Source: Escherichia phage LQ5. Taken from it: a stretch of 64,000 nucleotides of DNA. The translations under genes and the position numbers were made by a program. Below are positions 1 through 64,000 of this stretch, in pieces. Location of the stretch: sequence record OR677401; one strand, written 5' to 3'. Each line of letters begins with the position of its first letter. Position 1 is the stretch's first letter. The notes under the pieces were generated by a model that saw only the letters and a program-made list of their open reading frames with translations, had not been told where the DNA came from and ran no database searches.

Positions 1-965
1 TGTTCAATATTAAATGTCTATCTGAATCTGAACAAGAGAAAGTAGTTTCCCTCTATAAATCCGGTAATTATACTCAGCAAGAACTAGCTGACTGGTATGG
101 TGTTTCGGTTGATACCATTCGTAAAGTTCTGAAAAATGATGAAGAAGCTAAACGTTCTCAAGTGGTTATTACCGGAAATGTTACGGTAACAGTTCCTAAC
201 CTGCTGGTTGTTCCTGTTGAAGCCACTATTGGTGGTTCTCGTCCAGAAATTATCTGGAATGCTAGTTCTAAATTCGTATCCATCACTGAAGGTCGTACAG
301 TATGGAACACCACTAATAAGAACAAACATTTTGATGCCATCGTACAGGCTCTTAAAGAATCTCGTTTCGATGACGCGATTAAACTGATTTCCATTAAAGA
401 AGCCGTTAAGGCCTTTGTTAAAGGCAACGTTCGTATTGAAGGTGGACGTCTGGTTTACCAAGGCATTGAATTGCGTTCAGGGTTGATTGACCGTATTATC
501 ACTTCAATGGAAAACGGTGAAGACTTCGAATTCTACCTGCCGTTCCTTGAGAACCTGTTAGAAAACCCAAGCGAAAAAGCTGTACAACGTTTGTTCGACT
601 TCTTGGTGGCAAACGACATCAAAATTACTGAAGATGGTCACTTTATTACGTGGAAGGTGGTTAACTCCGATTACACCGACTGCCGTACCGGTACGTTTGA
701 TAACTCACCAGGCAAACCGGTTAAAATGCCTCGTTCTCGTGTAAATGACGATGATGAAGTAACCTGTTCAAGTGGTCTGCACGTTTGCTCTCGTAGTTAT
801 ATCGGTCATTTTGGTAACTCAAGCTGTAAAGTAGTTTCATGTAAAGTTAACCCACGTGATGTTGTTAGTATTCCGGTCGATTACGGTGATGCTAAAATGC
901 GTGTATGTTATTATGAAGTTCTGGAAGACGTCACCGAACAGTTCGCAAACGAATACAAATACTAA
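1..965 (+). CDS. rIIB: rIIB membrane-associated rapid-lysis/Rex-exclusion protein (start codon cut by window edge)
   Basis: Frame starting at nt 3 reads (M)FNIKCLSESEQEKVVSLYKSGNYTQQELADW..., matching the T4 rIIB N-terminus (MYNIKCL...); continuous to stop at 965; track ORF 162..965 is an internal-Met fragment of the same frame. Confidence 0.85.
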   Translation, partial: FNIKCLSESEQEKVVSLYKSGNYTQQELADWYGVSVDTIRKVLKNDEEAKRSQVVITGNVTVTVPNLLVVPVEATIGGSRPEIIWNASSKFVSITEGRTVWNTTNKNKHFDAIVQALKESRFDDAIKLISIKEAVKAFVKGNVRIEGGRLVYQGIELRSGLIDRIITSMENGEDFEFYLPFLENLLENPSEKAVQRLFDFLVANDIKITEDGHFITWKVVNSDYTDCRTGTFDNSPGKPVKMPRSRVNDDDEVTCSSGLHVCSRSYIGHFGNSSCKVVSCKVNPRDVVSIPVDYGDAKMRVCYYEVLEDVTEQFANEYKY

Positions 966-1002
966 ATCAATAACGGAGGCTTCGGCCTCCTAATGAGGAA
1001 TT

Positions 1003-1200
1003 ATGTTAGGTTACCAAGCACGTGTAGTTGAAGAATACGACCAGTTGGTTCTTAAAATTACCGCACTAGAAACCTTTATTGAAGGTGGTGTTTTTGAAAC
1101 TCTTGATATCCGTCAACAAGGGTTACTGATTGCACAACTGGATGCGATGGGCGCTTATGCTCATTGTTTAGAGGTTCGTATTTCTTATTTCGGTGAGTAA
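1003..1200 (+). CDS. hypothetical small protein
   Basis: 65-aa ORF with SD-like GAGG 8 nt upstream, preceded by UUCG-tetraloop hairpin. Confidence 0.4.
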   Translation: MLGYQARVVEEYDQLVLKITALETFIEGGVFETLDIRQQGLLIAQLDAMGAYAHCLEVRISYFGE

Positions 1201-1501
1201 AATGATTAATTACCTGAATGTCGGTGAACGTGGTATCAAGATTTCTAATTTGCGTGGATTCCATAAAGCAGGTACTGTTTATTGTGCTAAGCTCGTTAAA
1301 CACCCGGGTGATGTTCATTACGCTTTTCTAGAATGCGATGAGGTGGTCGAAGGCGAATTTCCTTTAGCAGATTCTGATACTTTAGAACCCGACGACCGAA
1401 TTTATTACGGTGAACTTCATATTCGAGGCATTTATGGTGAAGACGAACCCGGGACTACTCCGATTGGCAGCGATGCCGACATTTACCCTGAAGACATCTG
1501 A
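1193..1501 (+). CDS. hypothetical protein
   Basis: 102-aa ORF, start overlaps upstream stop (coupled). Confidence 0.4.
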   Translation: MSKMINYLNVGERGIKISNLRGFHKAGTVYCAKLVKHPGDVHYAFLECDEVVEGEFPLADSDTLEPDDRIYYGELHIRGIYGEDEPGTTPIGSDADIYPEDI

Positions 1502-1514
1502 TTTAACAGGCGAA

Positions 1515-1991
1515 ATGAAGGTTAAGATTAAGGATACCGTACTGTATTCCTTAAGCCAAGACCCGTCCCAAGATAAGAAAGAAGTATTGACTCGGTGTGT
1601 CATTGCAACGTATGCCGAGTATATGGTTGCTGATTGGTTGAAAGGATATGTTAATAGTGGTCTAGAAGACCATGACGACCCTTATACCTATGCATGGGAT
1701 GTTTTAGCTCATCCTATGTACTGTGGACTACGCGTAGAGGTCAAGACCCATCAGTCGGATTCTAAGTGGATTTCCTGCACTACAGGATACTCCGGTGACT
1801 TCCCTTATGGAACAGGGATTAACCTGGGGCCGCTCTTGAATCATAAAGTTGCAGATTGTATAATTATATTCGACACTTCGGTAAATGAGGCAGGCGATGT
1901 CCTGTTCACTCCTAAGTTCTCTGGTGACAGAGAAGCCATCACAAAGCTAGTCCGTAAGAGCAATTACAACGGCTGGTATCTCGCCTTATAA
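1515..1991 (+). CDS. hypothetical protein (occupies the denB/ndd.x position of T4; identity not established)
   Basis: Track ORF 1410..1991; start moved to internal ATG (M36) to avoid 90-nt overlap; start uncertain. Confidence 0.35.
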   Translation: MKVKIKDTVLYSLSQDPSQDKKEVLTRCVIATYAEYMVADWLKGYVNSGLEDHDDPYTYAWDVLAHPMYCGLRVEVKTHQSDSKWISCTTGYSGDFPYGTGINLGPLLNHKVADCIIIFDTSVNEAGDVLFTPKFSGDREAITKLVRKSNYNGWYLAL

Positions 1992-2066
1992 ATTTTTAAA
2001 ATAGTATTTACATACGCCATGGATGGTGTTACTATCTTCCTATCAACTACACGAGAGGAAAATATT

Positions 2067-2294
2067 ATGACTTCTATTACTTATGTTAAAGCAATCAATC
2101 GTAAAATCGAAGAATATAAATTTGAGAATGGTAAAGTGTTTCACAAGCTTACCAATATTAAAACGGGTAATGTTCAAAAAGATTGGACTGAAGTTACCAC
2201 TCCTACAGTAATTAATCTTTACGGTTCTATCGAAAAGTATTGGGAATTTTTAGTAGGTTGGGCTAAACAGCATCCAAAACATTCTGTTGCTTAA
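2067..2294 (+). CDS. hypothetical small protein
   Basis: Track ORF 2019..2294; ATG at 2067 follows GAGG SD of the repeated leader cassette. Confidence 0.45.
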   Translation: MTSITYVKAINRKIEEYKFENGKVFHKLTNIKTGNVQKDWTEVTTPTVINLYGSIEKYWEFLVGWAKQHPKHSVA

Positions 2295-2350
2295 GTTATA
2301 ATGCCACGGATGGTGTTACTATCTTCCTATCAACTAATGAGGAGAACAAA

Positions 2351-2617
2351 ATGGATATCAAATTATATTACGCTAAACACAAAGTTACAGGTATGGTTGT
2401 TGCCGCTATGTATGATGCATCAGGTGAAGGTGATGATGTTACTACAGAGTTATCTCTTTCTGAATGTAAATTTCTCCGTCCCTTAATCGCATCAAAGGAA
2501 GATTTAGAAAAGCTTATTGATGGAAAACTGGATAATGTTGACGGCATAGATATTCTTTATGACCTCCGCACGGCATTGTACAGGGGATTGATTGAGATAA
2601 AAGAGGTGGTGTTTTGA
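2351..2617 (+). CDS. hypothetical small protein
   Basis: 88-aa ORF directly after second copy of leader cassette (GAGGAG-N6-ATG). Confidence 0.45.
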   Translation: MDIKLYYAKHKVTGMVVAAMYDASGEGDDVTTELSLSECKFLRPLIASKEDLEKLIDGKLDNVDGIDILYDLRTALYRGLIEIKEVVF

Positions 2618-2762
2618 GTAGCAAAACGTGGTGCCTTATTTGGATGGCCTGTATCCCAGTGATTTGCGTGTGTTTTAGTTTATTGTTGTGGAAATTGGCA
2701 TAAATCAGTATACATCTCCATTAATCATGATATTATAGACCTATCAACTAATGGAGATGATT

Positions 2763-2873
2763 ATGAAAAACTTACTTAAAGCAATTTGGAACATGTTTGT
2801 GTTGTTAATGGTATTGAGCATTTTCCCAATCGTTTTTATGATTGACCATGTACGTGTATTCTTTAACTTCTGA
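2763..2873 (+). CDS. putative 36-aa hydrophobic membrane peptide
   Basis: ATG after GGAGATG SD in third leader cassette; translation MKNLLKAIWNMFVLLMVLSIFPIVFMIDHVRVFFNF is a single TM helix; below the 60-aa track cutoff. Confidence 0.3.
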   Translation: MKNLLKAIWNMFVLLMVLSIFPIVFMIDHVRVFFNF

Positions 2874-2883
2874 GGAAAATATT

Positions 2884-3096
2884 ATGAAACTTTTTAAAGA
2901 TGTGGTAGTCGGCGAGAGCTTTGTATTGCATAATGGCCAACAACTGATTCGCATTTCTCCTTTGCAAGTTGGGACCGAATTACAACCTGTTAATGCTACA
3001 GACCTTTATGATTCAACTAAGCGTTTTTGTGTAGGCCCTAGTGTGCAATGCCTTACTGTTGATGAACTGATGGCTATTTCTGTTGACGCTGAATAA
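2884..3096 (+). CDS. hypothetical small protein
   Basis: Track ORF 2842..3096; ATG at 2884 preceded by TGAGGAAAATATT SD motif. Confidence 0.4.
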   Translation: MKLFKDVVVGESFVLHNGQQLIRISPLQVGTELQPVNATDLYDSTKRFCVGPSVQCLTVDELMAISVDAE

Positions 3097-3106
3097 GGAA
3101 AATATT

Positions 3107-3451
3107 ATGTCTAAATTATTTTTTGGTAATCGCAACATTATGTTCTTTAAACAGATTAGCATGTCAGAAACATTTGATTTAAGTTATTCGGGCGACACAA
3201 AAGCTGTTAACCTTAAAAATTTAGCGTCTGCAGAATTTGCATTCTATCAGGACCCTGAAACTGGTTTCTACAAATTTATTAAGTTCCGCATGACTATGGA
3301 CCGCGATTATCGTGACGTTTATTATACAAGTTATGAAAGTGCTATCAATGCAATTCGCGAAGCTTATGGATTGGATTCGTTGTCTCTTGACCGCCTGTAT
3401 AATGCAAGCCTTTACACCAGCGGATTTATTTTAGAACAACTTCAAAAATAG
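3107..3451 (+). CDS. hypothetical protein
   Basis: Track ORF 3083..3451; ATG at 3107 preceded by AAGGAAAATATT. Confidence 0.4.
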   Translation: MSKLFFGNRNIMFFKQISMSETFDLSYSGDTKAVNLKNLASAEFAFYQDPETGFYKFIKFRMTMDRDYRDVYYTSYESAINAIREAYGLDSLSLDRLYNASLYTSGFILEQLQK

Positions 3452-3528
3452 TTTACAACCTCGAGAATCATGTTATAATGGTTCTCGTTGACTGGATAAC
3501 AAAACATTAATCTACTGAGGAAATTGAT

Positions 3529-3978
3529 ATGAATACTTATATGACTCGCCGTAACGTTCTGTCTGCTGGTGCTACTACTGTTGCTTATGTTAAGAACGGT
3601 GAATACCAAAATGGTAAACCTTCTAAAGAAATCTCTGCTCAGCCAGGCTTCTACTTCTTTGTTAAAGGTGGAGCTGATTCTCGTGTCGTAGCGGCTCGTT
3701 TTTATGTCGGTAATCAACGTTCGGCCCAAGGGCTCGACGGTATCGTGGCTAACATTCGTAAGAAACGTTCTCAATCAGCTCGCACTATGGCAGTGAACGG
3801 TGTTGTGTATGAAGTTCTTTATGTACCGGCTTCTAAGATGAAACCCCTGACTACAGGTTTTGGTAAGGGTCAAATTGCAATGGCTTTCACTCGTAATCAT
3901 AGTTCCGACCTCCAGACACTGGAAGAAATGAACCGTATGTTGGCTGATAACTTTAAATTCATCCTGCAGGCTTACTAA
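3529..3978 (+). CDS. ndd: Ndd nucleoid-disruption protein
   Basis: 149 aa; C-terminus ...[11 protein letters not shown]...[24 protein letters not shown]...[20 protein letters not shown] matches T4 Ndd as I recall it. Confidence 0.85.
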
Positions 3979-4055
3979 TGAGTAATTTCCATAACGAGCA
4001 TGTGATGCAGTTCTATCGTAACAATCTTAAAACTAAAGGCGTCTTCGGACGCTAA
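3978..4055 (+). CDS. stp: Stp peptide (suppressor of three-prime phosphatase; modulator of the EcoprrI/PrrC anticodon-nuclease system)
   Basis: 25-aa [28 protein letters not shown] overlapping the ndd stop (TAATG); essentially identical to T4 Stp. Confidence 0.8.
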
Positions 4056-4065
4056 TGAGGAAAAT

Positions 4066-4227
4066 ATGGTTATCCTAGTTTTTATTGAACTTATTATGGC
4101 TATAGTCTGTTCAGTTTGCTTCTTTTTAGGTGTGTGGGCCCCTGGTCCGATATTCTTAAGTTTTCTGCTTATTGGTTGGGTTCTTTCTACTTTTGTCGGT
4201 TTACTTAAGACGATTAAAAATGATTAA
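4066..4227 (+). CDS. small membrane protein, Ac-like by position
   Basis: 53-aa hydrophobic ORF (MVILVFIELIMAIVCSVCFFLGVW...) after hairpin + TAATGAGGAAAATATG; T4 has the 51-aa membrane protein Ac here. Confidence 0.4.
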   Translation: MVILVFIELIMAIVCSVCFFLGVWAPGPIFLSFLLIGWVLSTFVGLLKTIKND

Positions 4228-4360
4228 TAAAATCCTGGGCTACTCGTTAGCCCTTGCTGCTTTATTAGTAGCACTGTATTATGGAGTAATGTTCGGACTT
4301 ATCCAAGTTGTGCTTTTTATTTCCGATGTTATTATGGCTATTCATTCACTAGTATGGTAA
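4220..4360 (+). CDS. small membrane protein (52.1-like by position)
   Basis: Track ORF 4172..4360; ATG at 4220 overlaps upstream stop (ATGATTAA); hydrophobic MINKILGYSLALAALLVALYYGVMFGLIQVVLFI... Confidence 0.4.
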   Translation: MINKILGYSLALAALLVALYYGVMFGLIQVVLFISDVIMAIHSLVW

Positions 4361-4364
4361 AATT

Positions 4365-5693
4365 ATGGAATTAACATCTCGTGGTTTAAAAAGTATTATC
4401 GACAACGAAGCATTGGCTTATGCAATGTATACTGTCGAAAACCGAGCCATTCCAAATATGATTGATGGCTTTAAACCTGTACAACGTTTTGTAGTGGCTC
4501 GTTGTCTTGATATGGCTCGCGGTAATAAAGAAAAATTCCACAAACTGGCTTCTATCGCTGGTGGTGTAGCCGACCTCGGATATCACCACGGTGAAGGTTC
4601 TGCTCAGGAAGCAGGGGCTTTGATGGCTAACACATGGAACAACAACTATCCATTGTTAGACGGTCAAGGTAACTTCGGTTCTCGATTGGTTCAAAAGGCT
4701 GCAGCCTCTCGTTATATTTTTGCTCGTATCGGAAGTAACTTTGCAAAAGTTTATAAGGACACAGAATATGCTCCGGTTCATGCGGATGTTGAACATAAGC
4801 CACCGGCTTTTTATCTGCCTATTATTCCTACTGTTCTTCTTAATGGCGTTTCCGGTATTGCAACTGGTTATGCAACTAATATTCTTCCTCATAGTTTTGA
4901 TTCTGTTAAGAAAGCTGTACTGCAAGTTCTTCAGGAAAAACGAGTAACCAAACCCAAAGTGGCTTATCCTGAATTCCGTGGTGAAGTTGTTGAGATTGAA
5001 CCTGGTAGTTATGAGATTCGTGGAACGTATAAGTTCACATCTCGAACCCAAATGCATATCACGGAAATCCCATACAAATATGACCGTGAAACATATGTGG
5101 CTAAGGTATTAGACCCTCTGGAAGACAAAGGGTACATCACATATGATGATGACTGTGACGAGAACGGTTTTGGCTTCAAGGTTAAGATTCGTAAAGAATA
5201 CGAATTGCCTACCGAAGAAAACAAGAAGCATGAAAAAATCATGAAGGACTTCGGGTTAATCGAACGTCGTTCACAAAACCTGACCGTCATTAATGAAAAA
5301 GGTAAACTTAAGGTTTACGAAGATGCAGTTGAACTGATTCGTGATTTCGTTGAGGTCCGTAAGACCTTTGTACAAAAACGTATTGATGGTAAAATCATCG
5401 AAACCGAAGAAGCTTTTAAACTAGCATTGGCTAAAGCCACATTCATCAAAGATGTTATTGACGGGACTGTAGTTATCCAAGGTAAGACTCGTAAGGTTTT
5501 AACTGAGGAATTGGCTGGTAATAAAGTCTACGGCGAATACGCTGATAAACTGGTTGCAATGAACATTTTCCATATCACATCCGATGAAGCCAAGAAACTG
5601 GCCCTCGAAGCCAAGGCTAAGAAAGAAGAGCATCAATACTGGAAATCTACTGATGTGGTAACTGAGTATGTTAAAGATTTGGAGGCTCTATGA
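4365..5693 (+). CDS. 52: DNA topoisomerase II medium subunit gp52
   Basis: 442 aa, same length as T4 gp52; long identical stretches (KSIIDNEALAYAMYTVENRAIPNMIDGFKPVQRF..., ...GNFGSR.VQKAAASRYIFAR...). Confidence 0.92.
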   Translation: MELTSRGLKSIIDNEALAYAMYTVENRAIPNMIDGFKPVQRFVVARCLDMARGNKEKFHKLASIAGGVADLGYHHGEGSAQEAGALMANTWNNNYPLLDGQGNFGSRLVQKAAASRYIFARIGSNFAKVYKDTEYAPVHADVEHKPPAFYLPIIPTVLLNGVSGIATGYATNILPHSFDSVKKAVLQVLQEKRVTKPKVAYPEFRGEVVEIEPGSYEIRGTYKFTSRTQMHITEIPYKYDRETYVAKVLDPLEDKGYITYDDDCDENGFGFKVKIRKEYELPTEENKKHEKIMKDFGLIERRSQNLTVINEKGKLKVYEDAVELIRDFVEVRKTFVQKRIDGKIIETEEAFKLALAKATFIKDVIDGTVVIQGKTRKVLTEELAGNKVYGEYADKLVAMNIFHITSDEAKKLALEAKAKKEEHQYWKSTDVVTEYVKDLEAL

Positions 5694-5793
5694 GCCTTGG
5701 AGTCGAGTTCTTGTTACTCTGTATCTTTGCTGTTATTCTGGGCCTGGCGACAGGCTTAGCTATAGGTTTAATAGCAGCTCACTTTAAAAAGTA
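5690..5793 (+). CDS. putative 34-aa hydrophobic peptide
   Basis: ATG overlapping gp52 stop; MSLGVEFLLLCIFAVILGLATGLAIGLIAAHFKK; followed by terminator; exact ends +/-1 nt. Confidence 0.3.
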
Positions 5794-5816
5794 AGGAACC
5801 TTCGGGTTCCTTTTTT
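5794..5816 (+). terminator. rho-independent terminator (GGAACC-UUCG-GGUUCC + U7)
   Basis: perfect 6-bp GC-rich stem, UUCG tetraloop, T-run. Confidence 0.7.
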
Positions 5817-5833
5817 GGTTTAGTGAAAAAAGT

Positions 5834-5862
5834 GTTTACTTCTGCTTTAAACATGATACTAT
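5834..5862 (+). promoter_or_regulatory. T4-type early promoter (-35 GTTTAC, 17-nt spacer, TGATACTAT extended -10)
   Basis: gtttac at 5834-5839, tactat at 5857-5862; a TGCTTTA MotA-box-like heptamer also lies inside. Confidence 0.6.
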
Positions 5863-5900
5863 AGACCTATCAAAACAATAGAGTGAAATGGAGATACAAA

Positions 5901-6536
5901 ATGTCTAAAATTACTTATATCATCAAAGCTTCTGAAGGCGCCCTGAATGAAAAAACCGCTTCAATCTTAGTACATATCATCAAGCATAACTTCATCACTT
6001 CAGGCGAAGTCCGTGAAGCCCTGAGTGAGCAATTTAGTGCTGTGGTAGTTAACTCTAATATCGGTGTATTGATTAAGAAAGGATTCATCGAAAAATCTGG
6101 TGATGGACTAGTGGCTACAGGTGAAGCAATGGACCTAGTTCAAAAAGCTGCCGACCTGTTCGCTTCTGAAAATGCTCCAGAGATGTTGGAAAAACGTAAA
6201 ACGCGTAGTTCACGTGGTGTTACTCCTGAAATGGTAACACTGGCTGATGAAGTTAAAGCTTTATTAGAAGACCGTATCGAGATTCGTGAAATTGCTGAAA
6301 ACCGTAGCAACCTTGAAGTTCGATTCGCTAAACGTACCAACGGTATTCGTCAAATCGAAGTCCGTCGTGATGGAATGATGCGTATCTTCGGTTATAATAT
6401 GACTGATAAAGAAAAACAGGTGTTTACTTCCTTGAATCTTGATGTTAAGATTAAGACTGGTGGTAAGAATACTTATATCGACTTCCAAAACGTATCATCT
6501 GAAGTTATCAAAACCGTAACCAACGCAATTATCTGA
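5901..6536 (+). CDS. motA: MotA middle-transcription activator
   Basis: MSKITYIIKAS...LNEKTA.IL...NSNIGVLIKKG..EKSGDGL..TGEA matches T4 MotA N-terminal domain; track ORF 5883 uses an upstream non-ATG start. Confidence 0.88.
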   Translation: MSKITYIIKASEGALNEKTASILVHIIKHNFITSGEVREALSEQFSAVVVNSNIGVLIKKGFIEKSGDGLVATGEAMDLVQKAADLFASENAPEMLEKRKTRSSRGVTPEMVTLADEVKALLEDRIEIREIAENRSNLEVRFAKRTNGIRQIEVRRDGMMRIFGYNMTDKEKQVFTSLNLDVKIKTGGKNTYIDFQNVSSEVIKTVTNAII

Positions 6537-6550
6537 CTGAGGAAATTATT

Positions 6551-6880
6551 ATGAACAAGCTGAATATTGTTAATGAACTTCGTCGTTGTGCAGAACCTAC
6601 TCAAGAAGGTTGGGATATTTGGTACCATGGCGCTTATCTTGGAACTATTGTTAAGATTAAAGCCGGTAAATACCTAATCATCCGTGGTGGTACTGAAGCT
6701 TCTATGGGAATTCGTAAAAACTTTATGGCGGCAATCAGCACCTTTGTCCCAGCGGCTTATGAAGTCTATAAAGCGGACTACAAAGAATACCAAGAATCAC
6801 AACCGGTTATCCGTTCAATTGGTGTTAATAAAGCTCAACAGAAATCTTTATGGCAGCGTATTAAAGGATGGTTCAAATGA
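6551..6880 (+). CDS. hypothetical protein (motA-asiA interval)
   Basis: 109-aa ORF with SD GAGGAAATTATT-ATG. Confidence 0.45.
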   Translation: MNKLNIVNELRRCAEPTQEGWDIWYHGAYLGTIVKIKAGKYLIIRGGTEASMGIRKNFMAAISTFVPAAYEVYKADYKEYQESQPVIRSIGVNKAQQKSLWQRIKGWFK

Positions 6881-7215
6881 TTCCGATGGAACTTAACTGG
6901 GACGGTGAAGGTCATTCCCTTAAATTGATTGAAGAACAACGTAATGATTGGGACGAGCGTGTAGCTTTGGTAAGCGGTATTAAGAAAATTTACCAACTCG
7001 ATCTCCAGATTGATAACGTTTATCTTGAATTTGGTATGCAGTTATTACGATTTCTTGAGATTATTTTTATTGAAAAGGTAAATATAACTTCGTATGGCGA
7101 GGGCCAAACAGTTAATATTAAATTATCATCCTATTATAAAGGCGATTTAATTGAAACTGCCACCAAAATTCAAGAATTTGCTAAAGATAACGGCCGTAAG
7201 GTGATTTTCAAATGA
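6877..7215 (+). CDS. hypothetical protein
   Basis: ATG overlapping upstream stop (ATGA); track ORF 6868..7215. Confidence 0.45.
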
Positions 7216-7700
7216 ATCTATTAAAAGGTAAAGCATTATCCTTTAAAGACCGTATGGCTTTATTAGATAAAGCTCTTTCTCGCGAGACTCCTGAAAGTCT
7301 AGCAGCTAAATTACAGGCCTATGGTGATTACACCGAATATACAGAAGAGGATGTTTTAGAAGAGGTTCCTGAAATCTGTTGGCAAGTGGCCCATTGGTGT
7401 GAAGACCAAAAATTCCAGCGTCGAATTGTGTGTGCTGCAAACCGTTTTAAGTTAAAAGATGGTGGAACTCTGGTTATTCCTGCGACACGTCATTACTCTA
7501 AAGATATGGGTGCGGTTATCAAGGCAGTTGAAGATAAATTGGTAACACGATTTGTCTGTGATGATGACCAAGGCTTTGTCGACCAATATGGTAATTATTG
7601 GACTCGCGAAGAAGCAATGATTATTGCGACTTATGCTAATCAAGTTCGTATTGAACGTGGTGGCAGTGAAAAAGAACTTTACTCTGAGGACCTTTACTAA
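7212..7700 (+). CDS. hypothetical protein
   Basis: 162-aa ORF, ATGA overlap with upstream gene. Confidence 0.45.
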
Positions 7701-7981
7701 TGAATCTTAAACAACTCCAGATTGATGCAATCGAAGCCCATATTAATCATGTTAAACGTCTTAATGTCATGGTGGAAGACAACTGGGGAACTTATGTCAA
7801 CCAACCGGCTTGGGATGCCTTAGACCACGAATATATAAAGAATATTAGTTCTAAGACAATCCATGGTAATATGGAAGGGTTGAAGCCGTTCCTACGTGAT
7901 ATGTATATTGCAACTAATAAAGAAATTATCAGCTCTCTTGAATATCAATTAAGGAAATTACGTGAACAATCTGGTAGCTAA
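7700..7981 (+). CDS. hypothetical protein
   Basis: 93-aa ORF, TAATG overlap with upstream gene. Confidence 0.45.
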   Translation: MNLKQLQIDAIEAHINHVKRLNVMVEDNWGTYVNQPAWDALDHEYIKNISSKTIHGNMEGLKPFLRDMYIATNKEIISSLEYQLRKLREQSGS

Positions 7982-8070
7982 GCACGATTTCAATAAGGCT
8001 TCTGTCCATAAGGACAAGAAGAAAAATCTTAAAGAGTCTAAACGTAAGCAGAAACATAAGGGTAAAGGCT

Positions 8071-8226
8071 ATGAGTCATAACTTAGAGAATACAGTAACA
8101 GGCATGCGTACACGTGAGCAGGAGGGCTTTGAGGAATTCCTGGGAGCTGATTTTAAGTTCCAGGAACCAATAGAAGAGATGTATCAGGAATATGTTAAAA
8201 AGAACGAAGAACATGTTTACAATCCC
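8071..8226 (+). CDS. possible 51-aa acidic small protein
   Basis: ATG after AAGG; MSHNLENTVTGMRTREQEGFEEFLGADFKFQEPIEEMYQEYVKKNEEHVYNP; overlaps the asiA promoter at its 3' end. Confidence 0.25.
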
Positions 8227-8243
8227 TAAGGATATGTTAGTAT
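8215..8243 (+). promoter_or_regulatory. T4-type early promoter upstream of asiA
   Basis: gtttac 8215-8220, 17-nt spacer, tagtat -10. Confidence 0.55.
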
Positions 8244-8284
8244 AGCCCTATCAGATAATGACGTACTGAATTGAAGAGAATATT

Positions 8285-8560
8285 ATGACTAAAATTGAAA
8301 TTGTTTCCGAAATTGCTACTATTGTTTCCATTTTGATTAAAACGGATTGTGAAGACATCATGCAACGTCGTGATGAGTTTATTGCCTTTTTGAATGAGTT
8401 GGGTATTCGTAATGAACATGGAAAGGAACTTAATGGTTTGTCTTATAACAAATTATTTAAGTCATTAACTGAAGATGAACGTGATACTCTTATTGAGCAA
8501 TTTAATGAAGGGTATGAAGATATACACCGCTATCTAATGATGTATACCTCCAATTTTTAA
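8285..8560 (+). CDS. asiA: AsiA anti-sigma-70 factor
   Basis: 91 aa; ...VASILIK...FIAFLNE.G......L....F.K....LTEDE...LIEQFNEG.E...RYL.MYT matches T4 AsiA. Confidence 0.88.
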   Translation: MTKIEIVSEIATIVSILIKTDCEDIMQRRDEFIAFLNELGIRNEHGKELNGLSYNKLFKSLTEDERDTLIEQFNEGYEDIHRYLMMYTSNF

Positions 8561-9210
8561 CGAGTTCGACCTAATGTCCTCCCGGCTTGACCACACATAG
8601 ACGAAAGTCTAGGAAATCCTAAATCCGGTTTGATATCATACCAGTACAACGATATCGAGCCGGCGTAGACGTTATCCAAATTAAAAAACGGGCACGAAAA
8701 CATATACGTGAATTGTGTTTTCTTCTTTGTAGGAAGGAATACAGTTTCGGTACTTGATTCAAAATAGTTCCCGTTAACTCCCGCCATATATTCTACTGAC
8801 GTTTTGTCAATTGGAAACCCTCCCGTGTTTTTTGCGTCTACCGTTTCCGGTAATTTACCCTCGTAAGCAACCATATCCACAAAATAATTCATGTTGGTTG
8901 GTCTAAAAGAATATATTGCTGTGAAGTCTGCGCCTGAAGAAGAATGCACTATTCGGAGCTGCTCGATAGCCGCAATTTTAAATCTATTGTCCTGGTCTTG
9001 TCTAATCATTTCAGTATAAGAGGCATAAGTTGTCTCTTTATAAAAGTTTAGAATATACTCGCCTTTATACCAAACCAATGCCATAAAGAACAATAATATC
9101 ACGACTAGGACCCGGGAAAAAACTACTTTCCCGGAAGAAGTATCTTTAAAAATTCTATCAAGAAGTCCAAAAAGTAGGTCTGATAATGAAAATCCTACTT
9201 TTGGTTCCAT
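8557..9210 (-). CDS. t: holin T
   Basis: 217 aa (T4 T is 218 aa); ...SDLLFG.LDR.FKD...GKV..SRV.V.ILLF.MA.VWY... and ...FAVYSFRP.N.NYFVD..AYEGKLP...; single N-terminal TMD. Confidence 0.88.
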   Translation of the reverse strand: MEPKVGFSLSDLLFGLLDRIFKDTSSGKVVFSRVLVVILLFFMALVWYKGEYILNFYKETTYASYTEMIRQDQDNRFKIAAIEQLRIVHSSSGADFTAIYSFRPTNMNYFVDMVAYEGKLPETVDAKNTGGFPIDKTSVEYMAGVNGNYFESSTETVFLPTKKKTQFTYMFSCPFFNLDNVYAGSISLYWYDIKPDLGFPRLSSMCGQAGRTLGRTR

Positions 9211-9228
9211 ACTTTTCTCCTTTAAAGA

Positions 9229-9236
9229 TATTTATA
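9229..9236 (-). promoter_or_regulatory. late promoter TATAAATA (gp55-dependent) for t
   Basis: reverse complement of tatttata lies ~20 nt upstream of the t start. Confidence 0.6.
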
Positions 9237-9251
9237 GAGCTTATGCACGCA

Positions 9252-10052
9252 CTATAGCCAGGAACCGTAGATAACACCTGTATTATGCCAAGTAGGAGAA
9301 CTTCCAGCAACAGCAGCTCCTGCGCCGCCACCAGCGCCGACTTTTAGAACTTTACCGCCATCAGACCATGCATTCTGACCTGCGCCGCCTGCATCGCCAC
9401 CCTGACCAGAGTGGGCATTTCCGTATTGATAACCACCTCCTGGACCATCCAAAGAAGCTCCGCCACCTGAATATCCACCACCGCCGCCTGGGCCAAATGG
9501 ACGTCCACCACCGCCACCGATATCTTGCCAGTTAGCACCTGAGTGAGGACGATACGCAATGCCACCACCGCCACCACCACCGCCACAGATAACCCCACCA
9601 TTATTAATTCTTAAACGACCACCAATATCATTTACAATACAAGTTCCACCCCATTGGCCGTTGCCATCGCCACCCGAGTGGGTCCATCCACCTTGACCAC
9701 CTCGGCCCCATATATGAACCCCACCACCAATATTCAATTGAACATATTCGTTTGGAGTATCCCCATACATAAAGAACAATGGAACATCACGGGTATAAGA
9801 TACTAATGTGCCTGTAAGATTAAACACAATAGGCGCACTACCGGCTTCAAGGCAACGGTCGCGGAACCATTGCCCATTAAAGTTATGGTCCGCTCCAAGT
9901 GTATGAATAATTTCTCTTGAGCGACCTGCAAATTGACTCATCCAGCAAGGAACACCTAATCTTAATTGACCGGCCGCTTGACTCATCCAGCGCTGACCCG
10001 TTTCATTTACGGCTGAACTTCCAATCCAGCCAGGAACACCAACTACTGCCAT
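9252..10052 (-). CDS. 38: gp38 receptor-recognising adhesin, T2/T6 type (glycine-rich)
   Basis: 266 aa; N-terminus [67 protein letters not shown] matches T2 gp38 as I recall it; C-terminal half is poly-Gly blocks separated by variable segments. Confidence 0.9.
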
Positions 10053-10085
10053 AATTTATCTCCAAAGGGGCAAAGCCCCTTGTTA

Positions 10086-13000
10086 TTAGAATTTAAAGTA
10101 TTTACCAATTTTGCGAGCAATTTTAGTGAAGAAAGGCGTTTTCAATTCTTTAATTTCTTCACTCATTTCCTGAATGGCCCTAATTAAAAGAGCATTCACA
10201 GCGGAGTTAGAAATTGTTAAAATTTCTTCTGGGTTATCCTGAGATCCGACACTAGAAGTGCTAACAGCTTCCGGTAATACTTCTTGCAAATCCTGTGCGA
10301 TAATACCAATCTCATGGCCGATAACTTCGCGGTCAGAAAGAGATTTAACTTTATCATAGGTTTTAACTTTGAGTTTATTTACCTTATCTACCGCATTCTC
10401 TTCGTAGTCTTCAACATTAATTTTCAGACGACGGTCAGAACGAATATAAACGTCGTTACAATATACAGAAGCACTAGATGTGAAATCACCATTTGCAGAC
10501 CATTCGTACCAGCCGCCTTTGTTCATATGCATCATTACGGTAGCGTTACCACCGCCAGCATGAACACCCATTGACGCAAGATAATCAGCACCCCAATGAA
10601 CTGCTTTCCAAATTGAATATGCTTGGTTTTGTGAATCCTGACAATCTAAGAGAATACCAGCCGGGCGATCTCGCCAGTCTACCCATGCACCACCAGAAAC
10701 CTCACCGCGAATAATTCCTTGATCTGCGGCATAAGGAACACGTCCGTCAAGTTTAAACATCGCGCCCATGAAGCGATGTTCAATTGGACCACCATAGTTA
10801 TTGCGAATATGTAAAATACCCTCATCTGTAGCCCAGATAACAGCCTTTTCTGCATCGCTATCATCTCTAAACCAGATGTGGCGAGCGCCAGCAGAGTTTT
10901 TGATGGTTATTCCGGAAGGTCCATGCACAGTAAAATTGCCACCAACATCAAAATTCAAACTGTTATCTGTCCTGCGTTCAGTATAGAAGTGATAACCTTT
11001 GGAATCTTTGACTTCCATCACTGCCGCGCGACCAACTTCTGAATTTCCCCAATTATTAATAGAGAATCGTTCAGAGCTATTATTCATCTGATTTAGGTAT
11101 AATGTACCATCAGTGGATGTTTCGCCAAAGAAACGAGTTTTAATTGCACCTGTCGCTAAAGTACGTTCAGTGGAAAAATGAGCGCCTTGACTATCTTCTA
11201 ACTGGATGATGTTATCACGAGCATTATTACTATCACCCAAATGGTTAAATTTAAAATAATCTTGTGATCCTAAATGTCCGGCGTCAAAAGTCATCACGCC
11301 TTTCATGTTAATACCACCATCGACCAGAACGTTATCCGGAAAGTTAACTGTACCATCAGCGTTAAATCTTGATGTATGGCCTTGTGAACCATCTTCTTTG
11401 ATATGGTGTAAAACAAAAGTCCCGGAATTAATTTCAGTACCTAAAGACCAAACTGCTTTACCTTGAAGGTATTTTTGCTTAACAATCGGATAATATTTGT
11501 TTACAGCATCATCATCGATTTCCTGGAAAATAGGAGCTGCTTGAACATACTGAATATCATAACCACCAGCGCCTGCGCCATGACCAACAAATTTAATATA
11601 GCCGTTCGCAGTGATCGTATTGTATCTTGACTGTAAATCTGGAATACTTACTTTACCGGTATCTAAAGCCAAACTAAACGGGCGAAGCGGACCAATATCA
11701 CCAGTTTTACCTTCGCCAAAGGCAGTTGGAATAATATGAAGACTTCCTTCTGAACGACGGAAAATAGCGGCGTAATCGTCGTTCCAAATTCTAAGAGCAT
11801 TGACCGCATTACCAGCAATAGTGCCGGAGACGTTAACTTCCTGGCCGACATTTATACTTTCGTTTACACCCAAAGTTCCATTTAAATGGCTTTGAATAGC
11901 ACCTGAAGACAGTCGTTGATAATATTGAATCCAGCTAGTGGCATCAGATATTTCCATTACGTTTTTACGGTCGCCATCAACATTAGTAAAGGTATTACCC
12001 CAAACGGCGATAGTCATATTATCAACTGAACTACTTCCGGTCGTGTTACCTTTGAACAACAGGGTAGATGCATTGTTGCGGCCATCAATATTAACCGAAC
12101 CGCCAACAACATCAATATTACCCGGAGTAACTAACAAACCACCAGCGGTGTTAACGTTTGTAGTACCCTTACCACGGAAATAGTGGTGATAATTACCGCC
12201 TTGATAATAACCTAAAAGAGTTTGTCCGTCACCTACCGCGTTATTATCATGATAAGTGACAACCGTCGCCAAAGCATAGTTTTCCGACGGAGGAGTGGTT
12301 AAATCGGTGCCGTTTACAGAATACCCCATAACCATTTTTCTAAGACTGGTGGTTTCTGCAGGGCCGTACAGGAAAGTTCTCGTGCCGTTATTAACGCTGA
12401 AATAATATCCATCCTGGTGCCATTTTAACCCGGTGTCATTATCGCCAAGAGCAATTGAACCTTTACCTAAGGCTGAATATGTCATAGGCCCTGATTCCAT
12501 ACCTACTGCAATCGAATGTCCAGCTTGAAAACCGCCAGAATAAGCAAAAGACAACATATAATCAGTAGGGGTTGAACCAGAATACCAACTGATACCGTTA
12601 TTTTCACAAATTTCATGGAGCATTGCAGACGCCGGGTCGGTACGTACAACGCGCAAATAGTTTTTATCCGTGGCAGAATTATTATTTGCTAATGAAGATA
12701 TATCATAATCGCCAGCTTTCTTACCATTTGTAATAACTTTATCGGTCAGAATTTGTGGGGATGAAATAGATTTCCATGCCGATACTTCAGGTGAAGTAAA
12801 TTGACCATTGCCTGAAAATGCATAAGTGCTTTCGCTACCAGCGGCATAATCTTGAACACGGATATTAACTAGCTGAGTTGTCAACCCTTCATTATTAGGA
12901 GAAAAGATAATACCACGTTCACGTGATGCGCCGTCAAAGAATCTCAAATGAGAAGTTGAAGCACTCTTAGAAATAAGTTCTCCGCCTTCAGTCATTATCT

Positions 13001-13307
13001 GACCTGCAGCAATAATATCACGAGTTACGCGAGCAATACCGGTTAAATTAAAATCACCTGTTTGGGTAAAGGTACCATTTAGGGTATAATCGCCGGTTTG
13101 GGTGTAATTTCCTTTATGGATAACATTACCGTCGATATTACCGCCTTTAGCAAAACCGAGGTCGATAATAGCTCCAGTATCGTCTTTAGTAAAAAGTAAA
13201 CGGTCCTTTAAGTTAATAGCCAGTTCGCCTTCAGCCAACTGGGCCGGTGCTGGACGTACACCGGCTACTTTACTTCTTTTAAATTGGATTTGCTTTAAAG
13301 TAGCCAT
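10086..13307 (-). CDS. 37: gp37 long tail fibre distal subunit
   Basis: 1073 aa; N-terminus MATLKQIQFKRSK.AG.RPA...LAEGELAINLKDR..FTKDD.G.IIDLGFAKGG matches T4 gp37; C-terminal ~120 aa begin SDRRLKINVEDYEE (auto-processing chaperone-like motif). Confidence 0.9.
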   Translation of the reverse strand: MATLKQIQFKRSKVAGVRPAPAQLAEGELAINLKDRLLFTKDDTGAIIDLGFAKGGNIDGNVIHKGNYTQTGDYTLNGTFTQTGDFNLTGIARVTRDIIAAGQIMTEGGELISKSASTSHLRFFDGASRERGIIFSPNNEGLTTQLVNIRVQDYAAGSESTYAFSGNGQFTSPEVSAWKSISSPQILTDKVITNGKKAGDYDISSLANNNSATDKNYLRVVRTDPASAMLHEICENNGISWYSGSTPTDYMLSFAYSGGFQAGHSIAVGMESGPMTYSALGKGSIALGDNDTGLKWHQDGYYFSVNNGTRTFLYGPAETTSLRKMVMGYSVNGTDLTTPPSENYALATVVTYHDNNAVGDGQTLLGYYQGGNYHHYFRGKGTTNVNTAGGLLVTPGNIDVVGGSVNIDGRNNASTLLFKGNTTGSSSVDNMTIAVWGNTFTNVDGDRKNVMEISDATSWIQYYQRLSSGAIQSHLNGTLGVNESINVGQEVNVSGTIAGNAVNALRIWNDDYAAIFRRSEGSLHIIPTAFGEGKTGDIGPLRPFSLALDTGKVSIPDLQSRYNTITANGYIKFVGHGAGAGGYDIQYVQAAPIFQEIDDDAVNKYYPIVKQKYLQGKAVWSLGTEINSGTFVLHHIKEDGSQGHTSRFNADGTVNFPDNVLVDGGINMKGVMTFDAGHLGSQDYFKFNHLGDSNNARDNIIQLEDSQGAHFSTERTLATGAIKTRFFGETSTDGTLYLNQMNNSSERFSINNWGNSEVGRAAVMEVKDSKGYHFYTERRTDNSLNFDVGGNFTVHGPSGITIKNSAGARHIWFRDDSDAEKAVIWATDEGILHIRNNYGGPIEHRFMGAMFKLDGRVPYAADQGIIRGEVSGGAWVDWRDRPAGILLDCQDSQNQAYSIWKAVHWGADYLASMGVHAGGGNATVMMHMNKGGWYEWSANGDFTSSASVYCNDVYIRSDRRLKINVEDYEENAVDKVNKLKVKTYDKVKSLSDREVIGHEIGIIAQDLQEVLPEAVSTSSVGSQDNPEEILTISNSAVNALLIRAIQEMSEEIKELKTPFFTKIARKIGKYFKF

Positions 13308-13315
13308 AATGCCTC

Positions 13316-13963
13316 TTAATAATAACCAAAATCTTGAATAGAATCTTTAATAACAATCTGGTCAAAACGAGGAACGTGTCCTGCGTCAGAGGCCGGATTC
13401 AGCGAAATAAAGTTAGGAGCAGCAAGTACTCCGGTCATTGTTTGCATGTTAGTATTATTTATTTGGACCTGTTTTGCGTTATCTACTAACGATAATCCTA
13501 CTTGAGCTTTAGTAGGGGTGTTGCCTGGGCTGAATACACGACCTGATTCGTCATAAACTTGACGGAATAATGAATCACCCATTACGGTAAGTCGTTTAGC
13601 ACCAACTGCTGTATTCGGGTCAAATATTATAAATGGAGTACCGTTTTCCGTTTCATATCCAAAAGCGCCTTTAATACGGAAAGAAGCCGTGAACGGGGCT
13701 CCGCCAGTTCTTGCTCCTAATTTAATACCATATCCATTGGTATCATTAAAGGTCAGGCCTTTTTCAAAATACACGTTATTCTTATAATTACCACCATTTG
13801 CTTTTGAAACAAAGTCGTTATCAGTGGCTTGCGGTTTATTATATTCGGTATAAACTTTATATGTTTTGTAAAGAAGGTCATTTGATACAGGCGTTAAGGG
13901 AAAATTACCTTGGTGCCATAATACCGAACCTCCTGCTGTAGAACCTAATTTTAAATCTGCCAT
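13316..13963 (-). CDS. 36: gp36 long tail fibre hinge protein
   Basis: 215 aa; MADLK.GST.GGSV.WHQGNFPL... and C-terminal HVPRFDQIVIKDS.QDFGYY match T4 gp36. Confidence 0.85.
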   Translation of the reverse strand: MADLKLGSTAGGSVLWHQGNFPLTPVSNDLLYKTYKVYTEYNKPQATDNDFVSKANGGNYKNNVYFEKGLTFNDTNGYGIKLGARTGGAPFTASFRIKGAFGYETENGTPFIIFDPNTAVGAKRLTVMGDSLFRQVYDESGRVFSPGNTPTKAQVGLSLVDNAKQVQINNTNMQTMTGVLAAPNFISLNPASDAGHVPRFDQIVIKDSIQDFGYY

Positions 13964-14010
13964 TTGAGTTTCCTTTGGGAGTTATAGCCTTTTATATATT
14001 TATGGTCGTA

Positions 14011-14038
14011 GAAAACGAAAAAGGAACCCGAAGGTTCC
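14011..14038 (-). terminator. stem-loop/terminator after gene 35 (minus strand)
   Basis: GGAACC-UUCG-GGUUCC on the minus strand followed by U-rich run. Confidence 0.5.
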
Positions 14039-15160
14039 TTAATATTTTTCTCTAAATTCAGCGACCCAAACCTGGCCAGGTTTAGTGCCTGTTTTATCAT
14101 ATAGCTGGGCTATGGTAGTACCCATATTTTTAGTTTCCGTACCAAAGTTCATACGAATACCGTTAACACCAAATTCAGCAGGTTTTGGCTGAGGTTCTGA
14201 TTCAGATATCTCACCGAACATAACATTTCGAACTCCGCCTTGGCCAGCCGAAGCGGTTTTTCTGGCATAAAGGGTAAAGTCTGTAGTACCTTCAGGAACC
14301 ATTACAACCCGTTCAAATGTCATCCATGCACCGGCAGGAACGTTGGAAGGAACGTCCATATTAACTGTCCCGGTTAAAGCACCTGAGGCATTAAAAAATC
14401 TAACAGACATCTGAGAGGTCCCGACGTCTTTTAAAGCTTGGTCGCGCATTAATTGAAACTTAAGGTAAAAGAATTCACCTGGTTTCATATTATAATCTGT
14501 TAATGGGGTAGTAGGAGATTCGGTAGGAAATCGCTTAATTTCATCTCCCTCATTGCTTAGATAAGTGCTTTCGTCTTCAACAATTCTGACAGGATATCCT
14601 GTACCACCGACATCACTGATATCGTCAAATACTACTTCTAATGGAGTAGAAACATCTTCGACCAATACCCCATCATTATAAAGCACATGTTCCATTACTA
14701 TGGCATTCCTTCCTGAAACATAAAATGCAGAATAAGACGGCTCAAAACGGTCTATCAACCACTTAGTCGGGAATGCGGTACTTCCTGCCGCACGGAACCA
14801 ATCGATAAGTTTTTGTGAAGCATTTAATCTACCAGAAGATACTAAACAAACTATTCTATTGGCCGGTATAGAATTTATATACGTTATAAAAGCTTCAGAA
14901 ATAACATCAAAATCTTTTGTAAAACTATAAGTTTTGTTAGCCACTATTTTGGGTTCAGCACTAACATCGATTTCTATAAGGTTTAATCCATTTTGAAAAT
15001 TCTGGGAACCGAAGTTCCCATCTTGAAATTTAACATATGCTTTTGTGGTAGACTTAGTACAACTACCAGCTATACTAAGTTTATACCTTACAGCATTGTT
15101 TTCAGATAATGTAGGAACCTGGACATATCCTTGTCCAAATTCTGCCATAAATCTTTCCAT
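14039..15160 (-). CDS. 35: gp35 long tail fibre hinge connector
   Basis: 373 aa (T4 gp35 is 372 aa); position between 34 and 36. Confidence 0.8.
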   Translation of the reverse strand: MERFMAEFGQGYVQVPTLSENNAVRYKLSIAGSCTKSTTKAYVKFQDGNFGSQNFQNGLNLIEIDVSAEPKIVANKTYSFTKDFDVISEAFITYINSIPANRIVCLVSSGRLNASQKLIDWFRAAGSTAFPTKWLIDRFEPSYSAFYVSGRNAIVMEHVLYNDGVLVEDVSTPLEVVFDDISDVGGTGYPVRIVEDESTYLSNEGDEIKRFPTESPTTPLTDYNMKPGEFFYLKFQLMRDQALKDVGTSQMSVRFFNASGALTGTVNMDVPSNVPAGAWMTFERVVMVPEGTTDFTLYARKTASAGQGGVRNVMFGEISESEPQPKPAEFGVNGIRMNFGTETKNMGTTIAQLYDKTGTKPGQVWVAEFREKY

Positions 15161-15168
15161 AATACCTC

Positions 15169-18100
15169 TTATTCAATCCACTCAAACTTAACGGATTTAG
15201 TGACCGGGTCAGGAATAATACGAACGTTACCAATACGTAACCAATCAAGGATTGTAATGTTACCCATTGTAGCGTTATCAGCAGGCAATGCACCAACCTC
15301 TTCAGCAGAAGGAGGGTTATCTGCCGTATAGACCATAGAGAACGTAGTCCATGCGTTTTTATTTTTCTGCCAGGTACGTGTATAACGAATAGTACCACCA
15401 TTCAGTCCTGTAGGATAGCACACCCAATCCTGATAACATGAATCCAATGTATTACCAAACTGAGTTAACGTACCAGGATATTTAACTTCCTTATCACGAA
15501 CAGAATAATCAAACCAAGTACCACGTAATTTCTGACCTGATGTACCGAGAACCTCGTCACCAAAACTACCGTCTTCGTTACGATAACGAATAGCCGGAGA
15601 ACTAAATGCACCCGTTTCTGTCAACCAACCAGAAGCATTCCATATCTCATCAGAAACACCGGCAGGTTTAGTTTGGACCGTATCAATATTAACCTGACGT
15701 TTAGTTTTCATCGTCCAATAACCTGGGAACAGGTTAAATGTGGCCGAATCATTGATATCAACAGACCAGAAGCCAACTGTTTCTGCAGTAGGGGCCTGGG
15801 ATGCTAATGTAGGTTTAACACCAACAGAACGGACGTATTTTTGAGCAACCAAACCATTATTTGCCGATACCTGTCCGGTGGAAACGATAGTACCTGAAGT
15901 AGTTACGTTTTGCAACGAAGACAGAGCAGAAGCATTTAGTGTGGTTGTAGAAACACCGTTAGAAGTGGTTATACCTGTGATATTAGCATTCTTAGAAATA
16001 CTAATGGAACCACTATTAACAGCAAAGTCACCAGTCGTATTAAAGGTCCAGTAGAAAGATTCTAAAGAACCCGGCGATGGAAGATAATGTATTTTAAAAT
16101 CACGAGTTCCGTCGTTTACAGTGCCTAAAGAGAATGTACCTTGCCCTAAACGTTGTTTAACAATAGGATGGAACTTGGCATCCGGGGTCGAATTTATCTC
16201 GGCAAAAATCGGAGCTAAAGTATCACCTTGAGAGTTCCAAGTACCTGCACCAGATTGGGGTCCTACAAATTTAATAGATTTACCTGAGCTAACAGATACA
16301 TCATTTTTAAAAGTAGAATTTCCGGTTACTTCTAGAGAACCTAAAATAGTGTTGCCGGTAATATTAGCCGTACTAGAAGACACCAGAGGAGCGGCCAGGT
16401 TCAATTGTTTTGTCAACGTTAAAGAACCATTAACCGTTTGGTCAACGTCTCTACGAATGAACTGGAGTGAATCTAGGCCATCCAATTTCTCGGAGTTCAC
16501 AGCCGTAGCATTTATAGGTAAAAAGTTCTGTAAAGTTTTATTCATCTCGTAAGATGAAACCGCATAACCCGTTTTAGGATAGTTCGCTGCGTTCAGAACA
16601 GTATCATCGTTCTCATAAAGGCCTGTACCTGAGTTAAATTTAACACCAGAACCAGTAACTTTATTTCCTGAATGGGTTAAAGCACCTTCGGTTAATTTAA
16701 CAAATCCACGGCGAAGTGCAGTAGCTTCCCAAGTAGTTTCGGTCTGTACTACATATTTTAAACCAGAAGGGCTTACAGCCAAAACTTTAGAAGTTCCTGC
16801 GGTTGTTTCGGTATTGGTTGCAACACGAATAATACCTTCAGAACTTTCAGTAGATTTTTTAGAGTGTAATTTCAAAGGAGTGATGATGGTTTTGTCATCA
16901 GTACCAACGTTGACTTCGGTCTGGGTTGCCAGGCGAGCAGTACCACGTTGTGTCTCATTTGCTTCTCTAATATCTAGTGTATAATGGTTCCATAAGGTTC
17001 CTGATTCAACCAAACCACTGGCTGCTGAGACAGAAGTTCTAGCAGTATCATTAAATCTTGTTTTAATTTTCAACGGAGTTGAAATAACATTATCTAACGT
17101 ACCTGCATCAAATTCTACCTGTGTTGCAATTCTAGCAATACCAGTCAATCCTTCCGTAGCTTTCCTATCATTTAACGTCTTAGGCGTTACCGCACGAGTA
17201 TAATCTGTTCCAGTATCAGTTTCCTGTTGCGTAGCAATTTCAATTAACCCTGTACGAGTATCAAGAGCCACACGAGCATGTAATGTTTCCGGAGAAACAG
17301 CACTGTTGGCAAATCCACTTGCCGATTGGCCTGCGTTAACTTCAGATTGGTTAGAAAGATATACCGTACCCTGTTGAACTTGGGTAGCTTTATACTGGTC
17401 AAGAGCTTTAGGAGAAATAACCAAATTGCCTACGTTCTTATTATAAACGTTAGTACCTACAGTGTCTCTAGCAGTCGCAGGAGTGGTTCCTACAGTAGAG
17501 GTATATGTTACAATACCTGAAAGACTTTCCGAACCCTGGCGTGCTTGTAGCTTCTTAGGAGTGATGATTGTAGTATCATCTGTACCCGTGTTAGTTTCAA
17601 CTTGCGTAGCAATTTCAGCAACACCACGGCGAGTTTCGGTTGCAGTACGTTCGTTTAATTTCTTAGGAGAAATAATCAAATCGTCCTGGAATGCGAAGGT
17701 TGTGTCCTGGTTCACCTGAGCAGTAGTAGCAATACGAGCAATACCACGACGAGATTCAGTCGCCACACGATTAGCTAAAGTCTGCGGAGTAATTGCCAGT
17801 TCTTTTTCAGGATTATTTTCATGGTCAACGTTTGCTTGAGTCTGGGACGCAAGGGCAATAACACCTAAACGAGCACGAGTTAAATCATCTTTAGAATCCA
17901 CACGTTCTATAGTAGGAACGTTCTGGGCAACAACCCAATATTTGCCACCTGTAGCGGTGTCTTCGATATAACTCAGTTCAATAACCGGAGTATAACTTAT
18001 ATTGCCATTAAAGGTCAGTACGTCATTCAATACCCATTCGGTTTCTGGTGGATATTCTGAACGTTTAGGGAATTGAAGCAACTGGACGGATGAAGCAATC

Positions 18101-19218
18101 TTATCTCCTACGGCAGCCTTAATATTTACTGTCTGAGCTTTACGGAGATAGTTCAGAGCAATCTTAACGACATCACCCTGGGCCACACCGGTAGGTAATG
18201 TGATATTAATTGTCTGGGGTGTCGTGTTATTAGGACCAAAAACAATAACACTTTCGTTAGCCAAGAGTTCAACATCGTCACGAATTACACGTAAACGAGT
18301 TTGTCGGTCGCCGTCCCAAACATACCATAATTTTTCGGTAGAGTTATAAACAAAGAATCCATCACCTGAAGTACGGAATTCCATGCTATGCTGGCCAGGC
18401 TTACCTAATGAAGATGACGCATCAAATGTTTCAACGATTAAGTGGAATTTACTTCCTAAACCATCGATATCAACGGTTTTAATAATATCACCTTGGTTCG
18501 CATACTTAGGAAGAGTAAACTTAATTACTGCACCTGAAGTATAACGACGTAAAACGTTATCACCCGCTTGTGATTGGAACTGGGCGGTGTTCGGTTCTAC
18601 ACGAATACCACGTTCTTCATTAGCTGCTTCCCAGAAATGCCATAAACGGTTGGCAAAGATAATCATATTATAGGAAAAAGGCTTCGTAATTAAGGTCTCA
18701 GTGAACTGGTTACCGAAACGGACAATTTTCTGATTACCACCACCTGGAGCAGAACTAGACTGGAGCTTAATTTCATTATAACCTACACGGCCACCAATAT
18801 CCTTGATTACGATGGTATCACCATCAGTAGGGTTCGGAGGCAGGGTAAATGTAGTAAAGCTAGCAGCAGAATCCACAGCAATATATTCACCGGAAGCCAG
18901 CTGGCGTGTAGGAGATGCTACGGTAATCCATTTAGGGTCAGTACGAGTTGCAGTCCAATAACCCGGTACAAAGGTTCCTGCTGGAGCATCGATATCACGT
19001 TGAGCAACCCAGATACGTTGGTCATGGATTACGGCAAACCCTTTCTTATATCCGCGCGTCTCGTCGTACGCCTGGATGGTGTTCTCATCTATAAAGAATT
19101 CAACGTTGACGCCGTCGTCTAATACATTGTAATCGGCTTTGGCAACATTGATAACTTTCTCGCCTGCAGCATCGAGTCCGGATGTAGCACGGAAGGCAGG
19201 TTTTAAAATATCGGCCAT
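15169..19218 (-). CDS. 34: gp34 long tail fibre proximal subunit
   Basis: 1349 aa; ...AGEKVINVA.AD...DGVNV...ENT.Q.YD.TRGY... and C-terminal ...LRIGNVRI.PDPV.K.VKFEW.E match T4 gp34; internal repeats ETRRG.A.IAT. Confidence 0.92.
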   Translation of the reverse strand: MADILKPAFRATSGLDAAGEKVINVAKADYNVLDDGVNVEFFIDENTIQAYDETRGYKKGFAVIHDQRIWVAQRDIDAPAGTFVPGYWTATRTDPKWITVASPTRQLASGEYIAVDSAASFTTFTLPPNPTDGDTIVIKDIGGRVGYNEIKLQSSSAPGGGNQKIVRFGNQFTETLITKPFSYNMIIFANRLWHFWEAANEERGIRVEPNTAQFQSQAGDNVLRRYTSGAVIKFTLPKYANQGDIIKTVDIDGLGSKFHLIVETFDASSSLGKPGQHSMEFRTSGDGFFVYNSTEKLWYVWDGDRQTRLRVIRDDVELLANESVIVFGPNNTTPQTINITLPTGVAQGDVVKIALNYLRKAQTVNIKAAVGDKIASSVQLLQFPKRSEYPPETEWVLNDVLTFNGNISYTPVIELSYIEDTATGGKYWVVAQNVPTIERVDSKDDLTRARLGVIALASQTQANVDHENNPEKELAITPQTLANRVATESRRGIARIATTAQVNQDTTFAFQDDLIISPKKLNERTATETRRGVAEIATQVETNTGTDDTTIITPKKLQARQGSESLSGIVTYTSTVGTTPATARDTVGTNVYNKNVGNLVISPKALDQYKATQVQQGTVYLSNQSEVNAGQSASGFANSAVSPETLHARVALDTRTGLIEIATQQETDTGTDYTRAVTPKTLNDRKATEGLTGIARIATQVEFDAGTLDNVISTPLKIKTRFNDTARTSVSAASGLVESGTLWNHYTLDIREANETQRGTARLATQTEVNVGTDDKTIITPLKLHSKKSTESSEGIIRVATNTETTAGTSKVLAVSPSGLKYVVQTETTWEATALRRGFVKLTEGALTHSGNKVTGSGVKFNSGTGLYENDDTVLNAANYPKTGYAVSSYEMNKTLQNFLPINATAVNSEKLDGLDSLQFIRRDVDQTVNGSLTLTKQLNLAAPLVSSSTANITGNTILGSLEVTGNSTFKNDVSVSSGKSIKFVGPQSGAGTWNSQGDTLAPIFAEINSTPDAKFHPIVKQRLGQGTFSLGTVNDGTRDFKIHYLPSPGSLESFYWTFNTTGDFAVNSGSISISKNANITGITTSNGVSTTTLNASALSSLQNVTTSGTIVSTGQVSANNGLVAQKYVRSVGVKPTLASQAPTAETVGFWSVDINDSATFNLFPGYWTMKTKRQVNIDTVQTKPAGVSDEIWNASGWLTETGAFSSPAIRYRNEDGSFGDEVLGTSGQKLRGTWFDYSVRDKEVKYPGTLTQFGNTLDSCYQDWVCYPTGLNGGTIRYTRTWQKNKNAWTTFSMVYTADNPPSAEEVGALPADNATMGNITILDWLRIGNVRIIPDPVTKSVKFEWIE

Positions 19219-19250
19219 TTTATTTCCTTTTCGTTTTCAGGGTATAGAAC

Positions 19251-19258
19251 TATTTATA
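19251..19258 (-). promoter_or_regulatory. late promoter TATAAATA for gene 34
   Basis: tatttata on plus strand ~33 nt upstream of the gp34 start. Confidence 0.6.
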
Positions 19259-19265
19259 GCAAGAT

Positions 19266-19294
19266 GTTTACTTCCTTAAAACCCATGATATAAT
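19266..19294 (+). promoter_or_regulatory. T4-type early promoter upstream of rnh (divergent from late P34)
   Basis: gtttac, 17-nt spacer, TGATATAAT extended -10. Confidence 0.6.
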
Positions 19295-19325
19295 GGACCT
19301 CTCAACTACTTGAACAGAGGTTCAT

Positions 19326-20273
19326 ATGAACGATTTAGATTTTTTACTTCCTGAAGAAGACCAACAAAAAGATGGATTTTTACTCCTAGATTTCAGCCAA
19401 ATCATTATGGCTGCGGCTTTCCAAGAGTTTGGTGAGAATGCTGGATTTCCTAAAGTAACTACAGCAATGCTTCGACACCTCGTGTTGAATTCAATTAAGA
19501 AAAACATTAAAGACTTTAAAAAACAAGGTTACAGCCAACTGGTTATTTGTGTTGACAACTCTAAATCAGGTTATTGGCGTCGTCGCTATTCACCTTATTA
19601 TAAGAAAAACCGTGCTAAGGCTCGTGAAGAATCATTATTTGATTGGGAAGGCTTATTTACGGCAATGCATATTATTGTTGATGAGCTTGAACATAACATG
19701 CCTTATATTGTTATGAACATCGATACTGTCGAGGCCGATGACCATATTGCTGTTTTAACCCGAATCCTCACGGCTTTAGGCCATCCTGTTATGATCGGTT
19801 CTTCGGATGGTGACTTTACCCAGCTCCATAAATTCCCTGGGGTAAAACAATGGTCTCCAATGCAGAAAAAATTCGTCAAAACAAAATCTGGCGATTCATT
19901 GCTTGATTGCGTGACTAAGGTTGTTAAAGGCGACCGTAAAGATAACGTCGCGAGTATTAAAGTTCGTGGTGATTACTGGTTGACGATGGTTGAAGGCGAA
20001 CGTACTCCTAGCACTCGTGCCAAGGAACTTGAAGCAATTGCTCTGAATTATTACGACCATGATATAATTAAAACACTTCTTACTGAAGAACAATATGAAC
20101 GTTTCTGTGAAAACCAAATCTTAATTGATATGGACTTTATTCCAGATGATATTGTTGCTTTAATTACTGAAAGATATAATACGTATAACAAACCTTCGAA
20201 ATCTAAAGTCTATCCTTATTTCGTTAAATCTGGTTTGTCTAAACTAACCGCTACAGTAGCTGATTTTTATTAA
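19326..20273 (+). CDS. rnh: RNase H (5'-3' exonuclease / flap endonuclease)
   Basis: 315 aa (T4 RNase H is 305 aa); FEN-family acidic motifs; position between 34 and dsbA. Confidence 0.88.
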   Translation: MNDLDFLLPEEDQQKDGFLLLDFSQIIMAAAFQEFGENAGFPKVTTAMLRHLVLNSIKKNIKDFKKQGYSQLVICVDNSKSGYWRRRYSPYYKKNRAKAREESLFDWEGLFTAMHIIVDELEHNMPYIVMNIDTVEADDHIAVLTRILTALGHPVMIGSSDGDFTQLHKFPGVKQWSPMQKKFVKTKSGDSLLDCVTKVVKGDRKDNVASIKVRGDYWLTMVEGERTPSTRAKELEAIALNYYDHDIIKTLLTEEQYERFCENQILIDMDFIPDDIVALITERYNTYNKPSKSKVYPYFVKSGLSKLTATVADFY

Positions 20274-20283
20274 GGTGAATATA

Positions 20284-20553
20284 ATGGCTAAAGAAAAAGT
20301 GAAAGTTGAATTCAATCAAGAAGAACATGGTAACACATTGGCACAACTGATTAAGTCGGCTTCTGATACTAAATTAAAAATGGAAGCTTACGGTGACGAA
20401 ATTAAAGATATCAAAGACCGTGCTAAGACTGAACTTGGTGTAGACGGTAAAATGTTTAACCAACTGTTCTCTCTGTACCATAAAGGCACTCGTGAACGTT
20501 TCGAAGACGAAAAAACTGAAGTGGTAGAACTGTATGACACAATCTTTGAATGA
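20284..20553 (+). CDS. dsbA: DsbA double-stranded DNA-binding protein
   Basis: MAKEKVKVEF...DIKDRAK.ELGVDGKMFN.L..LYHK..RE.FE.E..EVVELYDT.F matches T4 DsbA (MAKKEMVEFDE...). Confidence 0.85.
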   Translation: MAKEKVKVEFNQEEHGNTLAQLIKSASDTKLKMEAYGDEIKDIKDRAKTELGVDGKMFNQLFSLYHKGTRERFEDEKTEVVELYDTIFE

Positions 20554-20836
20554 TTTTGATGGAGCGGTTAATACCGCTTCCGAACCTGTCCATGTGCTCG
20601 TAAACAAACAACAGAATGGCCTTGATATTGAGGCCTTTGTTGAAGCCGAAGGTTGCAGTTACCTCGAAGCGGCTACCGCATGGTTGGAAGAGAACAGCAT
20701 CCCTGAAGGTAACTTTGCTCGTTATTTGCCTGCAGGAATTATTGATAAAATTATGAACGAAGCCATTGATGATAACTTGCTTCGACCTTCAATGGCCCGA
20801 ACGCAAAAGACTAATACCCTGGATTTCTTGTTATGA
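20534..20836 (+). CDS. 33: gp33 late-transcription co-activator
   Basis: 100-aa ORF overlapping the dsbA end, at the position between dsbA and 59. Confidence 0.7.
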   Translation: MTQSLNDFDGAVNTASEPVHVLVNKQQNGLDIEAFVEAEGCSYLEAATAWLEENSIPEGNFARYLPAGIIDKIMNEAIDDNLLRPSMARTQKTNTLDFLL

Positions 20837-21519
20837 TTAAACACACCGTATATAAAGTAACCAATAAATTGAATGGTAAAATTTATATCGGTGTGCATAA
20901 AGAAACCAAACGCCATGACCATTATATGGGTTCAGGTAAGTTAATTAAGAAGGCTATATTAAAACATGGTATAGAGAATTTTGAAAAAGAAATTCTCTTT
21001 GTTATGGATTCCCAAGAGGAGGCCTTTGATAAAGAGCGAGAACTCGTTAACGAAGAATTTGTTTCAGACCCGAATACTTATAATTTGGTTGTTGGCGGTA
21101 AAGGTGGACTTGGTAAGAAAATATCTGAAGAACATAAACTTGCTATAAGTAAATCTAAATTGGGTATTCCACGACCTGATAGTGTTTGTAAAAAAGTTTC
21201 TATAACAAGAAGACTTAGAAATATACCTTCACCAAATAAAGGTATTAATCTTACCGATGCACATCGAAAAGCTCTAAGTAAATCCAGAGCAGGTAAGAAA
21301 GGACCTAAAATGCCTGATAGTACAAGAGCTGCTCTTCTTAAGGCAAATACAGGACCTAGGCCACAATCTTTTAAAGACTTATACAAAAAGAAATTGCTTA
21401 TCGATGGAATATGTTATGATTCATGTTCTGAAGTGGCTTCCAAATTCGGAATATCCAATAGTTTGGTTAGTTACAGATTAAAAAGCGATAAGTGGACTGG
21501 ATGGAAATATCATGATTAA
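20833..21519 (+). CDS. Seg-type GIY-YIG homing endonuclease with NUMOD3-like repeats
   Basis: N-terminus VYKVTNKLNGKIYIGV (GIY...YIG); downstream repeats ISEEHKLAISKSKLG / TDAHRKALSKSRAGKKG / STRAALLKANTG; AT-rich. Confidence 0.7.
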   Translation: MIKHTVYKVTNKLNGKIYIGVHKETKRHDHYMGSGKLIKKAILKHGIENFEKEILFVMDSQEEAFDKERELVNEEFVSDPNTYNLVVGGKGGLGKKISEEHKLAISKSKLGIPRPDSVCKKVSITRRLRNIPSPNKGINLTDAHRKALSKSRAGKKGPKMPDSTRAALLKANTGPRPQSFKDLYKKKLLIDGICYDSCSEVASKFGISNSLVSYRLKSDKWTGWKYHD

Positions 21520-22165
21520 GATTCGTATGCCACCAAACAATAATCGTATGGTGAATGGTAAGAGCGTGTATTCTTTATATTTGCAACTTAAGCATCACTT
21601 CAATGCCAAATACGACGTTATCAAATATAACTGGGTCATGCGAATCTCTGATACGGCTTATCAAAAACGTCGTGACAAATATTTCTTTGAGAAATTGAGT
21701 GATAAATACACTTTGAAAGAGCTTGCTCTTATCTTCATGAGTAACTTGGTGGCTAACCAAGACGCATGGATTGGCGACATCAGTGATGCTGACGCCTTAG
21801 TCTTTTACCGAGAATATATCGGTAGACTTAAAAGAATAAAACAAGTTTTTGAGGATGATATCAAAAACATTTATTATTTTAGTAAGAAAGTGGAAGTCCA
21901 AGCGCTTTCTGAAATTTTTGATTATAATAAAAAAGTTAACTCGAGCTATATTTTTAAGCTCCTTCAATCGAATGTTATTTCATTCGAAACGTTTATTTTG
22001 CTTGACAGTTTTCTCAATATAATTGATAAGCATGATGAACAGACCAACGATTTAGTATGGTCTAAGTATTCAACTAAATTAAATGCTTATAAGAAAATTC
22101 TTATAATAGATGCTGTAGAGGCAAGAAAATTATTCATTGAGACTATTAAGAGTTGTCAATTTTGA
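21512..22165 (+). CDS. 59: gp59 helicase-loading protein
   Basis: 217 aa, same length as T4 gp59; long near-identical blocks (GKSVY.LYL..K.H.N.KYDVIKYNW.MR.SD.AYQKRRDKYFF.KLS.KY.LKELALIF.SNLVANQDAWIGDISDADALVFYREYIGRLK). Confidence 0.93.
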   Translation: MIKIRMPPNNNRMVNGKSVYSLYLQLKHHFNAKYDVIKYNWVMRISDTAYQKRRDKYFFEKLSDKYTLKELALIFMSNLVANQDAWIGDISDADALVFYREYIGRLKRIKQVFEDDIKNIYYFSKKVEVQALSEIFDYNKKVNSSYIFKLLQSNVISFETFILLDSFLNIIDKHDEQTNDLVWSKYSTKLNAYKKILIIDAVEARKLFIETIKSCQF

Positions 22166-22782
22166 ATATAGTTTATTGGCTAGAATTTAGTCAACGTATC
22201 AAAGCCAAAACACCTCCCTATTATTATATCGGGTCTAAGCATGATTGCTTAATTAAAAATGGTGTTATAATTGATTCACGTAACAAAGAATATTGGTCTT
22301 CGTGTAAACAACCACGATTTATCTCTGCTTTGTCTGAGCGTCCTAAAGTTAAAGTTCTTCATGTATGCGAAGATGTTTTAACTGAAGAAGAATTTTACCA
22401 TAATCATTATGATGTGGTTAAATCACCCTTATTCTTTAATAAGGCAATGGCTAAAGGGACTTTCAAATCCTGTTTGAAAGGTAAATCCAAATCTGAAAGC
22501 CATAAACAAAAGATGAAAGAAAGTTCTCATCTTAAAGGTAAAGAGCCATGGGAACATCCTAATGCTATAGCAAAAGGTACCCATTTAGTGTGGAAAAATG
22601 CTAAAGTCTTTTATGACTGGTATATAGGCCCACATGAAACTACTAGATTAGGTCCGAAGATAATGTCTCGTGAAACCGGTTTAGCCTGTTCTATAATGAC
22701 AGGACATTCAATGATAAATAAATTTAAATCAGGATGGAATCCTCATCTCGATATTAAATTTAATGAATTTGCTTCAAACTGA
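22153..22782 (+). CDS. putative Seg-like homing endonuclease (degenerate GIY-YIG, NUMOD-like motif)
   Basis: N-terminus IVYWLEF...YYYIGS; basic GKSKSESHKQKMKESSHLKGK segment; sits in the 59-32 interval where T4 carries segG. Confidence 0.45.
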   Translation: MSILNIVYWLEFSQRIKAKTPPYYYIGSKHDCLIKNGVIIDSRNKEYWSSCKQPRFISALSERPKVKVLHVCEDVLTEEEFYHNHYDVVKSPLFFNKAMAKGTFKSCLKGKSKSESHKQKMKESSHLKGKEPWEHPNAIAKGTHLVWKNAKVFYDWYIGPHETTRLGPKIMSRETGLACSIMTGHSMINKFKSGWNPHLDIKFNEFASN

Positions 22783-22886
22783 GGGTGATATAATTACCCT
22801 CTGGAACAAACCTAGTTATCAAGGTAAATGTGGTAACACCAACTGTTAATAATTAATTAATTAATTAAATAAATAAGGTAAATAAT
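22783..22886 (+). promoter_or_regulatory. gene 32 5' leader: AU-rich (UUAA/UAAU)n tract with upstream GGG...CCC hairpin, candidate gp32 autogenous translational operator
   Basis: gggtgatataattaccc hairpin followed by ttaataattaattaattaattaaataaataagg before the gp32 ATG. Confidence 0.5.
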
Positions 22887-23792
22887 ATGTTTAAACGTAA
22901 AGACCCTTCCCAACTGGCTGCTCAACTGTCTGCAATGAAAGGTGGTTCTTCTTTCTCTTCCGATGATAAAGCTGAATGGAAATTGAAAGATGACAACGGT
23001 GTTGGTACTGCGGTAATTCGTTTCCTACCTTCGAAAAACGAAGAAAATCCATCCCCATTCATTAAGCTCGTTAACCACGGCTTCAAGAAAAACGGTCAAT
23101 GGTACATTGAAAACTGCACGTCTACTCACGGTGATTTCGATTCTTGTCCTGTATGTAAATACATGAACCAGAACGATACCTTTAATACTAATAACGCCGA
23201 ATACAAACTGATGAAACGTAAAACTTCCTTCTGGGCTAACATCCTTGTTATTAAGGATAGTGCAGTGCCTGCTAACGAAGGTAAAGTGTTTAAATTCCGT
23301 TTCGGTCAGAAAATTATGGATAAAATCAACCAGATGGTTGAAGTTGATACTGATATTGGTGAAGTGCCGGTTGACGTAACATGTCCGTTTGATGGTGCGA
23401 ACTTCGTACTGAAATCTAAGAAAGTTGGCGACTTCAAAAACTACGACGATTCCAAATTCATGGGTCAGTCTGAAATTCCTAACATCAATGATGAAGCTTA
23501 CCAAGCTAAATTGATGGAAGAAATGCACGACCTTTCTAAACTGCTCGATTTCAAATCATTCGAAACTAACGAAGCTAAGTTTAAGAAAGTTGTTGGTACA
23601 GCTGCTCTTGGTGGTGCTGCCGCTAAAGCTTCTGCAGCCGCTGATAAGATTGGTGATGACCTGGACGCATTCAGTGCAGACCTTGATGCATATGACTCCA
23701 AACCATCTACACCGACTCGTTCCACTACTCCTGAGCCGTCAGTAAGTCCTTCTGATGACGATGGTCTGGACGACCTGTTAGCGGGTCTATAA
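22887..23792 (+). CDS. 32: gp32 single-stranded DNA-binding protein
   Basis: 301 aa, same as T4 gp32; near-identical over most of its length (GFSS.DK.EWKLK.D..G...[10 protein letters not shown]....[29 protein letters not shown]...; C-terminal DDLLAGL). Confidence 0.96.
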
Positions 23793-23808
23793 GTTATTGA
23801 TTTATAAT

Positions 23809-23833
23809 GGGAAGACTTCGGTCTTCCCTTTTT
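23809..23833 (+). terminator. rho-independent terminator after gene 32
   Basis: GGGAAGAC-UUCG-GUCUUCCC + U5. Confidence 0.75.
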
Positions 23834-23844
23834 GGCATTTAATG

Positions 23845-23873
23845 GTTTACAATGCCTTTAAACATGATACTAT
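23845..23873 (+). promoter_or_regulatory. T4-type early promoter (repeated promoter/leader cassette)
   Basis: gtttac, 17-nt spacer, TGATACTAT. Confidence 0.6.
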
Positions 23874-23902
23874 AGACCTATCAACTACATGAGGAAATAA
23901 AA

Positions 23903-24289
23903 ATGGAAATCGGTAAAAAATACGAACTTCGCCCTGAGCGTATCAAAGCTTTTATTAATATCACCCCTATCAATAATAACGATATGGTGGATATTATCCA
24001 AGACAATGGTGGTTGGTTCGAAGTAAAGGATACGATGACCTCGGATGGGGATAAATTTGTAACTAAAATCAAATGTGCGAATGGTAAGATTTTTAGTGCA
24101 GACGGGACACTAGAGGAATATTTTGAATTGCATGAAGATGAGTTCTATTGCTTCCGTGAATATGGTGAACAAGCTGATGAACCTGACACCCCTGTTACTA
24201 AGGCAGGTGTGACTCAAATCCATTGCATTGTCACCGAACAGAACGTCGACCAAATCATTGAACTTTTGCAAAAAACTTTTAAGGCCTAA
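23903..24289 (+). CDS. hypothetical protein (frd.x region; paralogue of 24902..25279)
   Basis: 128 aa; shares ...EYFEL.E.EF..F.E.......PD..T......V........I.L.K.TF... with the 125-aa ORF. Confidence 0.5.
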   Translation: MEIGKKYELRPERIKAFINITPINNNDMVDIIQDNGGWFEVKDTMTSDGDKFVTKIKCANGKIFSADGTLEEYFELHEDEFYCFREYGEQADEPDTPVTKAGVTQIHCIVTEQNVDQIIELLQKTFKA

Positions 24290-24290
24290 T

Positions 24291-24551
24291 ATGACTAAAG
24301 ATGATTTCCTGGATGCAGTAGAAAAAGCCAGTGAGAAATTTGAAGTGATGGGTGTACGAGTTCATAAAGACCGAAATTATGGGCTCGATATCCAAACGTA
24401 CTCGTTATGGCTTGTAGGTGAACATAGTATTGTAACCACTTTAGTTATGGGTGTTGATGCACAACCTTTACTGGTTAAATTCAGAAGTATGGAAAAAGCT
24501 ACCAAAGAAATGATTAAACTTGGTAAATGGCTTGATAAAATTCAAAAATAA
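24291..24551 (+). CDS. hypothetical protein
   Basis: Track ORF 24228..24551; ATG at 24291 overlaps upstream stop (TAATATG). Confidence 0.45.
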   Translation: MTKDDFLDAVEKASEKFEVMGVRVHKDRNYGLDIQTYSLWLVGEHSIVTTLVMGVDAQPLLVKFRSMEKATKEMIKLGKWLDKIQK

Positions 24552-24553
24552 AT

Positions 24554-24582
24554 GTTTACAACACCTTTAAACATGATACTAT
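24554..24582 (+). promoter_or_regulatory. T4-type early promoter (repeated cassette)
   Basis: gtttac, 17-nt spacer, TGATACTAT. Confidence 0.6.
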
Positions 24583-24614
24583 AGACCTATCAACTAATGA
24601 GTGAGGAAAATAAA

Positions 24615-24842
24615 ATGGCTAAGGTTAATATTGATATCGTTGATTTTGAATACACTTACGAAGTTATCCGTAATCGTTATCCTTCTTTGAGTATGACTTA
24701 CATTAAAGATACCCAATTCTTTAGTATTCAAATTGAAGTCCAAGGTCCTCTTGAAGACCTTACCCGCTTTATGCAAAATGAATATTGTGACGGTATGCAT
24801 GCTGAAGACGCTAAATTTTATATGGGCTTGATTCAAGCTTAG
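24615..24842 (+). CDS. hypothetical small protein
   Basis: Track ORF 24597..24842; ATG (MAKVNIDIV...) after GAGGAAAATAAA. Confidence 0.45.
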
Positions 24843-24901
24843 TATACAAACCAACGGGAACATGATAATATGTTCCCTCAACAAAAAATGAGGAAATTAA
24901 A

Positions 24902-25279
24902 ATGATGGAAACTGGTAAATTTTACGTATTGGACCCTGCTGCTAAAAAACAATTCGTCGCTGGTAGTCCTGATGATAATTATAATTCATGCATGGTCAAG
25001 TTGATGGAACAACACGGCAATTCCTTCAAAGTTCTGGATATGTGTTATATTGAAGGCAATTATTTTGTTGAAAAAGTTGAAATGAAAGATGGCACCATCC
25101 TGAATAGTATGGGTGGCGCTGATGAGTACTTTGAACTCGCTGAATGGGAATTCTGTCACTTCCTGGAAGTTGATGGCGATGCTCCTGATGTTGATACCCA
25201 AACCATTCATGTGCAAGTCAATCACAAAAATGCCGCTGAAGTCATTGCACTGATTAAAGCGACTTTTGATATTCGGTAA
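24902..25279 (+). CDS. hypothetical protein (paralogue of 23903..24289)
   Basis: 125 aa; see paralogue. Confidence 0.5.
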   Translation: MMETGKFYVLDPAAKKQFVAGSPDDNYNSCMVKLMEQHGNSFKVLDMCYIEGNYFVEKVEMKDGTILNSMGGADEYFELAEWEFCHFLEVDGDAPDVDTQTIHVQVNHKNAAEVIALIKATFDIR

Positions 25280-25285
25280 AAAGTA

Positions 25286-25315
25286 GTGTACAGCCAAATG
25301 GGGCTATGATATAAT
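25286..25315 (+). promoter_or_regulatory. early-type promoter with inverted repeat (TGGGGC/GCCCCA) bracketing the -10 TATAAT
   Basis: gtgtac -35-like, 18-nt spacer, TGATATAAT. Confidence 0.5.
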
Positions 25316-25355
25316 GGCCCCATACTGAGATAACAACTAAACACCGGAGAATAAA

Positions 25356-27038
<1,683 letters not shown>

Positions 27039-27095
27039 AAATTCAAATAATCTGTACTCTGTTTTTGGTTATTATGGTCGGACTGAATTTCATTC

Positions 27096-27103
27096 TATAA
27101 ATA
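27096..27103 (+). promoter_or_regulatory. possible late-type TATAAATA element upstream of nrdA
   Basis: exact tataaata 64 nt upstream of the nrdA start; function unverified. Confidence 0.25.
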
Positions 27104-27166
27104 TCAGTCCATGCTTAACAGGTTCTATGATAGAATAATTGTAGAACCTAACACATTGAGGAAATT

Positions 27167-29422
27167 ATGCAAGTACAAAAAAGTAGTGGTGTATCCCAAG
27201 ATTTTGACGCACAAAAAATTATTAAAGTTCTGACTTGGGGATGTGAAGGAACCCAAATCGACCCCTATGAATTATACGAAGAAATCAAATCTCATCTTCG
27301 TGATGGTATGACTACCAAAGATATCCAGAATCTGACTGTTAAGGTAGCAGCCAACCTTATCTCGGTTGAAGAGCCTGATTACCAATATGTTGCTGCAAAG
27401 CAATTGATGTTTGCACTGCGTAAAGAAGTTTACGGCCAGTTTGAACCGCGTAGTTTTATCGACCATATTTCCTATTGTGTTAACGAAGGTAAATATGACC
27501 CTGAATTGCTGTCTCGATATTCTGCAGAAGAAATTACTTTCTTAGAATCTCATATCAAGCATGAACGTGACTTTGAATTGACCTATGCAGGTGCGATGCA
27601 GCTGAAAGAGAAATATCTGGTTAAAGATAAGACTACGGGTAAAATCTACGAAACCCCTCAGTTCGCTATCATGTGTATTGGCATGGCCTTACACCAAGAA
27701 GAGCCAGGTAATCGTTTGGCACATATTATTCGTTTTTATGATGCTGTAAGTACCCGTCAGGTTTCATTACCAACTCCTATTATGGCTGGAGCACGTACAC
27801 CGACTCGCCAATTTAGTTCTTGTGTGGTTATTGAAGCAGGCGACTCACTGAAATCTATTAACAAAACTGCTAACTCGATAATTGAATACATTTCTAAACG
27901 TGCAGGTATCGGCATCAACGTTGGTATGATTCGTGCTGAAGGTTCTCGTATTGGCATGGGTGAAGTCAAGCATACCGGTGTTATTCCATTCTGGAAACAT
28001 TTCCAGACTGCTGTTAAATCATGTTCACAAGGTGGAATCCGTGGCGGCGCTGCTACTGCTTATTATCCTATTTGGCATTTGGAAGTTGAAAATCTGCTCG
28101 TTCTGAAAAACAACAAAGGCGTAGATGAGAACCGTATTCGTCATATGGACTACGGAATCCAGATGAACGACCTTATGATGGAACGTTTCGGTAAAAATGA
28201 TTACATCACGCTGTTTAGTCCTCATGAAATGGGTGGTGAGCTTTATTATTCTTATTTCGAAGACCAAGACCGTTTCCGTGAATTGTATGAAGCAGCTGAA
28301 AAAGACCCTAGTATTCGTAAGAAACGTATTAAAGCACGTGACCTCTTTGAATTGTTCATGACTGAACGTTCAGGCACTGCACGAATTTATCCTCAGTTCG
28401 TTGATAACACTAACAACTTCACACCATTTATTCGTGAAAAAGCTCCTATTCGACAGAGCAACTTGTGTTGTGAAATTGCTATCCCGACTACTGACGTGAA
28501 TAGTCCGGACGCCGAAATTGGTTTGTGTACGTTGTCTGCATTTGTGCTGGATAACTTCGATTGGCAGGACCAAGACAAAATCAACGAGCTCGCTGAAGTC
28601 CAGGTACGTGCACTTGATAACCTATTGGACTACCAAGATTATCCTGTTCCTGAAGCTCTGAAGGCCAAGAAACGTCGTAATCTGGGTGTTGGTGTTACGA
28701 ACTATGCAGCTTGGTTAGCAAGCAACTTTGCTTCTTATGAAGACGCAAACGATTTAACTCATGAACTGTTTGAGAGATTACAATATGGGCTTATCCGAGC
28801 ATCAATCAAGTTGGCCGAAGAAAAAGGACCTTGCGAGTATTATTCAGACACTAAATGGTCTCGAGGCGAATTACCTATCGACTGGTACAATAAAAAGATT
28901 GACCAAATCGCAGCCCCTAACTATGTTTGTGACTGGACGTCGTTGCGGGAAGACTTGGCTAAACATGGCATCCGTAATAGCACATTATCAGCACTTATGC
29001 CGTGCGAATCAAGCAGCCAGGTTTCCAACTCTACAAACGGTATCGAACCTCCGCGTGGCCCGGTAAGTATTAAAGAATCTAAAGAAGGTAACTTCCGTCA
29101 GGTAGTTCCTAATGTAGAACATAACCAAGGGCTCTACGATTACGCTTGGACCCTCGCTAAGAAAGGTAATAAACCTTATCTTACCCAAGTGGCGATTATG
29201 TTGAAATGGGTATGCCAATCTGCATCAGCTAACACGTATTATGACCCACAGATTTTTCCAAAAGGAAAAGTTCCGATGTCTGTAATGCTTGATGACCTGC
29301 TATATTTCTGGTATTATGGCGGAAAAAATCTCTATTATCACAATACCCGTGATGGTTCTGGTACTGACGATTACGAAATCGAAACTCCTAAAGCCGACGA
29401 TTGTGCAGCATGTAAGCTTTAA
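27167..29422 (+). CDS. nrdA: aerobic ribonucleoside-diphosphate reductase large subunit
   Basis: 751 aa (T4 NrdA ~754 aa); class Ia RNR alpha hallmarks including the C-terminal redox-active cysteine pair in the tail (...DDCAACKL). Confidence 0.93.
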   Translation: MQVQKSSGVSQDFDAQKIIKVLTWGCEGTQIDPYELYEEIKSHLRDGMTTKDIQNLTVKVAANLISVEEPDYQYVAAKQLMFALRKEVYGQFEPRSFIDHISYCVNEGKYDPELLSRYSAEEITFLESHIKHERDFELTYAGAMQLKEKYLVKDKTTGKIYETPQFAIMCIGMALHQEEPGNRLAHIIRFYDAVSTRQVSLPTPIMAGARTPTRQFSSCVVIEAGDSLKSINKTANSIIEYISKRAGIGINVGMIRAEGSRIGMGEVKHTGVIPFWKHFQTAVKSCSQGGIRGGAATAYYPIWHLEVENLLVLKNNKGVDENRIRHMDYGIQMNDLMMERFGKNDYITLFSPHEMGGELYYSYFEDQDRFRELYEAAEKDPSIRKKRIKARDLFELFMTERSGTARIYPQFVDNTNNFTPFIREKAPIRQSNLCCEIAIPTTDVNSPDAEIGLCTLSAFVLDNFDWQDQDKINELAEVQVRALDNLLDYQDYPVPEALKAKKRRNLGVGVTNYAAWLASNFASYEDANDLTHELFERLQYGLIRASIKLAEEKGPCEYYSDTKWSRGELPIDWYNKKIDQIAAPNYVCDWTSLREDLAKHGIRNSTLSALMPCESSSQVSNSTNGIEPPRGPVSIKESKEGNFRQVVPNVEHNQGLYDYAWTLAKKGNKPYLTQVAIMLKWVCQSASANTYYDPQIFPKGKVPMSVMLDDLLYFWYYGGKNLYYHNTRDGSGTDDYEIETPKADDCAACKL

Positions 29423-29475
29423 TAAAATCTGATTATAATTGACTCATGGATGAGTCACTAACAAATGAGAATAAT

Positions 29476-30615
29476 ATGTCTACAGTTTTTAATACCACCC
29501 CAGTTGATGTTTTAGTCGAGCCGATGTTCTTTGGTTCAGGATTGGGTATTGCCCGTTATGATATCCAACGTCATAAAGTATTCGAAGAGCTTTGTGAAAA
29601 GCAGTTGAGTTTTTTCTGGCGTCCAGAAGAAGTCAACTTGATGATGGATGCTGCTCAATTTAATAAGCTTCCACAATTCCAACAAAATATTTTTACCAAT
29701 AACCTGAAGTATCAATCACTTCTGGATAGTATCCAAGGACGTGCTCCTTCTGCTGCACTTCAAGCCTTGATTTCCGACCCTAGCCTTGATACTTGGGTTG
29801 CTACATGGACCTTTAGTGAGACCATTCACTCTCGTTCTTATACCCATATCATGCGTAACCTCTATACAGACCCATCTAAGGTATTTGATGAAATTCTGTT
29901 AGATGATGCTATCATGAAACGTGCCGAATCCATTGGTCGTTATTATGATGACGTTATCGAGAAAACTCGCCTTTATCAGAATGCTTTAGAAGAATATCAT
30001 GAGTTTAGCGAAGGCGTAAAACAGGCTAAATACGAACTAATGCGTTCTCTTTACCTCTGTCTGCACGTAATCAACGCCCTGGAAGCTATTCGTTTTTACG
30101 TATCTTTCGCATGCACCTTTAACTTCCACAAAAATATGGAAATCATGGAAGGTAATGCTAAGATTATGAAGTTCATTGCACGTGATGAACAGCTTCACCT
30201 TAAAGGTACTCAGTACATTATTCGTCAACTTCAACTTGGTACTGATGGCGATGAATGGGTTAAAATTGCTCAAGAGTGCGAACAAGAAGCAGTTGATATT
30301 TTCATGGAAGTTAACCGTCAAGAAAAAGAATGGGCCGCTCACCTGTTCAAAGACGGTACTTGCCCTGGATTAAATACTCAGAACATGGGTGCTTTTGTCG
30401 ATTACCTGACAGTTTCTCGTATGAAGCAATGCGGCTTACCATGTCCTATTACTGATGCCCCTGCCCGCCATCCATATCCTTGGATTCGCGAATACCTGAA
30501 CTCTGATGCTGTACAGGCTGCTCCTCAGGAAGTGGAAATCAGTTCTTACCTTGTAGCACAAATTGATAACGATGTTGATGAAAAAGTAATGGCATCGTAC
30601 AAGAAATATTTTTAA
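29476..30615 (+). CDS. nrdB: ribonucleoside-diphosphate reductase small subunit (uninterrupted)
   Basis: MSTVFNT.PVDVL.EPMFFGSGLG.ARYDIQRH.VFEEL...Q.SFFWRPEEVNLMMDAAQFNKLPQ.QQNIFTNNLKYQSLLDSIQGRAP essentially as T4 NrdB; no intron. Confidence 0.93.
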   Translation: MSTVFNTTPVDVLVEPMFFGSGLGIARYDIQRHKVFEELCEKQLSFFWRPEEVNLMMDAAQFNKLPQFQQNIFTNNLKYQSLLDSIQGRAPSAALQALISDPSLDTWVATWTFSETIHSRSYTHIMRNLYTDPSKVFDEILLDDAIMKRAESIGRYYDDVIEKTRLYQNALEEYHEFSEGVKQAKYELMRSLYLCLHVINALEAIRFYVSFACTFNFHKNMEIMEGNAKIMKFIARDEQLHLKGTQYIIRQLQLGTDGDEWVKIAQECEQEAVDIFMEVNRQEKEWAAHLFKDGTCPGLNTQNMGAFVDYLTVSRMKQCGLPCPITDAPARHPYPWIREYLNSDAVQAAPQEVEISSYLVAQIDNDVDEKVMASYKKYF

Positions 30616-30642
30616 GGAATGGGGCTTCGGCCCCTTATTGCT

Positions 30643-31056
30643 ATGAAAGAAATCGCAGACGAATTTAGCTTTATCAAGTACGTCACCCTAGAACTCCAAG
30701 ATGACGCCACCATAGCTCCACTTACGGTACCAAATAAACAAAATGTCATATATGCTATAGCGGTTGATGATATACTAGTCTACGTCGGGAAGACTAAAAA
30801 TCTTCGTAAGCGCATCAACTACTACCGAACCGCTATTAATCGTAAGGACCAAACGTCGGATTCGACCAAGTCCATTCTGATTCATGAAGCATTAATGGCA
30901 GGTAAAAAGGTAGAGTTCTATGCACGGCAGTGCTTTAATCTGTCGATGACTAACGAACTTGGAACTATGTCAGTTGAGACCATGTCTCTTGAAGAGCCAA
31001 TGTTCATAAAAAAATTTAATCCACCTTGGAATACCCAACACCGATTAAAAGGATAA
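30643..31056 (+). CDS. denA: endonuclease II (GIY-YIG family)
   Basis: MKEIA.E.SFIKY..LEL.D.......PNK.NVIYAIA.DD.LVY.GKTKNLRKRINYYRTAINRKD.TSDSTKS.LIH.AL matches T4 EndoII; preceded by GGGGC-UUCG-GCCCC hairpin. Confidence 0.88.
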   Translation: MKEIADEFSFIKYVTLELQDDATIAPLTVPNKQNVIYAIAVDDILVYVGKTKNLRKRINYYRTAINRKDQTSDSTKSILIHEALMAGKKVEFYARQCFNLSMTNELGTMSVETMSLEEPMFIKKFNPPWNTQHRLKG

Positions 31057-31060
31057 AGCA

Positions 31061-32209
31061 ATGATTGAATTATATGATAACTTGATGGCCCTGGTTAAAA
31101 ACTCGACTAAATCTAAGTTCTTCTTTAAAGACTTTCAGAGTGCGCTAGGAGTCAACTATCGCATCTTTAGTTATAACTATGCATCGTACAGTGATTGGTT
31201 GGAAGACGGCGCACTAGAGTGCCGAGGCATTATGTTTGAAATGGACGAGAACGGTCCTGTACGTATTGCTGCTCGTCCTATGCAAAAGTTCTTTAACCTC
31301 GACGAAAACCCACTGACTATCGGTCTGGATTTGTCGCCAGAAAATATCGACCTCGTGATGGCTAAGGAAGATGGTTCTCTGATTTCTACATTCATGGACC
31401 GACAGTATCTTTCTGTTAAATCTAAAGGCTCTATCCATTCATCAATGGTGCATGATTCTTTACGGTTCCTTCGTCTCCCTGAGAACGAGGCTTTTGCTGC
31501 CCGTCTGGAAGAAATCACCAAAGCTGGGTATACCTGCAACCTTGAATATGTTGCACCTACCAACCGTATCGTGCTGGCTTACCAAGAAACAAATCTCATC
31601 CTGTTGAACGTTCGTAATAATGAAACAGGTGAATATATCCCGTATGCTGAATTGTTTAAGGACGGCGCGCTGCGTAAGCATTTGGTTGAAAGCTATGACC
31701 TCGCTGAAGGTGATTTCGTAGAAAACATCCGTAAGCAGGAAGGCATTGAAGGTTTCATCTTTGTACTGAAAGATGGTACGTTCTTTAAACTCAAAACCGC
31801 CTGGTACAGTGCACTGCATCATACCAAAGATTCCATTAACAACAACGAACGTTTGTTTGAAGTTGTAGTGGCTGGTGGAACTGATGACCTTCGTGGTCTG
31901 TTCAGTACGGATTCGTTTGCTATCGAGAAAATCGATGCCTTTGAACGCATCCATTTAGATTACTTAGAACAATCATTGGCCTTGTTAGAAGCAGCGTATT
32001 CTCAGCTCAAGGGCCGGGACCGTAAGGACTACGCCGTTACAGGTCAATTAATCCTTAAGGACTTCCCAGGGTTGTTCTCTATTCTTATGCAGGCGTACGT
32101 AGGTGGCATTAATTATGATACGGTTGTAGACCAGATTAACTCTGTGTTCTTGAAAAACCATAAAGCCCAAATCCCTGAAAAATATTTGAAAGAAATTGTG
32201 GTAGAGTAG
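31061..32209 (+). CDS. rnlA: RNA ligase 1
   Basis: 382 aa; YRIFSYNYASYSDWL...ALECRGIMFEMD...KEDGSL (ligase motif I lysine)...VAPTNRIVLAYQE..IILLNVR.NETGEYI matches T4 Rnl1. Confidence 0.92.
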   Translation: MIELYDNLMALVKNSTKSKFFFKDFQSALGVNYRIFSYNYASYSDWLEDGALECRGIMFEMDENGPVRIAARPMQKFFNLDENPLTIGLDLSPENIDLVMAKEDGSLISTFMDRQYLSVKSKGSIHSSMVHDSLRFLRLPENEAFAARLEEITKAGYTCNLEYVAPTNRIVLAYQETNLILLNVRNNETGEYIPYAELFKDGALRKHLVESYDLAEGDFVENIRKQEGIEGFIFVLKDGTFFKLKTAWYSALHHTKDSINNNERLFEVVVAGGTDDLRGLFSTDSFAIEKIDAFERIHLDYLEQSLALLEAAYSQLKGRDRKDYAVTGQLILKDFPGLFSILMQAYVGGINYDTVVDQINSVFLKNHKAQIPEKYLKEIVVE

Positions 32210-32237
32210 TTTACATCTCCTCATGATGTGTTAGTAT
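32209..32237 (+). promoter_or_regulatory. T4-type early promoter (cassette variant)
   Basis: gtttac, 17-nt spacer, tagtat -10. Confidence 0.55.
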
Positions 32238-32266
32238 AGACTTACCAACTAATGAGGAGAAAACAA

Positions 32267-32767
32267 ATGAATATGCAAATGATTACTAACGAAATGGTTG
32301 TTAAGGCTTTTGGTGACTCTACTGACGGTATCCAAGTTTTTAAAGGTTCTCGTGCAGTAGGTTACCTGACCGATCTTCGTGTTACTTTAGCTAAAAATGC
32401 TAAAAAGAAAATCAAGCAAAAAGAATACTCTACCCGTTATGCTGAAGAAAAGCGTGAAGCCATGCCTGAAGCTGTCAACTCTATGGTTGAGTTTCTCCAA
32501 AACAACCTTTCCAAATACGATGCCGAGGTATTCATTAACATCAGCCAGCCTAATGTTAAAATCTCAGGCATCACGTTCTATTTGATTTGTGACCCATTAA
32601 GCGACAAGTTTAATCGCCTTGGCATTTCAAGTCCTTACCATACTGCTGAAGAATTATGTTTTATGTTTGAAACGTATAAAATTCAGTGTGAAAATCCTAA
32701 AACGGTTCTTATTAATTCCCTGTCACGTGATGACATCATCGAGATTATTACCAAATGTCTAAATTAA
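32267..32767 (+). CDS. alc: putative Alc (host-transcription unfolding/termination protein) by position
   Basis: 166-aa ORF between rnlA and the spanin pair, as in T4; sequence identity not verified from memory. Confidence 0.45.
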   Translation: MNMQMITNEMVVKAFGDSTDGIQVFKGSRAVGYLTDLRVTLAKNAKKKIKQKEYSTRYAEEKREAMPEAVNSMVEFLQNNLSKYDAEVFINISQPNVKISGITFYLICDPLSDKFNRLGISSPYHTAEELCFMFETYKIQCENPKTVLINSLSRDDIIEIITKCLN

Positions 32768-33108
32768 GTATTTACCTTTTAGCTGGAGCCATTGCAGTAG
32801 GTGCTTATGGTTTTATTTCGTATCAATCAAGCCGTATTGATACCCTTACCGAAGAACTGAAAACTACCCAGCAAACGGCAAAACAGAACGCTGAAGCTGT
32901 AGAGGACCTTCGTGGTCAATACTCTGATATTGAATTCCGTACTACTGAAATGAATGCCCGAATGGATAAAATTAAGGTAGAAAATGAAAAGCTCCGTAAA
33001 GATTCGAAGAAGGCGCACGTGGTGGCAAGTAAGCCAGGACTGGTCGAAAAACAAATCAACAAGTCCTTCGATTCCTTTACAGAAGACTTCAGGAGCATTA
33101 CAGAATGA
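32755..33108 (+). CDS. i-spanin (Rz-like; pseT.3 equivalent)
   Basis: 117 aa; N-terminal TMD (LSIYLLAGAIAVGAYGFISY) followed by charged coiled-coil region. Confidence 0.6.
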   Translation: MSKLSIYLLAGAIAVGAYGFISYQSSRIDTLTEELKTTQQTAKQNAEAVEDLRGQYSDIEFRTTEMNARMDKIKVENEKLRKDSKKAHVVASKPGLVEKQINKSFDSFTEDFRSITE

Positions 33109-33395
33109 TTAAATTATCTGTAGTAGTATTATCTATTGGCTTGTTAGTTGGATGTGCCCAGGACATTCCTGTAGTGCCTAAGCAACAACTGCATCCTTCA
33201 TGGCCACAACCTATTGCCGAACATAATGTTAAATGGCAGGTTAAGGTAATCGATGGTAAGGCCTGGGTTGGAATGCCATTTGAAGATTCCCAAGAACATC
33301 GTATTTGGTTGAATGACGTAAAAAGATATGTACAAGACCAGAAATCTATGTTATGTTATTATCGTTCCGGCCTAAAAGAGGAGAAGTGCAAATGA
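33105..33395 (+). CDS. o-spanin lipoprotein (Rz1-like; pseT.2 equivalent)
   Basis: 96 aa; signal peptide with lipobox LLVGC; ATGA overlap with i-spanin. Confidence 0.6.
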   Translation: MIKLSVVVLSIGLLVGCAQDIPVVPKQQLHPSWPQPIAEHNVKWQVKVIDGKAWVGMPFEDSQEHRIWLNDVKRYVQDQKSMLCYYRSGLKEEKCK

Positions 33396-33499
33396 TTGAG
33401 ACATGTGTTTGCGGTTGGGATGCCGTTAGATTTGGCGCTGCATTCTTTTGCTTTGGTATCGTGTTCAGCATGTGTATGCATGGTCTTTTCGGAAAGTAG
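33392..33499 (+). CDS. possible 35-aa hydrophobic peptide
   Basis: ATG overlapping the o-spanin stop; MIETCVCGWDAVRFGAAFFCFGIVFSMCMHGLFGK. Confidence 0.25.
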   Translation: MIETCVCGWDAVRFGAAFFCFGIVFSMCMHGLFGK

Positions 33500-33528
33500 T
33501 TTACAAACTCTTGGGAGCAGAGTATAAT
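33499..33528 (+). promoter_or_regulatory. early promoter with inverted repeat (GGAGCA/TGCTCC) bracketing -10 TATAAT
   Basis: gtttac, 18-nt spacer, tataat. Confidence 0.55.
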
Positions 33529-33562
33529 GCTCCTACGGATTATAAAAATTGAGGAAATTATT

Positions 33563-34766
<1,204 letters not shown>

Positions 34767-34767
<1 letters not shown>

Positions 34768-34964
34768 TGAATAATATCGAAAAGATTTTTCGTACAATCG
34801 AAGAAATTGAAAAACGTAAATGCTTTTTCTTCGGCGTGTGGCCTTTAACTGATGGACGCATTGGCCTGGATGTTATGGACTATAAAGATGAAGACAAGGT
34901 CGATGGTGGTATTTTTAAATCCGCTCCTGAACTCCTTGCCTTCTTGGAAGAACATTATGTATAA
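34767..34964 (+). CDS. hypothetical small protein
   Basis: Track ORF 34737..34964; ATG overlapping the pseT stop (TAATG). Confidence 0.4.
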
Positions 34965-35172
34965 CAAACACCATGAAGTTGAAGAAGAAGCTTATAAAGA
35001 GCTTCAGAAACTGGTAGGTCTGAATATGTCTCCTGCCCTCATTAACTCACTAGCAGCCCTTCGTAATGACCTCAATGAACGTTACAAAGGCGAGTACTAT
35101 GTTGAGTTCGTTCCTCTGACTGAAGTCGTTGACAGGTTTATTGTTAACGTGAAGGTCCATACAGTACACTGA
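34957..35172 (+). CDS. hypothetical small protein
   Basis: Track ORF 34852..35172; internal ATG (MYNKHHEVEEE...) overlaps upstream stop. Confidence 0.4.
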   Translation: MYNKHHEVEEEAYKELQKLVGLNMSPALINSLAALRNDLNERYKGEYYVEFVPLTEVVDRFIVNVKVHTVH

Positions 35173-35179
35173 GGTTATT

Positions 35180-35458
35180 ATGTTCCCTACTTATTCTGAA
35201 ATTGTTAAAACCGTTTTTAGTCAGATTGTATCTGATTACCTATACGAACCCGTCGACACGTCGACTGAACTAAAAGTGCACGGTCGCTTGTCTGCTATTC
35301 TGGAAATCATGTTCCCGGATGCGGTTGATGCAATCACTGTTCAACTCACGCCTGGGGCAGCATTTGCAATTGTTCCATTTAAAATTGATAATCACATTTT
35401 GGCTATTTCATGCAAAATGGACTTCCAGAAACAAACGGTAGTTGTCGAAGCAATTTAA
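35180..35458 (+). CDS. hypothetical protein
   Basis: 92-aa ORF with GAGGTTATT-ATG. Confidence 0.45.
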   Translation: MFPTYSEIVKTVFSQIVSDYLYEPVDTSTELKVHGRLSAILEIMFPDAVDAITVQLTPGAAFAIVPFKIDNHILAISCKMDFQKQTVVVEAI

Positions 35459-35520
35459 GTGTTTACTTTCACCAAGGACGGTGATATGATGACCTTACCG
35501 AAACAAATGAGGAAATCGAA

Positions 35521-36075
35521 ATGAGCCAGTTCTTTGAAGAGCGTAAGTTTTATAAGTTCGTCGGTGAATACACTAAAAACAAATTCACTAATAACGGTGC
35601 TTACGGCCTCAATACAGCTTTTGCCAAGTATGTAGGTATGAACCCGTTTGAAGTTGAAATTGATTACCATAACGGGAAGCCACGTGTAAGCCGAATTCGT
35701 GTATACGATGAGTTGATGTTTGTTGACCTGAGCAAAATCACAGGTAATCCCGACGATGCAACTAGTGTTCTTTTTAATTCAGTAGGCGCCTTTGCCCATG
35801 AATTCGAATACTTTATTGAAGTAGTACGTCCACTGGCTACTACGAGTATTGCTGTAAAGCCGGAACCTAAGCCAGTAAAAGCTACAGCCGATTGGAAAGT
35901 GCTTATTGTTAAAAATGGTAAGATTGAAGTTCATTCTCGCCATAACACAAAGGAACAAGCCGATCGTCAGGCCGAAGAGCTTTTGACCAGCTCGTTCCAA
36001 CAAGTGTGTTATATTGTTAAAGGCGATGTTACCCAAGCTACCACTACCAAACAACTTAAGTTGGAGACCATCTAA
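35521..36075 (+). CDS. hypothetical protein (cd.x region)
   Basis: 184-aa ORF with GAGGAAATCGAA-ATG. Confidence 0.5.
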   Translation: MSQFFEERKFYKFVGEYTKNKFTNNGAYGLNTAFAKYVGMNPFEVEIDYHNGKPRVSRIRVYDELMFVDLSKITGNPDDATSVLFNSVGAFAHEFEYFIEVVRPLATTSIAVKPEPKPVKATADWKVLIVKNGKIEVHSRHNTKEQADRQAEELLTSSFQQVCYIVKGDVTQATTTKQLKLETI

Positions 36076-36311
36076 TGCTGAGCGAACAACCTATTACTGT
36101 AGAGCAGTTCCACGTTAAAGTTAAAGAATTTGCTCAAGCCCTGATTAATAAGGTTTCTGTACGTTTTCCTGACGCAACTCTGCGAGTAATCCAGGAATCA
36201 CCGCGCGCGGTATTGGTTATCGTTAATCCTAAAAATGGCGACCAAATTACCCAGTTGAAACTCGGTTCAGATGGTTTGGTCGAAGCGCAGAGGGTGTATA
36301 TTGATGCTTAA
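36075..36311 (+). CDS. hypothetical small protein
   Basis: 78-aa ORF, TAATG overlap. Confidence 0.45.
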   Translation: MLSEQPITVEQFHVKVKEFAQALINKVSVRFPDATLRVIQESPRAVLVIVNPKNGDQITQLKLGSDGLVEAQRVYIDA

Positions 36312-36642
36312 TTTAAAACTAGCAGTTAATGCCACCTTACAATCTGACGAAGACGGAGACCATCGAGGTCTCTCTGAAAAGGCTACTCAGTACATCAAAG
36401 ACCTTTTTAAACTGAGTGAAGATTTCCAAAGCATCCATACTTCAACATATGATGCTGTGCTGGCTACTGTTCTTCCGGTTGAAATTGGTGATCGAATTCC
36501 GGCAGCGGTATTTTTCGATAAACAAAAACGCTTCCCAGACGGTTATGGTATATTAACCTCACGTGTGAAATCTATCACTAAACTTCGTACCGATTTATAT
36601 CGTGTCGAAACCAATAATACAGCTTATCTAGTGGTGATGTAA
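36304..36642 (+). CDS. hypothetical protein
   Basis: Track ORF 36271..36642; ATG at 36304 overlaps upstream stop. Confidence 0.45.
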   Translation: MLNLKLAVNATLQSDEDGDHRGLSEKATQYIKDLFKLSEDFQSIHTSTYDAVLATVLPVEIGDRIPAAVFFDKQKRFPDGYGILTSRVKSITKLRTDLYRVETNNTAYLVVM

Positions 36643-37187
36643 TGAAAGCAAGCACATATCTTCAGATTGCATATCTGATTTCTCAAGAATCAAAATGTTG
36701 TTCATGGAAAGTGGGTGCGGTTATCGAAAAGAATGGTCGCATTATCTCTACAGGCTATAATGGTTCACCATCCGGTGGTGTTAACTGTTGTGACCACGCT
36801 GTGGAACAAGACTGGACCCGTGTTGTGTATGACCCAGCGCGGATGTCGCATAAATCTGTTCTTCTTAAAGAACACCGCATGGCTCACGCTGCATGGTCAT
36901 CTAAAAATGAAATCCATGCCGAACTGAATGCTATTTTGTTTGCAGCTCGTACCGGAAGTTCTATTGATGGCGCTACGATGTACGTGACGTTATCTCCGTG
37001 CGCTGATTGTGCTAAGTCTATTGCGCAGTCCGGAATTAAAACATTGGTTTATGCTGAGCTCTATGACCGAAATCCTGAAGGTTGGGACGATATCCTCCGT
37101 GAATCAGGCATCGAAGTTATCCAGTATAATCGTACAGGTCTCCGTTCTTTGAACTGGGAATCAATTCAAAACTATTGCGGTGAATAA
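36642..37187 (+). CDS. cd: dCMP deaminase
   Basis: 181 aa; cytidine/dCMP deaminase zinc motifs HAELNA and SPCADCA. Confidence 0.9.
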   Translation: MKASTYLQIAYLISQESKCCSWKVGAVIEKNGRIISTGYNGSPSGGVNCCDHAVEQDWTRVVYDPARMSHKSVLLKEHRMAHAAWSSKNEIHAELNAILFAARTGSSIDGATMYVTLSPCADCAKSIAQSGIKTLVYAELYDRNPEGWDDILRESGIEVIQYNRTGLRSLNWESIQNYCGE

Positions 37188-37492
37188 TGAATATTTTATT
37201 TGAAAAACCTAAACAAGTGGTTACTGTTGATTACACAGATACATTTATTGATGCTCTTCTCCAAAAAGGTATCAAATCTATTAAAGTAGGTCCACTTTAT
37301 GTTATTGAACAGCTTAAAGGCAATTCTACTGGCGAAATTTCGACTCATTCTACTAGTGATATCGAATATGTTATTGACCAATTGGTAAATGTAAACCCAG
37401 AATTGGTATTAGTCCGTGAAGTTCGTAAAGAAACTCGTGGCGGCGAAACCAAGTATATTGTCCGCATTGATTATATAAAAATCGAAGGCTAA
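37187..37492 (+). CDS. hypothetical protein
   Basis: 101-aa ORF, ATGA overlap with cd. Confidence 0.45.
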   Translation: MNILFEKPKQVVTVDYTDTFIDALLQKGIKSIKVGPLYVIEQLKGNSTGEISTHSTSDIEYVIDQLVNVNPELVLVREVRKETRGGETKYIVRIDYIKIEG

Positions 37493-37515
37493 GCATCCTA
37501 ATTGAAGGAAACAAA

Positions 37516-37749
37516 ATGAAATTTCGTTTAGTTAAGTTTTCAGGTCTGAACTCAAAAGGTGAAAACCTGATAGCTTATTCAGTAGAATATAAAAAGTACT
37601 TTTTCTCTCGTTGGAAATCGTACTATAAATCCGAGTGGGTTCGCGCTGAAATGAAATATAAAACGGTGCCTATTCTTGATAATTGCCATAGCCTATTAAG
37701 AGCTCTAAAAGAGCGTAATGCAACCACTATCAAAACTATTCTGGAATAA
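37516..37749 (+). CDS. hypothetical small protein
   Basis: 77-aa ORF with GGAAACAAA-ATG. Confidence 0.45.
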   Translation: MKFRLVKFSGLNSKGENLIAYSVEYKKYFFSRWKSYYKSEWVRAEMKYKTVPILDNCHSLLRALKERNATTIKTILE

Positions 37750-37751
37750 TT

Positions 37752-38051
37752 ATGATTTTAACCGAACAAGAAACTATTCGTCTCCGTGAAAAAGTCAAGA
37801 CTATTTTGTCTGTTGGTTTTCACGAAGTCCTGTTTGAAAAAGCTGATGGCAGCGTTCGTCGTATGACTTGCACTCGTGACTTAGACCTGCTTCCATATAA
37901 AGAAGTCCAGGCCCCTGGCCCAGAAGCTAATAAAGAACCTGTTAATTATATCAGAGTATTTGATACCAAGGTTAATGACTGGCGCTCATTCCGTTTCGAT
38001 AAGCTGGTTTCCGTTAATGGGCTTCAGACTGAAACTCTGCTTGTCCTGTAA
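37752..38051 (+). CDS. hypothetical protein
   Basis: 99-aa ORF. Confidence 0.45.
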   Translation: MILTEQETIRLREKVKTILSVGFHEVLFEKADGSVRRMTCTRDLDLLPYKEVQAPGPEANKEPVNYIRVFDTKVNDWRSFRFDKLVSVNGLQTETLLVL

Positions 38052-38109
38052 TATGCTTTAAGAATAGCGTGTTATTATTAATCTATCAACAAAACAATAT
38101 GGATTAAAT

Positions 38110-38433
38110 ATGGAACTTCCTATTAAAGCGGTCGGAGAATATGTTATTCTCGTTTCCGAACCAAAACAAGCTGGTGATGAAGAAACTACTGCATCTGGTA
38201 TCGTTATTGGCAAACTCCATCAAGGTGAAATCCCTGAACTTTGTGAAATTTATTCTGTAGGACCTGATGTCCCTGAAGATTTTTGTGAAGTAGGCGATTT
38301 GACTCCACTTCCTGTTGGTAAGATTGCTAACGTGCCTCATCCGTTGGTTGCATTGGGTATTAAACAACCTAAAGAAATTAAACAAAAATTCGTTACCTGT
38401 CACTATAAAGCTATTCCTTGCCTTTATAAGTGA
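38110..38433 (+). CDS. 31: gp31 co-chaperonin (GroES analogue for capsid folding)
   Basis: 107 aa; [25 protein letters not shown]...GE.PELC...[53 protein letters not shown] nearly identical to T4 gp31. Confidence 0.92.
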
Positions 38434-38441
38434 TATAAATA
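38434..38441 (+). promoter_or_regulatory. late promoter TATAAATA upstream of rIII
   Basis: exact tataaata immediately after the gp31 stop, ~140 nt upstream of rIII. Confidence 0.45.
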
Positions 38442-38579
38442 ATAATATGGATTGGCTGCCGGACTAGTTAGTTAACCGGAGAATCCTAAGCGGTGGACTA
38501 CAACTGAGAGACTTGCCGAAAGGAAGTGAAATTCAGAAGAACGTGTCCACCAATCTTTATCTCGAATTGAGAAACTAAA

Positions 38580-38828
38580 ATGAACAAACAATTGAATCAC
38601 GCTCTTGAACTGCAACGCAACGCTTGGAACAACGGTCACGAAAACTACGGCGCATCTATTGATGTTGAAGCCGAAGCACTGGAAATCCTGCGTTATTTCA
38701 AACATCTGAATCCTGCTCAGGCTACTCTGGCTGCTGAACTGGAAGCTAAAGATGAACTGAAATTTGCTAAGCCTTTGGCTTCAGCAGCTCGTAAAGCAGT
38801 ACGTCATTTTATTATTACCCTGAAGTAA
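38580..38828 (+). CDS. rIII: rIII lysis-inhibition accessory protein
   Basis: 82 aa; MNKQLNHALELQRNAWNNGHENYGASIDVEAEALEILRYFKHLNPAQA.LAAEL..KDELK.AKPLASAARKAVRHF matches T4 RIII. Confidence 0.88.
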   Translation: MNKQLNHALELQRNAWNNGHENYGASIDVEAEALEILRYFKHLNPAQATLAAELEAKDELKFAKPLASAARKAVRHFIITLK

Positions 38829-39090
38829 GTTAAATCGAGGAGCCGTCGAACTGTTTGATTAATGATTTGCGAATCATTATAGTTTTAAGACCCCAACAGT
38901 TTTACGGTGTACCTCTTGAATGTATTTTGTACTATCACGCGTCAGAAAAAGGTTATCTGTCTAAGTCGTGGTTGGTATGATGACGAGGTTTATGGTTATC
39001 CTGTCGTTAAATATCCGAAACCTATGTTCCCCTTGAGGGCTTGCGCAGGCAACGCTAATAAGTCCTGCATCCTAATTTAAGAGATTTAAA

Positions 39091-39252
39091 ATGGCTAAGA
39101 AAGAAGTTAAAGTAGTTGACGGTACCTCTAAACGCGCTGGTTACAAGCGTGCGTCCAACAAGCGTATCAATCAGGTAGTTGATAAGCTTCAAGCTCGTGC
39201 TCGTGCAGTATTGCGTGCAGATGCTGCTTGCTTTGGTAAGCCTCAGGCATAA
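39091..39252 (+). CDS. small basic protein (53 aa), unknown function
   Basis: ATG at 39091; MAKKEVKVVDGTSKRAGYKRASNKRINQVVDKLQARARAVLRADAACFGKPQA; immediately followed by a strong terminator; below track cutoff. Confidence 0.4.
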   Translation: MAKKEVKVVDGTSKRAGYKRASNKRINQVVDKLQARARAVLRADAACFGKPQA

Positions 39253-39257
39253 GTTAT

Positions 39258-39282
39258 GGGACTCTTCGGAGTCCCATTTTTG
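39258..39282 (+). terminator. rho-independent terminator
   Basis: GGGACUC-UUCG-GAGUCCC + AUUUUUG. Confidence 0.75.
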
Positions 39283-39303
39283 TTTCTAAATCTTTAAAAA
39301 AGG

Positions 39304-39332
39304 GTGTACATCTCCGGTAGGCATGATACTAT
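39304..39332 (+). promoter_or_regulatory. early promoter (GTGTAC -35 variant, TGATACTAT -10)
   Basis: 17-nt spacer; followed by shared leader ...accaaataatac.aaaacaaactggagaataaaatg. Confidence 0.5.
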
Positions 39333-39373
39333 AGACATGTACCAAATAATACTAAAACAAACTGGAGAATAAA

Positions 39374-39706
39374 ATGAAAACTGTAAATCTGAATGCATCT
39401 GTTAAAGCTAAATGTTTCAACGGTGAATATCAAGAAACCATGTGGGTCCTGACTGCAGTTGAAGGTGATATCATCGAAGTTGAAACAACTGAAGGTATGG
39501 GTACTGATTTTACATTCACCATCGAGCTTCACAACTTCTTTACAGGTTGGATTTATGAACTGAAAACTGTAATTACTGGTCGTATTGAAGAAAACAAAAA
39601 TGGTGAATTCTATTATGTTAATGCCCGTACACGTGCTGAACGTCTGATTGCTCAGATGAAAAAAGTTGGTAAACTTGATATGAAAAATTGGAATGTTGTG
39701 AAATAA
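39374..39706 (+). CDS. hypothetical protein (30.x island)
   Basis: 110-aa ORF with GGAGAATAAA-ATG. Confidence 0.45.
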   Translation: MKTVNLNASVKAKCFNGEYQETMWVLTAVEGDIIEVETTEGMGTDFTFTIELHNFFTGWIYELKTVITGRIEENKNGEFYYVNARTRAERLIAQMKKVGKLDMKNWNVVK

Positions 39707-39709
39707 ATG

Positions 39710-39738
39710 TTTTACTTTGGTACAGGTTGTGTTATTAT
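39710..39738 (+). promoter_or_regulatory. early promoter with inverted repeat (GGTACAGG/CCTGTACC) bracketing -10 TATTAT
   Basis: ttttac -35-like, TGTTATTAT extended -10; leader duplicated from 39333-39373. Confidence 0.5.
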
Positions 39739-39779
39739 AGACCTGTACCAAATAATACGAAAACAAACTGGAGAATAAA

Positions 39780-40145
39780 ATGAACTACATCAACTTCGAA
39801 CGTAAATATGTTTCTAACGGTATCGCTGGTTCTTCTGAAGTTATTTGCCTGTGGAAACACAACAACGGCGCGGTGTGCGAAATCGAACAGTGCATGACTC
39901 CTAACTACGTTTATATGCGCTTTGAAAATGGTATTACGGTTTCAATCACATTGGAAGGTTCTACTTTTAAAATCGCTTTAGATGATGATTTCCGTCAACG
40001 TGATTTAGGTACCCATCCTTGCTGGAACGGTGTTAATCGTAAGCTTCTGGTTAAAACTTGGATTCGTCACATCCTGAGCAACCGAGCTAAACCTGAACAC
40101 CTGGAAGCAATCTTTGATGTAGTTCTGAACGAATTCGACATCTAA
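39780..40145 (+). CDS. hypothetical protein (30.x island)
   Basis: 121-aa ORF with GGAGAATAAA-ATG. Confidence 0.45.
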   Translation: MNYINFERKYVSNGIAGSSEVICLWKHNNGAVCEIEQCMTPNYVYMRFENGITVSITLEGSTFKIALDDDFRQRDLGTHPCWNGVNRKLLVKTWIRHILSNRAKPEHLEAIFDVVLNEFDI

Positions 40146-40186
40146 TCTTAAAAATGGAGGCTTCGGCCTCCTTTGAGGAAAATATT

Positions 40187-40474
40187 ATGTTTATGACCAC
40201 TTATTTTGATACTCGTAAAAATTTCTGTGAAGTTGTTTTCTCTAAAGCAGGTAAAGATGTTCCTGCCGACAAACAACCTACTCGTGAATCTATTAAGGCT
40301 TATGCCGATGTTGTATGCCCGGTAGAATTCCGTACTGTTAATGGTCGTGATACCCTAGCAATCACTAAGCTAAACCATGATATCAATATCGACCCAAGTG
40401 TCGCCCGTGAAGTCAATACCTCTGACATCTATGGTGGTAATGTTAAATCACATGGCTTTCAGATGAGGTTCTAA
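40187..40474 (+). CDS. hypothetical protein
   Basis: Track ORF 40154..40474; ATG after hairpin + TTTGAGGAAAATATT. Confidence 0.45.
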   Translation: MFMTTYFDTRKNFCEVVFSKAGKDVPADKQPTRESIKAYADVVCPVEFRTVNGRDTLAITKLNHDINIDPSVAREVNTSDIYGGNVKSHGFQMRF

Positions 40475-40668
40475 TGCAACTATTCTTATCACAAACTGTT
40501 CAGCTAAAAGGTGTAGGTATTCCTGGAATGATTTCAAAGGTTCTACCTGCTTTTAAATTAGGTAATGTTACTATTAAAGAAGCCTACACCGTCTTATGGG
40601 TCGATGGAACTGAAGACGTTCGCATGGGCGGTGAACTGTCTGTAATCAAATGTTTAAAGCGAGGATAA
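40474..40668 (+). CDS. hypothetical small protein
   Basis: 64-aa ORF, coupled start. Confidence 0.4.
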   Translation: MQLFLSQTVQLKGVGIPGMISKVLPAFKLGNVTIKEAYTVLWVDGTEDVRMGGELSVIKCLKRG

Positions 40669-40669
40669 T

Positions 40670-40882
40670 ATGTTTAAGAAATTGATTCAGAAATTATTAG
40701 GTACGGAAATGGTCGAAGTGACTTATCGTGTAACTGATTTATCTCCTGTGCATCCACAAGATGAACCATATACTAAAACAATTAAAATGCTGAAATCTGA
40801 TGGCGGATTATCTATTGAAGACCGTCTACCTGGTTATGGTCATTGGGCTGATGTCGAAATTATAAGTGTCAAAGATGTCTGA
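40670..40882 (+). CDS. hypothetical small protein
   Basis: 70-aa ORF with GAGGATAATATG. Confidence 0.4.
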   Translation: MFKKLIQKLLGTEMVEVTYRVTDLSPVHPQDEPYTKTIKMLKSDGGLSIEDRLPGYGHWADVEIISVKDV

Positions 40883-41333
40883 GTTAGAAATAAGAAGCAA
40901 TTTTCCATGGCCATCATGTGCATTAAGTAACTTTGCTAAATGGCCTTTCGTTATGGATGGTATCCAATTTGGTGGGCTCGAAGGATTCCTCCAAGGATGT
41001 AAGGTGAGAAATCATGAACAACAAAAACGTATATTTGGGATGTCCGGTCTGGCCGCACAACAAACTGGAAGAGCTTATGCTAGAGCTGCGGACCGTGGGA
41101 CGCTTTTCTGGCTTGGAATTCCCTTTTCAAGATACTCTACAGCATGGAAAGAGTTGTACGAAAATGCTTATTTTGAAGCAGCGCTCCAAAACAAAGGATT
41201 CCGCGACGCATTACAAGCTACAAAGGGCAAAGTTTTAAAGCATTCGATGGCGGGCCACCTTACAGAATGTGATACAATACTAACTGAAAAAGAGTTTATC
41301 GACATCCTAAACAAATTGAGAGATTTATTATGA
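40866..41333 (+). CDS. NADAR-domain (YbiA-like) protein, putative ADP-ribosyl/N-glycosidic hydrolase
   Basis: 155 aa; LSNFAKWPFVMDG...LEGFLQGCKV resembles the E. coli YbiA core FSNFAAWPIKVDG...SEHYFQAQKF as I recall it; call is by motif only. Confidence 0.5.
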   Translation: MSKMSELEIRSNFPWPSCALSNFAKWPFVMDGIQFGGLEGFLQGCKVRNHEQQKRIFGMSGLAAQQTGRAYARAADRGTLFWLGIPFSRYSTAWKELYENAYFEAALQNKGFRDALQATKGKVLKHSMAGHLTECDTILTEKEFIDILNKLRDLL

Positions 41334-41968
41334 AACCAGTTATCTTAACAGATATCGATGGAGTATGTTTAAGTTGGCAGTCCGGCTTGCCTTATTTCGC
41401 ACAGAAATATAATTTGCCTTTAGAACATATTTTGAATATGATTCAGGACGAACGTTTCTTATCTCCTGGTGAGCTGTTTAATTGTGATAATGAATTAGGC
41501 GCTCGTTTAATCGAGAAGTACAATCAGTCAGATTTTATTCGTTATCTGTCTCCTTACATGGACGCATTAAAACATATCAACAAGCTCAAAAAAGACTTCG
41601 ATTTTGTAGCCGTGACTGCGCTAGGCGACTCAATTGATGCACTGCTGAATAGACAATTCAATTTGAATGCTTTGTTCCCTGGCGCATTCAAGGAGATTCT
41701 GATGTGTGGTCATTCAGAATCAAAAGAAGACCTCTTCATAAGAGCTAAAAATACGTACGGTAAACGTATTAAGTTTTATGTTGATGATTTGGCTCACCAC
41801 TGTGATGCTGCATCTAATGTTCTCATGGATATCCAAGTTTATTGGTTAGCTCGTGGTGAACGTGACTTTAAACCTAATTTAGCCGTAAAGGTTAATTCAT
41901 GGGACGATATCGCAGCAATCGAATCCCTTCGTAATAATGCCGCAGTTGAATGGATTGCTCGAGGTTAA
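41330..41968 (+). CDS. HAD-superfamily hydrolase (nucleotidase/phosphatase-like)
   Basis: 212 aa; N-terminal HAD motif I ILTDIDGV; ATGA overlap with the NADAR ORF. Confidence 0.5.
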   Translation: MKPVILTDIDGVCLSWQSGLPYFAQKYNLPLEHILNMIQDERFLSPGELFNCDNELGARLIEKYNQSDFIRYLSPYMDALKHINKLKKDFDFVAVTALGDSIDALLNRQFNLNALFPGAFKEILMCGHSESKEDLFIRAKNTYGKRIKFYVDDLAHHCDAASNVLMDIQVYWLARGERDFKPNLAVKVNSWDDIAAIESLRNNAAVEWIARG

Positions 41969-41969
41969 T

Positions 41970-42248
41970 ATGTTTGTAGTTCATACAATTTCAGACTATG
42001 GTCCTACCACTACAATGGATTATGGTCATGTAAACCAGTTTATTCGTCATGTGAATCATGATTACTCATTTGATGTAAATCCGGCTAAAGACCATCCTGT
42101 TTGGCGCGAATGCGTCGAACAGGGATTCATTTATGTCCACTTTATGTCCAAGTTCAAATCTGATGGGCGAATGAGATTTGTGTTCTCTTATCATAAGCGA
42201 TTAGACTTGCTTTTGGCTGATGTGGCTTATAATAGAATCCATGACTAA
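41970..42248 (+). CDS. hypothetical protein
   Basis: Track ORF 41937..42248; ATG after GAGGTTAAT. Confidence 0.4.
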   Translation: MFVVHTISDYGPTTTMDYGHVNQFIRHVNHDYSFDVNPAKDHPVWRECVEQGFIYVHFMSKFKSDGRMRFVFSYHKRLDLLLADVAYNRIHD

Positions 42249-42258
42249 TGAGGTGATT

Positions 42259-43782
42259 ATGATTTTAGATATTTTAAACGAAATTGCTGCTATTGATTCT
42301 ACTAAAGCTAAAGAAGCCATTATTGCTCGTGAAAAGAACAATGAGCTTCTGAAACGTGTTTATCGTATGGCTTATACCCGTCGTCTGAACTACGGTATTA
42401 AAAAGTGGCCAGAACCTGGATTTACATCTCAATCCTTTGGTATGATTACTCTTGAAGACCTTCTTGATTTCGCTGAATTCACATTAGCCACACGTAAGAT
42501 TACGGGTAATGCGGCTATTGAAGAACTGGCTCAAATCATTGCTGATGCTAAGGCCCCGGATGCCGAGGTATTACGTCGTGTAATGATGCGCGACCTTGAA
42601 TGTGGTGCATCGATTTCTATTGCTAACAAGGTTTGGAAAGGTTTAATCCCTGAACAACCGCAGATGTTGGCGAGTTCTTATGATGAAGCTTTGATTAAGA
42701 AAAATATTAAATGGCCAGCGTTTGCTCAATTAAAAGCTGATGGTGCTCGTTGTTTTGCCGAAGTTCGTAACGATGGTGTGACATTCCTTACTCGTGGTGG
42801 TAACGAATATCAAGGGCTTAATCTTTTGGCGGCTGAATTAATGGCCATGACCGAAGAAGCTCGACAACGCCATCCTAATGGCGTTATGATTGATGGCGAA
42901 TTAGTTTACCATACTCCTAAGGTAGAACCTAAAGCATCTAATGATTTGTTTAGTATGTTTGACGAGGAACTTCCTGAATTAAGTAAGGCTAAGGAATTCC
43001 AAACTGTCGCCGATCGTTCTACGTCAAATGGCTTGGCTAACAAAGCTCTTCAAGGAACTATTTCGGCTACTGAAGCCGCTGGTATGGTATTACAGGCATG
43101 GGATTATGTCCCATTGGATGTCGTATATTCCGAAGGTAAAATTAAAGGCGATAAGTATGATGTACGCTTTACAGCCTTAGAACTTATGGTTGCTCATAAT
43201 GTCGTATTGCATGGTACAACGCGTGTTGAAGCTATCGAAAACCAGTGGGTTAATAATCTTGAAGAAGCTAAAGTCGTTTATAAGAAATATGTCGACCAAG
43301 GTCTGGAAGGCATTATCCTTAAGAACATGGACTCCTACTGGGAAAACCGCCGTTCTAAGAATCTTATCAAGTTCAAAGAAGTAATCGATATCGCTTTAGA
43401 AGTGGTAGGTTATTATGAACACTCGAAGGACCCTAACAAGCTAGGTGGTGTCGAGTTGGTATCACGTTGTCGTCGAATTACAAGCGACTGTGGTTCAGGC
43501 TTTAAAGATACCACCCATAAGAAAGATAAATCAGGTAAAAAGGTATTGATTCCATTGGAAGACCGTCCTGATTTAGACCGTGAACTTCTTATGAAACAAG
43601 CTCGTGAAGGTAAATTGATTGGCCGTATTGCCGACTGTGAATGTAATGGTTGGGTTCATTCTAAAGGACGTACCGATACTGTAGGTATTTTCCTTCCAAT
43701 TATTAAAGGTTGGCGTTTCGATAAAACAGAAGCTGATACATTTGAAGATGTATTTGGTGATTGGTCTCAAACTGGACTATAA
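42259..43782 (+). CDS. 30: ATP-dependent DNA ligase gp30
   Basis: MILDILNEIA.I.STK.K.AI....K.NELLKRVYR..Y.R.L.Y.IKKWP.PG...QSFGM.TL.D.LDF.EFTLATRK.TGNAAIEEL and adenylation site AQLKADGARCFAEVR match T4 gp30; track ORF 42220 over-extended. Confidence 0.92.
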   Translation: MILDILNEIAAIDSTKAKEAIIAREKNNELLKRVYRMAYTRRLNYGIKKWPEPGFTSQSFGMITLEDLLDFAEFTLATRKITGNAAIEELAQIIADAKAPDAEVLRRVMMRDLECGASISIANKVWKGLIPEQPQMLASSYDEALIKKNIKWPAFAQLKADGARCFAEVRNDGVTFLTRGGNEYQGLNLLAAELMAMTEEARQRHPNGVMIDGELVYHTPKVEPKASNDLFSMFDEELPELSKAKEFQTVADRSTSNGLANKALQGTISATEAAGMVLQAWDYVPLDVVYSEGKIKGDKYDVRFTALELMVAHNVVLHGTTRVEAIENQWVNNLEEAKVVYKKYVDQGLEGIILKNMDSYWENRRSKNLIKFKEVIDIALEVVGYYEHSKDPNKLGGVELVSRCRRITSDCGSGFKDTTHKKDKSGKKVLIPLEDRPDLDRELLMKQAREGKLIGRIADCECNGWVHSKGRTDTVGIFLPIIKGWRFDKTEADTFEDVFGDWSQTGL

Positions 43783-43783
43783 T

Positions 43784-43966
43784 ATGAAAGCTTATTTAGA
43801 AACCGTGGTTATTGGATATAAAGAAGGTGGGGATGTCTCCACTGCAGTGTCCCAAATTGTCCTTGAATTTGAAAATGAAATCGCATTCGCTGATTTTAAA
43901 GATAATTTCGACCGCTATGAAAAGGGTCCTAAATTTGAAGTATACCGTACGTTGCTACCACTTTAA
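43784..43966 (+). CDS. hypothetical small protein
   Basis: Track ORF 43742..43966; ATG just after the ligase stop; followed by terminator. Confidence 0.35.
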   Translation: MKAYLETVVIGYKEGGDVSTAVSQIVLEFENEIAFADFKDNFDRYEKGPKFEVYRTLLPL

Positions 43967-43986
43967 GGCCTTCGGGCCTTTTCTGG
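43966..43986 (+). terminator. rho-independent terminator
   Basis: AGGCC-UUCG-GGCCU + UUUCUGG. Confidence 0.6.
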
Positions 43987-44016
43987 CATAAATAAGGTTA
44001 TTAAAGAGGAATTATT

Positions 44017-45912
44017 ATGTCCGAACAATTGAATGAGGTATTTGACGGCGCTATAGATTTATCAGCTGTCAATTTAAACCCTAAACTTAAAGTACCACAG
44101 ATTTGGAATATAAAGGCTGAAGGTAATGAGAACCTTGTTGCACGCATGGTTTCATATACTTCTGAAGGTGATACAATCCGCCAAGTTAAACCGGGTGACA
44201 AATACGTTCATATTATTTTAATGAGCCTATCATCTAAAGGGGCCCCGGCAGAACTCAAAGGTGGTTTAGGTAGTAACCCCATTTCCGCTATTCGTTCTAT
44301 ATTTGATACGGTTTATGAACAAGTTAAAAAGCTCCGTATGGATGCCGTTATGTTCCGTTTTCCTACTAAGAAAATGAAAGGTCAGGAAAAAGCTGTACAA
44401 CGAGTTCTAGCCAAATTAATAGCTACTAGAGCAGGTGGGCAATTCAAGGTCCTTGATGCCTTGTATCAATATACAGGCAAACATTCATATGTTTTTATCT
44501 ATCGTAAAAATAAAAATATAGAATCAATAAACGGTATTCCTAATATTAATCCGGAATTGTATACTAAAGTCGAATCTGAAGTCGGTGATGTGTATGTTTC
44601 AAAGAAAACAGGCGAAGATGTTACCAAATTAGAAGCTATAGCTAAGTCTATAGACGAAATAGAAAAATCACGTTCTGATAAAATGGTTATAACCAAGACT
44701 AAGGTTTCTAAACGGGCCGCTATAAATGCGTTATATTCTACCGCCGAGCCTACAGGATTGAGTAAATTTTCGGCAGAGCACAAAAAAGCTTATGCAGATT
44801 ATTCTGCTACTAGTTCCGTTCATTCTTCTGAAGATTCTAAAGAAAGCCAAATAGCTTTAGCCAGTAATAAAATATTAAAAGACACCTCTAAAGAAATGGC
44901 AGAATATTTGGATTATATTTTTAACGGTGTTAATCCATCATTTGAAGTAGACGAGCGCAAACTTAAACTAATTGCTGATATAAAGTTTGCTTTAGAGGCA
45001 TCAGATTCTTTAGATAAATCTAATAGTGTCATAGAGGCTTTAAAATCAGGTAAATCTCATGTAGACATTCTTAGACTAGTCGCTGCGGCCCTTTTAGATG
45101 ATTCAGTTAAAGGTACTTGGGCTAGAGAATCTAAAATCAAGGAAGTAATAAAATCCTTAGTAGCAGTTTATACAAAATCTATCCAACCGTTGTTTAAGAT
45201 ATCTGATAATCCTAATTTATCCAAACCTCAAGAAGAGGCAGTCAAAAAGTATACTCGTGGCGGCTACAACCATATAAACAACTTTTTGCTAGGTAAAACA
45301 GATACCACCGATGAAATGATAAAAATGATTGGTGAGTTGGATTCTACATTTGAAAATGGTACAAAACTTCCTAAAGGAACCATAGTGTATCGTTCTCAGA
45401 TAATGCCTACCGAAATGGCTTTGAATTCTATAAAACATAAGGTGATGTATCTTCCTATTTTTGCATCAACTTCATTGGCTCCTAATATTTTCGGTGAAAT
45501 GGGTCATGCTCAATCCAACTTAGACCCTGAAGCTCTTTCTAGCGATATAGATAGTAATCTTGAAGACACCATTAAAAGTGCGACCGGAAGTGCTAGAGAT
45601 ACCATTAAGCTAGGGTTAATTATTAAAGGTGCTGATAAAATTAAGGTTATTGTGCCCGGTGACTTGGCTAATTGGTCTACAGAAACCGAAGTAATTCTTC
45701 CTCGTGGGGTTATGCTTAAGATTAATAAAGTATACGGTGCTTCCAAGGGACCTATGGGTTCAATTGGTAAATATGTTTTAGTGGAATGTGAAGTTGTAGC
45801 TACCGAGCAAATCACAGAGGAAAATTCATATAGCACCGGATTCTCGTTTGGAAATTATGATAGAATTATGTATGAAGATTCTATGGAAAAATTAGCAAAT
45901 TTATTTAAATAG
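44017..45912 (+). CDS. Alt-like ADP-ribosyltransferase paralogue 1
   Basis: 631 aa; N-terminal ~230 aa conserved with the two downstream ORFs and T4 Alt; C-terminal mART signature Y-R-S-Q ... F-A-S-T-S ... E-V-I-L-P-R-G. Confidence 0.8.
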   Translation: MSEQLNEVFDGAIDLSAVNLNPKLKVPQIWNIKAEGNENLVARMVSYTSEGDTIRQVKPGDKYVHIILMSLSSKGAPAELKGGLGSNPISAIRSIFDTVYEQVKKLRMDAVMFRFPTKKMKGQEKAVQRVLAKLIATRAGGQFKVLDALYQYTGKHSYVFIYRKNKNIESINGIPNINPELYTKVESEVGDVYVSKKTGEDVTKLEAIAKSIDEIEKSRSDKMVITKTKVSKRAAINALYSTAEPTGLSKFSAEHKKAYADYSATSSVHSSEDSKESQIALASNKILKDTSKEMAEYLDYIFNGVNPSFEVDERKLKLIADIKFALEASDSLDKSNSVIEALKSGKSHVDILRLVAAALLDDSVKGTWARESKIKEVIKSLVAVYTKSIQPLFKISDNPNLSKPQEEAVKKYTRGGYNHINNFLLGKTDTTDEMIKMIGELDSTFENGTKLPKGTIVYRSQIMPTEMALNSIKHKVMYLPIFASTSLAPNIFGEMGHAQSNLDPEALSSDIDSNLEDTIKSATGSARDTIKLGLIIKGADKIKVIVPGDLANWSTETEVILPRGVMLKINKVYGASKGPMGSIGKYVLVECEVVATEQITEENSYSTGFSFGNYDRIMYEDSMEKLANLFK

Positions 45913-45920
45913 GATAGATT

Positions 45921-48002
45921 ATGACCCAATTAAATGAAGTGTTCGAGTCCGAAGGTACACTGCCTGTTGTGAACTTGAACCCAAAACTTAAAGTACCTCA
46001 GATTTGGAAGATTGGAGACGCGGAGTCTCAGTTAGTAGCACGTATGGTATCCTATGCTTCTGAAGGCGATGCTATTAAACAGGTTAAGATGGGTGATAAA
46101 TATGCCCACGTTATCCTTATGAGCCTTTCAGCTAAAGGTTCGCCTGCCGAACTTAAAGGCGGCTTAGGCCCTACTCCTGTAGATGCGATTAATACTATTT
46201 TTGATGTAGTTTATGACCAAGTTAAAAAGCTTCGTATGGATGCCGTGATGTTCCGTTTCCCTACTAAGAAAATGAAAGGTCAAGGCCCTATCGTTCAACG
46301 TATTATCCAACGTTTGGTAGCACAGAAAACCGGTGGACGTTTTAAAGTGGTTCCGGCTATGTACCAATTTACCGGTAAACATACTTACATCCTGGTAGTC
46401 CGTAAACAAGCTGATATCGAAGATATCAAAGGTATGCCTGGAATTAATGCTGAATTGTATACTAAGGTAGATTCTGATGTCGGTGAAGTTTATATTTCCA
46501 AAAAAGAAGGTGTGCAGGTTACTAAAGAAACTGCTATTGCTGGCAGTATTGCTAAGGTTGAAGAACGTCGCACTGATAAAATGGTTATAACCAAGACTAA
46601 GATTTCTAGGCGCGCCATTGCAGCAAGCCAATCATTGGAATCTTATCGTAATGAAAGTGAATTGTTTAAGAAATATGAAGCTACTGCAGCGGATTTTAAT
46701 AAACCGGCAACAGTTCCATTAATCCCTGAGGCTCAGGAAATGGTTACTAATAACAATTCTCCTGCGGCTAAAAATAAGGTTGCTAATATAGTGGCTGAAG
46801 GCACTGCTGAAGAATTGCATTACGATTATAAAATGTTCCCACTTCACGGTATTGGCGAAATCCAAGAGAAAATTAAAGAGAAAATTCTTACAGCAATAAA
46901 AAACGAACCTTTGACATCTGTTAAAGCTCTAGAAAAATATGCCTCTGCTATTAATACCATTTTCGAAGAATATAAAGGCGAGTGGCTGGCTATCCATAAC
47001 AGAACTCGTAAAGGCCAACCTGATGACCTTTGGAACGAATTGACAGAGGCCAAGTGGAAAGCAGCCAAGACTAAGTTCATTAAAAAACGCGTGTATAGTT
47101 TTGCTGGTGTGGGTGGTGGTATTATGGTTGATATTACTATTGCTCGTGAAGGTTCTAAATATACTCCATCACAAAAGCGTGGTATCAGAGAATATTGTGG
47201 TTCAGGATATACAGACATAAATAATCTTCTTTTAGGACGTTATAATCCTCAGAACTATGAGGTTATGAGCGAAAAAGATATCGAATCCGCTGTAAATAAT
47301 TTAGATTTAGCTTTTGAAAATGGTGACCGTATACCGGAAGGCATTACAGTTTATCGTGCCCAGAGTATGACTGCTCCTATATACGAAGCACTAGTTAAAA
47401 ATAAAGTGTTTTATTTTAGAAATTTTGTATCTACTTCTTTAACTCCTATAATTTTCGGACGTTTTGGTGTTACGCACGCTGGTATTGGTCTTTTAGAACC
47501 TGAAGTTCGCAATGAATTGACAGTCGATAAAAATGAAGAAGGAATAACTATTAACCCTAATGAAATAAGAGCGTATAAAGAAAACCCTGATTACGTTAAA
47601 GTTCAAATAGGATGGGCTATTGATGGGGCTCATAAAGTTAATGTCGTATATCCAGGAAATCTCGGAATAGCAACTGAAGCCGAAGTTATTCTACCGCGTG
47701 GATTAATGGTCAAAGTTAATAAAATAACAGATTCTTCTAATAATGATGGAACAACATCTAGTAATACAAAACTCATCCAAGCTGAAGTTATGACAACAGA
47801 TGAGCTTCAAGAATCTGTGGTATATGATGGTGACGTACTAATGGAAACCGGCGAGTTGGTCGTATATCAAGATGACTTCGATACTTCCGAAAGCCCCTTA
47901 TCTTTTGATTCATTTGTTAAATCTACACGGTTTGATGTACTGCCTCTTTTGGCTTCATGCATAGACCTCTATGACATCCCAGAAAAATTCACCCAAGGGT
48001 AA
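45921..48002 (+). CDS. alt: Alt ADP-ribosyltransferase (closest to T4 Alt)
   Basis: 693 aa (T4 Alt 682 aa); blocks KVDSDVGEVYISKK.G.QVTK..AIA.SIA, SKYTP.QKRGIREY.GSGY.DINN.LLG.YNP, VFYFRNFVSTSL, EVILPRGLMVKVNKITD, AEVMTT.EL.ESV.YDGD.LMETGELV. Confidence 0.88.
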   Translation: MTQLNEVFESEGTLPVVNLNPKLKVPQIWKIGDAESQLVARMVSYASEGDAIKQVKMGDKYAHVILMSLSAKGSPAELKGGLGPTPVDAINTIFDVVYDQVKKLRMDAVMFRFPTKKMKGQGPIVQRIIQRLVAQKTGGRFKVVPAMYQFTGKHTYILVVRKQADIEDIKGMPGINAELYTKVDSDVGEVYISKKEGVQVTKETAIAGSIAKVEERRTDKMVITKTKISRRAIAASQSLESYRNESELFKKYEATAADFNKPATVPLIPEAQEMVTNNNSPAAKNKVANIVAEGTAEELHYDYKMFPLHGIGEIQEKIKEKILTAIKNEPLTSVKALEKYASAINTIFEEYKGEWLAIHNRTRKGQPDDLWNELTEAKWKAAKTKFIKKRVYSFAGVGGGIMVDITIAREGSKYTPSQKRGIREYCGSGYTDINNLLLGRYNPQNYEVMSEKDIESAVNNLDLAFENGDRIPEGITVYRAQSMTAPIYEALVKNKVFYFRNFVSTSLTPIIFGRFGVTHAGIGLLEPEVRNELTVDKNEEGITINPNEIRAYKENPDYVKVQIGWAIDGAHKVNVVYPGNLGIATEAEVILPRGLMVKVNKITDSSNNDGTTSSNTKLIQAEVMTTDELQESVVYDGDVLMETGELVVYQDDFDTSESPLSFDSFVKSTRFDVLPLLASCIDLYDIPEKFTQG

Positions 48003-48005
48003 ATA

Positions 48006-50129
48006 ATGGAAAATTTAAACGAAGTTTTTGATAGCGATTCCGCTAAAAACTATCCGGTAACAAATCTTAAACCTGGCTCAGGCGTACCGCAGATTTTTGC
48101 GGTACATGCTCCTGGTAATGACAATTTAGTAGCACGTATGGTATCTTATGCGTCTGAAGGCGATGCTATTAAAATGGTTAAGCCAGGCGATAAGTACGTC
48201 CATGTCATCCTAATGAGTTTATCTGCTAAAGGCGCCCCGGCAGAACTCAAGGGTGGTTTGGGTACCGATCCACTCGGTACACTGAACACCATTTTCGATA
48301 CCATATATGAACAAATAAACAAACTTAAAATGGACGCGGTTTTGTTCCGTTTCCCTACTAAGAAAATGAAAGGTAAAGGTCCTACCGTTCAGCGCGTATT
48401 AGCTCGCTTGGCTATGGCTCGTACCGGTGGTAAGTTTAAAGTTGTTGACGACATGTTCCAATTCAGCGGAAAACATACCTACGCTCTTTTAGTACGTCGT
48501 GGTGCTAATATTGAAGATATCAAGGGTATGCCTGAAATTAATGCCGATCTTTATACTAAAGTTGAGTCTAAAGTTGGCGAAGTTTATGTTTCTAAGAAAA
48601 CCGGCCAGGCCGTAAGTAAGGTCGAAGCCGTAGCGGCATCTATTGCACAAGTTGAAGAGAAACGTACTGATAAGGCTGTCATTACTCGTACTAAGATTTC
48701 GCGTCGTATGGCAGCGGCGGCGCAGTATTCTACTGCTGAGCCTGAAACTTTGTCCCCTAAAGAATTGCAGGTTTATAACGAGTTTGAAGCTTCTGTACCG
48801 GTTCACACGGCTGAAGGCCCTGAGAACGAAGGTATTGAACAGATTAGTCAGAACTTTAAAAAAGGTGCCATTACTAAAATGCGTCAGGCTTCTCAGTTTA
48901 AATCTAAGAGCGAGGACCTTGCCAACTTTAGATACACTATTGCTCTCACACACGCTTTAATGACTGATAGTAAATTTAAACTAAATTATGCTAATAGAGA
49001 TAAACAAGGGTTTGAAATTTACTCTAATAATATGGCATTTTTTAATACAGAAGTCGATAGACTTTTAAGTGGCCTTTCGCAAATCAATACAACCAATAGT
49101 CTGGATATTATTAAGAAAATTGTTAATAACCTGAGTACCCGTTTTAAGGGTTCCCCTTCAGAGAAAGCATCTAGAATTGCTTTCGCTATGGAAGCCGTTT
49201 ATAAACTGGTTAACGATTCTATTAGTGATGCATATGCTTATTCAGGCGAGCTCATTAAACCTAAGGACCTAACCAAAGATGAAAGCAATGCTATTATTGA
49301 ATATTGCGCGGCTGAATATGCTCCTATGAACTTATTCCTTTTAGGTAAACCTGAATCCGAAAACAATACAACGGCTATTAAATTGATTAAGGATTTAGAC
49401 TCAGCATTTACTAAGGGTATTAAACTTCCTAAGGGTACTATTTTGTATCGTGGTCAGGATTTGCCATACAAAATTCTGCGCCATAATATCGATAACAAAA
49501 CATTTTACTTTAAGAACTTTGTGTCAGCCTCATTAAAGCCTAACATCTTTGGTGAATTCGGTAAAAATTATATGGCCCTCGACAACCAAGCCGTTTTTGT
49601 TGGTGGTGAAGGTTCTTTGTCCTCCGCTGATGAGTTGTTTAAATTGGCTAGTGGTAGTTCATCTGATGTGGGTGAAGTCGATGACGAAGAGGTAGAATGG
49701 GAAGAAGACGAGTTTGGTAATCCAATTGCACCTGAAGGTCCTGCAGATAGAATTGCTGAAATTGGTATGGTTATTCGAGGTGCTGAAGCAGTTAAAGTTA
49801 TCGCTCCTGGTGACCTTACAGAATATGCCGAAGAAGCAGAAATTATCCTTCCGCGTGGATTATTGTTGAAGGTTGATAAAGTAGCGGCTTTTGCCATGAA
49901 TGATAGAGTATCTCACAAATACCTTATGGAAGCTACCGTAACACCTCCTTCAGAGCTCAGCGAATCTGTTTACGATGGTGACCATTTGATGGAAACTGGT
50001 GAAGTTCGCCTGATGGATGGATTTAGTCAATTCTTGGTTAATGAATCCGTTTCTGAAAGCAACGAAGCTATGGAAATCCTTGCCGCGTCTTTGGATATCT
50101 CTTCTTTATCAAATAAATTCAAAATGTAG
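48006..50129 (+). CDS. Alt-like ADP-ribosyltransferase paralogue 3
   Basis: 707 aa; same N-terminal module and R/S-x-S/E mART signature (ILYRGQ, FVSASL, EIILPRGLLLKV); distinct acidic insert (DDEEVEWEEDEFG). Confidence 0.8.
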   Translation: MENLNEVFDSDSAKNYPVTNLKPGSGVPQIFAVHAPGNDNLVARMVSYASEGDAIKMVKPGDKYVHVILMSLSAKGAPAELKGGLGTDPLGTLNTIFDTIYEQINKLKMDAVLFRFPTKKMKGKGPTVQRVLARLAMARTGGKFKVVDDMFQFSGKHTYALLVRRGANIEDIKGMPEINADLYTKVESKVGEVYVSKKTGQAVSKVEAVAASIAQVEEKRTDKAVITRTKISRRMAAAAQYSTAEPETLSPKELQVYNEFEASVPVHTAEGPENEGIEQISQNFKKGAITKMRQASQFKSKSEDLANFRYTIALTHALMTDSKFKLNYANRDKQGFEIYSNNMAFFNTEVDRLLSGLSQINTTNSLDIIKKIVNNLSTRFKGSPSEKASRIAFAMEAVYKLVNDSISDAYAYSGELIKPKDLTKDESNAIIEYCAAEYAPMNLFLLGKPESENNTTAIKLIKDLDSAFTKGIKLPKGTILYRGQDLPYKILRHNIDNKTFYFKNFVSASLKPNIFGEFGKNYMALDNQAVFVGGEGSLSSADELFKLASGSSSDVGEVDDEEVEWEEDEFGNPIAPEGPADRIAEIGMVIRGAEAVKVIAPGDLTEYAEEAEIILPRGLLLKVDKVAAFAMNDRVSHKYLMEATVTPPSELSESVYDGDHLMETGEVRLMDGFSQFLVNESVSESNEAMEILAASLDISSLSNKFKM

Positions 50130-50158
50130 TTTACAACACCACAAGGATGTGGTACTAT
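50129..50158 (+). promoter_or_regulatory. T4-type early promoter
   Basis: gtttac overlapping the alt-3 stop, 18-nt spacer, GGTACTAT. Confidence 0.5.
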
Positions 50159-50186
50159 TACCTTACACAAACATGAGGAGAACATT

Positions 50187-50477
50187 ATGAAATCTGCATT
50201 CCGTTTTAATGGTCAAGAACTGGTAGTTGAAAACGTTATCCCTGCTTCCGAAGAGTTTGACAGTGCCGTAGGTAATGAATTACGTCGAGTTTTCGGTGAA
50301 GACAAACAGTTTGATATCCGACCTGTTGAGAATTTTTCTTATCCAGAACAAACCGAAAACATTTTTAACGGTGTAGTGACAGGACAACTCGAATCTGAAG
50401 CTCCTATTTCTATCACGGTCTTTGTTAAAAAGCAGCCATTAATGACTGCAGCAGGTTTCATTTCGTTCCGTAAATAA
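50187..50477 (+). CDS. hypothetical protein
   Basis: 96-aa ORF with GAGGAGAACATT-ATG. Confidence 0.45.
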   Translation: MKSAFRFNGQELVVENVIPASEEFDSAVGNELRRVFGEDKQFDIRPVENFSYPEQTENIFNGVVTGQLESEAPISITVFVKKQPLMTAAGFISFRK

Positions 50478-50485
50478 ACCCCTAA

Positions 50486-50511
50486 AGGAGAGCATATGCT
50501 CTCCTTTTTTG
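50486..50511 (+). terminator. palindromic hairpin terminator between convergent genes
   Basis: AGGAGAGCAT/ATGCTCTCCT perfect palindrome followed by U6. Confidence 0.65.
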
Positions 50512-51465
50512 TTATAACAGCCTCGATATTCCATTATTAATAGCACGCCCACCAAATGTATTAACCAATCCTGTTAATCCACTAGAAGCTCCTGAAAGTC
50601 TACTTAATTTGGCCACTGAAGAACTCAGCGAATTGCTCTCACTTAGCCCAGCGACGCCTTTAATAATCTTATCTTCCAACCACTCATAAGCAGCTTGTTT
50701 ACCAACTGCACCCGTCTGTACACTTCTATAAGCAAATGTAACATCAAATGAAGCAATTTGGTTATCACCGTCGTAGGATAATTCCGGTGACGAAACACCA
50801 ACAGGAACACAACCATTAAGCATTACTACTGTATGGGGTAATCCATTACGAGAATGAAGGTTGACTTGAATGTCGGCTTCAACATCCTCGGGTAATGCTC
50901 TTAATTGTGTAATAGGGTCTTGAACACTATTAACCCAATCATTAAAAGCACGGTAGTTAGCAGCTTCAGAATCCATACGGAAGCTTAATACTAATGGAGA
51001 ATATTCTCTTCCGGTAATTTTGATGTTAGGTGAGTTGTGGTTCAAATCCATTTCATAGTTCAAAGTATTATCCGGGATTTTAACGGCGTGGACTAAAAGA
51101 CCTGCCGTAGGATAGGCCATATTGAAAAAATCCATCAGATATGTACCTACTTCAAACTCCCCTAGTAAGCTCTGCACAACCCTGGATGACATAGCTCCAA
51201 TCAAATATTTACTTATGCCTGACTTACGAATCAACTTCTGAGTGCCCGCTGTCACTAATGTCGTAACACCTTGGGTCAACTCTCCTTGTGTAATACCAAA
51301 CAAATCGCTATTCAATGGGATATTGTTAAATAAAGCTCCACCAAACTGGTCGAGGAGCGCTTGGGATTTAGAAGAAGGAACCGTAGCAAATACTACACTA
51401 AACAGGTTATTCCTCTGTAGGTCAATATTAATTGCCTGGTTCTGAAATTCTTGTAAAGTATACAT
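50512..51465 (-). CDS. 54: gp54 baseplate-tail tube initiator
   Basis: 317 aa; MY.L.EF.NQAIN.D.QRNN.FS.VFAT.PS.KS...LIRKSG.SKYLIGAMS.R.VQSLLG.F.VGTYL.DFFNMAY matches T4 gp54. Confidence 0.85.
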   Translation of the reverse strand: MYTLQEFQNQAINIDLQRNNLFSVVFATVPSSKSQALLDQFGGALFNNIPLNSDLFGITQGELTQGVTTLVTAGTQKLIRKSGISKYLIGAMSSRVVQSLLGEFEVGTYLMDFFNMAYPTAGLLVHAVKIPDNTLNYEMDLNHNSPNIKITGREYSPLVLSFRMDSEAANYRAFNDWVNSVQDPITQLRALPEDVEADIQVNLHSRNGLPHTVVMLNGCVPVGVSSPELSYDGDNQIASFDVTFAYRSVQTGAVGKQAAYEWLEDKIIKGVAGLSESNSLSSSVAKLSRLSGASSGLTGLVNTFGGRAINNGISRLL

Positions 51466-52553
51466 TAGAATCCTTCCGTATAAAGTGAGCCACGGTTAAG
51501 AGTAATAATTTCACGGAAAGTAACTTCTAAACTAAACGTAGATGGTAAGTTAGGAGCAATGGCCAATCCGTTAAAATGGCCGTCCGGAGTTTTATCAAAA
51601 CGGATACTCTGGATTTGGCATGGACCAAAAATATCTTCACGACCATCATATGAACTGCTATCGCCAAAGTTTCGGATATACCAAATGGTCGGGTTACTTA
51701 CCACAATAACATTAGAAAGGAAGCTTGTAATACTTTCCCCTAATAGCTTACCATCAAACTTGTCAATAGCTTCTTTTTTAAATGTAGAACGATACCAAGT
51801 ATCAATCTTCTCTTTTAATTCACCTGCGAAAGCCGAATTACCCGTTTCGCCGTAAGAATAATAGTTGAAGATTTCGTATATTTTAATAATCTGGATAAGG
51901 TCTTGGGCATTTCGTGGAGTCATTTCCCAAGTGAATACCTTAGTACGGTTATCCGGACCGGCGTACATACTACGAGCTGTAGTGTATATCTGTTCGCCTG
52001 AATCAGCCATTACGCCGTTAGTCACAGATTCTAATGCACCAAATACCGCGGTACTAGCAACGTTACTTAAAATACCTGTAGCAGTACCACCGCCTTTAGT
52101 AATTAAGGACTCACCAACATCATTAAATTTGTGTGATACGGAATCCACATCAGATTTAGAACGAGGTAAAAGGATATTAGCTAAGGCTTGGCTATCAAAT
52201 TTAACGCCCTTAGTATTTCCACCAAATAAGTTTTTAACAGCACTATATGTTCCACTATTGCCTGTTAATTTGCTGGCTGCACTTGAGAACTTTTTAGTCA
52301 TTTGACTCGAACGGTCGTTACGCAAATCCGGAGATACACGAGAACTAAAATTATATGCGGTAAAAAGCAATCCATTTTTATAGAGGTCGTTTAATACCAT
52401 ATCGGTTGAGGTATCATTACCTGAAGCCCGCTCAGCTGGATACTGAGCGGTTACCGTGGTTTTTATTGGTGGTGTTTTAGATTGACCTGCGGAGGTCTTT
52501 GAACCTCCTTTAAACAAGGAGGCTACATCAAAGTCAAGTTCTTTTACTTTCAT
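51465..52553 (-). CDS. 48: gp48 baseplate tail-tube cap
   Basis: 362 aa (T4 gp48 ~364 aa); KVKDLDFDVASLF.GGSKTSAGQSK.P..KTTVTAQ as I recall T4 gp48; position. Confidence 0.8.
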   Translation of the reverse strand: MKVKELDFDVASLFKGGSKTSAGQSKTPPIKTTVTAQYPAERASGNDTSTDMVLNDLYKNGLLFTAYNFSSRVSPDLRNDRSSQMTKKFSSAASKLTGNSGTYSAVKNLFGGNTKGVKFDSQALANILLPRSKSDVDSVSHKFNDVGESLITKGGGTATGILSNVASTAVFGALESVTNGVMADSGEQIYTTARSMYAGPDNRTKVFTWEMTPRNAQDLIQIIKIYEIFNYYSYGETGNSAFAGELKEKIDTWYRSTFKKEAIDKFDGKLLGESITSFLSNVIVVSNPTIWYIRNFGDSSSYDGREDIFGPCQIQSIRFDKTPDGHFNGLAIAPNLPSTFSLEVTFREIITLNRGSLYTEGF

Positions 52554-52561
52554 TATTAATC

Positions 52562-54298
52562 CTAATTAACTTTAGTAGCTTGACGCATACCAGGAGCAGG
52601 AGTAGAGGACTGTGGGGGCATATTATAGCTTGTCTTACTCGTTTTCTTGATATTCGTTTGCTGATTTATTTGAGTTGGAGCTTGCTGACTATATTTAGCA
52701 TTTTCCTTTGCTCTCATTTGCTCATCAACCTTTTTAACCTGGGTATTTTCAGGAGATTCCGCTACAGAAGCAGGTTTAGGCTTTTCAGCTTCATTAAATT
52801 TCTCTAAAGATTTATTCATCTTATCAAGTAATTGCTGGATATTAAGGTCTTTCGGTGCCCCACCTTTAGCCATAATAGGGTCGGCCAATTGTTTCTCGAT
52901 ATCAGCTTTAAATGCTTTAGCATTTTCGATATCTTTAGAATCTGGCTTCATTATATTATCAGCGGTTTGTGTCAAACGAATAATATCAGCCTGAGCTTTA
53001 TCACGTTTCTTGAAATACTCTAAACGTTCTTCTTCAGGGAGGTCACGGAAGCTTGTGTCAATTCCACCTGCGCGTAATTGGTCGGCTTGTTCTTTAGTAA
53101 GATTACCGTATTTCTCTGCCTGGTTTATAAGCTCAGGTTTATCCTTATACTTCTTATTCATTTTCTCGGCTGTTTCTAAAGCCTCGGCTGAACGTCTATC
53201 ATGGTACTTGGCCACTTTAGTTTGGTCTTCATCGTCCAAAGTGGCTCCGGTATTTTGCTGATATGACATTAAAGCAGAAGCCTCTACGTTTTCAGCTAAA
53301 TCACCCATACCAGGTATTTTACTTAAAATAGCAGAAATCAACTTAGAAATACCAAGCATTAAAAGTTGTGCCATATTTTTAGTAAGATTAACCATACCAC
53401 GAATAATAGCTTCAGCCAGACCTAACCAGTTTCCTTCACTAAACATGGCTTCAGCATTCTTGGCCCATGTCATTAGCCCTTCAAGTAATGGTCCCCACTC
53501 TTTAAACTTATCGTTAAATTCTTTCCACCCTGACTCAAATTGGTCCATGAAATATTGGAAGTATACGCGAATGGCATCTATACCAAATATTAAAAGGACT
53601 AAACCTGCTGCGAGTTTAGCAGCTTCAGCGGCAGCGGTAATGGTATACTTAAAAAGCATGCCTGAAATTCTATCAGCGACGCCTATAGAAGCTTTAAATC
53701 CCTTTTCAGTTATTTTAGTAAGGGCTTCGATTTTCTCGGAAAGAGAAGTCTTATCACCTTCTTTACCTTCATCTGAATTTTTAGGAGGCTCAGGCATAAA
53801 TTCGGCGTCAGGTTTATTATCTTCAGGTGGAAGAATATCTTCAACAACAGCAGGAACTTTAGGAGTTTCGGCCTTAGGTTCTTCTGGAATAGAGTCTTCA
53901 ATAACCTTTAATGAGCTCCCTTCCGGTGGAATAGAAATACCAGAAAATTTAGCCTCCAGCATATTAGAAAGCTTATTAATCTTTTCGTTTAATGCATCCG
54001 AAAGAGCTTTAGACTGTTGGGTTTGTTCTGATATGGCTTCGGCCGTTAATTCTGTTCCAGCGACAACATCTTGGACGCTTTTGTCTACTCGGTCTACAGA
54101 ATTAATAATCTGGTTAGACTTTGTCTCAACAACTTCAGAGAGCAATTCAGACGCCGCCTGGGAATCGGATAAAACATCTGATATATTTCCTAATTCGTCG
54201 TTCTGAGTTTGGGCTAGCGCCTCAGCACGACGCTGAGGAGCCATTTCTTCAATCAGTTTATTGCGACGAAAACTATTCTGATTAGATTCGTTCTTCAT
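52562..54298 (-). CDS. 29: gp29 tail-length tape-measure / baseplate hub protein
   Basis: 578 aa (T4 gp29 ~590 aa), coiled-coil rich; position between 48 and 28. Confidence 0.75.
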   Translation of the reverse strand: MKNESNQNSFRRNKLIEEMAPQRRAEALAQTQNDELGNISDVLSDSQAASELLSEVVETKSNQIINSVDRVDKSVQDVVAGTELTAEAISEQTQQSKALSDALNEKINKLSNMLEAKFSGISIPPEGSSLKVIEDSIPEEPKAETPKVPAVVEDILPPEDNKPDAEFMPEPPKNSDEGKEGDKTSLSEKIEALTKITEKGFKASIGVADRISGMLFKYTITAAAEAAKLAAGLVLLIFGIDAIRVYFQYFMDQFESGWKEFNDKFKEWGPLLEGLMTWAKNAEAMFSEGNWLGLAEAIIRGMVNLTKNMAQLLMLGISKLISAILSKIPGMGDLAENVEASALMSYQQNTGATLDDEDQTKVAKYHDRRSAEALETAEKMNKKYKDKPELINQAEKYGNLTKEQADQLRAGGIDTSFRDLPEEERLEYFKKRDKAQADIIRLTQTADNIMKPDSKDIENAKAFKADIEKQLADPIMAKGGAPKDLNIQQLLDKMNKSLEKFNEAEKPKPASVAESPENTQVKKVDEQMRAKENAKYSQQAPTQINQQTNIKKTSKTSYNMPPQSSTPAPGMRQATKVN

Positions 54299-54809
54299 TT
54301 AAGATATCCATGATTTTAAGCAATCCTTTGATAGGACCATTAGGACCAGGGATAGCTACAGTAGAAGTTATATCGTCGGCCCATGTAGCAACAAAGGCAG
54401 GCATATCCAGAAAATCTGGTACATCATCACCAAGATAAAGAGATTGTAGTACACTATCAACAGGACCAAATGTTTGAAATGGTTCGTGTGATTTAAATTT
54501 AAATGTCTTACCTTGGAACTGGAATTCAAGTCGTTGGCAAATATAAAGGTCATTTAAATTATATGTGAATCCATCTTTAGTTACTTTTTCTTTTAATCGT
54601 CCGTTGAATTCTAAAAGGTGTAAAGCAGCAAAATCTGTTTCTGCTGCAGACAGTCCTTTACAAATGGATTCCATTGTCATATAGAGGGCCTTGTAAGGGT
54701 CCTTTTCATCTTTAACCAATTTCTGGTGTTTAAGACCCAATTTAGGAATGGAAATCTCTTTGTCACCCAGCGTTATTTTCTTGATCGGGAGTATCAGTTT
54801 TAAGTTCAT
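54282..54809 (-). CDS. 28: gp28 baseplate hub distal subunit
   Basis: Track ORF 54282..54851; start placed at [11 protein letters not shown]...; overlaps the 3' end of gene 27; start uncertain. Confidence 0.6.
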
Positions 54810-55932
54810 TTTTAACCTTCGGCGGTTCTTCAATCTTAATAGGCTTACCATTAGTAAACATATAAAGGTTTGTAATTGATGTATTGTTACTCACTTCATG
54901 AATAACTTCGTCTACATAAAAATCGTACTGGAATTGGTTTTTAGGGTCATAGAAATTAATCTTATCGCCTGGAGTTAGTTCAAAGTTACCATATACCTTA
55001 CAATGAGCGTATCCATCGTATTGGGCCATAGTAACTAATCTATCGGCTTCTTCAAAACCGTTTCGGTAGGTATAATCAGAATATCCACCGGAGCGAGAAA
55101 CCAATATACTGTTTTGCCCGTCACCAAAAGTAATTCGTGTGGCGTTTTTGTCTAAGAAAGAGTGGGCGTATACAGTAGCGTTTTCATATGGTTTTCTGGA
55201 ATGTTGGTTGGCTTTAGTTAACCATTCAAAATCAAATGCGATAGGTGTATCCATATCTTGAACGTATTGACCTATTAATCGCGGCTCACCCACTACAAAA
55301 TTAATAGGCTCTTGGTTAACCATAAATTCGTAGTCCATGATAGAAATACCATCTATATCTTCCCAGACAAATACAAATTTATCAGATTCAACGGCCATAC
55401 CTACTTCTCGTACAAATTCCATATAACGGTCCATTGAATCACACCAAGGAACATTAGGAACGTAAACGTTTATCCCGTTCAAAGGAGGAGCAAGAAGCGG
55501 ACGGTCTTGATAAATAACACCAATCATTTCAGTTAATGTTTCTTGGACACTCGGGAAGAACATACGACTAAATTTAAGATTCTCTAAAAAGTGGATTGGG
55601 GCGAGTTGTATTGTTATGATATTGTCGCCCTTCGAATCCACTCCTACAGCAAAGTGTTTGCTTCCATAAATTCTTGACTGGGTACGCTCGGAGTTAGCGT
55701 TCTTAACAGAAATTTGGATAATCTGTTCGCCATCCATTTTAGTATGAAGGTTCTTTGCATCATAAAACTGGAGCAGCCCTTCATTACTACCGTAAAGTCC
55801 ATCTCGCATTGTTAGAGTAGTAAATGTCGCGCCTAGTTCAACAAAACGATGCTCTAACCAGGCGTCATAATCTTCGTAAAGGCGTATACTAATATTAGGA
55901 AAGCCTTCACGTTGCATAGTTTTTGAACTCAT
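54763..55932 (-). CDS. 27: gp27 baseplate hub subunit
   Basis: 389 aa; ...FVELAAT.TTLTMRD.LYG.NEG.LQFYD.KN.HTKMDG.QIIQISV.NAN... and ...[21 protein letters not shown] matches T4 gp27. Confidence 0.85.
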
Positions 55933-56681
55933 TTCTTAAGGTCCTTTTCAACCAAAGACAAAGCAATACCGCGTTCGATTGGAATCATCTGCATAATGCT
56001 TTCTAATGAATAATTGTTCTTTACCAGTAAATGGTTTATTTGGTAAAATAAAAATATCTCATCCGGGTTGACTATAAGCTTAAACACCTCTAAAATATCG
56101 GTATACGTAATTGTTCTACGATTACAGCATCCATATTTTAGTTCAAAATTAATAGGGCTAGTTTGTTTGACTATATCCTCTAAAGTGGATAAGTCTATAG
56201 CATCTATTACGGCTAATTGGTCTTCTTCAGAAAGGTCAGTCCAATTATATTTCCCGTTTTCATCTTCCACGGTTTGGAGGGTGTTCAGAATCAATTCGGA
56301 TTTGTCTTGATATTCTATTTCCGGAAATTTGAATGTTAGCTTCAAGCCGGCCACTTCAATTGTGGGATTATCTAACTTGGTCTGTTTCAAATTGAATAAA
56401 ACTTGTCTATCCTTTTCACACTTACTACAAGTGTATCGGATAGGAATTTTGGTCTTGCCGAGTGATGACGTATAAAGTTCAATGAACATATATGGGCGCC
56501 ATGACATAGGATATTCACCGAAGTATTCTTCCAGTAACTCATCTAAAATTTGTTTTTGCTCTTCAGGCGATTTATTATTCATGTCATTTCGAATCAAAAT
56601 AAAATCACGATAATCAGCTACTGTAAAAGGTTTAAATCGGTGGACTCCATCAGGCATTTCACAACGTACTATATTAGCCAT
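55929..56681 (-). CDS. 51: gp51 baseplate hub assembly catalyst
   Basis: Track ORF 55929..56732 runs through the late promoter; start moved to [12 protein letters not shown]; coordinates +/- a few nt. Confidence 0.65.
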
Positions 56682-56699
56682 AGGGTGTCCTCTTATTGA

Positions 56700-56716
56700 T
56701 GTATTTATAAATAAGC
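56700..56716. promoter_or_regulatory. back-to-back late promoters (TATAAATA on both strands) between genes 51 and 26
   Basis: plus-strand string tatttataaata contains tataaata (for 26/25) and the complement of tatttata (for 51); position approximate. Confidence 0.55.
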
Positions 56717-56731
56717 TTAAAGGAGAAGACA

Positions 56732-57355
56732 ATGAATTATACTTTTGACGTAAAAATTAAAAACAAAACCATAAAATGCAGAGCATTTACCCTCAGAGAG
56801 TATAAGGACTTGCTCCAAGCTAAATTAGAAGGCAGAATAGAGTCCTTTATCAATGAACTCATTTCGAATTGCACAGATGCTCGTGATTTAAACAAGCAAG
56901 AATCTGAGCTCCTGGTGATAAACCTGTGGGCCCATTCATTAGCTGAAGTGAATATAGAACGTGAGTGGGTTTGTAGTTGCGGTCGCTCACAGGTTGTTCC
57001 TATGACACTAACTCGCGCAACATTAGGTAAAGAGCCAGATGTTATTAAAGACTTTGGCAACTTTAAAATTGTTTTCAGATATCCTAAACTCTTTGAAGAT
57101 AAAAATAGGGCTATGATGGTCGCAGGGTGTATCGATTATATTTTAACTTCTGCAGGCGAAAAGCTTTTTCTTTCCGATTTAAGCGATGCGGAACTTGATG
57201 ACCTTTATTCTGCGATAACAGAAAAAGACATAAAAGAAGTTTATGATGCACTAGTCGCCCCTAAGCCTATTTTGGCTATACCTATTTCTTGTGAATGTGG
57301 TGAACATACCGTCCACGTTATTGAGGGACTTAAAGAGTTCTTTAAGGTGATGTAA
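56732..57355 (+). CDS. 26: gp26 baseplate hub subunit
   Basis: 207 aa (T4 gp26 208 aa); position. Confidence 0.7.
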   Translation: MNYTFDVKIKNKTIKCRAFTLREYKDLLQAKLEGRIESFINELISNCTDARDLNKQESELLVINLWAHSLAEVNIEREWVCSCGRSQVVPMTLTRATLGKEPDVIKDFGNFKIVFRYPKLFEDKNRAMMVAGCIDYILTSAGEKLFLSDLSDAELDDLYSAITEKDIKEVYDALVAPKPILAIPISCECGEHTVHVIEGLKEFFKVM

Positions 57356-57744
57356 TGAATATCAATAAAATGTATTCAGATTTAGACCCTGAAATGAGGA
57401 CGTCTTGGAATAGAGACGTCGCTAAAGCTACAGGTGCTCGTGCAGTTAAAAATAGTTTGTTAGGCATTATTACTACTCGCAAAGGTTCACGCCCTTTTAT
57501 GCCTGAATTTGGTTGTGACATCAGTAACCAATTGTTTGAGAATATTACTCCATTAATCACGGATACTATTAAGCGTAATATAGTTTCCGCAGTGCGGAAC
57601 TTCGAGCCTCGAATCTCTGCCTTGGCTGTAGGTGTAACACCCGTGTATGATGATAACTCGATTATAGTAACGGTTCAGTTTAGTATAGTTGATGACCCGG
57701 ATACATTAGAGCAAATTAGAATCCAGCTCTCACAGAGTGGTTAA
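57355..57744 (+). CDS. 25: gp25 baseplate wedge subunit (gpW/lysozyme-like fold)
   Basis: 129 aa; ...SLLGIITTRKGSRPF.PEFGCD.S.QLFEN.TPL..DT..RNI.SAVRN.EPRI matches T4 gp25. Confidence 0.88.
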   Translation: MNINKMYSDLDPEMRTSWNRDVAKATGARAVKNSLLGIITTRKGSRPFMPEFGCDISNQLFENITPLITDTIKRNIVSAVRNFEPRISALAVGVTPVYDDNSIIVTVQFSIVDDPDTLEQIRIQLSQSG

Positions 57745-57802
57745 TTGCTGTTCAAATGAATAGTGTATAATGGTCCTATGGTTATTACACAGGAAACATG
57801 CG

Positions 57803-58237
57803 ATGAGTAAAGAGATTGAATATAAGTTGGAGTCGTTTCAAGATGCATTAGACGAGGATTTAAAGATTGATGGAACTCGTTTACAATATGAAGTACAGAA
57901 CAACGTTTTGCTGCACAGCAAATGGCTAAGGCTGTATACGAATTGTAAGAAAGAAATAATGAGATTAGAAATCCAGAAAAAGACCTCACTTAAGAAGCGA
58001 TTAGATTTCTACACGGGACGTGGAGAGCCTGGTGATGAGGTTTGTATGGACCAATATGAGAAATCTGAATTAAAGACCGTTATGGCTGCGGATTCTAGTG
58101 TAATTAAAATCGACACATCAATTCAGTATTGGGCTTTATTACAAGACTTTTGTAGTTCAGCACTTGATGCTATTAAGGCGCGTGGTTTTAACCTTAAGAC
58201 CATGCATGAGATGAGACAATTTGAGGCGGGCAAATGA
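57803..58237 (+). CDS. uvsY: UvsY recombination mediator
   Basis: Track ORF 57770; true start MSKEIEYK...; ...G.RLQYE..NNV.L.SKWL...EIMRLE.QKK..LK.RLD.Y.GRG...DE..MD.YEKSE.KTV.AAD..V.K.DTS.QYW..L.DFCS.ALDAIK.RGF matches T4 UvsY. Confidence 0.9.
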   Translation: MSKEIEYKLESFQDALDEDLKIDGTRLQYEVQNNVLLHSKWLRLYTNCKKEIMRLEIQKKTSLKKRLDFYTGRGEPGDEVCMDQYEKSELKTVMAADSSVIKIDTSIQYWALLQDFCSSALDAIKARGFNLKTMHEMRQFEAGK

Positions 58238-58366
58238 GTTATCGTAAACCAGTCATCAATAAATGCCCTAAACCATCTAAAGAGCGGATGGACGAACTCC
58301 AAAAATTCATTAATGCTGCTTTAGCAAGTAATAAATAGGTATGTAAGTTAAACTAAGGAGACAATC

Positions 58367-58534
58367 ATGTCAGATAAGATTTGCGTTGTCTGTAAAACTC
58401 CAATCGATGCTGCATTGGTTGTTGAAACAGAAAAAGGTCCGGTTCATCCGGGCTCATGCTATAATTACGTTCAAAGCCTGCCTGTTACGGAAAACACTGA
58501 AGAACAGCTGAACGAAACCCAATTACTACTTTAG
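58367..58534 (+). CDS. small Cys-containing protein (55 aa; uvsY.-2-like by position)
   Basis: ATG after AAGGAG; MSDKICVVCKTPIDAALVVETEKGPVHPGSCYNYVQSL... (CxxC...C). Confidence 0.35.
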   Translation: MSDKICVVCKTPIDAALVVETEKGPVHPGSCYNYVQSLPVTENTEEQLNETQLLL

Positions 58535-58562
58535 TCTAGTGTGTATAGCCATTTATGGTTAT

Positions 58563-58591
58563 TGGCCCTTCCGAAAGGTTGGGCCTTTTTT
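58563..58591 (+). terminator. rho-independent terminator
   Basis: GGCCC...GGGCC stem followed by U6. Confidence 0.65.
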
Positions 58592-58593
58592 GT

Positions 58594-58821
58594 TTAGAAA
58601 TCTTCCTCTTCCTCGTCGTCCATCGACTCCAATTCAGCTCTCTTACCAGCCAATGCATCACGCACGCTAATATCATCCGAATCACGAAGTTCGGCTTCCT
58701 TACTACGAGTTTTGTAATACTTCTCCAATTCCTTCAGACCATCCATAGTCTGACAAGAACCAATTTTAGCCATGAAGCTTTCAATAGATGCTTCTTGAAT
58801 AACTTCTTTAAAGGTTTTCAT
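58594..58821 (-). CDS. UvsW.1 small acidic protein
   Basis: 75 aa; MKTFKE.I.EAS...FMAKI..C.T.DGLKE.EKYY..R..EAELR.SDDISVRDALA.KR; ATGA overlap with the uvsW stop. Confidence 0.65.
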   Translation of the reverse strand: MKTFKEVIQEASIESFMAKIGSCQTMDGLKELEKYYKTRSKEAELRDSDDISVRDALAGKRAELESMDDEEEEDF

Positions 58822-60314
58822 AAATCCACCTGTTTCATTACGTAATTAAATTTCTCATCAGCATAACGTTGAATACGTTCTAAAGCGTGTTTGAGGGCGT
58901 AGTTCAAATGAACATATTTCTTTTTAGCCGTAGCTGATTTAGGCTTAACACCCATGTCGTCGATGATATCCCACACCTGTGCTGTTGATTTAGAGGCATG
59001 TTTACGGAGTACACGACCAATTGTCTGGAGTACAATGATTTTAGATTTTACTGGATGGGCAAATACAACGTGGTGAAGGTTCTTAACGGAAATACCAGTA
59101 GAGAACACACCATAACTTGCCACAACAATAATACCCTTACCATTTTCCGCCATTACTTTCAGAGCATTACGCGTTTCGGTATTAACTTCACCTGATACGT
59201 AATAAACTTCTTTATGTTGCTCTTTAACCATTTCAAAAAGAGTTTTACCGTGTTCGATGTTTTTAAACATCAGGAATACGTTCTCTTCTTTCTTAGCGAG
59301 TTTAACAGCTAAATTAGCAACCCATTTATTACGACGAGTAGCCTTAGTAATGACCTTGATTTCTGATTGGTAATCTTTACCTTTCATTTTAACCGTGAAT
59401 TCGTCTGGGTATCGAAGGAAAATACTGTTGATTTTAAGGTCAGTAACCTGTCCTTCTTCCATTAATTGGGAGGTGGATACTGGCTTAAACACATCACCAA
59501 ACAAGCCCATATATTGCATTAAATTAGCTTTACCATCTTTTAAAGAACCCGACAAACCGAATTTAAACATACAGTTGGTTAGGCCTTCGATGATAGTAGA
59601 AATAGATTTACCTGTAGCCAAATGGCATTCGTCGTTCATAAACATACCGAACTGAGCAAACCATTCTTTAGGTTGCTTGATAGCGGTTTGATAAGTTGAA
59701 ACATAAATCATTGCATCGGAATCACGAGCAGTACCTGAACGAATACCAAGCATTGCGGCTTTAGGGAACAGACGATAATCGATGAAGTCGTTAATCATCT
59801 GGTCGACAAGTGCAGTAGTAGGAACTAAGATGAGGATTTTACCTTCATAGTTCTCAACGTAATATCGACTCAGGAGTGCCTGGATTAATGATTTACCTGC
59901 AGATGTAGGTAAATTCAGAATTGCGCGACGTTTTGTCAGGCCGTTGTATACGGCTTCATTCTGATACCAATGAGGCTCAATCTTGGTAGACCCTGAATAA
60001 ATTTCTTGAGAAGCCACCCATGAATCAAAATCTTCACGAGAAATATCTTCCTGTTCAAGAATACGTGGGTCAATCCACAGAGAGTATTCAAATTGTTCAG
60101 CGAACTTTTTAATTTGAGGGACCAATCCATAAGGAAGTTTACGGTTGTAATCCAGAAGGCGAATACGTCCGTCCCATTGGCCATAACGAAATTTAGGGTT
60201 GAATTTATATCCATCAGCTTCAAAGCTAAAATAGTCTCTGAGTTCGTAGAATGTAGATTCATCGCATTCAATACGGACATGACTAAAATTATCAAAATGT
60301 ACTTGAATTTGCAT
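58818..60314 (-). CDS. uvsW: UvsW SF2 DNA/RNA helicase
   Basis: 498 aa; helicase motifs (PTSAGKS Walker A, DECH box) and T4-UvsW-like N-terminus MQIQVHFDNFSHVRIECDEST. Confidence 0.92.
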   Translation of the reverse strand: MQIQVHFDNFSHVRIECDESTFYELRDYFSFEADGYKFNPKFRYGQWDGRIRLLDYNRKLPYGLVPQIKKFAEQFEYSLWIDPRILEQEDISREDFDSWVASQEIYSGSTKIEPHWYQNEAVYNGLTKRRAILNLPTSAGKSLIQALLSRYYVENYEGKILILVPTTALVDQMINDFIDYRLFPKAAMLGIRSGTARDSDAMIYVSTYQTAIKQPKEWFAQFGMFMNDECHLATGKSISTIIEGLTNCMFKFGLSGSLKDGKANLMQYMGLFGDVFKPVSTSQLMEEGQVTDLKINSIFLRYPDEFTVKMKGKDYQSEIKVITKATRRNKWVANLAVKLAKKEENVFLMFKNIEHGKTLFEMVKEQHKEVYYVSGEVNTETRNALKVMAENGKGIIVVASYGVFSTGISVKNLHHVVFAHPVKSKIIVLQTIGRVLRKHASKSTAQVWDIIDDMGVKPKSATAKKKYVHLNYALKHALERIQRYADEKFNYVMKQVDL

Positions 60315-60328
60315 AAGTAATTCTCAGT

Positions 60329-60336
60329 TATAAATA
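60329..60336 (+). promoter_or_regulatory. late promoter TATAAATA for inh-hoc
   Basis: exact tataaata ~35 nt upstream of the inh start. Confidence 0.55.
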
Positions 60337-60342
60337 TAGTTA

Positions 60343-60350
60343 TATTTATA
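60343..60350 (-). promoter_or_regulatory. late promoter TATAAATA (minus strand) for uvsW
   Basis: tatttata on plus strand ~30 nt upstream of the uvsW start; divergent from the inh promoter. Confidence 0.5.
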
Positions 60351-60369
60351 CACCAACAAGAGACTAATT

Positions 60370-61041
60370 ATGGATACTCAATATATTGAAGAGCTTCGTG
60401 CACTCGAAGATAAAAAAGAAGCTAAAGCTAAGTTAATCGAATACGGCGAACAGTTCGGTTTAAAACTTAAGAAAACCCGTTCGTTTGATAATTTGATTAT
60501 CGATATCTCTGAAGGCCTTAAAGCCTTGGCTGACGAACCACTTCCAGAAACCGAAGGGTTGTCCATTTCTGATTTGATTGATGCCGCCGACGAACTCACT
60601 GGTGATAAAGATTTTATCGAAGGTGCTGAACCAGCTAAAGAAGAAGCCACCCTGTTGTTCGATGCCCCTGAGGCTGCAGTAGAAGTCGTTGAGGTAGCCG
60701 AACTTCCTAAGGTAGAGATTATCGAAGAGGATGTTCCATTTGACGAAGAGAAATTCAAAGGGGCTATAGCCAAGGTTGTTGAATCTGAAAAACCCGTATT
60801 CTCTTTACCTGAAAACTTCAGTCCTAATCTTTTGCTTATCGGTAAGAACCCAGGTTATTGCACCGTTCCTTGGTGGATTTACCAATGGATTTCTGAGACC
60901 CCGGATTGGAAAGAACGTCCAACTGCTTTCCAACATCCTTCTGCCCACCAAACATTATTTAGTCTGATTTATTACATTAATCGTAATGGTTCAGTATTAG
61001 TACGTGAAACTCGTAACTCATCTTTTGTCACTTTAAAATAA
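60370..61041 (+). CDS. inh: putative Inh (prohead-protease inhibitor) by position
   Basis: 223-aa acidic ORF between uvsW and hoc, as T4 inh. Confidence 0.5.
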   Translation: MDTQYIEELRALEDKKEAKAKLIEYGEQFGLKLKKTRSFDNLIIDISEGLKALADEPLPETEGLSISDLIDAADELTGDKDFIEGAEPAKEEATLLFDAPEAAVEVVEVAELPKVEIIEEDVPFDEEKFKGAIAKVVESEKPVFSLPENFSPNLLLIGKNPGYCTVPWWIYQWISETPDWKERPTAFQHPSAHQTLFSLIYYINRNGSVLVRETRNSSFVTLK

Positions 61042-61050
61042 GGGTTTATT

Positions 61051-61899
61051 ATGGCTTATACCGTAGATATGGCTCCTTTGGCGGCTACGGCCGTTATTGG
61101 AGCAACAACCAATTTCACTGCGACCGGTTCCGGTGCTGCAGCTGAAGGTACCGAATCATTTGTCTGGACCGTTGATGGCGTTCCTCAATCTTCTGTGACT
61201 GCTGCAATGGATTATGTTGCTGTTGGCCCGGCAGGCAGCAAGACTATTAAAGTTGTTGCAACAACTACACCGGCGGACGGCGAACCAGAAACAGCTGAAG
61301 CCGAAACAACTTTAACTATCCAGAATAAAACCATTTCCGGTGTTTCTGTGACATTAACCCCAGCTTCGATTAATGTTCCGGAAGGCACTCCAGCTTCTTT
61401 TAAAGCGGATGTGGTCGGCGCTCCTGCTGGTGCTACTTTTGCCTATTCTTGGAAGAAAGACGGTTCTCCTGTAGTTGGCACCACGGATACTCTAGCAATC
61501 GATACAAGCACTGAAGGTTCACAGGTTATTGAAGTTTCTGTTGTGGTTTCGGCGACTGATTATAACCCGGCGACGGTCACAAAAACCGGTAATGTGACAG
61601 TCACGGCTAAAGTCGCACCGGTTCCGGATGGCGAATTACCTTACGTTCATCCACTCCCTGTTCGTAATTCAGCATATATTTGGGTTGGTTGGTGGGTTAT
61701 GGATGAAATCCAGAAAATGACTCTTGAAGGCAAAGACTGGAAAACAGATGACCTGGATAGCCCGTATTATTTGCACCGATATACACTTCAAAAAATGATT
61801 ACCGACTATTCAGAGGTTGATGTACAAGAATCTCGTAATGGTCGAATTATTAATCGCACCGCTTTAGAAGCTGGTATTATATACGATTACATTTATTAA
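61051..61899 (+). CDS. hoc: Hoc-like capsid decoration protein (Ig-like domains)
   Basis: 282 aa; T/V/A-rich beta-sandwich-like repeats (TFAYSWKKDGSPV..., FVWTVDGVPQ...) resembling Ig-like domains; shorter than T4 Hoc (376 aa). Confidence 0.6.
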   Translation: MAYTVDMAPLAATAVIGATTNFTATGSGAAAEGTESFVWTVDGVPQSSVTAAMDYVAVGPAGSKTIKVVATTTPADGEPETAEAETTLTIQNKTISGVSVTLTPASINVPEGTPASFKADVVGAPAGATFAYSWKKDGSPVVGTTDTLAIDTSTEGSQVIEVSVVVSATDYNPATVTKTGNVTVTAKVAPVPDGELPYVHPLPVRNSAYIWVGWWVMDEIQKMTLEGKDWKTDDLDSPYYLHRYTLQKMITDYSEVDVQESRNGRIINRTALEAGIIYDYIY

Positions 61900-61901
61900 T
61901 A

Positions 61902-61923
61902 ATGGGCCGCAAGGCCCATTTTG
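61902..61923 (+). terminator. rho-independent terminator after hoc
   Basis: AUGGGCC-GCAA-GGCCCAU + UUUG. Confidence 0.6.
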
Positions 61924-62002
61924 CATTAAAGTACAAAATTCCTGTTTACAAGTTAAAAATTCTATGTTAAGATGGGTTTACCAACTCAACGAGAGAATTG
62001 TT

Positions 62003-62212
62003 ATGGATAAGGTTAAAGTACATTTTTTACACGAATCTGGGTTGAATTTTATAGAAATTGCTAAAAAAATGGGCGGGACCGCTAAGGACATGGCCAAAGC
62101 ATGGGTTGATGTAGAACAAGCCAAGGCCAAATTTAAAGCGAAAGAAAAGGTTGTTTATCGTAAAAGATTGAACAACAAGGTTCGGCGCAAAGCGCGTTCT
62201 AGTTCAAAGTAA
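62003..62212 (+). CDS. hypothetical small basic protein
   Basis: Track ORF 61964..62212; Lys/Arg-rich C-terminus. Confidence 0.4.
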   Translation: MDKVKVHFLHESGLNFIEIAKKMGGTAKDMAKAWVDVEQAKAKFKAKEKVVYRKRLNNKVRRKARSSSK

Positions 62213-62240
62213 TATGCTTTAAATTTAGGTGTGATATAAT
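62213..62240 (+). promoter_or_regulatory. candidate MotA-dependent middle promoter (MotA box TATGCTTTA, 13-nt gap, TATAAT)
   Basis: tgcttta at 62215-62221, tataat at 62235-62240, upstream of rnlB. Confidence 0.45.
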
Positions 62241-62326
62241 GGGTCTAGGTCCTTCCGTTAAACCATTTGGCTTGGTGACAGAAGACTACTAGCTCTTCTA
62301 TTTAATTATATTTATTATGGTGATTT

Positions 62327-63334
62327 ATGTTCAAGAAATATAGCAGTCTCGAAAACCACTACAACAGTAAGTTTATCGAAAAACTCCGTACTAACGGTTT
62401 GACTGGTGGTGAATGGGTAGCACGTGAGAAGATTCATGGAACCAACTTTAGTTTAATCATAGAACGTGACGCAGTCACATGCGCCAAGCGCACTGGCCCT
62501 ATCCTCCCTGCTGAAGATTTCTATGGTTATGAAATTGTACTTAAGAACTATGCTGATTCTATTAAATCTGTTCAACATCTAATCGAATCGATTAATTACC
62601 AGTCATATCAGATTTACGGCGAATTCGCTGGGCCAGGTATCCAGAAGAATGTGGACTACGGCGATAAAGACTTTTATGTGTTCGATATCCGAGTTACTAA
62701 AGAAGATGGCTCAGAATCTGTTCTAACCGATACATTGATGGAAGCCTTCTGTATTATCCATAAGTTTAAGGTAGCTCCATGTCTGGCCACTGGTAGCTTT
62801 GAAGACCTTATTAAACTTCCTAATGATTTTGATTCAGTTGTTCCTGATTATAATTTTGCAGTGGATAACGCAGGCTTAACTATTGCAAACTCAACCGATT
62901 TTATTCCTAAGGTAGAAGGTAAGGTATTCACGGCTGAAGGCTTTGTATTGAAACCTGATGTTCCTACCTGGCTTCCAAACGGAAATCGTGTGGCGATTAA
63001 ATGTAAGAACTCTAAATTCAGCGAGAAGAAAAAGTCTGATAAGCCTATTAAAGTTGCAGTGGTATTGTCCCAAGACGATATGGATTTGATGTGGCAATTC
63101 ACCGATTATGTGACTGTTAACCGCATTAACAATGTCATCAGTAAGATTGGCGAAGTATCGCCGAAGGATTTCGGAAAGGTGATGGGCTTGACAGTCCAGG
63201 ATATCCTTGAAGAAGCCGCCCGTGAAGAATTGGAATTAACTGATGCGGAAAATCCCGTTGAAGTTAAAAAGCAGCTCATTGAGTGCGTAAAAGAAACATT
63301 AAGACATGTATGGATTGAACTAGTATCCAAATAA
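62327..63334 (+). CDS. rnlB: RNA ligase 2
   Basis: 335 aa; [20 protein letters not shown]...[56 protein letters not shown] near-identical to T4 Rnl2. Confidence 0.94.
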
Positions 63335-63341
63335 ACGATAA

Positions 63342-63368
63342 AGGGACCTTACGGTCCCTTTTATTTTT
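63342..63368. terminator. hairpin terminator between convergent rnlB and gene 24
   Basis: AGGGACC-UUAC-GGUCCCU + U-rich run on plus; stem also present on minus. Confidence 0.6.
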
Positions 63369-64000
63369 CTAAAGGCGGTAATTTTACGCCGAGATAAGAA
63401 CTCAATTGACTTTGATTAGCCATTTTGTCCATATCAGAACCATCAATAATGCGGGCTTCTTTATCGTCCTTAGCGACGGTATAAGGGTTTGCAGTCAATG
63501 CATAACGAGCAAGCAATGCTACTGTAGGTTGTAAGCTTTCCGGGTCAACAATAACCTTAAATTCACCAACTGAAGTATCACCTTCTTCGTCAACCACATT
63601 CAAACCTTCCGTATAAGGCGCATAATATAAAGATGCGACCGTCTGTCCTTCACCCATCTGGGCATTTACACCAACAATAACATAATCACATGGACTATTC
63701 ATATCAGCATAAAGTGGTAGGCCATTCTTTAATATACCATAAGCCAATTCGTCCTGGTCTTCCTTTTTCTCAACCCAACCAGAGGCGGCGAGAATAGCAG
63801 CACAACGAGAACTAGCTACTGCATAAGTCCCGGCAAAAGAAGTCTGTCGTTGGACGGCAGAGTTCATCTCACACATATAATAATATAATGTGCGAGCACG
63901 GTCCTGGGCATTATCGTAGCGAGGGTTGGTAAGGTCTAATACACCCTTTTCAGAAACACCCCGGACTTTAAAACGAGAGCTCACGGTAATTAATGACTGT
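63361..64000 (-). CDS. 24: gp24 capsid vertex protein (C-terminal part; N-terminus beyond window end)
   Basis: C-terminal ...AILAASGW...DYVIVGV...YYAPYTEGL...FKV.VDPESLQP...L.ARYAL.ANPYTVAKD.KEARIIDG.DMDKMA..S.LS..LGVKLP matches T4 gp24; track Met at 63984 is internal. Confidence 0.88.
   Translation of the reverse strand, partial: QSLITVSSRFKVRGVSEKGVLDLTNPRYDNAQDRARTLYYYMCEMNSAVQRQTSFAGTYAVASSRCAAILAASGWVEKKEDQDELAYGILKNGLPLYADMNSPCDYVIVGVNAQMGEGQTVASLYYAPYTEGLNVVDEEGDTSVGEFKVIVDPESLQPTVALLARYALTANPYTVAKDDKEARIIDGSDMDKMANQSQLSSYLGVKLPPLEK

Follow-up and report, generated by a model that had tools for sequence, protein, structure and literature searches.

Past the end of rIIB in this phage genome, a GC-rich hairpin closed by a UUCG loop stands directly before a ribosome-binding site (RBS), and similar hairpins recur at three other gene junctions. 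Are these elements part of a device for restarting translation on the downstream gene, as a first-pass annotation had it, or do they belong to the gene upstream? The stretch of DNA analysed here, hereafter the window (64,000 nucleotides of Escherichia phage LQ5), is that of a JS98/QL01-like Dhakavirus, a T4-type coliphage (Straboviridae, Tevenvirinae). Its first 6 kb align over their full length with Escherichia phage QL01 at 97.7% identity, many JS98-like phages being nearly equal, and both QL01 and JS98 are members of Dhakavirus. The early genes are encoded on the + strand in the order rIIB (ending at 965), a 65-aa open reading frame (ORF, 1003–1200), denB, ndd (3529–3978), stp, gene 52 and motA, and the synteny rIIB-denB-ndd-stp-52-motA, together with the match to QL01, bears out the identification; the nrdB/denA junction lies at about 30.6 kb and genes 30.9 to 30.2 at 39–42 kb. 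Both the Dhakavirus origin of the window and the membership of the four sites in the T4-type C(UUCG)G hairpin class are well supported.

The C(UUCG)G hairpins in the window and in related phages

The four hairpins picked out in the first-pass annotation are borne out, at 975–990 (site 1, past rIIB), 4038–4053 (site 2, at stp), 40156–40171 (site 3, between genes 30.7 and 30.6) and 30621–30634 (site 4, between nrdB and denA), all on the + strand. Each has a UUCG tetraloop, a C-G closing pair and a Watson–Crick stem, and at each site the minimum-energy fold predicted for the local context is the hairpin itself (51–56-nt contexts, nearest-neighbour prediction, −9.7 to −14.8 kcal/mol). Hairpin 1, GGAGGC-UUCG-GCCUCC, lies 9 nt past the rIIB stop codon (963–965), has no U-tract and has a minimum free energy of −12.2 kcal/mol. 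Hairpin 3 has the same sequence and lies 10 nt past the stop codon of gene 30.7 (40143–40145), with z = −3.1. Hairpin 2, GGCGUC-UUCG-GACGCU, had been placed after stp but is found inside the reading frame of this stp-like 25-codon ORF (3978–4055, + strand; the stp annotation of T4 has this position): it falls within the last five codons, is translated as G-V-F-G-R, and ends on the U of the stop codon. T4 stp carries the same hairpin (GGCGUCUUCGGACGCC).

Hairpins of this kind are more frequent in the window than chance would give. The hexamer CTTCGG occurs 40 times in the 64 kb, as against 19.4 ± 4.4 in dinucleotide shuffles, TTCG hairpins with a stem of at least 5 bp occur 16 times (4.1 ± 1.9 in shuffles) and those with a stem of at least 6 bp nine times (1.7 ± 1.3). 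Taking as strong the 11 hairpins that combine a C-G closing pair with a stem of at least 5 bp, we find that 10 lie in sense orientation to the local genes and that all 11 have a G-rich 5′ arm. Nine of the 11 begin between −27 and +16 nt from the end of a sense-strand stop codon, a count that takes in a 34-codon ORF ending at 5794, and the distance to the next AUG is variable, from 8 to 96 nt.

A U-run or U-rich tail follows five of the strong hairpins (5793, 23809, 39256, 43965 and, on the − strand, 14021), and three of these are canonical terminators on the + strand. At 5793–5812, (U)AAGGAACC-UUCG-GGUUCCUU is followed by UUUU and the upstream stop lies within the stem; the hairpin and U-run at 23809–23828 lie 16 nt past the gene 32 stop, and those at 39256–39277 lie 3 nt past the gene 30.9 stop. 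These intrinsic terminators have the same architecture and the same post-stop position as sites 1–3, which differ in having no U-tract on the sense strand. The remaining two are AAGGCC-UUCG-GGCCUU (43965–43980, + strand), which has a weak U-tract and lies at the 3′ end of a 52-codon ORF positioned like T4 alt.1, the T4 counterpart being found at the alt.1 3′ end, and a hairpin identical to that at 5793–5812, which overlaps the gene 35 stop on the − (late-gene) strand at 14021–14040 and has a U-rich tail. A scan of the whole window against Rfam gave no family at gathering score.

The 16-nt sequence common to hairpins 1 and 3 (GGAGGCUUCGGCCUCC) is found, letter for letter, in more than 120 unrelated viral contigs, so the identity of the copies at 975 and 40156 need not mean copying and is weakened as a sign of it. 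Of 125 copies of this 16-mer in viral contigs, 64 have five or more T among the next 8 nt, as in a terminator, and 30 have a Shine–Dalgarno sequence (SD) and a start codon in the next 28 nt.

T4 has a hairpin at each of the same four junctions, and its C(UUCG)G hairpins share the loop, the closing pair, the short GC-rich stems and the sense-strand intergenic location; nothing essential is different, although the T4 loops are UUCA at 30.7/30.6 and GCAA at nrdB/denA, and some stems differ. Further diversity was drawn from alignments and a phage GenBank collection, single-protein scans of viral contigs having yielded close relatives only. On the 3′ side of rIIB, 13 distinct hairpins lie 0–16 nt past the stop, some of them from distant metagenomic T4-like contigs, and six of six base pairs are doubly changed. 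Stems past gene 30.7 include GGAGGC/GCCUCC, GGGAGC/GCUCCC and GGGGC/GCCCC, with the loops UUCG, UUUG, UUCA (T4) and GAAA, and three of six pairs are doubly changed; among 13 distinct sequences of the nrdB/denA hairpin the figure is three of seven. The fractions of alignment cells that are paired, 100% past rIIB (36–71% with the partner slid), 97.6% at 30.7/30.6 and 90% at nrdB/denA (19–67% with the partner slid), are inflated by the anchoring of the alignments on detected hairpins; the compensatory changes themselves are real. Loops exchange between UUCG and the stable tetraloops GAAA, GCAA and GUAA, with UUUG, UUCA, UCCG and UUAG as single-base variants and CUUG in addition. Covariation at stp is uninformative because the stp peptide is conserved; synonymous variants there keep the fold, GGC to GGU giving a G.U pair and UUC to UUU altering the loop alone. 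Because they exceed chance frequency, are biased to the sense strand and show compensatory changes at the same junctions, the hairpins are RNA-level structures under selection.

Ribosome-binding sites downstream of hairpins 1–3

At sites 1–3 the hairpin is separated by only 3–4 nt from a GAGGA element, which leads to an ATG (at 1003, 4066 and 40187). The 65-aa ORF after rIIB, an rIIB.1/denB.1-like gene, has an ordinary RBS at 991–1005 (+ strand), UAAU-GAGGA(995–999)-AUU-AUG(1003–1005). Past hairpin 2, the stp stop (4053–4055) and the ordinary RBS of an ac-like gene together occupy 4053–4068 (+ strand), UAAU-GAGGA(4057–4061)-AAAU-AUG(4066–4068), and gene 30.6 likewise has an ordinary RBS at 40172–40189 (+ strand), UUU-GAGGA(40175–40179)-AAAUAUU-AUG(40187–40189). 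The composite CTTCGG-N4-14-GAGGA-N3-10-ATG is present in three copies, as against 0.01 expected.

The hairpin and this motif had been read as one conserved module, but the motif also occurs where there is no hairpin. Of the 88 predicted starts, 15 have GAGGA in the 25 nt before them (as UGAGGA in 12), and 12 of these 15 sites are without a hairpin, which is present at just the three described above. UGAGGAAA-N-AUG is the generic early-gene SD and start codon of the phage, and the dominance of GAGG among T4 early-gene SDs has been published (Malys 2012). Exact copies of TAATGAGGA number four, two of which (2335 and 32250) lie directly downstream of early-promoter-like sequence. That sequence belongs to the early-promoter repeat of the window, TATAGACCTATCAAC, which occurs six times at up to 2 mismatches, five of them on the + strand, as against 0.2 expected, and is distinct from the hairpin sites.

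Embedding of the upstream stop codon in the motif, which had been taken as common to these sites, holds for stp (TAA 4053–4055) but for neither rIIB nor gene 30.7. The TAA at 991–993 is not the rIIB stop, since rIIB ends at 963–965 and the TAA of TAATGAGGA is out of frame; gene 30.7 stops at 40143–40145, and the motif at site 3, TTTGAGGA, has TTT where the others have TAA. Similarly, the absence of a U-run, from which it had been argued that the hairpins are not simple terminators, stands for sites 1–3, all of which failed the sense-strand terminator scan, but not for denA, which has 5 T in 8 and passed it. Just 2 U occur in the 8 nt past the stem at sites 1 and 2 (UAAUGAGG), and at site 3 UUU directly abuts the stem.

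With an ordinary SD and AUG, a stop codon embedded at one of three sites and a hairpin that tracks the upstream stop, the proposed re-initiation site falls away, and a special re-initiation device has no support. Across phages the position of the hairpin is fixed relative to the upstream stop and not to the downstream start. Past rIIB, some phages have a full terminator, in which 6–7 of the 8 nt of the tail are T and the next RBS follows at once, and Dhakavirus and T4 have 1–3 T. Being tied to stop codons, with a variable U-tract at the same post-rIIB position, the hairpin is an element of the 3′ end of the upstream cistron, and it abuts the next RBS at sites 1–3 because the intergenic spacers are just 37–41 nt. 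Partition-function calculations of SD and AUG accessibility, comparing the native sequence with one lacking the hairpin and one with the 5′ arm replaced in three context sizes, gave no consistent effect; insulation of the RBS by the hairpin is not supported, predicted accessibility being unchanged by either alteration.

The denA hairpin between SD and AUG

The nrdB/denA junction (30613–30645, + strand) had been grouped with the others, but here the SD lies upstream of the hairpin. The nrdB stop UAA (30613–30615) overlaps the SD AAGGA (30614–30618), the hairpin GGGGC-UUCG-GCCCC (30621–30634, + strand) follows 2 nt past that SD, and an 8-nt U-rich spacer, UUAUUGCU, leads to an AUG at 30643–30645. 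There is no SD between the hairpin and the AUG, and this split arrangement is seen at site 4 only. The spacing from SD to AUG is 24 nt along the linear sequence and 10 nt with the hairpin looped out. The tail of the hairpin, with 5 T in 8, passes a loose threshold for terminator-like sequence.

T4 genes 38 and 25 are proven cases of such split SD-hairpin-AUG initiation, in which a spacing that would otherwise be too long is reduced by the hairpin (Nivinskas; Malys & Nivinskas; PMC3014915). The denA junction is like them in having the SD upstream and the AUG downstream of a stable hairpin and in keeping this layout across T-even relatives; it is unlike them, as they are described, in its U-rich tail and in the placement of the hairpin directly past the nrdB stop. 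Sites 1–3 differ from genes 38 and 25 in having the SD past the hairpin, at normal spacing. By this analogy, the denA hairpin most likely loops out to bring the spacing from 24 nt to approximately 10 nt. As the review PMC3014915 names only genes 38 and 25, denA may be a further, undescribed member of the split SD-hairpin-AUG type, and with its U-rich tail the hairpin may serve as a leaky terminator past nrdB as well.

Eleven of the 12 genera examined have the order UAAGGA-hairpin-(6–9 nt)-AUG; their stems vary, and the loop is UUCG, GCAA, GUAA or UUAG. Besides Dhakavirus, eight genera were assigned from GenBank records: Tequatrovirus (T4), Mosigvirus, Gaprivervirus, Gelderlandvirus, Jiaodavirus, Karamvirus, Roskildevirus and Bragavirus. 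IMG/VR contigs of unassigned genus also have this layout, and its absence from Krischvirus GEC-3S is the sole exception among the 12 genera. T4 itself has the layout with the hairpin GGGCC-GCAA-GGCCC. In the T4 RefSeq annotation denA begins at a GTG inside the hairpin (144 aa), and four other annotated genomes use the AUG past it. The corresponding start in the window, an ATG at 30619 (GTG in T4) at the hairpin base, was rejected: the SD would abut it (0–1 nt), and a start codon is missing from this place in several genera (L046, L047, L049, Mosigvirus and others). Annotation of denA should begin at the AUG past the hairpin.

Proposed roles of the hairpins and exchange of genes at their sites

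We favour, with moderate confidence, a reading in which sites 1–3 are decay-resistant punctuation of polycistronic early mRNA and the denA hairpin is the looped-out part of a split RBS. RNA polymerase would read through hairpins 1–3 because they have no U-tract. Once the message is cut downstream, the hairpin would block 3′-to-5′ exonucleases and shield the upstream cistron, and it may also cap the 5′ side of the downstream mRNA segment; the SD would remain single-stranded and initiate independently. Intercistronic stem-loops such as the REP hairpins of malE-malF stabilise segments of bacterial polycistronic mRNA by blocking 3′ exonucleases, and the likeness of REP-type stabilisers to sites 1–3 is a functional analogy in the proposed mechanism, with no relation in sequence. 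T4 intergenic regions are rich in CUUCGG hairpins, which stop reverse transcriptase and have varied roles, stabilisation of gene 32 mRNA among them, in the account that PMC8948821 gives of Tuerk et al. (1988, PNAS 85:1364); in one model, nuclease attack limits the delayed-early transcripts of T4 (PMC2988021). A role for sites 1–3 in mRNA stability or processing is consistent with this literature on the T4 CUUCGG hairpins, and a role in stability is probable.

Two nucleases were considered in connection with these sites. The RegB consensus, GGAGRAYARAA, calls for a GGAG(/U) that is single-stranded, lies within the SD and has A-rich sequence on its 3′ side (PMC3014915). The SDs of sites 1–3 were rejected as RegB targets: they read UGAGGAA and contain neither GGAG nor GGAU, and GGAG is present only where the 5′ arm of hairpins 1 and 3 is base-paired. 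The RNase E site that Ehretsmann reportedly described in 1992 is RAUUW, single-stranded and just upstream of a stem-loop; a site of this type, as at −71 of T4 gene 32, is not supported here, no AUU being found in the 15 nt upstream of hairpins 1–3, although RNase E sites of other A/U-rich kinds may be present.

Some observations count against punctuation. The SD past each of the three non-terminator hairpins is the strongest variant (3 of 3, as against 15 of 88 overall), which a pure 3′-end element does not predict. An stp mRNA trimmed back to its hairpin would lose the stp stop codon. Finally, the UUU past the stem of site 3 and the 5 U in 8 at site 4 make some termination possible there. If termination were the function, the hairpins would be leaky (attenuating) intrinsic terminators or pause sites at cistron ends that set the ratio of upstream to downstream expression. 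In vivo, 30–50% of transcripts end at a T4 hairpin that carries a short poly(U) (PMC2790892), and besides the tails of sites 3 and 4, of which the latter passes the terminator scan, the post-rIIB homologues with 6–7 U of 8 in other T4-like phages, a U6 at nrdB/denA in Gelderlandvirus and the T-rich tails of half of the 125 viral copies of GGAGGCUUCGGCCUCC all fit this idea. Yet sites 1 and 2 have 2 U in 8 nt and failed the + strand scan, the 30.7/30.6 hairpin is without a U-tract in every relative examined, and the stp hairpin lies within translated sequence. As an account of the four sites leaky termination is on the whole unlikely, but it remains a serious rival, mainly for sites 3 and 4.

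The strength of the SDs also bears on a role in translation, in which the hairpin would insulate the downstream RBS from upstream structure, attach to the 30S platform or hold back ribosomes that slide on from the upstream stop, and the next gene would initiate independently and strongly. The 3–4-nt gap before GAGGA at all three sites, a similarly short gap in relatives (1–9 nt) and the proven hairpin assistance of T4 genes 38 and 25, a type that denA resembles, speak for it; against this, predicted accessibility of SD and AUG is the same with or without the hairpin in three context sizes, 12 of 15 GAGGA-type RBSs do without one, identical hairpins elsewhere lie 57–88 nt from the next start, and the 37–41-nt spacers force the adjacency. 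Such a device is quite unlikely. Termination of antisense (− strand) transcription through the early genes is scarcely credible, even though A-rich tracts precede all three hairpins and the − strand, reading GGAGGCCGAAGCCTCC-ATTTTTAAGA at site 3, GTTATTGATT at site 1 and CTTTAGTTTT at site 2, passed the terminator scan: the − strand loop is CGAA, no special tetraloop, the sense-strand preference for UUCG (10 of 11) is left unexplained, A-rich flanks are expected because the genome is AT-rich, and no sign of antisense transcripts came to light. What is conserved might alternatively be DNA, a recombination cassette in which stop, hairpin and RBS provide the homology for ORF swapping, much as a promoter-less version of the PeSL cassettes that do so in RB49/phi1 (PMC2839356); the rearrangements in two relatives described below, with homology broken right past hairpin, RBS and ATG in one and an ORF inserted between two copies of the stp 3′ end, hairpin and RBS in the other, are in its favour. 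However, the strand-specific UUCG, the compensatory changes and the tetraloop swaps indicate that what selection maintains is the RNA fold and not DNA identity, stems differ among related phages, which would weaken homology, the recombination may be no more than a by-product, and with the exact 16-mer in more than 120 unrelated viral contigs identity need not reflect copying. We regard this last reading as very unlikely.

The PeSL cassettes of T4-like phages resemble sites 1–3 in their series of stop codon, AT-rich stretch, G-rich/C-rich stem-loop, SD and ATG, and they mark gene-replacement junctions (PMC2839356, PMC4122927). They differ in that sites 1–3 have no sigma-70 promoter and just 3–4 nt between hairpin and SD; a scan found no promoter-like site within 960–1005, 4020–4068 or 40140–40189. 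PeSL membership of sites 1–3 was rejected because they have no promoter.

Two genomes are rearranged at such junctions. In L016, a metagenomic relative, homology extends from gene 30.7 across the hairpin and RBS to 4 nt past the ATG, breaks, and resumes at the start of gene 30.5; gene 30.6 is replaced. In L058, an IME281-like genome, a 49-codon ORF is inserted past stp and is flanked by two copies of the stp 3′ end, hairpin and RBS; the second stp has lost its start codon. Both rearrangements resemble PeSL-mediated shuffling, but without a promoter.

It seems distinctly improbable that the series of stop, hairpin and strong SD is a functional, mobile, promoter-less counterpart of PeSL and that the denA junction combines an attenuator with a split RBS. 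If the mobile unit were real, the hairpin would uncouple the downstream gene from the upstream one and give it a fully exposed, RegB-resistant GAGGAAA site, and the conserved 35–40 bp would be a joint for the insertion, duplication and replacement of early ORFs, as in L016 and L058. If the denA junction were built in that way, it would fix a low DenA:NrdB ratio.

The hairpin class, its abundance between T4 cistrons and its several roles have been known since 1988. For the biology of the T4-like phages, the mildly new points are only the probable split RBS of denA and the hairpin–RBS joints found at points of gene insertion or replacement in two related phages.

UUCG hairpins and leader repeats elsewhere in the window

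Two further UUCG hairpins, both 20-nt terminator hairpins identical in sequence (AAGGAACCTTCGGGTTCCTT), lie on opposite strands, one at 5793–5812 (+) after a small ORF downstream of gene 52 and the other at 14021–14040 (−) after gene 35. At both, the TAA stop of the upstream gene sits within the stem. A strong 7-bp hairpin, UGGGAAC-UUCG-GUUCCCA, is located at 15003–15020 (−) within the gene 35 coding sequence, approximately 140 nt from the gene start and away from any gene end.

A separate early-promoter/leader cassette, containing ACATGATACTATAGACCTATCAACTAATGAGG, is found at 2734–2748, 5860–5874, 23871–23885, 24580–24594 and 32235–32249. Allowing up to 2 mismatches, the window holds 6 copies, 5 of them on the + strand, as opposed to 0.2 expected. 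The cassette looks like the PeSL-type (promoter-early stem-loop) repeats of other T4-like phages, and explains one of the four exact copies of TAATGAGGA in the window, at 32250; another exact copy, at 2335, is preceded by a more divergent promoter-like leader.

Folding, strand and start-codon context

The hairpins after rIIB (975–990), in stp (4038–4053) and between genes 30.7 and 30.6 (40156–40171) are all preceded by A-rich tracts, and, read on the − strand, 3 of 3 passed a terminator-like scan, as exemplified by GGAGGCCGAAGCCTCC followed by ATTTTTAAGA. In the predicted minimum-energy fold of the third (40147–40177), CUUAAA (40147–40152) pairs with UUUGAG (40172–40177), lengthening the hairpin with a stem extension that partly covers the SD. 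Judging from sequence, such an extension does not seem available to the relatives seen, T4 among them.

At the denA start region (window 30619–30645; 18940–18960 in T4, NC_000866), the T4 RefSeq start is a GTG within the hairpin, giving 144 aa, and the ATG 3′ of the hairpin is the annotated start in 4 other annotated genomes. The window also has an in-frame ATG at 30619, which an ORF caller would wrongly choose as the denA start.

The hairpin in other viral genomes

The exact 16-mer GGAGGCTTCGGCCTCC occurs in at least 120 unrelated viral contigs (L140–L259, from the viral_contigs scan) and is a hairpin of convergent popularity among them. Among the matches listed, 64 of 125 copies have at least 5 T in the next 8 nt, and 30 of 125 have an SD and a start codon within 28 nt downstream.

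Compared with window 39711–40474, a metagenomic relative (L016, 1132–2272) carries approximately 660 bp of unrelated sequence in place of gene 30.6; homology ends 4 nt past the ATG downstream of the hairpin-RBS cassette and restarts at the start of gene 30.5. In an IME281-like genome (L058, IMGVR_UViG_2974734865), the counterpart of window 3978–4080 spans 850–1247, where ndd is followed by a stp variant with hairpin and RBS, an inserted 49-codon ORF (MNILQGF...) and a second stp remnant. This remnant, 96% identical to window 3980–4080, has no stp start codon but carries its own hairpin and RBS. A hairpin-RBS cassette thus stands on each side of the ORF, and the insertion is therefore flanked by direct repeats of the cassette.

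Follow-up and report, generated by a model that had tools for sequence, protein, structure and literature searches.

The four gene islands described here lie in a 64,000-nucleotide stretch of Escherichia phage LQ5 DNA (sequence record OR677401), hereafter the window, which is of the Dhakavirus type with phage QL01 as a near relative (98.4% identical across the entire island 1). They hold 29 genes, every one on the plus strand, encoding proteins of 29–184 residues. With the settled gene set, the coding fractions of islands 1 to 4 are 0.91, 0.95, 0.97 and 0.92; GAGG/GGAG-type Shine–Dalgarno sequences lie 6–10 nt 5′ of most ORFs, and the ORFs are kept as proteins in other T4-like phages, confirming that the four ORF-packed stretches marked by a first-pass annotation are real. 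The translational coupling it claimed is equally real, with ATGA or TAATG overlaps at eight positions (6877, 7212, 7700, 34767, 36075, 36642, 37187 and 40474) and a tight joining of g1, g2 and denB (a 1-nt gap between g1 and g2 and a 29-nt overlap between g2 and denB). A Pfam or PHROG family could be assigned to every island gene except g4.

Island 1 opens after a GC-rich UUCG hairpin in the gap between rIIB and g1 (975–990, plus strand; palindrome with an RNA fold of −12.2 kcal/mol), which has no U-tract downstream on the plus strand. The first gene, g1 (1003–1200, plus strand), encodes a stand-alone, single-domain protein of 65 residues that belongs to the Sequestin family PF21825 (E = 2.3e-19; 69.5 bits against a cut-off of 24.8; residues 4–61 on profile positions 3–60 of 61), whose members span about 60–80 residues, and aligns without gaps to its T4 orthologue, DenB.1 (55% identity). 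Proteins of PF21825 sequester the Thoeris signal 3′cADPR; 10 of the 13 assayed inhibited Thoeris and three did not, and T4 Y16O, knocked into phage SBSphiJ, defeats this defence (bioRxiv 10.1101/2025.07.12.664507). The primers used for Y16O in that study spell the termini of DenB.1, which identifies Y16O as T4 DenB.1. Residues R8, E12, Q47 and R61 of SequestinA correspond to R7, E11, Q45 and R59 of SequestinB, and mutants showed E12, Q47 and R61 to be essential and R8 dispensable (bioRxiv 10.1101/2025.07.12.664507). The pocket residues of g1 are R7, E11, Q45 and R59; the last three are invariant among 14 distinct g1 orthologues including T4 Y16O, and all but one of the 14 keep R7, a pattern of conservation that mirrors the published mutational data. 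We therefore predict from the sequence that g1 is a 3′cADPR sponge directed against type I Thoeris. By homology to T4 Y16O, it would form an antiparallel homodimer, an arrangement also seen in an independent Sequestin crystal structure, with two interface pockets that bind 3′cADPR and so would prevent activation of ThsA, the effector of type I Thoeris.

The second gene, g2 (1202–1501, plus strand), encodes an acidic 99-residue DUF7418 protein (PF24193; pI 4.4) that is absent from T4. It carries an invariant C28-x5-H34-x4-H39-x5-C45 motif followed by a variable acidic tail; a search for PDB sequence matches returned none, and the AF2 model (pLDDT 43) is too low in confidence for use. The gene that it overlaps, denB (1473–1991, plus strand), encodes the 172-residue endonuclease IV (72% identity to T4 DenB; phrog_1360, E = 3.3e-85), which is expected to cut single-stranded DNA containing dC.

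Beyond denB lies a 287-bp cassette carrying g4 (2067–2294, plus strand), a rare ORFan of 75 residues with a basic pI of 9.4 and a low GC content of 31.6%, which is preceded by an early promoter (TTTACA-17-TACTAT with a TG extension; 2007–2035, plus strand, pattern match). The cassette is bordered by a 34-nt direct repeat, of which the left copy (2016–2049) comprises the −10 box and 5′UTR ahead of g4 and the right copy (2303–2336; 33 of 34 positions identical) comprises those of g5, both on the plus strand. Searches of Pfam, PHROG, NCBIfam and PADLOC gave no match for g4, which forms one cluster among 5.8 billion proteins, has two true relatives among 1.84 billion representatives, both in the same genomic slot, and is carried by five distinct phages (six records). 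Phages Bp7 and IME08, which lack g4, have one repeat copy and pass from denB directly to g5; their difference from QL01-type phages is a precise 287-bp indel. In VR7, EAWsc9 and the L007–L009 contigs, other genes occupy the slot 3′ of denB. This organization fits modular shuffling of the kind attributed to PeSL (promoter-early stem-loop) elements, mobile regulatory cassettes of T4-type phages (PMC2839356, PMC4122927; Arbiol 2010, Comeau 2014), in which gene content would turn over by recombination between short repeated early-promoter/5′UTR sequences; the g4 cassette between its 34-nt duplicates would be the clearest case, and a clean and recent illustration of the way single genes may enter T4-like phages via repeated promoter sequences. 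Equally, the 34-nt duplicates could have been left behind by illegitimate recombination.

The remainder of island 1 consists of small genes on the plus strand. The acidic, 88-residue product of g5 (2351–2617; phrog_2390) has no T4 orthologue. The stop codon of g5 overlaps the TTG start (TTGA) of a hydrophobic, unannotated ORF of 29 residues (2614–2703) that resembles T4 Ndd.6 (tblastn, 44% over 25 residues, E = 5e-7) and is conserved in all but one of the 24 loci compared, which together display a mosaic of alleles. An early-promoter-like site (2709–2736, pattern match) precedes g6 (2763–2873), a 36-residue membrane peptide orthologous to T4 Ndd.4 (61% identity; phrog_3098; GRAVY 1.43), and the 5′UTR core CCTATCAACTA is common to the Ndd.4, g4 and g5 promoters. 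The next gene, g7 (2884–3096; 70 residues; phrog_2183), is the orthologue of T4 Ndd.1 (51% identity). One GenBank record labels a homologue of g7 DUF2829 (PF11195), which would make it Tad2, but the label is unsupported: four members of the Ndd.1 family gave no Pfam match at E ≤ 5, and a profile of the family found no PDB match. Similarly, the product of g8 (3107–3451; 114 residues; phrog_10053) is labelled a KTSC domain solely in record PQ341120, a candidate that we rejected, as Pfam gives none at E ≤ 5 for 10 members; a fold match was not found. Among otherwise near-identical phages, g8 falls into two allele classes (at least 92% and about 55%). Just outside the island, Stp (3978–4055, plus strand; 25 residues, all identical to T4 Stp; unannotated in QL01) starts within the ndd stop codon (TAATG). 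Stp and the Ndd.6-like ORF are two tiny genes that were missing from the earlier ORF list.

Island 2 starts 14 nt past motA with a long-form Arn.4 gene (6551–6880, plus strand) encoding 109 residues, an orthologue of Gp94 of the Mosigvirus AV110, named Emp (elongasome-modulating peptide), an MreBCD-targeting toxin described in 2026. The alignment is gap-free and full length (87 of 109 residues identical, 80%), and identity to T4 Arn.4 is 78% over the 68 residues of the latter. We equate the AV110 coding sequence beside MotA with Gp94 because its length and mass (109 residues; 12,739 Da) agree with the 12.74 kDa given in the Emp paper, which reported that Emp inhibits growth, makes cells lemon-shaped and binds MreB, MreC and MreD. 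As an Emp orthologue, the 6551–6880 product would bind the same three proteins and disturb lateral cell-wall synthesis, an activity predicted for this phage from homology. Four plus-strand genes follow: a 112-residue gene (6877–7215; phrog_14178; 34.5% GC) that is inserted between Arn.4 and Arn.3 specifically in Dhakavirus and Gaprivervirus; the orthologues of T4 Arn.3 (7212–7700; 162 residues; 71% identity) and Arn.2 (7700–7981; 93 residues; 38% identity); and a weak homologue of T4 AsiA.1 (8071–8229; 52 residues, acidic).

Island 3 (34767–38051, plus strand) comprises Cd.4 (34767–34964), a phrog_3609 gene (34957–35172), Cd.3/DUF7355 (35180–35458), a 184-residue phrog_5804 gene (35521–36075), Cd.2/DUF7320 (36075–36311), Cd.1 (36271 or 36301 to 36642), the dCMP deaminase gene cd (36642–37187), a phrog_12166 gene (37187–37492), 31.2 (37516–37749) and 31.1/WYL_2 SH3 (37752–38051), the named genes being assigned by T4 orthology. 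Island 4 (39374–40882, plus strand) carries the T4 orthologues 30.8 (78%), 30.7 (92%), 30.6 (83%), 30.5 (68%) and 30.4 (46%). Ahead of 30.8 stands a complete PeSL-type motif (39258–39335, plus strand), in which a terminator hairpin, GGGACTCTTCGGAGTCCC, and a T-run are followed by an early promoter, and the two copies of a 55-nt direct repeat (39324–39378 and 39730–39784; 93% identical) stand on either side of 30.8, the same cassette architecture as at g4.

Across the window, the T4-type early-promoter pattern matched 12 sites on the plus strand and 2 on the minus strand, including those ahead of g4 (2007), Ndd.4 (2709), ndd (3452), motA (5835), pseT (33500) and 30.7 (39711); further sites were recognized by eye ahead of 35521 (GTTTAC-N17-TATGAT, about 35462–35490, plus strand), 30.8 and asiA. 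A stem-loop accompanies the promoter ahead of motA (stem-loop 5793–5812) and of 30.8 (39258–39275), and none was found 5′ of the g4 promoter. The proposal that each ORF stands behind an early promoter thus holds at several genes and fails at others, as the pattern located neither a promoter of its own for g1-g2-denB nor any within island 2, a cluster whose T2 homologue has been described as a middle transcript.

Taken together, the four islands are very probably classical T4-like hyperplastic regions, in which accessory cassettes, mostly of one gene each and independent of one another, are arrayed side by side rather than forming one system; their expression would fall in the early or middle period, with the genes read in one direction and often translationally coupled. 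This reading is built on the observed gene identities, orthology, residue conservation and cassette structure, from which we infer the biochemical activities in this phage and the mechanism of recombination. The islands had been singled out as host-takeover and anti-defence loci of unassignable ORFs that might hide an undescribed system. The premise is upheld by the Sequestin and the Emp orthologue, and by denB, ndd and stp in or beside island 1, although only already described families are involved, the functions of Sequestin and Emp having been published in 2025–2026; nor are the ORFs unassignable throughout, as denB and cd lie inside islands and g1 and the Emp orthologue could also be assigned, alongside roughly 24 conserved, uncharacterised genes. 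Neither are they uniformly T4 orthologues with known, unrelated functions: 21 of the 29 genes have T4 orthologues, and the T4 counterparts are mostly without known function (Arn.2/3, Cd.1–4, 31.1/31.2, 30.4–30.8 and Ndd.1/4/6). Our analysis of the four islands gave no evidence of an undescribed multi-gene system.

Several other readings of the islands were weighed. That the islands are non-coding spacer DNA and their small ORFs either open by chance or decaying pseudogenes might be argued from lengths of just 29–36 residues in some cases, from one TTG start and from conflicting start annotations (ORFs of Bp7 and of cluster P0001 begin inside the promoter), but we regard it as extremely improbable given a coding density of 91–97% on one strand, Shine–Dalgarno sequences at the right spacing, protein conservation of 29% to 100% across genera that includes even the 29-residue Ndd.6-like ORF, and families covering every gene but g4. 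It is also quite unlikely that g1, g2 and DenB constitute one functional module, with g2 acting as a zinc-binding adaptor or inhibitor that tunes the nuclease or contributing a second anti-signalling activity, as in the Acb4-Sequestin/Bes1 (RuvC-like)/Bes2 island of N4-like phages. Their coupling is kept in distant metagenomic T4-like contigs, where the Sequestin–DUF7418–EndoIV order recurs at 35–54% identity, which could mean joint rather than independent action; the C-x5-H-x4-H-x5-C motif is invariant in DUF7418, and the Sequestin neighbours in Pseudomonas N4-like phages, one with a nuclease fold, are published as anti-signalling factors too. However, DUF7418 is missing from T4 and from several Tequatrovirus-like contigs that have DenB.1 and DenB, and AV110 has DUF7418 and DenB without a Sequestin, so the three genes are separable; moreover, T4 Y16O acts alone in a heterologous phage, and DenB has an established independent role. 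Less improbable, yet still tentative, is the suggestion that the lineage-specific genes (g4, g5, g8, 6877–7215 and those at 34957, 35521 and 37187) act against particular E. coli strains as anti-defence or host-takeover factors not described before. They are patchy, with alleles replaced among near-identical phages, and g4 has its own early promoter and a low GC content; T-even accessory regions provide precedents in nrdC.1 against Septu and bas37_0203 against Druantia III, both from transposon screens, and in Vs.3, which is TadIV-1. Against this, neither homology, fold nor context points to a specific target, and many T4 accessory genes are without detectable phenotype.

The Arn.3 homologue invites a more specific, though doubtful, proposal, namely that in Dhaka- and Mosigviruses it may be a degron-less mimic of CmdA, the antitoxin of CmdTAC (PD-T4-9), that neutralizes CmdT-type mRNA ADP-ribosyltransferase toxins. 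The PADLOC model PD-T4-9_B matches its residues 9–40 (E = 1.8e-9; 36 bits; profile positions 2–33 of 77), with a similar match in AV110 (E = 1.2e-8) and a far weaker one in T4 (E = 0.0026). CmdA consists of two N-terminal helices and a disordered chaperone-addiction (ChAD) tail ending in AA, a ClpXP degron (CmdTAC literature); about 30 N-terminal residues of Arn.3 match the start of this second-gene model, whereas the tail and degron are replaced by a conserved, folded-type C-terminal domain of about 110 residues that ends in ...YSEDLY. The helices would bind CmdT and the stable domain would stand in for the ClpXP-degraded tail, so that CmdT might stay neutralized after infection triggers CmdA degradation. 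The diverged N-terminus of Arn.3 in T4, the phage with which CmdTAC was discovered and studied, would then account for the sensitivity of T4, and arn.3 lies within the arn anti-restriction cluster. On the other hand, CmdTAC from ECOR22 restricts 10 of 12 BASEL Tevenvirinae, a panel that probably includes well-matching Arn.3 forms; published T4 escape mutants all map to alt.-3 and none to arn.3; a helical match of 30 residues may come from a generic module common to both proteins; and searches with the Arn.3 N-terminus across bacterial genomes and plasmids yielded no match. The gene context also differs, as cmdA sits between the ART toxin and a SecB-like chaperone and arn.3 between the phrog_14178 gene and Arn.2. 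Alternatively, Arn.3 could regulate the ADP-ribosyltransferases of the phage itself. Were the mimic proposal true, it would describe a phage counter to a toxin–antitoxin–chaperone defence in which the toxin-binding helices of the antitoxin are fused to a stable domain.

Under the preferred reading of independent cassettes, the Sequestin should enable the phage to blunt type I Thoeris, and the Emp orthologue would inhibit the lateral cell-wall synthesis that depends on MreBCD; the Arn anti-McrBC protein of T4 is missing from the window. All three bear on host range and on the choice of phages for therapy. The candidates are narrowed to g2, g4, g5, g8, 6877–7215 and Arn.3.

Compared with known systems, the islands follow the gene order and orientation of the T4 rIIB–ndd, motA–asiA, pseT–cd–31 and 30.x regions. 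The window differs in having no homologue of Arn, Arn.1, Ac, MotA.1 or Ndd.2/2a/3/5 (for Arn, an anti-McrBC DNA mimic, blastp and tblastn gave no match anywhere in the window) and in having as extras g2, g4, g5, g8, 6877–7215 and the genes at 34957, 35521 and 37187. Like Emp of AV110, the 6551–6880 product has 109 residues and its gene comes directly after motA, but AV110 belongs to another genus and the window has the 112-residue gene between the Emp orthologue and Arn.3; T4 Arn.4, annotated at 68 residues, equals the C-terminal two thirds of this long form. As at g4, PeSL cassettes feature repeated early-promoter sequences around ORFans that vary between close relatives, but they carry a stem-loop, whereas the duplicated segment at g4 is the −10 box and 5′UTR only; Dhakaviruses do not appear to be among the phage pairs analysed in the PeSL papers (PMC2839356, PMC4122927). 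Finally, T4 Y16O/DenB.1 (64 residues against 65 in g1) shares with g1 its position directly 3′ of rIIB and its pocket residues, whereas the translation of g1 is coupled to that of a DUF7418 gene missing from T4, and g1 may differ in its choice of ligand, 3′cADPR or other signals.

Four stretches of the window, referred to here as islands 1 to 4 (1003-3451, 6551-8226, 34767-38051 and 39374-40882), are genuine and correspond to the hyperplastic regions that are standard in T4-like phages. Island 1 aligns with phage QL01 across its full length at 98.4% identity, and with Bp7, WG01, MX01 and PSD9 at 96-98.6% identity with one indel, all five belonging to the genus Dhakavirus of the Straboviridae. 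The annotated order in QL01 and Bp7 is rIIB, denB.1, a hypothetical gene, denB, several hypothetical genes, ndd, two small membrane genes, gene 52 and motA. Together, these identities and this gene order place the four stretches in the rIIB-ndd, motA-asiA, pseT-cd-31 and 30.x regions, as the first-pass annotation had named them. The packing that it described is equally real: in the final gene set, the islands hold 9, 5, 10 and 5 genes at coding fractions of 91%, 95%, 97% and 92%, every real gene lies on the + strand, and most starts are preceded, at a typical spacing, by a ribosome-binding site of the GAGG/GGAG type. Translational coupling is frequent, as proposed, with ATGA/TAATG junctions at 6877, 7212, 7700, 34767, 36075, 36642, 37187 and 40474; the first two genes of island 1, g1 (1003-1200) and g2 (1202-1501), are 1 nt apart, and g2 overlaps denB (1473-1991) by 29 nt. 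Rfam and ARAGORN found no RNA genes, tRNA genes included, in the whole window.

The accompanying proposal that each island sits behind an early promoter was borne out in part. The T4-type pattern (TTTACW, 16-18 nt, TAYWAT) gives 12 matches on the + strand and two on the - strand, with sites upstream of g4 (2067-2294), Ndd.4, ndd, motA, pseT and 30.7, and additional sites were found by eye before 35521, 30.8 and asiA. The g1-g2-denB group lacks a promoter of its own, as does the interior of island 2, the equivalent of which in T2 is reported as a middle transcript. At 5793-5862, a terminator hairpin (AAGGAACCTTCGGGTTCCTT) with a T-run is directly followed by the early promoter TTTACT-16-TACTAT before motA, an arrangement of the promoter-early stem-loop (PeSL) type. 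By eye, 38052-38090 holds ATGCTTTA and, about 12 nt further on, TATTAT, an arrangement that looks like a middle promoter with a MotA box ahead of gene 31.

Local BLASTP against the annotated T4 proteins of two syntenic T4 regions, complemented by tblastn with the tiny proteins of T4, showed that most island genes are conserved T4 orthologues without known function. The full set of T4 orthologues comprises DenB.1 (55% identity), DenB (72%), Ndd.6 (44%), Ndd.4 (61%) and Ndd.1 (51%) in island 1; Arn.4 (78%), Arn.3 (71%), Arn.2 (38%) and, weakly, AsiA.1 in island 2; Cd.4, Cd.3, Cd.2, Cd.1, cd, 31.2 and 31.1 in island 3; and 30.8, 30.7, 30.6, 30.5 and 30.4 in island 4. No counterpart was found in the syntenic T4 regions for g2, g4, g5 (2351-2617), g8 (3107-3451) or the genes at 6877-7215, 34957-35172, 35521-36075 and 37187-37492, and T4 Arn, Arn.1, Ac, MotA.1 and Ndd.2/2a/3/5 have no homologue in the window. 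The Ndd.6 homologue is an unannotated hydrophobic ORF of 29 aa (2614-2703, + strand), the TTG start of which overlaps the g5 stop (TTGA); it is kept in 23 of the 24 loci compared. Stp, which in T4 is a 26-aa activator of the PrrC anticodon nuclease, is encoded at 3978-4055 (+ strand; 25 aa, 25/25 identical to T4), overlapping the ndd stop codon, and is without annotation in the closest record, QL01. The slot of T4 ac, the acridine sensitivity gene, is occupied at 4066-4227 by an unrelated 53-aa membrane protein (phrog_9347), adjoined by a 52.1 with 96% identity to the T4 copy.

The earlier view that no island ORF could be assigned does not stand. Two of these orthologues, those of DenB.1 and Arn.4, correspond to recently characterized genes. 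The first, g1, matches PF21825 with an E value of 2.3e-19, scoring 69.5 bits where the cut-off is 24.8; this family is called 'crAss001_48' in the local Pfam and 'Sequestin' in the precomputed labels of related metagenomic contigs. Type I Thoeris is inhibited by 10 of 13 PF21825 proteins, a purified member binds 3'cADPR and then releases it intact, and the proteins are predicted to form antiparallel homodimers with two interface pockets, in a family in which E12, Q47 and R61 of SequestinA (E11, Q45 and R59 of SequestinB) are essential and R8/R7 is dispensable (bioRxiv 10.1101/2025.07.12.664507). Phage SBSphiJ gains Thoeris resistance from a 64-aa T4 protein, 'Y16O' (bioRxiv 10.1101/2025.07.12.664507), and the crystal structure of a Sequestin domain shows the predicted dimer (2026 preprint). 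The Y16O cloning primers spell MLAYQARVK... and ...LEKRIAQFK, which are both ends of translated T4 DenB.1, and g1 aligns with DenB.1 without gaps over 64 residues at 55% identity. It carries R7, E11, Q45 and R59. Of these, only R7 varies among 14 distinct orthologues (from T4-like genomes and contigs), being substituted once, whereas the other three residues are invariant, the pattern expected from the Sequestin mutagenesis. On the Pfam match, the DenB.1 alignment and this residue pattern, we file g1 as a member of the Sequestin family, and we infer that its product would dimerize and bind ligand. In Mosigvirus AV110 (28,000-31,600 of the compared locus), genes for DUF7418, the family of g2, and DenB follow rIIB without a Sequestin gene, so an anti-Thoeris sponge is not universal in the Tevenvirinae.

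The second gene lies directly after motA (6551-6880). In a screen of 45 early proteins of AV110, Gp94 (Emp) is a 109-aa protein of 12.74 kDa that adjoins the MotA-like gp95 and is conserved in several genera, including Dhakavirus (10.64898/2026.09.14.751387). In the AV110 record, the MotA-adjacent CDS has a product of 109 aa, calculated at 12,739 Da, and the product of 6551-6880 is 80% identical to it over 109/109 residues; judged from this alignment, the gene after motA is the Emp orthologue, a long form of Arn.4. The surrounding cluster (6551-8229) is devoid of homologues of Arn.1 and of Arn, the anti-McrBC DNA mimic, and carries an additional gene of 112 aa (6877-7215) that separates Arn.4/Emp from Arn.3. 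A June 2026 preprint still labels arn.2-arn.4 'function unknown'.

For the Arn.3 homologue (7212-7700, 162 aa), a role as an antitoxin mimic was weighed. Its residues 9-40 (window 7212-7310) match the PADLOC profile PD-T4-9_B with an E value of 1.8e-9, a match that is equally good for AV110 Arn.3 and weak for T4 Arn.3 (E 0.0026). PD-T4-9 is the toxin-antitoxin-chaperone defence CmdTAC, the second gene of which (PD-T4-9_B) is, by gene order, the antitoxin CmdA, a protein described as having a pair of helices at the N terminus and a disordered ClpXP-targeted tail. Although this match favours mimicry of CmdA, we regard it as improbable: most BASEL Tevenvirinae are restricted by CmdTAC, Arn.3 has neither a CmdA-type tail nor the operon context, and scans of genomes, plasmids and phage records retrieved no bacterial relatives of its N terminus for alignment. 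Specifically, there was no confirmed CmdA-like match in 185,579 species genomes and none in plasmids, and the matches in phage records were to T4-like phages and Vibrio phages only; one P2-sized match of 33.8 kb turned out to be a partial Mosigvirus record.

The premise that these regions hold host-takeover and anti-defence genes stands for Sequestin and Emp, which are recently characterized genes, and for the classical denB of island 1 and adjacent ndd and stp. We find no evidence in the islands for an undescribed multi-gene system. The T4 genes TadIV-1/Vs.3, nrdC.1 and Alt, recently described as anti-defence genes, are located outside the islands. In DUF7418 (g2 residues 28-45, 1283-1336), C-x5-H-x4-H-x5-C, which may be a zinc site, is invariant in 18/18 aligned members and is followed by a variable acidic tail; an AF2 model of g2 from the 18-sequence alignment was unusable (pLDDT 43), and a moderate model of g8 gave no fold match. 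PDB sequence searches returned nothing below E 1 for g1, g2, g8 or the family profiles of DUF7418, Ndd.1, g4 and Arn.3, an NCBIfam scan of ten uncharacterized proteins gave only noise, and PADLOC yielded only the Arn.3 match and a sub-threshold WYL match for 31.1. Pfam at E<=5 reproduced none of the labels YopX, MafI, COesterase, DUF2829 and KTSC that homologues carry in GenBank record PQ341120, among them DUF2829/Tad2 for Ndd.1 and KTSC for g8. In the 184-aa protein at 35521-36075, the N-terminal ~40 residues weakly match goF mRNA-metabolism modulator PHROGs (E 4e-5), and distant relatives (~30%) of this protein occur in many Tequatroviruses.

The clearest sign of gene turnover is g4 (75 aa, pI 9.4), for which Pfam, PHROG, NCBIfam and PADLOC gave no match. 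A search of 50,697 phage records placed it in five phages, and it forms a single cluster within 5.8 billion clustered proteins; an exhaustive HMMER search of 1.84 billion representatives gave two true relatives (54-57% identity), both located, as here, between denB and ndd on T4-like metagenomic contigs, and three further matches that were repeat-protein artefacts. Its GC content is 31.6%, versus 39.5% for the window. A 34-nt direct repeat comprising an extended -10 box and 5'UTR brackets the gene (2016-2049 and 2303-2336, 33/34 identical); Bp7 and IME08 have a single copy, with denB running straight into g5, so that they differ here from the window by precisely 287 bp, made up of g4 and one repeat copy. 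Other relatives carry unrelated genes in this slot. Some database ORFs take as their start an ATG that lies within the early promoter (ATGGATGGTGTTACTAT...), namely Bp7 g5 (4018-4329 of locus L002) and g4 of protein cluster P0001, giving spurious N-terminal extensions (103 versus 88 aa and 91 versus 75 aa, respectively). Among otherwise near-identical genomes of the 24-locus comparison, g2, denB and g8 fall into two or three allele classes; the two of g8 (>=92% and ~55%), between flanks that are 97-100% identical (L005, L015-L017, L019 and L020), point to allelic replacement inside island 1. Similarly, 30.8 is flanked by a 55-nt direct repeat, 93% identical (39324-39378 and 39730-39784), spanning the -10 box, 5'UTR, Shine-Dalgarno sequence and ATGAA. 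Such turnover has been described for PeSL cassettes (PMC2839356, PMC4122927). The g4 cassette behaves like these, although its repeat is without the PeSL stem-loop, whereas complete stem-loop and promoter motifs precede motA and 30.8 (39258-39335, terminator hairpin and promoter).

What the first reader, a model, noticed from the sequence alone, without database searches (positions are those of the whole stretch)
2003..2762. Repeated early promoter/leader cassette copies upstream of small ORFs (PeSL-like modules)
A ~35-45 nt block (...catgatactatagacctatcaactaatgaggag...) consisting of an extended -10, a conserved transcribed leader and a GAGG Shine-Dalgarno recurs with few changes at about 2014-2056, 2300-2345, 2724-2762, 5850-5885, 23856-23895, 24568-24605 and 32222-32262, usually with a GTTTAC -35 17 nt upstream. 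Most copies precede short ORFs of unknown function. Such promoter cassettes can act as portable recombination substrates that shuffle small accessory genes between T4-type genomes.
Basis: seen in the sequence. Interest (0 to 1): 0.55.

Follow-up and report, generated by a model that had tools for sequence, protein, structure and literature searches.

The report
Repeated early-promoter cassettes that shuffle phage genes
The repeated block is the early promoter, short leader and ribosome-binding site of a T4-like coliphage, and comparison with sister phages shows small genes gained, lost or swapped exactly at these repeats, a process already described as PeSL shuffling in other T4-type phages.

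Summary
The window comes from a Dhakavirus, the JS98/IME08/Bp7/QL01 group of T4-like coliphages. All seven listed copies exist. They belong to a family of at least 18 same-strand early promoters: A-rich UP region, GTTTAC, 17-18 nt spacer, TGnTAcTAT, C-rich discriminator, +1 A, leader AUCAACUA...GAGG, ATG.

The copies are more alike than one generic consensus predicts. One subfamily is evolving in concert: the motA promoter here resembles this phage's frd.3 promoter more than it resembles T4's motA promoter.

Comparison with seven relatives shows gene gain and loss at the cassettes:
- ORF 2067-2294 sits between two 34-nt repeats and is missing, with one hybrid cassette, from Bp7, IME08 and dhabil.
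- One or two extra ORFs lie between duplicated motA cassettes in relatives.
- AnYang lacks 23906-24554 between two cassettes.
- Four more events have one breakpoint in or next to a cassette.

Three caveats apply. The three copies at 2003-2762 have no stem-loop. The CTATCAAC start region is an old feature shared with T4 and also found at middle promoters. About half of all indels are homing endonucleases or ORF-precise insertions with only 3-12 nt of microhomology.

Verdict: a correct call of a known mechanism (PeSL) in a genus where it has not been analysed. Moderate to low interest.

The parts
2006..2066 (+). Early-promoter cassette 1, downstream of denB. -35 ATTTAC 2006-2011, TGt + -10 TACTAT 2030-2035, predicted +1 about 2042, SD GAGAGG, ATG 2067. 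Contains repeat copy 2016-2049.
   Evidence: Orthologous to the T4 early-promoter-like site downstream of denB at about T4 167086 (40/62 identical, spacer 12/18).
2067..2294 (+). 75-aa ORFan bounded by the two 34-nt repeats. This is the unit that is present or absent among relatives.
   Evidence: Absent from Bp7, IME08 and dhabil with a 287-bp indel equal to the repeat spacing. Found in only 5 phages among 50,697 records and in one IMG/VR contig. No Pfam or PHROG family.
2293..2350 (+). Partial cassette copy 2. The 34-nt repeat 2303-2336 covers spacer, TGt, -10 TACTAT 2317-2322, discriminator and ATCAACTA. The -35 is degenerate, there is no UP region, SD is GAGGAG, ATG 2351.
   Evidence: (D7, 97%).
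2351..2617 (+). 88-aa ORF (phrog_2390, unknown function) driven by copy 2. In relatives it follows the single hybrid cassette directly.
2708..2762 (+). Cassette 3. -35 GTATAC, -10 TATTAT 2731-2736, AGACCTATCAACTAATGGAG, ATG 2763. Drives a 36-aa Ndd.4-like membrane peptide (2763-2873).
   Evidence: dhabil carries an extra 63-aa ORF between two copies of this cassette.
5793..5900 (+). motA cassette. C(UUCG)G terminator hairpin 5793-5812 plus T-run, A-rich UP, -35 GTTTAC 5834-5839, -10 TACTAT 5857-5862, leader, GGAGATACAAAATG, motA ATG 5901.
   Evidence: upstream hairpin z=-3.3. The 78-nt block 5826-5903 is present twice in Bp7 and dhabil and three times in IME08, with extra ORFs between copies.
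8215..8284 (+). asiA early-promoter cassette (GTTTAC, N17, TAGTAT, AGCCCTATCAGATAATGA).
   Evidence: (D4).
19266..19325 (+). rnh early-promoter cassette (GTTTAC, N17, TATAAT, GGACCTCTCAACTAC).
   Evidence: The leader resembles that of the T4 promoter-like site upstream of rnh, by eye in the two printed sequences.
23809..23902 (+). frd.2 cassette. UUCG terminator hairpin 23809-23828, -35 GTTTAC 23845-23850, -10 23868-23873, ATG 23903.
   Evidence: Left partner of the AnYang deletion.
24554..24614 (+). frd.3 cassette, the copy closest to the family consensus. ATG 24615.
   Evidence: AnYang lacks 23906-24554 and keeps one chimeric cassette with a 63-nt junction overlap.
24842..25355 (+). Window-type module: promoter with hairpin across the -10 (24856-24877), FRD2 paralogue ORF 24902-25279, then a second hairpin promoter (25300-25321) upstream of frd.1.
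   Evidence: In six relatives a 51-54-nt TATAGCCTTATCAACTAA cassette occupies this place instead. The ORF is 88% identical at nucleotide level to JS10 frd.2a, which sits in another slot. Hairpins z=-5.8 and -4.6.
32209..32266 (+). alc early-promoter cassette (GTTTAC, N17, TAGTAT, AGACTTACCAACTAATGAGGAG).
   Evidence: Pfam ALC.
33499..33562 (+). Early promoter with a hairpin across the -10 (33513-33533). Relatives have a 444-474-bp ORF inserted at its ATG(A).
39258..40173 (+). UUCG hairpin 39258-39275, cassette 39304 (30.8), cassette 39710 (30.7, 12-bp stem across the -10), and terminator GGAGGCTTCGGCCTCC.
   Evidence: AnYang and JS10 lack 39336/50-40174 and carry one cassette with a ...TATCAACTAATGATGAGG leader. 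Hairpins, Pfam.
3451..3528 (+). ndd early promoter with a hairpin across the -10 (3462-3487). Family member without the CCTATCAACTA leader.
   Evidence: z=-2.9.
35461..35520 (+). Early promoter upstream of a 184-aa ORF (ATG 35521), in the position of the T4 cd.3 promoter.
   Evidence: Closest match is the T4 site at about 133331 (44/62). The T4 record notes an early promoter Pe133295 between cd.2 and cd.3.
50129..50186 (+). Early promoter upstream of the alt.-3-like DUF5498 ORF.
61902..62002 (+). Terminator hairpin 61902-61919 plus an early promoter upstream of a DUF2774 ORF.

Best explanation
The repeats are sigma-70-dependent immediate-early promoters of a Dhakavirus (T4-like) phage. Each is packaged with a 20-35-nt leader that starts AUCAACUA and ends in a GAGG-type Shine-Dalgarno sequence and the start codon. 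Each copy fires host RNA polymerase into the gene or genes downstream right after infection.

The copies are dispersed 45-80-bp direct repeats, all in one orientation, with 11-15 exact core copies per genome. The phage's very active homologous recombination and replication machinery can therefore pair non-allelic copies. Unequal exchange between two copies deletes or duplicates the promoter-plus-ORF unit between them. Exchange with a copy on another co-infecting genome or excised fragment inserts or swaps such units. Ectopic conversion keeps a subfamily of copies nearly identical within a genome.

Shown here: the anatomy, the excess similarity, the concerted evolution, and chimeric cassettes at indel junctions in sister genomes.

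Inferred, not shown: promoter activity, the exact start sites, the recombination enzymes, and any circular intermediate.
For: Identity and context. The window is 97.6% identical to QL01, and the gene order is rIIB-denB-ndd-52-motA-asiA.

Promoter anatomy. A-rich UP region, GTTTAC, TGnTAnnAT and C at -3/-2 are the information-rich columns. This matches the published T4 early consensus (PMC1524935, PMC2988021). Copies sit upstream of motA, asiA, alc, rnh and frd genes. Three copies have their closest match in the promoter-like site upstream of the orthologous T4 gene (2006, 35461, 39710 at 40-44 of 62).

Excess similarity. The pairwise-identity sd and the top pairs exceed all 2000 PWM simulations.

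Concerted evolution. The window's motA promoter is closest to the window's frd.3 promoter (48/62) and matches no T4 promoter better than 37/62. T4's motA promoter is closest to T4's ndd.6 promoter (50/62).

Clean cassette-to-cassette indels, each leaving a single chimeric cassette at the empty site:
- ORF75 between the 34-nt repeats, a 287-bp indel equal to the repeat spacing.
- An extra ORF at the 2708 cassette in dhabil.
- One or two extra ORFs between 78-nt motA cassette copies in Bp7, dhabil and IME08. The window's motA leader is a chimera whose crossover must lie in GGAGATACAAAATG.
- AnYang lacks 23906-24554, with a 63-nt overlap.

One-sided events occur at 23917 (an frd.2 paralogue inserted 15 nt past the frd.2 cassette's ATG in JS10 and dhaeg), 24836-25346, 33562 and 39336-40174.

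Junction homology is 31-78 nt at cassette events and 3-12 nt at the nine non-cassette junctions compared (Mann-Whitney p=0.003).

Genus-wide, the exact 17-mer precedes at least 30 different ORF starts. Five of 36 upstream contexts join more than one downstream sequence. The context downstream of gene 52 joins four.

An FRD2-family ORF occupies different promoter-headed slots in different genomes.
Against: No transcript or recombination data exist for this phage. Everything functional is inferred.

Enrichment of indels at cassette-bearing gene boundaries over other boundaries is modest: roughly 10/17 against 17/55, Fisher p about 0.04, from my approximate hand counts.

About half of the indels are not cassette-related. 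These are a GIY-YIG homing endonuclease at 20833-21519, a replacement at 22163-22874, an nrdB intron in Bp7, and ORF-precise insertions at stop/start overlaps.

Any autonomous early ORF needs a promoter. Some duplicated promoters may therefore have arrived with their ORF rather than mediating its arrival.

The direction of each event (insertion or deletion) is mostly unpolarised.

Only seven relatives were examined in detail.

The CTATCAAC start region is also conserved in T4 and at MotA-box middle promoters. That part of the similarity is functional constraint, not shared mobility.
Confidence: 0.82

Rival explanations
1. They are simply good early promoters. All the similarity comes from selection for a very strong UP/-35/TGn/-10/start-site design, and indels lie next to them only because every independently expressed early ORF must carry one. 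On this view the repeats play no causal role in gene shuffling.
For: The CTATCAAC(TA) start region and TACTAT -10 are shared with T4 early-promoter-like sites and with MotA-box middle promoters at 38073 and 42227. This shows functional constraint independent of the cassette. Several promoters are conserved orthologously with T4. Boundary-level enrichment of indels is only about 3-fold.
Against: The normally unconstrained 17-nt spacer is nearly identical among non-orthologous promoters within this genome (16/18 for 23845 against 24554) but differs from the T4 orthologues (7-9/18). Overdispersion exceeds the PWM model. Empty sites carry one chimeric cassette whose left and right halves match the two flanking copies. 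Copy 2293 is truncated exactly at the homology edge. Junction homology is 31-78 nt against 3-12 nt elsewhere.
Confidence: 0.12
2. The cassettes are recognition sites of a dedicated, integron-like site-specific recombination system that excises and inserts promoter-ORF cassettes.
For: Arbiol et al. raise this possibility for the GGGG...CCCC stem-loops of RB49/phi1 PeSLs (PMC2839356). The cassette-ORF organisation resembles gene cassettes.
Against: Crossover points fall at different places in the cassette: spacer to +8 for ORF75, around the -35 in dhabil, the -10/discriminator at 39336, and SD-ATG at motA and 23906. The three copies in the finding have no hairpin. No integrase or recombinase gene was seen in the annotated neighbourhoods. 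This pattern fits homology-dependent exchange.
Confidence: 0.03
3. The conserved transcribed part (AUCAACUA...GAGG) is an RNA-level regulatory element, for example a shared target for an endoribonuclease such as RegB at GGAG or for a translational regulator. That function, rather than promoter function or recombination, would explain the repeat.
For: The start region is conserved across genera and across promoter classes. Many copies carry GGAG or GAGG in the SD. From general knowledge, T4 RegB cleaves GGAG in early SD regions.
Against: Information content falls quickly after +8-10. Outside the SD the leaders differ in sequence and in length, 20-43 nt. No Rfam family matches. The promoter-to-+12 segments of the CCTATCAACTA-type copies show no significant fold (z -1.0 to +0.7), and their leaders are only 20-35 nt. 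The strongest conservation lies upstream of the start site, so it is read as DNA, not RNA.
Confidence: 0.03

Closest known systems
PeSL (promoter-early stem-loop) cassettes of T4-type phages: RB49/phi1 (Arbiol et al. 2010, PMC2839356); T4/PST and KVP40/nt-1 (Comeau et al. 2014, PMC4122927)
   Same: Composite intergenic repeat made of an AT-rich region, a sigma-70-like early promoter, SD and ATG. Concentrated in hyperplastic regions next to small ORFs of unknown function. Indels and replacements between sister phages have junctions inside the motif, including between the -10 and the ATG. The denB-ndd locus is one of the published T4/PST examples (ndd.4/.5 exchange, Fig. 6A). JS98 is mentioned as having PeSL-like sequences near g43.
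   Different: The three copies in the flagged interval, and six others, have no stem-loop. Where present, the stem-loops are C(UUCG)G terminator hairpins upstream of the -35, or hairpins across the -10, not the poly-G/poly-C stems of RB49. The promoter type is GTTTAC...TAcTAT, as in T4/PST. Mini-circles and promoter or terminator activity were not tested. No systematic description for the JS98/Dhakavirus group was found in the searchable literature.
Bacteriophage T4 early promoters (Pe)
   Same: GTTTAC at -36 to -31, A-rich UP element, TGn extended -10, C preference at -3 to -1 (PMC1524935, PMC2988021). The same ATCAACTA start sequence occurs at the T4 promoter-like sites upstream of ndd.6, ndd.4 and motA. 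T4 also has near-identical promoter subfamilies of its own, for example the sites at about 136336 and 123093, 56/62 identical.
   Different: Spacer and discriminator sequences are lineage-specific (CTTTAAACATGA...AGACCT here...GTGG...ACAACT or TACCCT in T4). Non-orthologous promoters within a genome are more alike than orthologues between genera.
Morons of lambdoid and HK97-like phages
   Same: A single accessory gene with its own promoter, often with a terminator, inserted between neighbouring genes. Several units here are promoter, ORF and hairpin.
   Different: Morons are thought to move by illegitimate recombination without conserved flanking repeats (discussion in PMC2839356). Here the flanks are a shared repeat family, and junctions show 31-78 nt of homology.
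Integron gene cassettes
   Same: Small promoter-dependent ORF units exchanged at a repeated flanking element. A circular intermediate has been proposed for PeSLs.
   Different: No integrase, no attC-like folded site, variable crossover positions, and the repeat supplies the promoter to each unit.

Membership tests
PeSL (promoter-early stem-loop) cassette | Sigma-70-like early promoter (-35, about 17-nt spacer, -10) | tested here: met
   All 7 listed copies have TGnTAnnAT. Four have exact GTTTAC at 17 nt, two have one mismatch, and copy 2293 has a degenerate -35. This is a sequence test only. Activity was not measured.
PeSL (promoter-early stem-loop) cassette | Stem-loop (terminator or attenuator) within or next to the promoter | tested here: not met
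   For the copies in the flagged interval (2006, 2293, 2708), no fold is better than shuffles (z -1.0 to +0.3). The same holds for 8215, 19266, 24554, 32209, 35461 and 50129. The feature is met elsewhere in the family: upstream UUCG or GCAA hairpins at 5834, 23845, 39304 and 61944 (z -2.2 to -3.7), and hairpins across the -10 at 3451, 24842, 25286, 33499 and 39710 (z -2.9 to -5.8).
PeSL (promoter-early stem-loop) cassette | [quoted passage not shown] | tested here: met
   A-run at -42 to -38. GAGG/GGAG lies 5-9 nt before the ATG in all copies, and leaders are 20-35 nt. Copy 2293 lacks the AT-rich part.
PeSL (promoter-early stem-loop) cassette | Located in hyperplastic regions next to ORFs that differ between close relatives, with indel or replacement junctions inside the motif | tested here: met
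   Four clean cassette-to-cassette indels and four one-sided events among seven relatives. Mosaic joints occur genus-wide.
PeSL (promoter-early stem-loop) cassette | Formation of excised mini-circles, and measured promoter and terminator activity | not testable with these tools
   Requires inverse PCR on infected cells or virions, and reporter fusions.
T4-type early promoter (Pe) | GTTTAC -35, UP element, TGn, -10 TAnnnT, located 5' of early genes in the transcription direction | tested here: met
   Copies lie upstream of motA, asiA, alc, rnh, frd.1-3, 30.7 and 30.8. All are on the + strand. Three copies are closest to the corresponding T4 sites (2006, 35461 and 39710 at 40-44 of 62).
T4-type early promoter (Pe) | Transcription immediately after infection, independent of phage protein synthesis | not testable with these tools
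   No transcript data are available.
Integron-like site-specific cassette system | Dedicated recombinase plus a fixed crossover point in a structured site | tested here: not met
   Crossovers fall at different positions in the block. The flagged copies have no hairpin. No recombinase is annotated in the neighbourhoods.
Known RNA family (Rfam) | Match to a curated covariance model | tested here: not met
   No hit at gathering score in 64 kb. Only a chance-level hit (E=0.7) in 1900-2900.

The most novel reading that the evidence does not exclude
The 10-nt start region CT|ATCAACTA stays constant in both T4 and Dhakavirus while the spacers and discriminators around it have diverged, and it also occurs at MotA-dependent middle promoters. 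It could therefore be more than an optimised initiation site. It might be a shared 5'-end tag on prereplicative transcripts, or a DNA site at the start point, read by a phage or host factor that controls stability, modification, translation or promoter escape of early mRNAs as a class. The recombination role of the cassettes would then be a by-product of conserving that signal.
Probability: 0.1. Interest if true: 0.55.

Novelty: new member of a known kind. Interest (0 to 1): 0.3.

Why it matters
The result shows in a fourth lineage of T4-like phages (Dhakavirus, widely used in phage-therapy cocktails) that early-promoter cassettes mark the seams where small accessory genes are added, lost or moved. 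It adds a clear signature of concerted evolution among the promoters. This helps with annotation, because it predicts about 18 early transcription units and several unannotated small ORFs. It explains why gene content differs in the denB-ndd, 52-motA, 32-frd and rIII-30.6 regions of otherwise 95% identical phages. It also identifies natural, tolerated insertion points, each with a built-in promoter, for engineering. It does not reveal a new mechanism.

Tried and rejected
The family is graded, so I switched to the 11-mer core, repeat finding and a PWM.
- The generic sigma-70/terminator scan was too noisy to use. It was replaced by targeted folding with shuffles. A second scan call failed on the length limit.
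- Rfam searches of the whole window and of 1900-2900 found nothing, so an RNA-element reading was set aside.
- Minus-strand copies: the only near match (39176-39186) has no promoter context. The PWM scan gives no minus-strand hit above the shuffle range.
- Origin of the ORFan 2067-2294: tblastn of 50,697 phage records found only five near-identical phages. An IMG/VR scan found one contig, which is QL01. There is no Pfam or PHROG hit. No donor was found. I ran no further search on this side question.
- I checked whether indel junctions could all be explained by cassettes. They cannot: homing endonucleases and stop/start microhomology insertions account for about half.
- The copy reported by the repeat finder at 42227, and a new PWM hit at 38073, turned out to be MotA-box middle promoters, not early cassettes.
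- The first PWM simulation timed out and was rerun in vectorised form.
Full report
**What the window is.** Megablast of 1500-6500 gives 97.6% identity over 100% of the query to Escherichia phage QL01. It also matches about 48 near full-length relatives of the JS98/IME08/Bp7 group, genus Dhakavirus, Tevenvirinae. The annotation of QL01 laid over the window gives rIIB, denB.1, denB (to 1991), several small ORFs, ndd (3529-3978), gene 52 (4365-5693), motA (5901-6536), arn-region ORFs and asiA (8285-8560). The t and tail-fibre genes follow on the other strand. From about 19.3 kb the + strand carries rnh, dsbA, 33, 59, 32, frd.2/3/1, frd, td, nrdA/B, denA, rnlA, alc, pseT, cd, 31, rIII, 30.x, ligase and three alt paralogues. 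The flagged interval is therefore the denB-ndd region, a classic variable region of T-even genomes.

**Checking the observation.**
- The 11-mer CCTATCAACTA is exact at five sites. With up to 1 mismatch it gives 8 hits against 1.08 expected, and no shuffle reaches 8.
- The repeat finder recovers families of 5-7 copies of 30-56 nt, plus a 34-nt pair (2016-2049 and 2303-2336) with one difference.
- The quoted sequence is a composite consensus, not any one copy.
- A scan for GTTTAC-like, 16-18 nt, TAnnnT, followed by curation for intergenic position and a downstream SD-ATG, gives 18 members, all on the + strand.
- A PWM built from -17 to +12 finds no comparable minus-strand hit.

**Anatomy.** Aligned on the -10, the informative columns are:
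- an A-run at about -42 to -38
- GTTTAC
- (C)ATGA, which includes the TGn extended -10
- TAcTAT
- C at -3/-2 and T at -1
- a graded ATCAACTA from +1

The SD lies 5-9 nt before the ATG. Predicted leaders are only 20-35 nt. This matches the published T4-type early promoter: GTTTAC at -36 to -31, UP element, TGn, and a C preference at -3 to -1 (PMC1524935; 'uber' UP/-35/TGn/-10 promoters, PMC2988021).

The genes served include motA, asiA, alc (Pfam ALC), rnh, Frd.1, Frd.2 and Frd.3, gp30.7 and gp30.8, small membrane peptides, and ORFans.

I drew 2000 sets of 18 sequences from the window's own promoter PWM. That is conservative, because the subfamilies inflate the PWM. The observed spread of pairwise identity (sd 6.18) exceeds every simulation (maximum 4.86). 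The five most similar pairs average 44.6 of 62 identical positions, against a simulated maximum of 41.0. So there are subfamilies.
- One group is 2708, 5834, 23845 and 24554. The last three share CTTTAAACATGATACTATAGACCTATCAA, which includes 12 nt of the spacer.
- A second is the pair 2006 and 2293.
- A third is the pair 39304 and 39710.

**Comparison with T4.** I fetched T4 119000-168903 and scanned it the same way. Two things emerge.

First, ATCAACTA after TACTAT-N6 is also the start region of the T4 promoter-like sites upstream of ndd.6, ndd.4 and motA. Related forms (ACCAAAACAAATGAGG and others) recur in both phages. The same CTATCAAC also follows a MotA-box middle promoter in the window (TATGCTTTA-N12-TATTAT, -10 at 38073). 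The first 8-10 transcribed bases are therefore an old, function-linked part of T-even promoters, not a signature of a mobile element.

Second, the rest of the cassette evolves in concert within genomes.
- The window's motA promoter is closest to the window's frd.3 promoter (48/62) and matches no T4 promoter better than 37/62.
- T4's motA promoter is closest to T4's ndd.6 promoter (50/62) and matches window promoters at 35/62 or less.
- Spacer identity is 14-16 of 18 within the window subfamily, against 7-9 of 18 to T4.
- Other promoters behave as ordinary orthologues. The denB-downstream promoter 2006 matches the T4 site at about 167086 at 40/62. Promoter 35461 matches the T4 site at about 133331 at 44/62. 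The 30.7 promoter, with its conserved hairpin, matches at 43/62.

**Do cassette-bounded ORFs come and go as units?** I fetched the homologous regions of QL01, Bp7, IME08 and dhabil, and of AnYang, JS10, QL01, IME08, Bp7 and dhaeg. I chained BLAST alignments against the window and read the junctions.

Clean cassette-to-cassette events:
1. ORF 2067-2294 (75 aa) lies between the two 34-nt repeats. Bp7, IME08 and dhabil lack it. They have one cassette whose left flank equals copy 1 and whose right flank equals copy 2. The indel is 287 bp, exactly the repeat spacing. Copy 2 in the window is truncated at the edge of homology, with no UP region and a degenerate -35.
2. dhabil has an extra 63-aa ORF between two copies of the 2708 cassette.
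3. The 78-nt motA cassette (5826-5903) is single in the window and in QL01. It is double in Bp7 and dhabil and triple in IME08, with one or two extra ORFs and a second terminator hairpin between copies. The window's motA leader carries the distal copy's leader fused to motA, so the exchange point lies in the shared GGAGATACAAAATG.
4. AnYang lacks 23906-24554 (frd.2 and the following ORF) and keeps one chimeric cassette, with a 63-nt overlap.

One-sided events:
- In six relatives a 51-54-nt ...TATAGCCTTATCAACTAA cassette sits where the window has hairpin promoter, FRD2-paralogue ORF and hairpin promoter (24836-25346). That ORF is 88% identical in DNA to JS10 frd.2a, which occupies a different promoter-headed slot. 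IME341 shares the window's arrangement.
- A 444-474-bp ORF is inserted at the ATG(A) behind promoter 33499 in four relatives.
- AnYang and JS10 lack 30.8 and 30.7 (39336/50-40174). Their left junction is at TACTATAGA, and their leader is a consensus-type ...TATCAACTAATGATGAGG that is not present at either window junction. This implies exchange with a third cassette.
- JS10 and dhaeg carry an extra frd.2 paralogue (351-357 bp) inserted just inside the frd.2 ORF, 15 nt past the cassette's ATG at about 23917, with a 19-20-nt overlap.

**What is not cassette-mediated.** These events are unrelated to the cassettes:
- a GIY-YIG homing endonuclease gene at 20833-21519, present only in AnYang among six relatives
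- a replacement at 22163-22874
- an intron with endonuclease in Bp7 nrdB
- at least seven ORF-precise insertions at stop/start overlaps (25603, 26177, 27095, 34767, 36297-36630, 37196-37515, 40467)

The nine non-cassette junctions I compared carry 3-12 nt of microhomology, such as ATGATTAA, AAATGA or TAATG. Junction homology is 31-78 nt at the cassette events and 3-12 nt at these (Mann-Whitney p=0.003). By my approximate count, 10 of 17 cassette-bearing gene boundaries and 17 of 55 other boundaries carry an indel among these relatives (Fisher p about 0.04). The enrichment is real but modest. The stronger argument is the structure of the junctions.

**Genus-wide view.** The exact 17-mer TACTATAGACCTATCAA occurs in 73 IMG/VR stretches, with 11-15 copies in each complete Dhakavirus genome. 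The 89 distinct contexts precede at least 30 different ORF starts. I clustered 350-nt flanks from 83 usable instances (82 in IMG/VR, one in the window). This gave 36 upstream and 33 downstream contexts in 43 combinations. Five upstream contexts join more than one downstream sequence, and the gene-52-end context joins four. Eight downstream contexts have more than one upstream partner. No control set was run for this, so it is descriptive.

The ORFan 2067-2294 is found in only five phages of 50,697 records and in one IMG/VR contig. It has no family. This fits a recent acquisition rather than repeated loss.

**Stem-loops.** Folding with shuffles shows strong C(UUCG)G or GCAA terminator hairpins just upstream of promoters 5834, 23845, 39304 and 61944. 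It shows hairpins spanning the -10 at 3451, 24842, 25286, 33499 and 39710. Both are PeSL subclasses described for phi1/RB49 (PMC2839356). The three copies inside the flagged interval, and six others, have none. They are promoter-leader cassettes without the 'SL'.

**Mechanism.** The best reading is that these are immediate-early promoters whose dispersed, co-oriented, 45-80-bp similarity makes them substrates for the phage's homologous recombination system. The outcomes are deletion or duplication of the intervening unit, insertion or swap by exchange with another genome or fragment, and ectopic conversion that homogenises a subfamily. Crossover points are spread over the block: around the -35, from the spacer to +8, at the -10/discriminator, and at SD-ATG. 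This argues for homology-dependent rather than site-specific exchange. Promoter activity, start sites, the enzymes involved and any mini-circle intermediate are inferred from the T4, RB49 and phi1 literature, not shown here.

**Comparison with what is known.** This is the PeSL phenomenon of Arbiol et al. 2010 (PMC2839356) and Comeau et al. 2014 (PMC4122927). The latter paper uses the same locus in T4 and PST (ndd.4/.5 exchange) as an example. JS98 is mentioned once as having PeSL-like sequences. I found no systematic account for this genus.

The finding is therefore a correct recognition of a known mechanism in a new lineage. It comes with two useful refinements. Concerted evolution of a promoter subfamily contrasts with orthologous conservation of other promoters. 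Cassette-mediated events can be separated from events at stop/start microhomology and from homing-endonuclease insertions.

I rate novelty as a new member of a known kind, and interest at 0.3.

Noticed in passing
window 2614-2703 (+): An unannotated 29-aa hydrophobic micro-ORF (MSSKTWCLIWMACIPVICVCFSLLLWKLA). Its TTG start overlaps the stop of ORF 2351-2617, and a GAGG lies 7 nt upstream. It ends 5 nt before the -35 of cassette 2708. It resembles the tiny membrane peptides (ndd.2a to ndd.6) of the T4 denB-ndd region. QL01 annotates nothing there.
   Followed up: partly
window 25603, 26177, 27095, 34767, 36297-36630, 37196-37515, 40467: A second class of gene gain and loss: whole ORFs inserted or lost precisely at stop/start overlaps inside operons, with only 3-12 nt of junction identity (ATGATTAA, AAATGA, CTATAA, TAATG, AATGAAATTT). 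Two of these ORFs were present in the window and in none or few of the six relatives compared (36271-36642, absent from four of the six; 37187-37492, absent from all six). Neither has a Pfam family.
   Followed up: partly
window 20833-21519 and 22153-22782 (+): A GIY-YIG/I-TevI-type homing endonuclease gene lies between genes 33 and 59. Among six relatives only AnYang has it. A second variable ORF (209 aa, no Pfam hit) lies between genes 59 and 32, where AnYang and Bp7 carry a different annotated homing endonuclease.
   Followed up: partly
window 38052-38078 and 42207-42232 (+): MotA-box middle promoters (TATGCTTTA-N12-TATTAT and TTGCTTTTGG...TATAAT). Their start regions carry the same CTATCAAC or ...GACTAATGAGG motif as the early promoters, so the start-site consensus is shared across promoter classes.
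   Followed up: partly
window 975-990, 5793-5812, 23809-23828, 39258-39275, about 40155-40170: Intergenic terminator hairpins almost all use a C(UUCG)G tetraloop. The 16-mer GGAGGCTTCGGCCTCC occurs twice, after rIIB and after 30.7. This repeated hairpin family could itself offer short recombination homology.
   Followed up: no
window 44134-50100 (+): Three tandem alt (RNA polymerase ADP-ribosyltransferase) paralogues, 64-76% identical over blocks of 216-269 nt (repeat families D1, D2, D5). Bp7 and IME08 annotate two copies, and three are annotated in the QL01 stretch.
   Followed up: no
window 22838-22886 (+): An AT-only run with a tandem (TTAA/TAAT)n repeat (...TAATAATTAATTAATTAATTAAATAAATAAGGTAAATAATATG) lies directly upstream of the gene 32 start. 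From general knowledge of T4 this looks like the gp32 autoregulatory translational operator. No Rfam hit.
   Followed up: no
window 9462-9587 (- strand coding): GCCACCACC/GCCGCC-rich direct repeats (family D15). In the tail-fibre adhesin region these would encode glycine-rich runs on the minus strand, as in gp38-type adhesins. Not examined further.
   Followed up: no
L011 (T4), promoter-like sites at about T4 136336 (upstream of alc) and 123093 (upstream of alt.-3): Two T4 early-promoter-like sites 13 kb apart are 56/62 identical, including the whole spacer (GTTTACaagtccctcgtgttgtgtTATAGTagtcttACTrACATAACATGAGGA). T4 therefore has its own homogenised promoter pairs.
   Followed up: partly

Follow-up and report, generated by a model that had tools for sequence, protein, structure and literature searches.

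Hairpins that overlap several early promoters of Escherichia phage LQ5 are real and under selection, but what they represent is one lineage's version of an element already published, the promoter-early stem-loop (PeSL) cassette. In the window, by which we mean the whole 64,000-nt stretch of sequence record OR677401 analysed here, the sites are probably PeSL-type composite cassettes in which a sense-strand hairpin most likely serves as an insulator in read-through RNA. What is new here is limited to the covariation statistics, the sense-strand (G·U) bias, and the consistent lack of U-tracts.

The window comes from a JS98/Bp7-type T4-like coliphage (Dhakavirus), a 6-kb sample being 93-97% identical to the Dhakavirus coliphages PSD9, Bp7, WG01, and IME08, and its genes were named through synteny with annotated relatives. 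The early promoter family was defined by pattern and profile: TTTAC-N15-19-TANNAT has 20 matches against 7.9 expected, and the profile search returned 18 early promoter copies on the + strand, which have the -35, the -10, and the spacer of about 17 nt of the sigma-70-type early promoter in a PeSL cassette. The five promoters discussed in an earlier sequence-only reading all lie on the + strand within co-directional early-gene arrays, upstream of ndd (3452), frd.1 (25287), a small ORF before pseT (33500), 30.7 (39711), and alt.-3 (50130), and the 25 nt upstream of them have an A+T content of 0.60-0.84. Upstream ORFs end at 3451, 24842, 25279, 33499, 39706, and 50129, adjoining the -35 hexamers or at most 7 nt away; for instance, a TAG stop codon stands directly 5' of the -35 at 3449-3457 (the TAG itself at 3449-3451, before the ndd promoter), 24840-24848, 33497-33505, and 50127-50135. 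The Shine-Dalgarno (SD) sequence and ATG of the next gene follow 40-60 nt past the -10, and the gap of about 75 nt between two co-directional genes holds the promoter, which is the intergenic layout of a PeSL (stop codon, cassette, SD, and start codon).

The sequence-only reading had proposed that, at five promoters, the -10 element sits in the loop between short inverted repeats. All five repeats are present, the arms being CGAGAA (3462-3467) and TTCTCG (3482-3487), TGGGGC (25299-25304) and GCCCCA (25317-25322), GGAGCA (33514-33519) and TGCTCC (33528-33533), GGTACAGG (39719-39726) and CCTGTACC (39742-39749), and the alt.-3 pair, and three of the stems are longer than had been noted, at 10, 10, and 12 bp (Table 1). 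The placement holds for four sites, where the repeats bracket or abut the -10 at 3474-3479, 25310-25315, 33523-28, and 39733-38, and fails for alt.-3, the weakest of the five, whose stem lies in the spacer between -35 and -10 and touches only the first base of the -10. Several further promoters with stems had gone unremarked, among them the 30.8 promoter, which has a canonical terminator just upstream (39256-39277). The inner 3-4 bp of the stems (CAT/ATG) derive from the promoter consensus ATGnTATAATGG, and the outer arms are variable, often with a G-rich 5' arm and a C-rich 3' arm (TGGGGC/GCCCCA, GGGAGC/GCTCC, GGGAAC/GTTCCC, GAGGGT/ACCCTC); such arms, together with G·T pairs, are also a PeSL trait.

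Table 1. Promoters of the window and the stems associated with them; folding energies and z-scores are for RNA.
Feature	Position	Strand	Elements	Energy (kcal/mol)	z
ndd early promoter	3452..3487	+	-35 TTTACA 3452-3457; -10 TATAAT 3474-3479		
ndd hairpin	3462-3471 / 3478-3487	+	10 bp, one U·G; loop GUUAUA	-13.3	-4.4
frd.1 early promoter	25287..25323	+	-35 TGTACA 25287-25292; -10 TATAAT 25310-25315		
frd.1 hairpin	25298-25307 / 25314-25323	+	10 bp, one U·G	-17.3	-4.6
Early promoter, small ORF before pseT	33500..33539	+	-35 TTTACA 33500-33505; -10 TATAAT 33523-33528		
33500 promoter hairpin	core 33512-33519 / 33528-33535	+	core plus 3 outer pairs	-13.5	-3.2
30.7 early promoter	39710..39752	+	-35 TTTTAC/TTTACT 39710-39716; -10 TATTAT 39733-39738		
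30.7 hairpin	39716-39727 / 39741-39752	+	12 bp, perfect	-18.8	-4.6
alt.-3 early promoter	50130..50158	+	-35 50130-50135; -10 TACTAT 50153-50158		
alt.-3 spacer hairpin	50138-50143 / 50148-50153	+	ACCACA / TGTGGT; loop AGGA	-6.9	-1.8
Early promoter (absent from earlier reading)	24843..24877	+	-35 TATACA 24843-24848; -10 TAATAT 24866-24871		
24843 promoter hairpin	24856-24864 / 24869-24877	+		-11.9	-4.5
30.8 early promoter (absent from earlier reading)	39305..39342	+	-35 TGTACA 39305-39310; -10 TACTAT 39327-39332		
30.8 repeat	39306-39311 / 39337-39342	+	GTACAT / ATGTAC; entire promoter enclosed		
MotA-type middle promoter upstream of gene 32 (absent from earlier reading)	22770..22801	+	TGCTT 22770-22774; TATAAT 22789-22794		
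Gene 32 middle promoter stem	22781-22789 / 22793-22801	+	9 bp	-12.0	-5.1
Early promoter (absent from earlier reading)	2709..2759	+	-35 2709-2714; -10 2731-2736; 11-bp repeat 2713-2723 / 2749-2759	-16.1	-4.0
alc early promoter (absent from earlier reading)	32210..32260	+	-35 32210-32215; -10 32232-32237; 9-bp repeat 32216-32224 / 32252-32260	-16.4	-3.7

Some recurring sequences were seen alongside these stems. A spacer motif, C(A/G)CCA-(A/T)GGA(T/C)-GGTG, recurs at 2014-2029, 35469-35484, and 50138-50153 and forms stems of 5-6 bp between -35 and -10, and in Bp7 the alt.-3 promoter has CGCCA/TGGTG with a 1-nt shift. Many early promoters carry a conserved box, TATAGACCTATCAAC(TA), 3' of the -10 (2737-2752, 5863-5878, 23874-23889, and 24583-24598). 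In NC-G, VR7, IME341, and Bp7, a spacer sequence, GGTCTATGG/AGGCTATGG, pairs with this box, which places the -10 itself within the 3' arm, and the window copies of these promoters have the spacer TTTAAACATGA instead, with weak pairing to the -35 (ATGTTTA/TAAACAT).

When the RNA of each region was folded, as the sequence-only reading had proposed, and compared with 200 dinucleotide shuffles per site, the z-scores were -4.4, -4.6, -3.2, and -4.6 at the four true sites, where 0-1 of the 200 shuffles fold as well, and -1.8 at alt.-3. Across the family, each promoter was scored over 45 nt that begin at the -35 hexamer. Seven of the 18 reach a minimum free energy (MFE) of -10 kcal/mol or lower, where genome windows would predict 1.7 (binomial p = 8e-4), and shuffles with both hexamers held fixed gave p <= 0.012 for six of these seven. 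Shuffles and genome-window excess thus bear out the view that the repeats are a non-random structural feature of early promoters that lies outside the textbook sigma-70 promoter. The distribution is bimodal, 11 of the 18 promoters having no strong stem within the scored 45 nt, so a promoter can function without the hairpin, and not every gene junction needs one.

Comparison with relatives adds to these figures. In six relatives the orthologous promoters are for the most part identical, and pairing survives where the sequences differ. For example, the arms of the ndd promoter are identical in five relatives, and in VR7 the CGAGAA/TTCTCG of the window gives way to GGGGTCA/TGACCCC at that position; the P35462 ortholog in Bp7, NC-G, and VR5 has GGTAGGACT/AGTCCTACC around the -10 with pairing kept; and in the gene 32 middle promoter of VR5, TGAAGTA/TACTTCA replaces GAGGGT/ACCCTC. 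IME341 and NC-G have single or double changes that yield G·U or U·G pairs, as in the frd.1 hairpin of IME341, where a change in the 3' arm turns G-C into G·U, and the GGTACAGG/CCTGTACC arms of the 30.7 promoter are also found in VR7 and T4. For the family of the 33500 promoter, viral contigs were scanned with CAAACTCTTG-N6-GAGTATAAT, in which promoter parts are fixed and the 5' arm and everything downstream are free, and the contigs together with the relatives gave 15 distinct aligned stem variants. In this set, 99.2% of the stem cells are paired, four of the eight pairs have changed on both sides, and one pair takes the forms C-G, G-C, U-A, U·G, and G·U. None of 500 shuffles does as well, and pairing is only 36-52% in slid registers. 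A scan of viral contigs with two 14-nt -10 cores (TCATGTTATAATGG and CTATGATATAATGG) listed mostly unrelated promoters, which makes its matches unusable for covariation, and they serve instead as a negative control: among the matches listed, pairing flanks occur in 2 of 151 cores from unrelated viral contigs. Stem pairing is therefore selected.

These results bear on the possibility that the hairpins arise by chance or as a by-product of the promoter consensus, which we regard as very unlikely. The consensus ATGnTATAATGG does supply the inner CAT/ATG pairs, the stem at 50138-50153 is not significant by itself (13 of 200 shuffles fold equally well), and a stem at 6435-6452 is broken in VR5. The excess over both genome windows and hexamer-fixed shuffles, the covariation of stem pairs, and the occurrence of the same cores in unrelated contigs without pairing flanks all speak against such an origin. 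Chance is thus contradicted for the four main sites and stands for the weakest sites only. The stem at 6435-6440/6447-6452, which lies within the motA coding sequence and folds at -10.5, is not a confident member of the class, the pair broken in VR5 having no compensation.

The same data indicate which molecule folds. The window and six relatives together supplied 68 unique promoters, from which we selected symmetrically for the strand comparison (an MFE of -10 or lower on whichever strand, sense or antisense, folds better). Among the 30 unique hairpin promoters obtained, the sense fold is more stable in 24 and the antisense fold in 6 (Wilcoxon p = 2e-4), with 43 G·U pairs in the sense and 26 in the antisense strand, whereas the genome-window baseline is symmetric (148 sense, 133 antisense). 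The promoters compared are inter-related, so these p-values overstate their independence; a grouping by eye yields about 15 families, of which roughly 11-12 have the more stable fold on the sense strand. In the covariation set, for its part, G·U/U·G occurs in 15 cells and A·C in none. Wobble pairs without their A·C counterparts, combined with the strand bias, place the constraint on the sense strand, which argues for RNA and against a cruciform, and leaves room for a hairpin in sense-strand ssDNA.

Control at the DNA level, with the inverted repeat extruded as a cruciform or with a hairpin in melted DNA modulating the opening of the embedded promoter, was one of two mechanisms advanced in the sequence-only reading, and it now appears quite improbable. 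The repeats do overlap the -10 and the discriminator, where melting takes place, and the proposed folding of each region as ssDNA gave loops of 6-13 nt and energies between -5 and -11 kcal/mol, better than shuffles (z of -2.4 to -4.9); moreover, at 39716-39752, where the 12-bp repeat is perfect, the two strands fold equally well. However, a cruciform requires pairing in both strands, while each G·U (G·T) pair that the stems accept is an A·C mismatch on the other strand, and sense folds beat antisense ones. Equivalent hairpins on both strands, the true DNA palindrome of cruciform promoters, occur at 39716-39752 alone. At most sites ssDNA reaches only -5 to -8 kcal/mol, and such low stability together with loops of 6-13 nt is unfavourable for cruciform extrusion; in addition, the open complex is single-stranded only from about -11 to +2, as against the whole 25-37 nt of the repeats. 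The virion RNA polymerase of phage N4 recognises a promoter in the form of a DNA hairpin; the sites in the window share with it a promoter with an inverted repeat and differ in being ordinary sigma-70 promoters with a sense-strand constraint.

A hairpin in sense-strand ssDNA could instead act in recombination or replication, for instance as a preferred crossover or cleavage point for cassette shuffling, and have no role as RNA. This is unlikely, although an indel and promoter swaps are bounded by promoter-hairpin motifs and ssDNA tolerates G·T pairs. Such a role would account for conserved sequence blocks but not for compensatory wobble pairing on the coding strand at fixed orthologous sites, and it sits poorly with the position of all hairpins on the transcribed sense strand directly past stop codons and with the low stability of the ssDNA. 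The dyad might also be an operator through which a dimeric DNA-binding protein represses the early promoters. Repressor operators typically have a dyad over the -10, and early transcription is turned off after a few minutes; nevertheless, the arms differ at every promoter (CGAGAA, TGGGGC, GGAGCA, GGTACAGG, GGGAAC) and show covariation instead of conservation, they yield no common half-site, loop length ranges from 4 to 13 nt, and the DNA dyad is broken at G·T positions, all of which makes an operator extremely unlikely.

If the hairpin forms in RNA, the transcript that carries it can be deduced from the start site. In standard sigma-70 geometry, +1 lies about 7 nt past the -10, and with this prediction every 5' arm falls upstream of the start and the 3' arms stop near +1. 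The transcript of the promoter itself thus cannot form the hairpin, which leaves scarcely any likelihood for the second mechanism of the sequence-only reading, a hairpin at the 5' end (5' leader) of that transcript: part of the 3' arm at 39741-39752 is downstream of the predicted +1, but all of the 5' arms, and most or all of each 3' arm, precede it, and, with the stop codon of the previous gene adjoining the -35, there is no alternative -10/-35 pair upstream of the arms. Neither of the two mechanisms is therefore supported. Each upstream gene runs in the same direction and has its stop codon against the -35, so that read-through RNA would fold the hairpin about 10 nt past the stop codon, and it is most likely only in this RNA that the hairpins form, given the upstream position of the 5' arms and the lack of U-tracts.

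None of the -10-overlapping hairpins has a T-run, and none was listed on the + strand by a terminator pattern scan, the sequences 3' of them being TTGACTGG, ACTGAGAT, ACGGATTA, TCAACAAA, and TAATACGA. They share with intrinsic terminators a GC-rich hairpin directly past a stop codon but differ in having no U-tract and in having loops of 6-13 nt, larger than the tetraloops of the genome's own terminators, and without a T-run they are not canonical intrinsic terminators. Four other early promoters do have a canonical one directly before them (5793-5812, 23808-23829, 39256-39277, and 61902-61919), with a UUCG or GCAA tetraloop and then a T-run (to 5816, 23833, 39282, and 61922 with the T-run included). 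Three of the four promoters that follow them have no overlapping stem; seen the other way, and with the caution that small numbers demand, an upstream canonical terminator is present at one of seven promoters with an overlapping hairpin and at 3 of 11 others. As the genome uses canonical T-run terminators elsewhere, the U-less hairpins may do something other than terminate. REP elements are U-less intercistronic hairpins that lie between co-transcribed genes, block 3' exonucleases, and are not fused to promoters; the hairpins in the window resemble such stabilisers in being U-less and intercistronic and differ in their fusion to a promoter, and a part in RNA decay is putative here. In T4, delayed-early RNAs are believed to require shielding from nucleases (PMC2988021).

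Two of the promoters that had gone unremarked follow another known logic. In the T4 genes e, soc, 49, and I-TevI, hairpins that sequester the ribosome-binding site (RBS) contain an internal promoter (Uzan and Miller 2010, PMC3014915), so that only RNA initiated upstream forms the sequestering structure. The repeats at 2713-2759 and 32216-32260 fit this scheme exactly, the promoter start lying between the arms and the 3' arm on the SD, which at alc is AUGAGGAGA, although the T4 genes use late promoters and these two are early. The arms at 2713-2759 are identical in five relatives, and in VR5 the alc repeat keeps its pairing with a different loop. At 2709-2763 and 32210-32264, read-through RNA would hide the ribosome-binding site and promoter-initiated RNA would not. 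The five sites discussed above are unlike these hairpins, as their 3' arms reach no further than about +1 and leave the SD, which lies 25-45 nt further on, untouched.

The closest match for the other sites is the PeSL cassette that Arbiol et al. (2010, PMC2839356) described in coliphages RB49 and phi1. Located between genes, it runs from an AT-rich upstream stretch through an early promoter of sigma-70 type and a stem-loop to the SD/ATG of the gene that follows; the stems most often lie between -35 and -10 or are "overlapping the -10 box" and often have polyG/polyC arms, G-rich 5' and C-rich 3', with G-T pairs noted; and many copies are present per genome, flanking indels of small ORFs (PMC2839356). 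The same authors mentioned PeSL-like sequences in JS98 in passing (PMC2839356). The window shares this anatomy from the AT-rich upstream region to the SD/ATG and differs in belonging to a Dhakavirus rather than a Krischvirus, in its -35 of TTTACA/TGTACA rather than TTGACA, and in having no U-tract after its stems. A stable stem-loop in or next to the promoter defines a PeSL, with five positional subclasses that include -10 overlap, and in the window 7 of the 18 early promoters have a stem-loop that overlaps them. Comeau et al. (2014, PMC4122927) found PeSLs in T4 and PST, with the consensus TTTACW-N17-TAYWAT and stems placed just upstream of the promoter, and extended the class to nt-1 and KVP40, including middle-promoter versions (PmSLs). 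The promoters of the window have the same consensus, the four canonical terminators listed above correspond to the class with the stem-loop just upstream, and the middle promoter at 22770-22801 resembles the PmSL of Vibrio phage nt-1. Several stems in the window and in T4 itself, however, overlap the -10 rather than lying upstream: in T4, the -10-overlapping class is found at three of the seven promoters detected in the syntenic 42 kb, one of them the 30.7 promoter. At the T4 (L278) early promoters at 16496, 29314, and 32723, the stems fold at -16 to -18 kcal/mol, the loop contains or adjoins the -10, and the sense fold is more stable than the antisense one each time. A degenerate promoter copy at 2296-2351, in which the spacer, the -10, and the downstream box are kept and there is no -35 hexamer, is like the 'half PeSLs' of Comeau 2014.

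Variation between close relatives is also bounded by cassettes, as expected of PeSLs, which flank indels or replacements of small ORFs. The segment at 24837-25345 (the 24843 promoter, a 125-aa ORF that is a paralogue of frd.2 with 74-85% nucleotide identity, and a second promoter) is found, among six relatives, only in IME341, with breakpoints at the cassettes, and the other five relatives have its flanks joined directly. Promoters or spacers have been swapped at ndd (VR7), P24555, and P35462. Thus, judged by its sequence, the window has every defining feature of a PeSL, cassette-bounded variation included. The scan with Rfam gathering thresholds matched no family in the whole window. Upstream of the alt.-3 promoter, at 44017-50129, are three tandem ORFs for Alt-like ADP-ribosyltransferases (631, 693, and 707 aa), of which AnYang also has three, Bp7 and NC-G two, and VR7 one.

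The explanation that we favour combines these elements. In an economical layout, a strong T4-type sigma-70 early promoter in the intergenic gap is overlaid by a sense-strand hairpin whose arms use the least sequence-constrained parts of the promoter, the spacer and the discriminator/start region, and the -10 hexamer, in or beside the loop, is largely spared pairing constraints. The hairpin would exist only in read-through RNA from the upstream gene, where it most likely insulates transcription units as a (partial) attenuator of read-through, as a barrier to 3' exonucleases that would define a stable 3' end of the upstream message, or as both; the embedded promoter would then restart transcription for the next gene. 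The cassettes, as repeated conserved blocks of about 60-100 nt, probably also act as recombination linkers for swapping small genes. We infer the insulating role from the folding in read-through RNA and from the absence of a T-run in a genome that has canonical terminators elsewhere. PeSLs have been proposed to be terminators or attenuators, and one RB49 stem-loop cut downstream lacZ expression as much as rrnB T1 (PMC2839356), which is the experimental support for the putative termination or attenuation of upstream transcription by the stem-loops in the window. Crossovers have likewise been mapped within the loop of PeSLs, and those between cassettes gave mini-circles (PMC2839356).

Covariation, strand bias, and the lack of U-tracts suggest that the label of 'terminator' is open to question for the -10-overlapping subclass. 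It is conceivable, though doubtful, that the U-less hairpins with the -10 in the loop form a functionally distinct class and are not mere space-saving terminators, for instance pause-type or factor-dependent elements at which read-through RNA would be stopped or processed, exactly at the next start site. If so, the end of one unit would be coupled to the next initiation, through hand-over of the polymerase or protection from promoter occlusion. As for the insulating PeSL-type cassettes that we consider probable, their assignment to a published class explains an odd-looking feature of T4-type early promoters. This class is thought to insulate dense early genes and to supply linkers for the shuffling of small accessory genes, and for phage engineering, elements of about 40 nt may offer compact promoter-plus-insulator parts, insofar as the insulation we infer applies.
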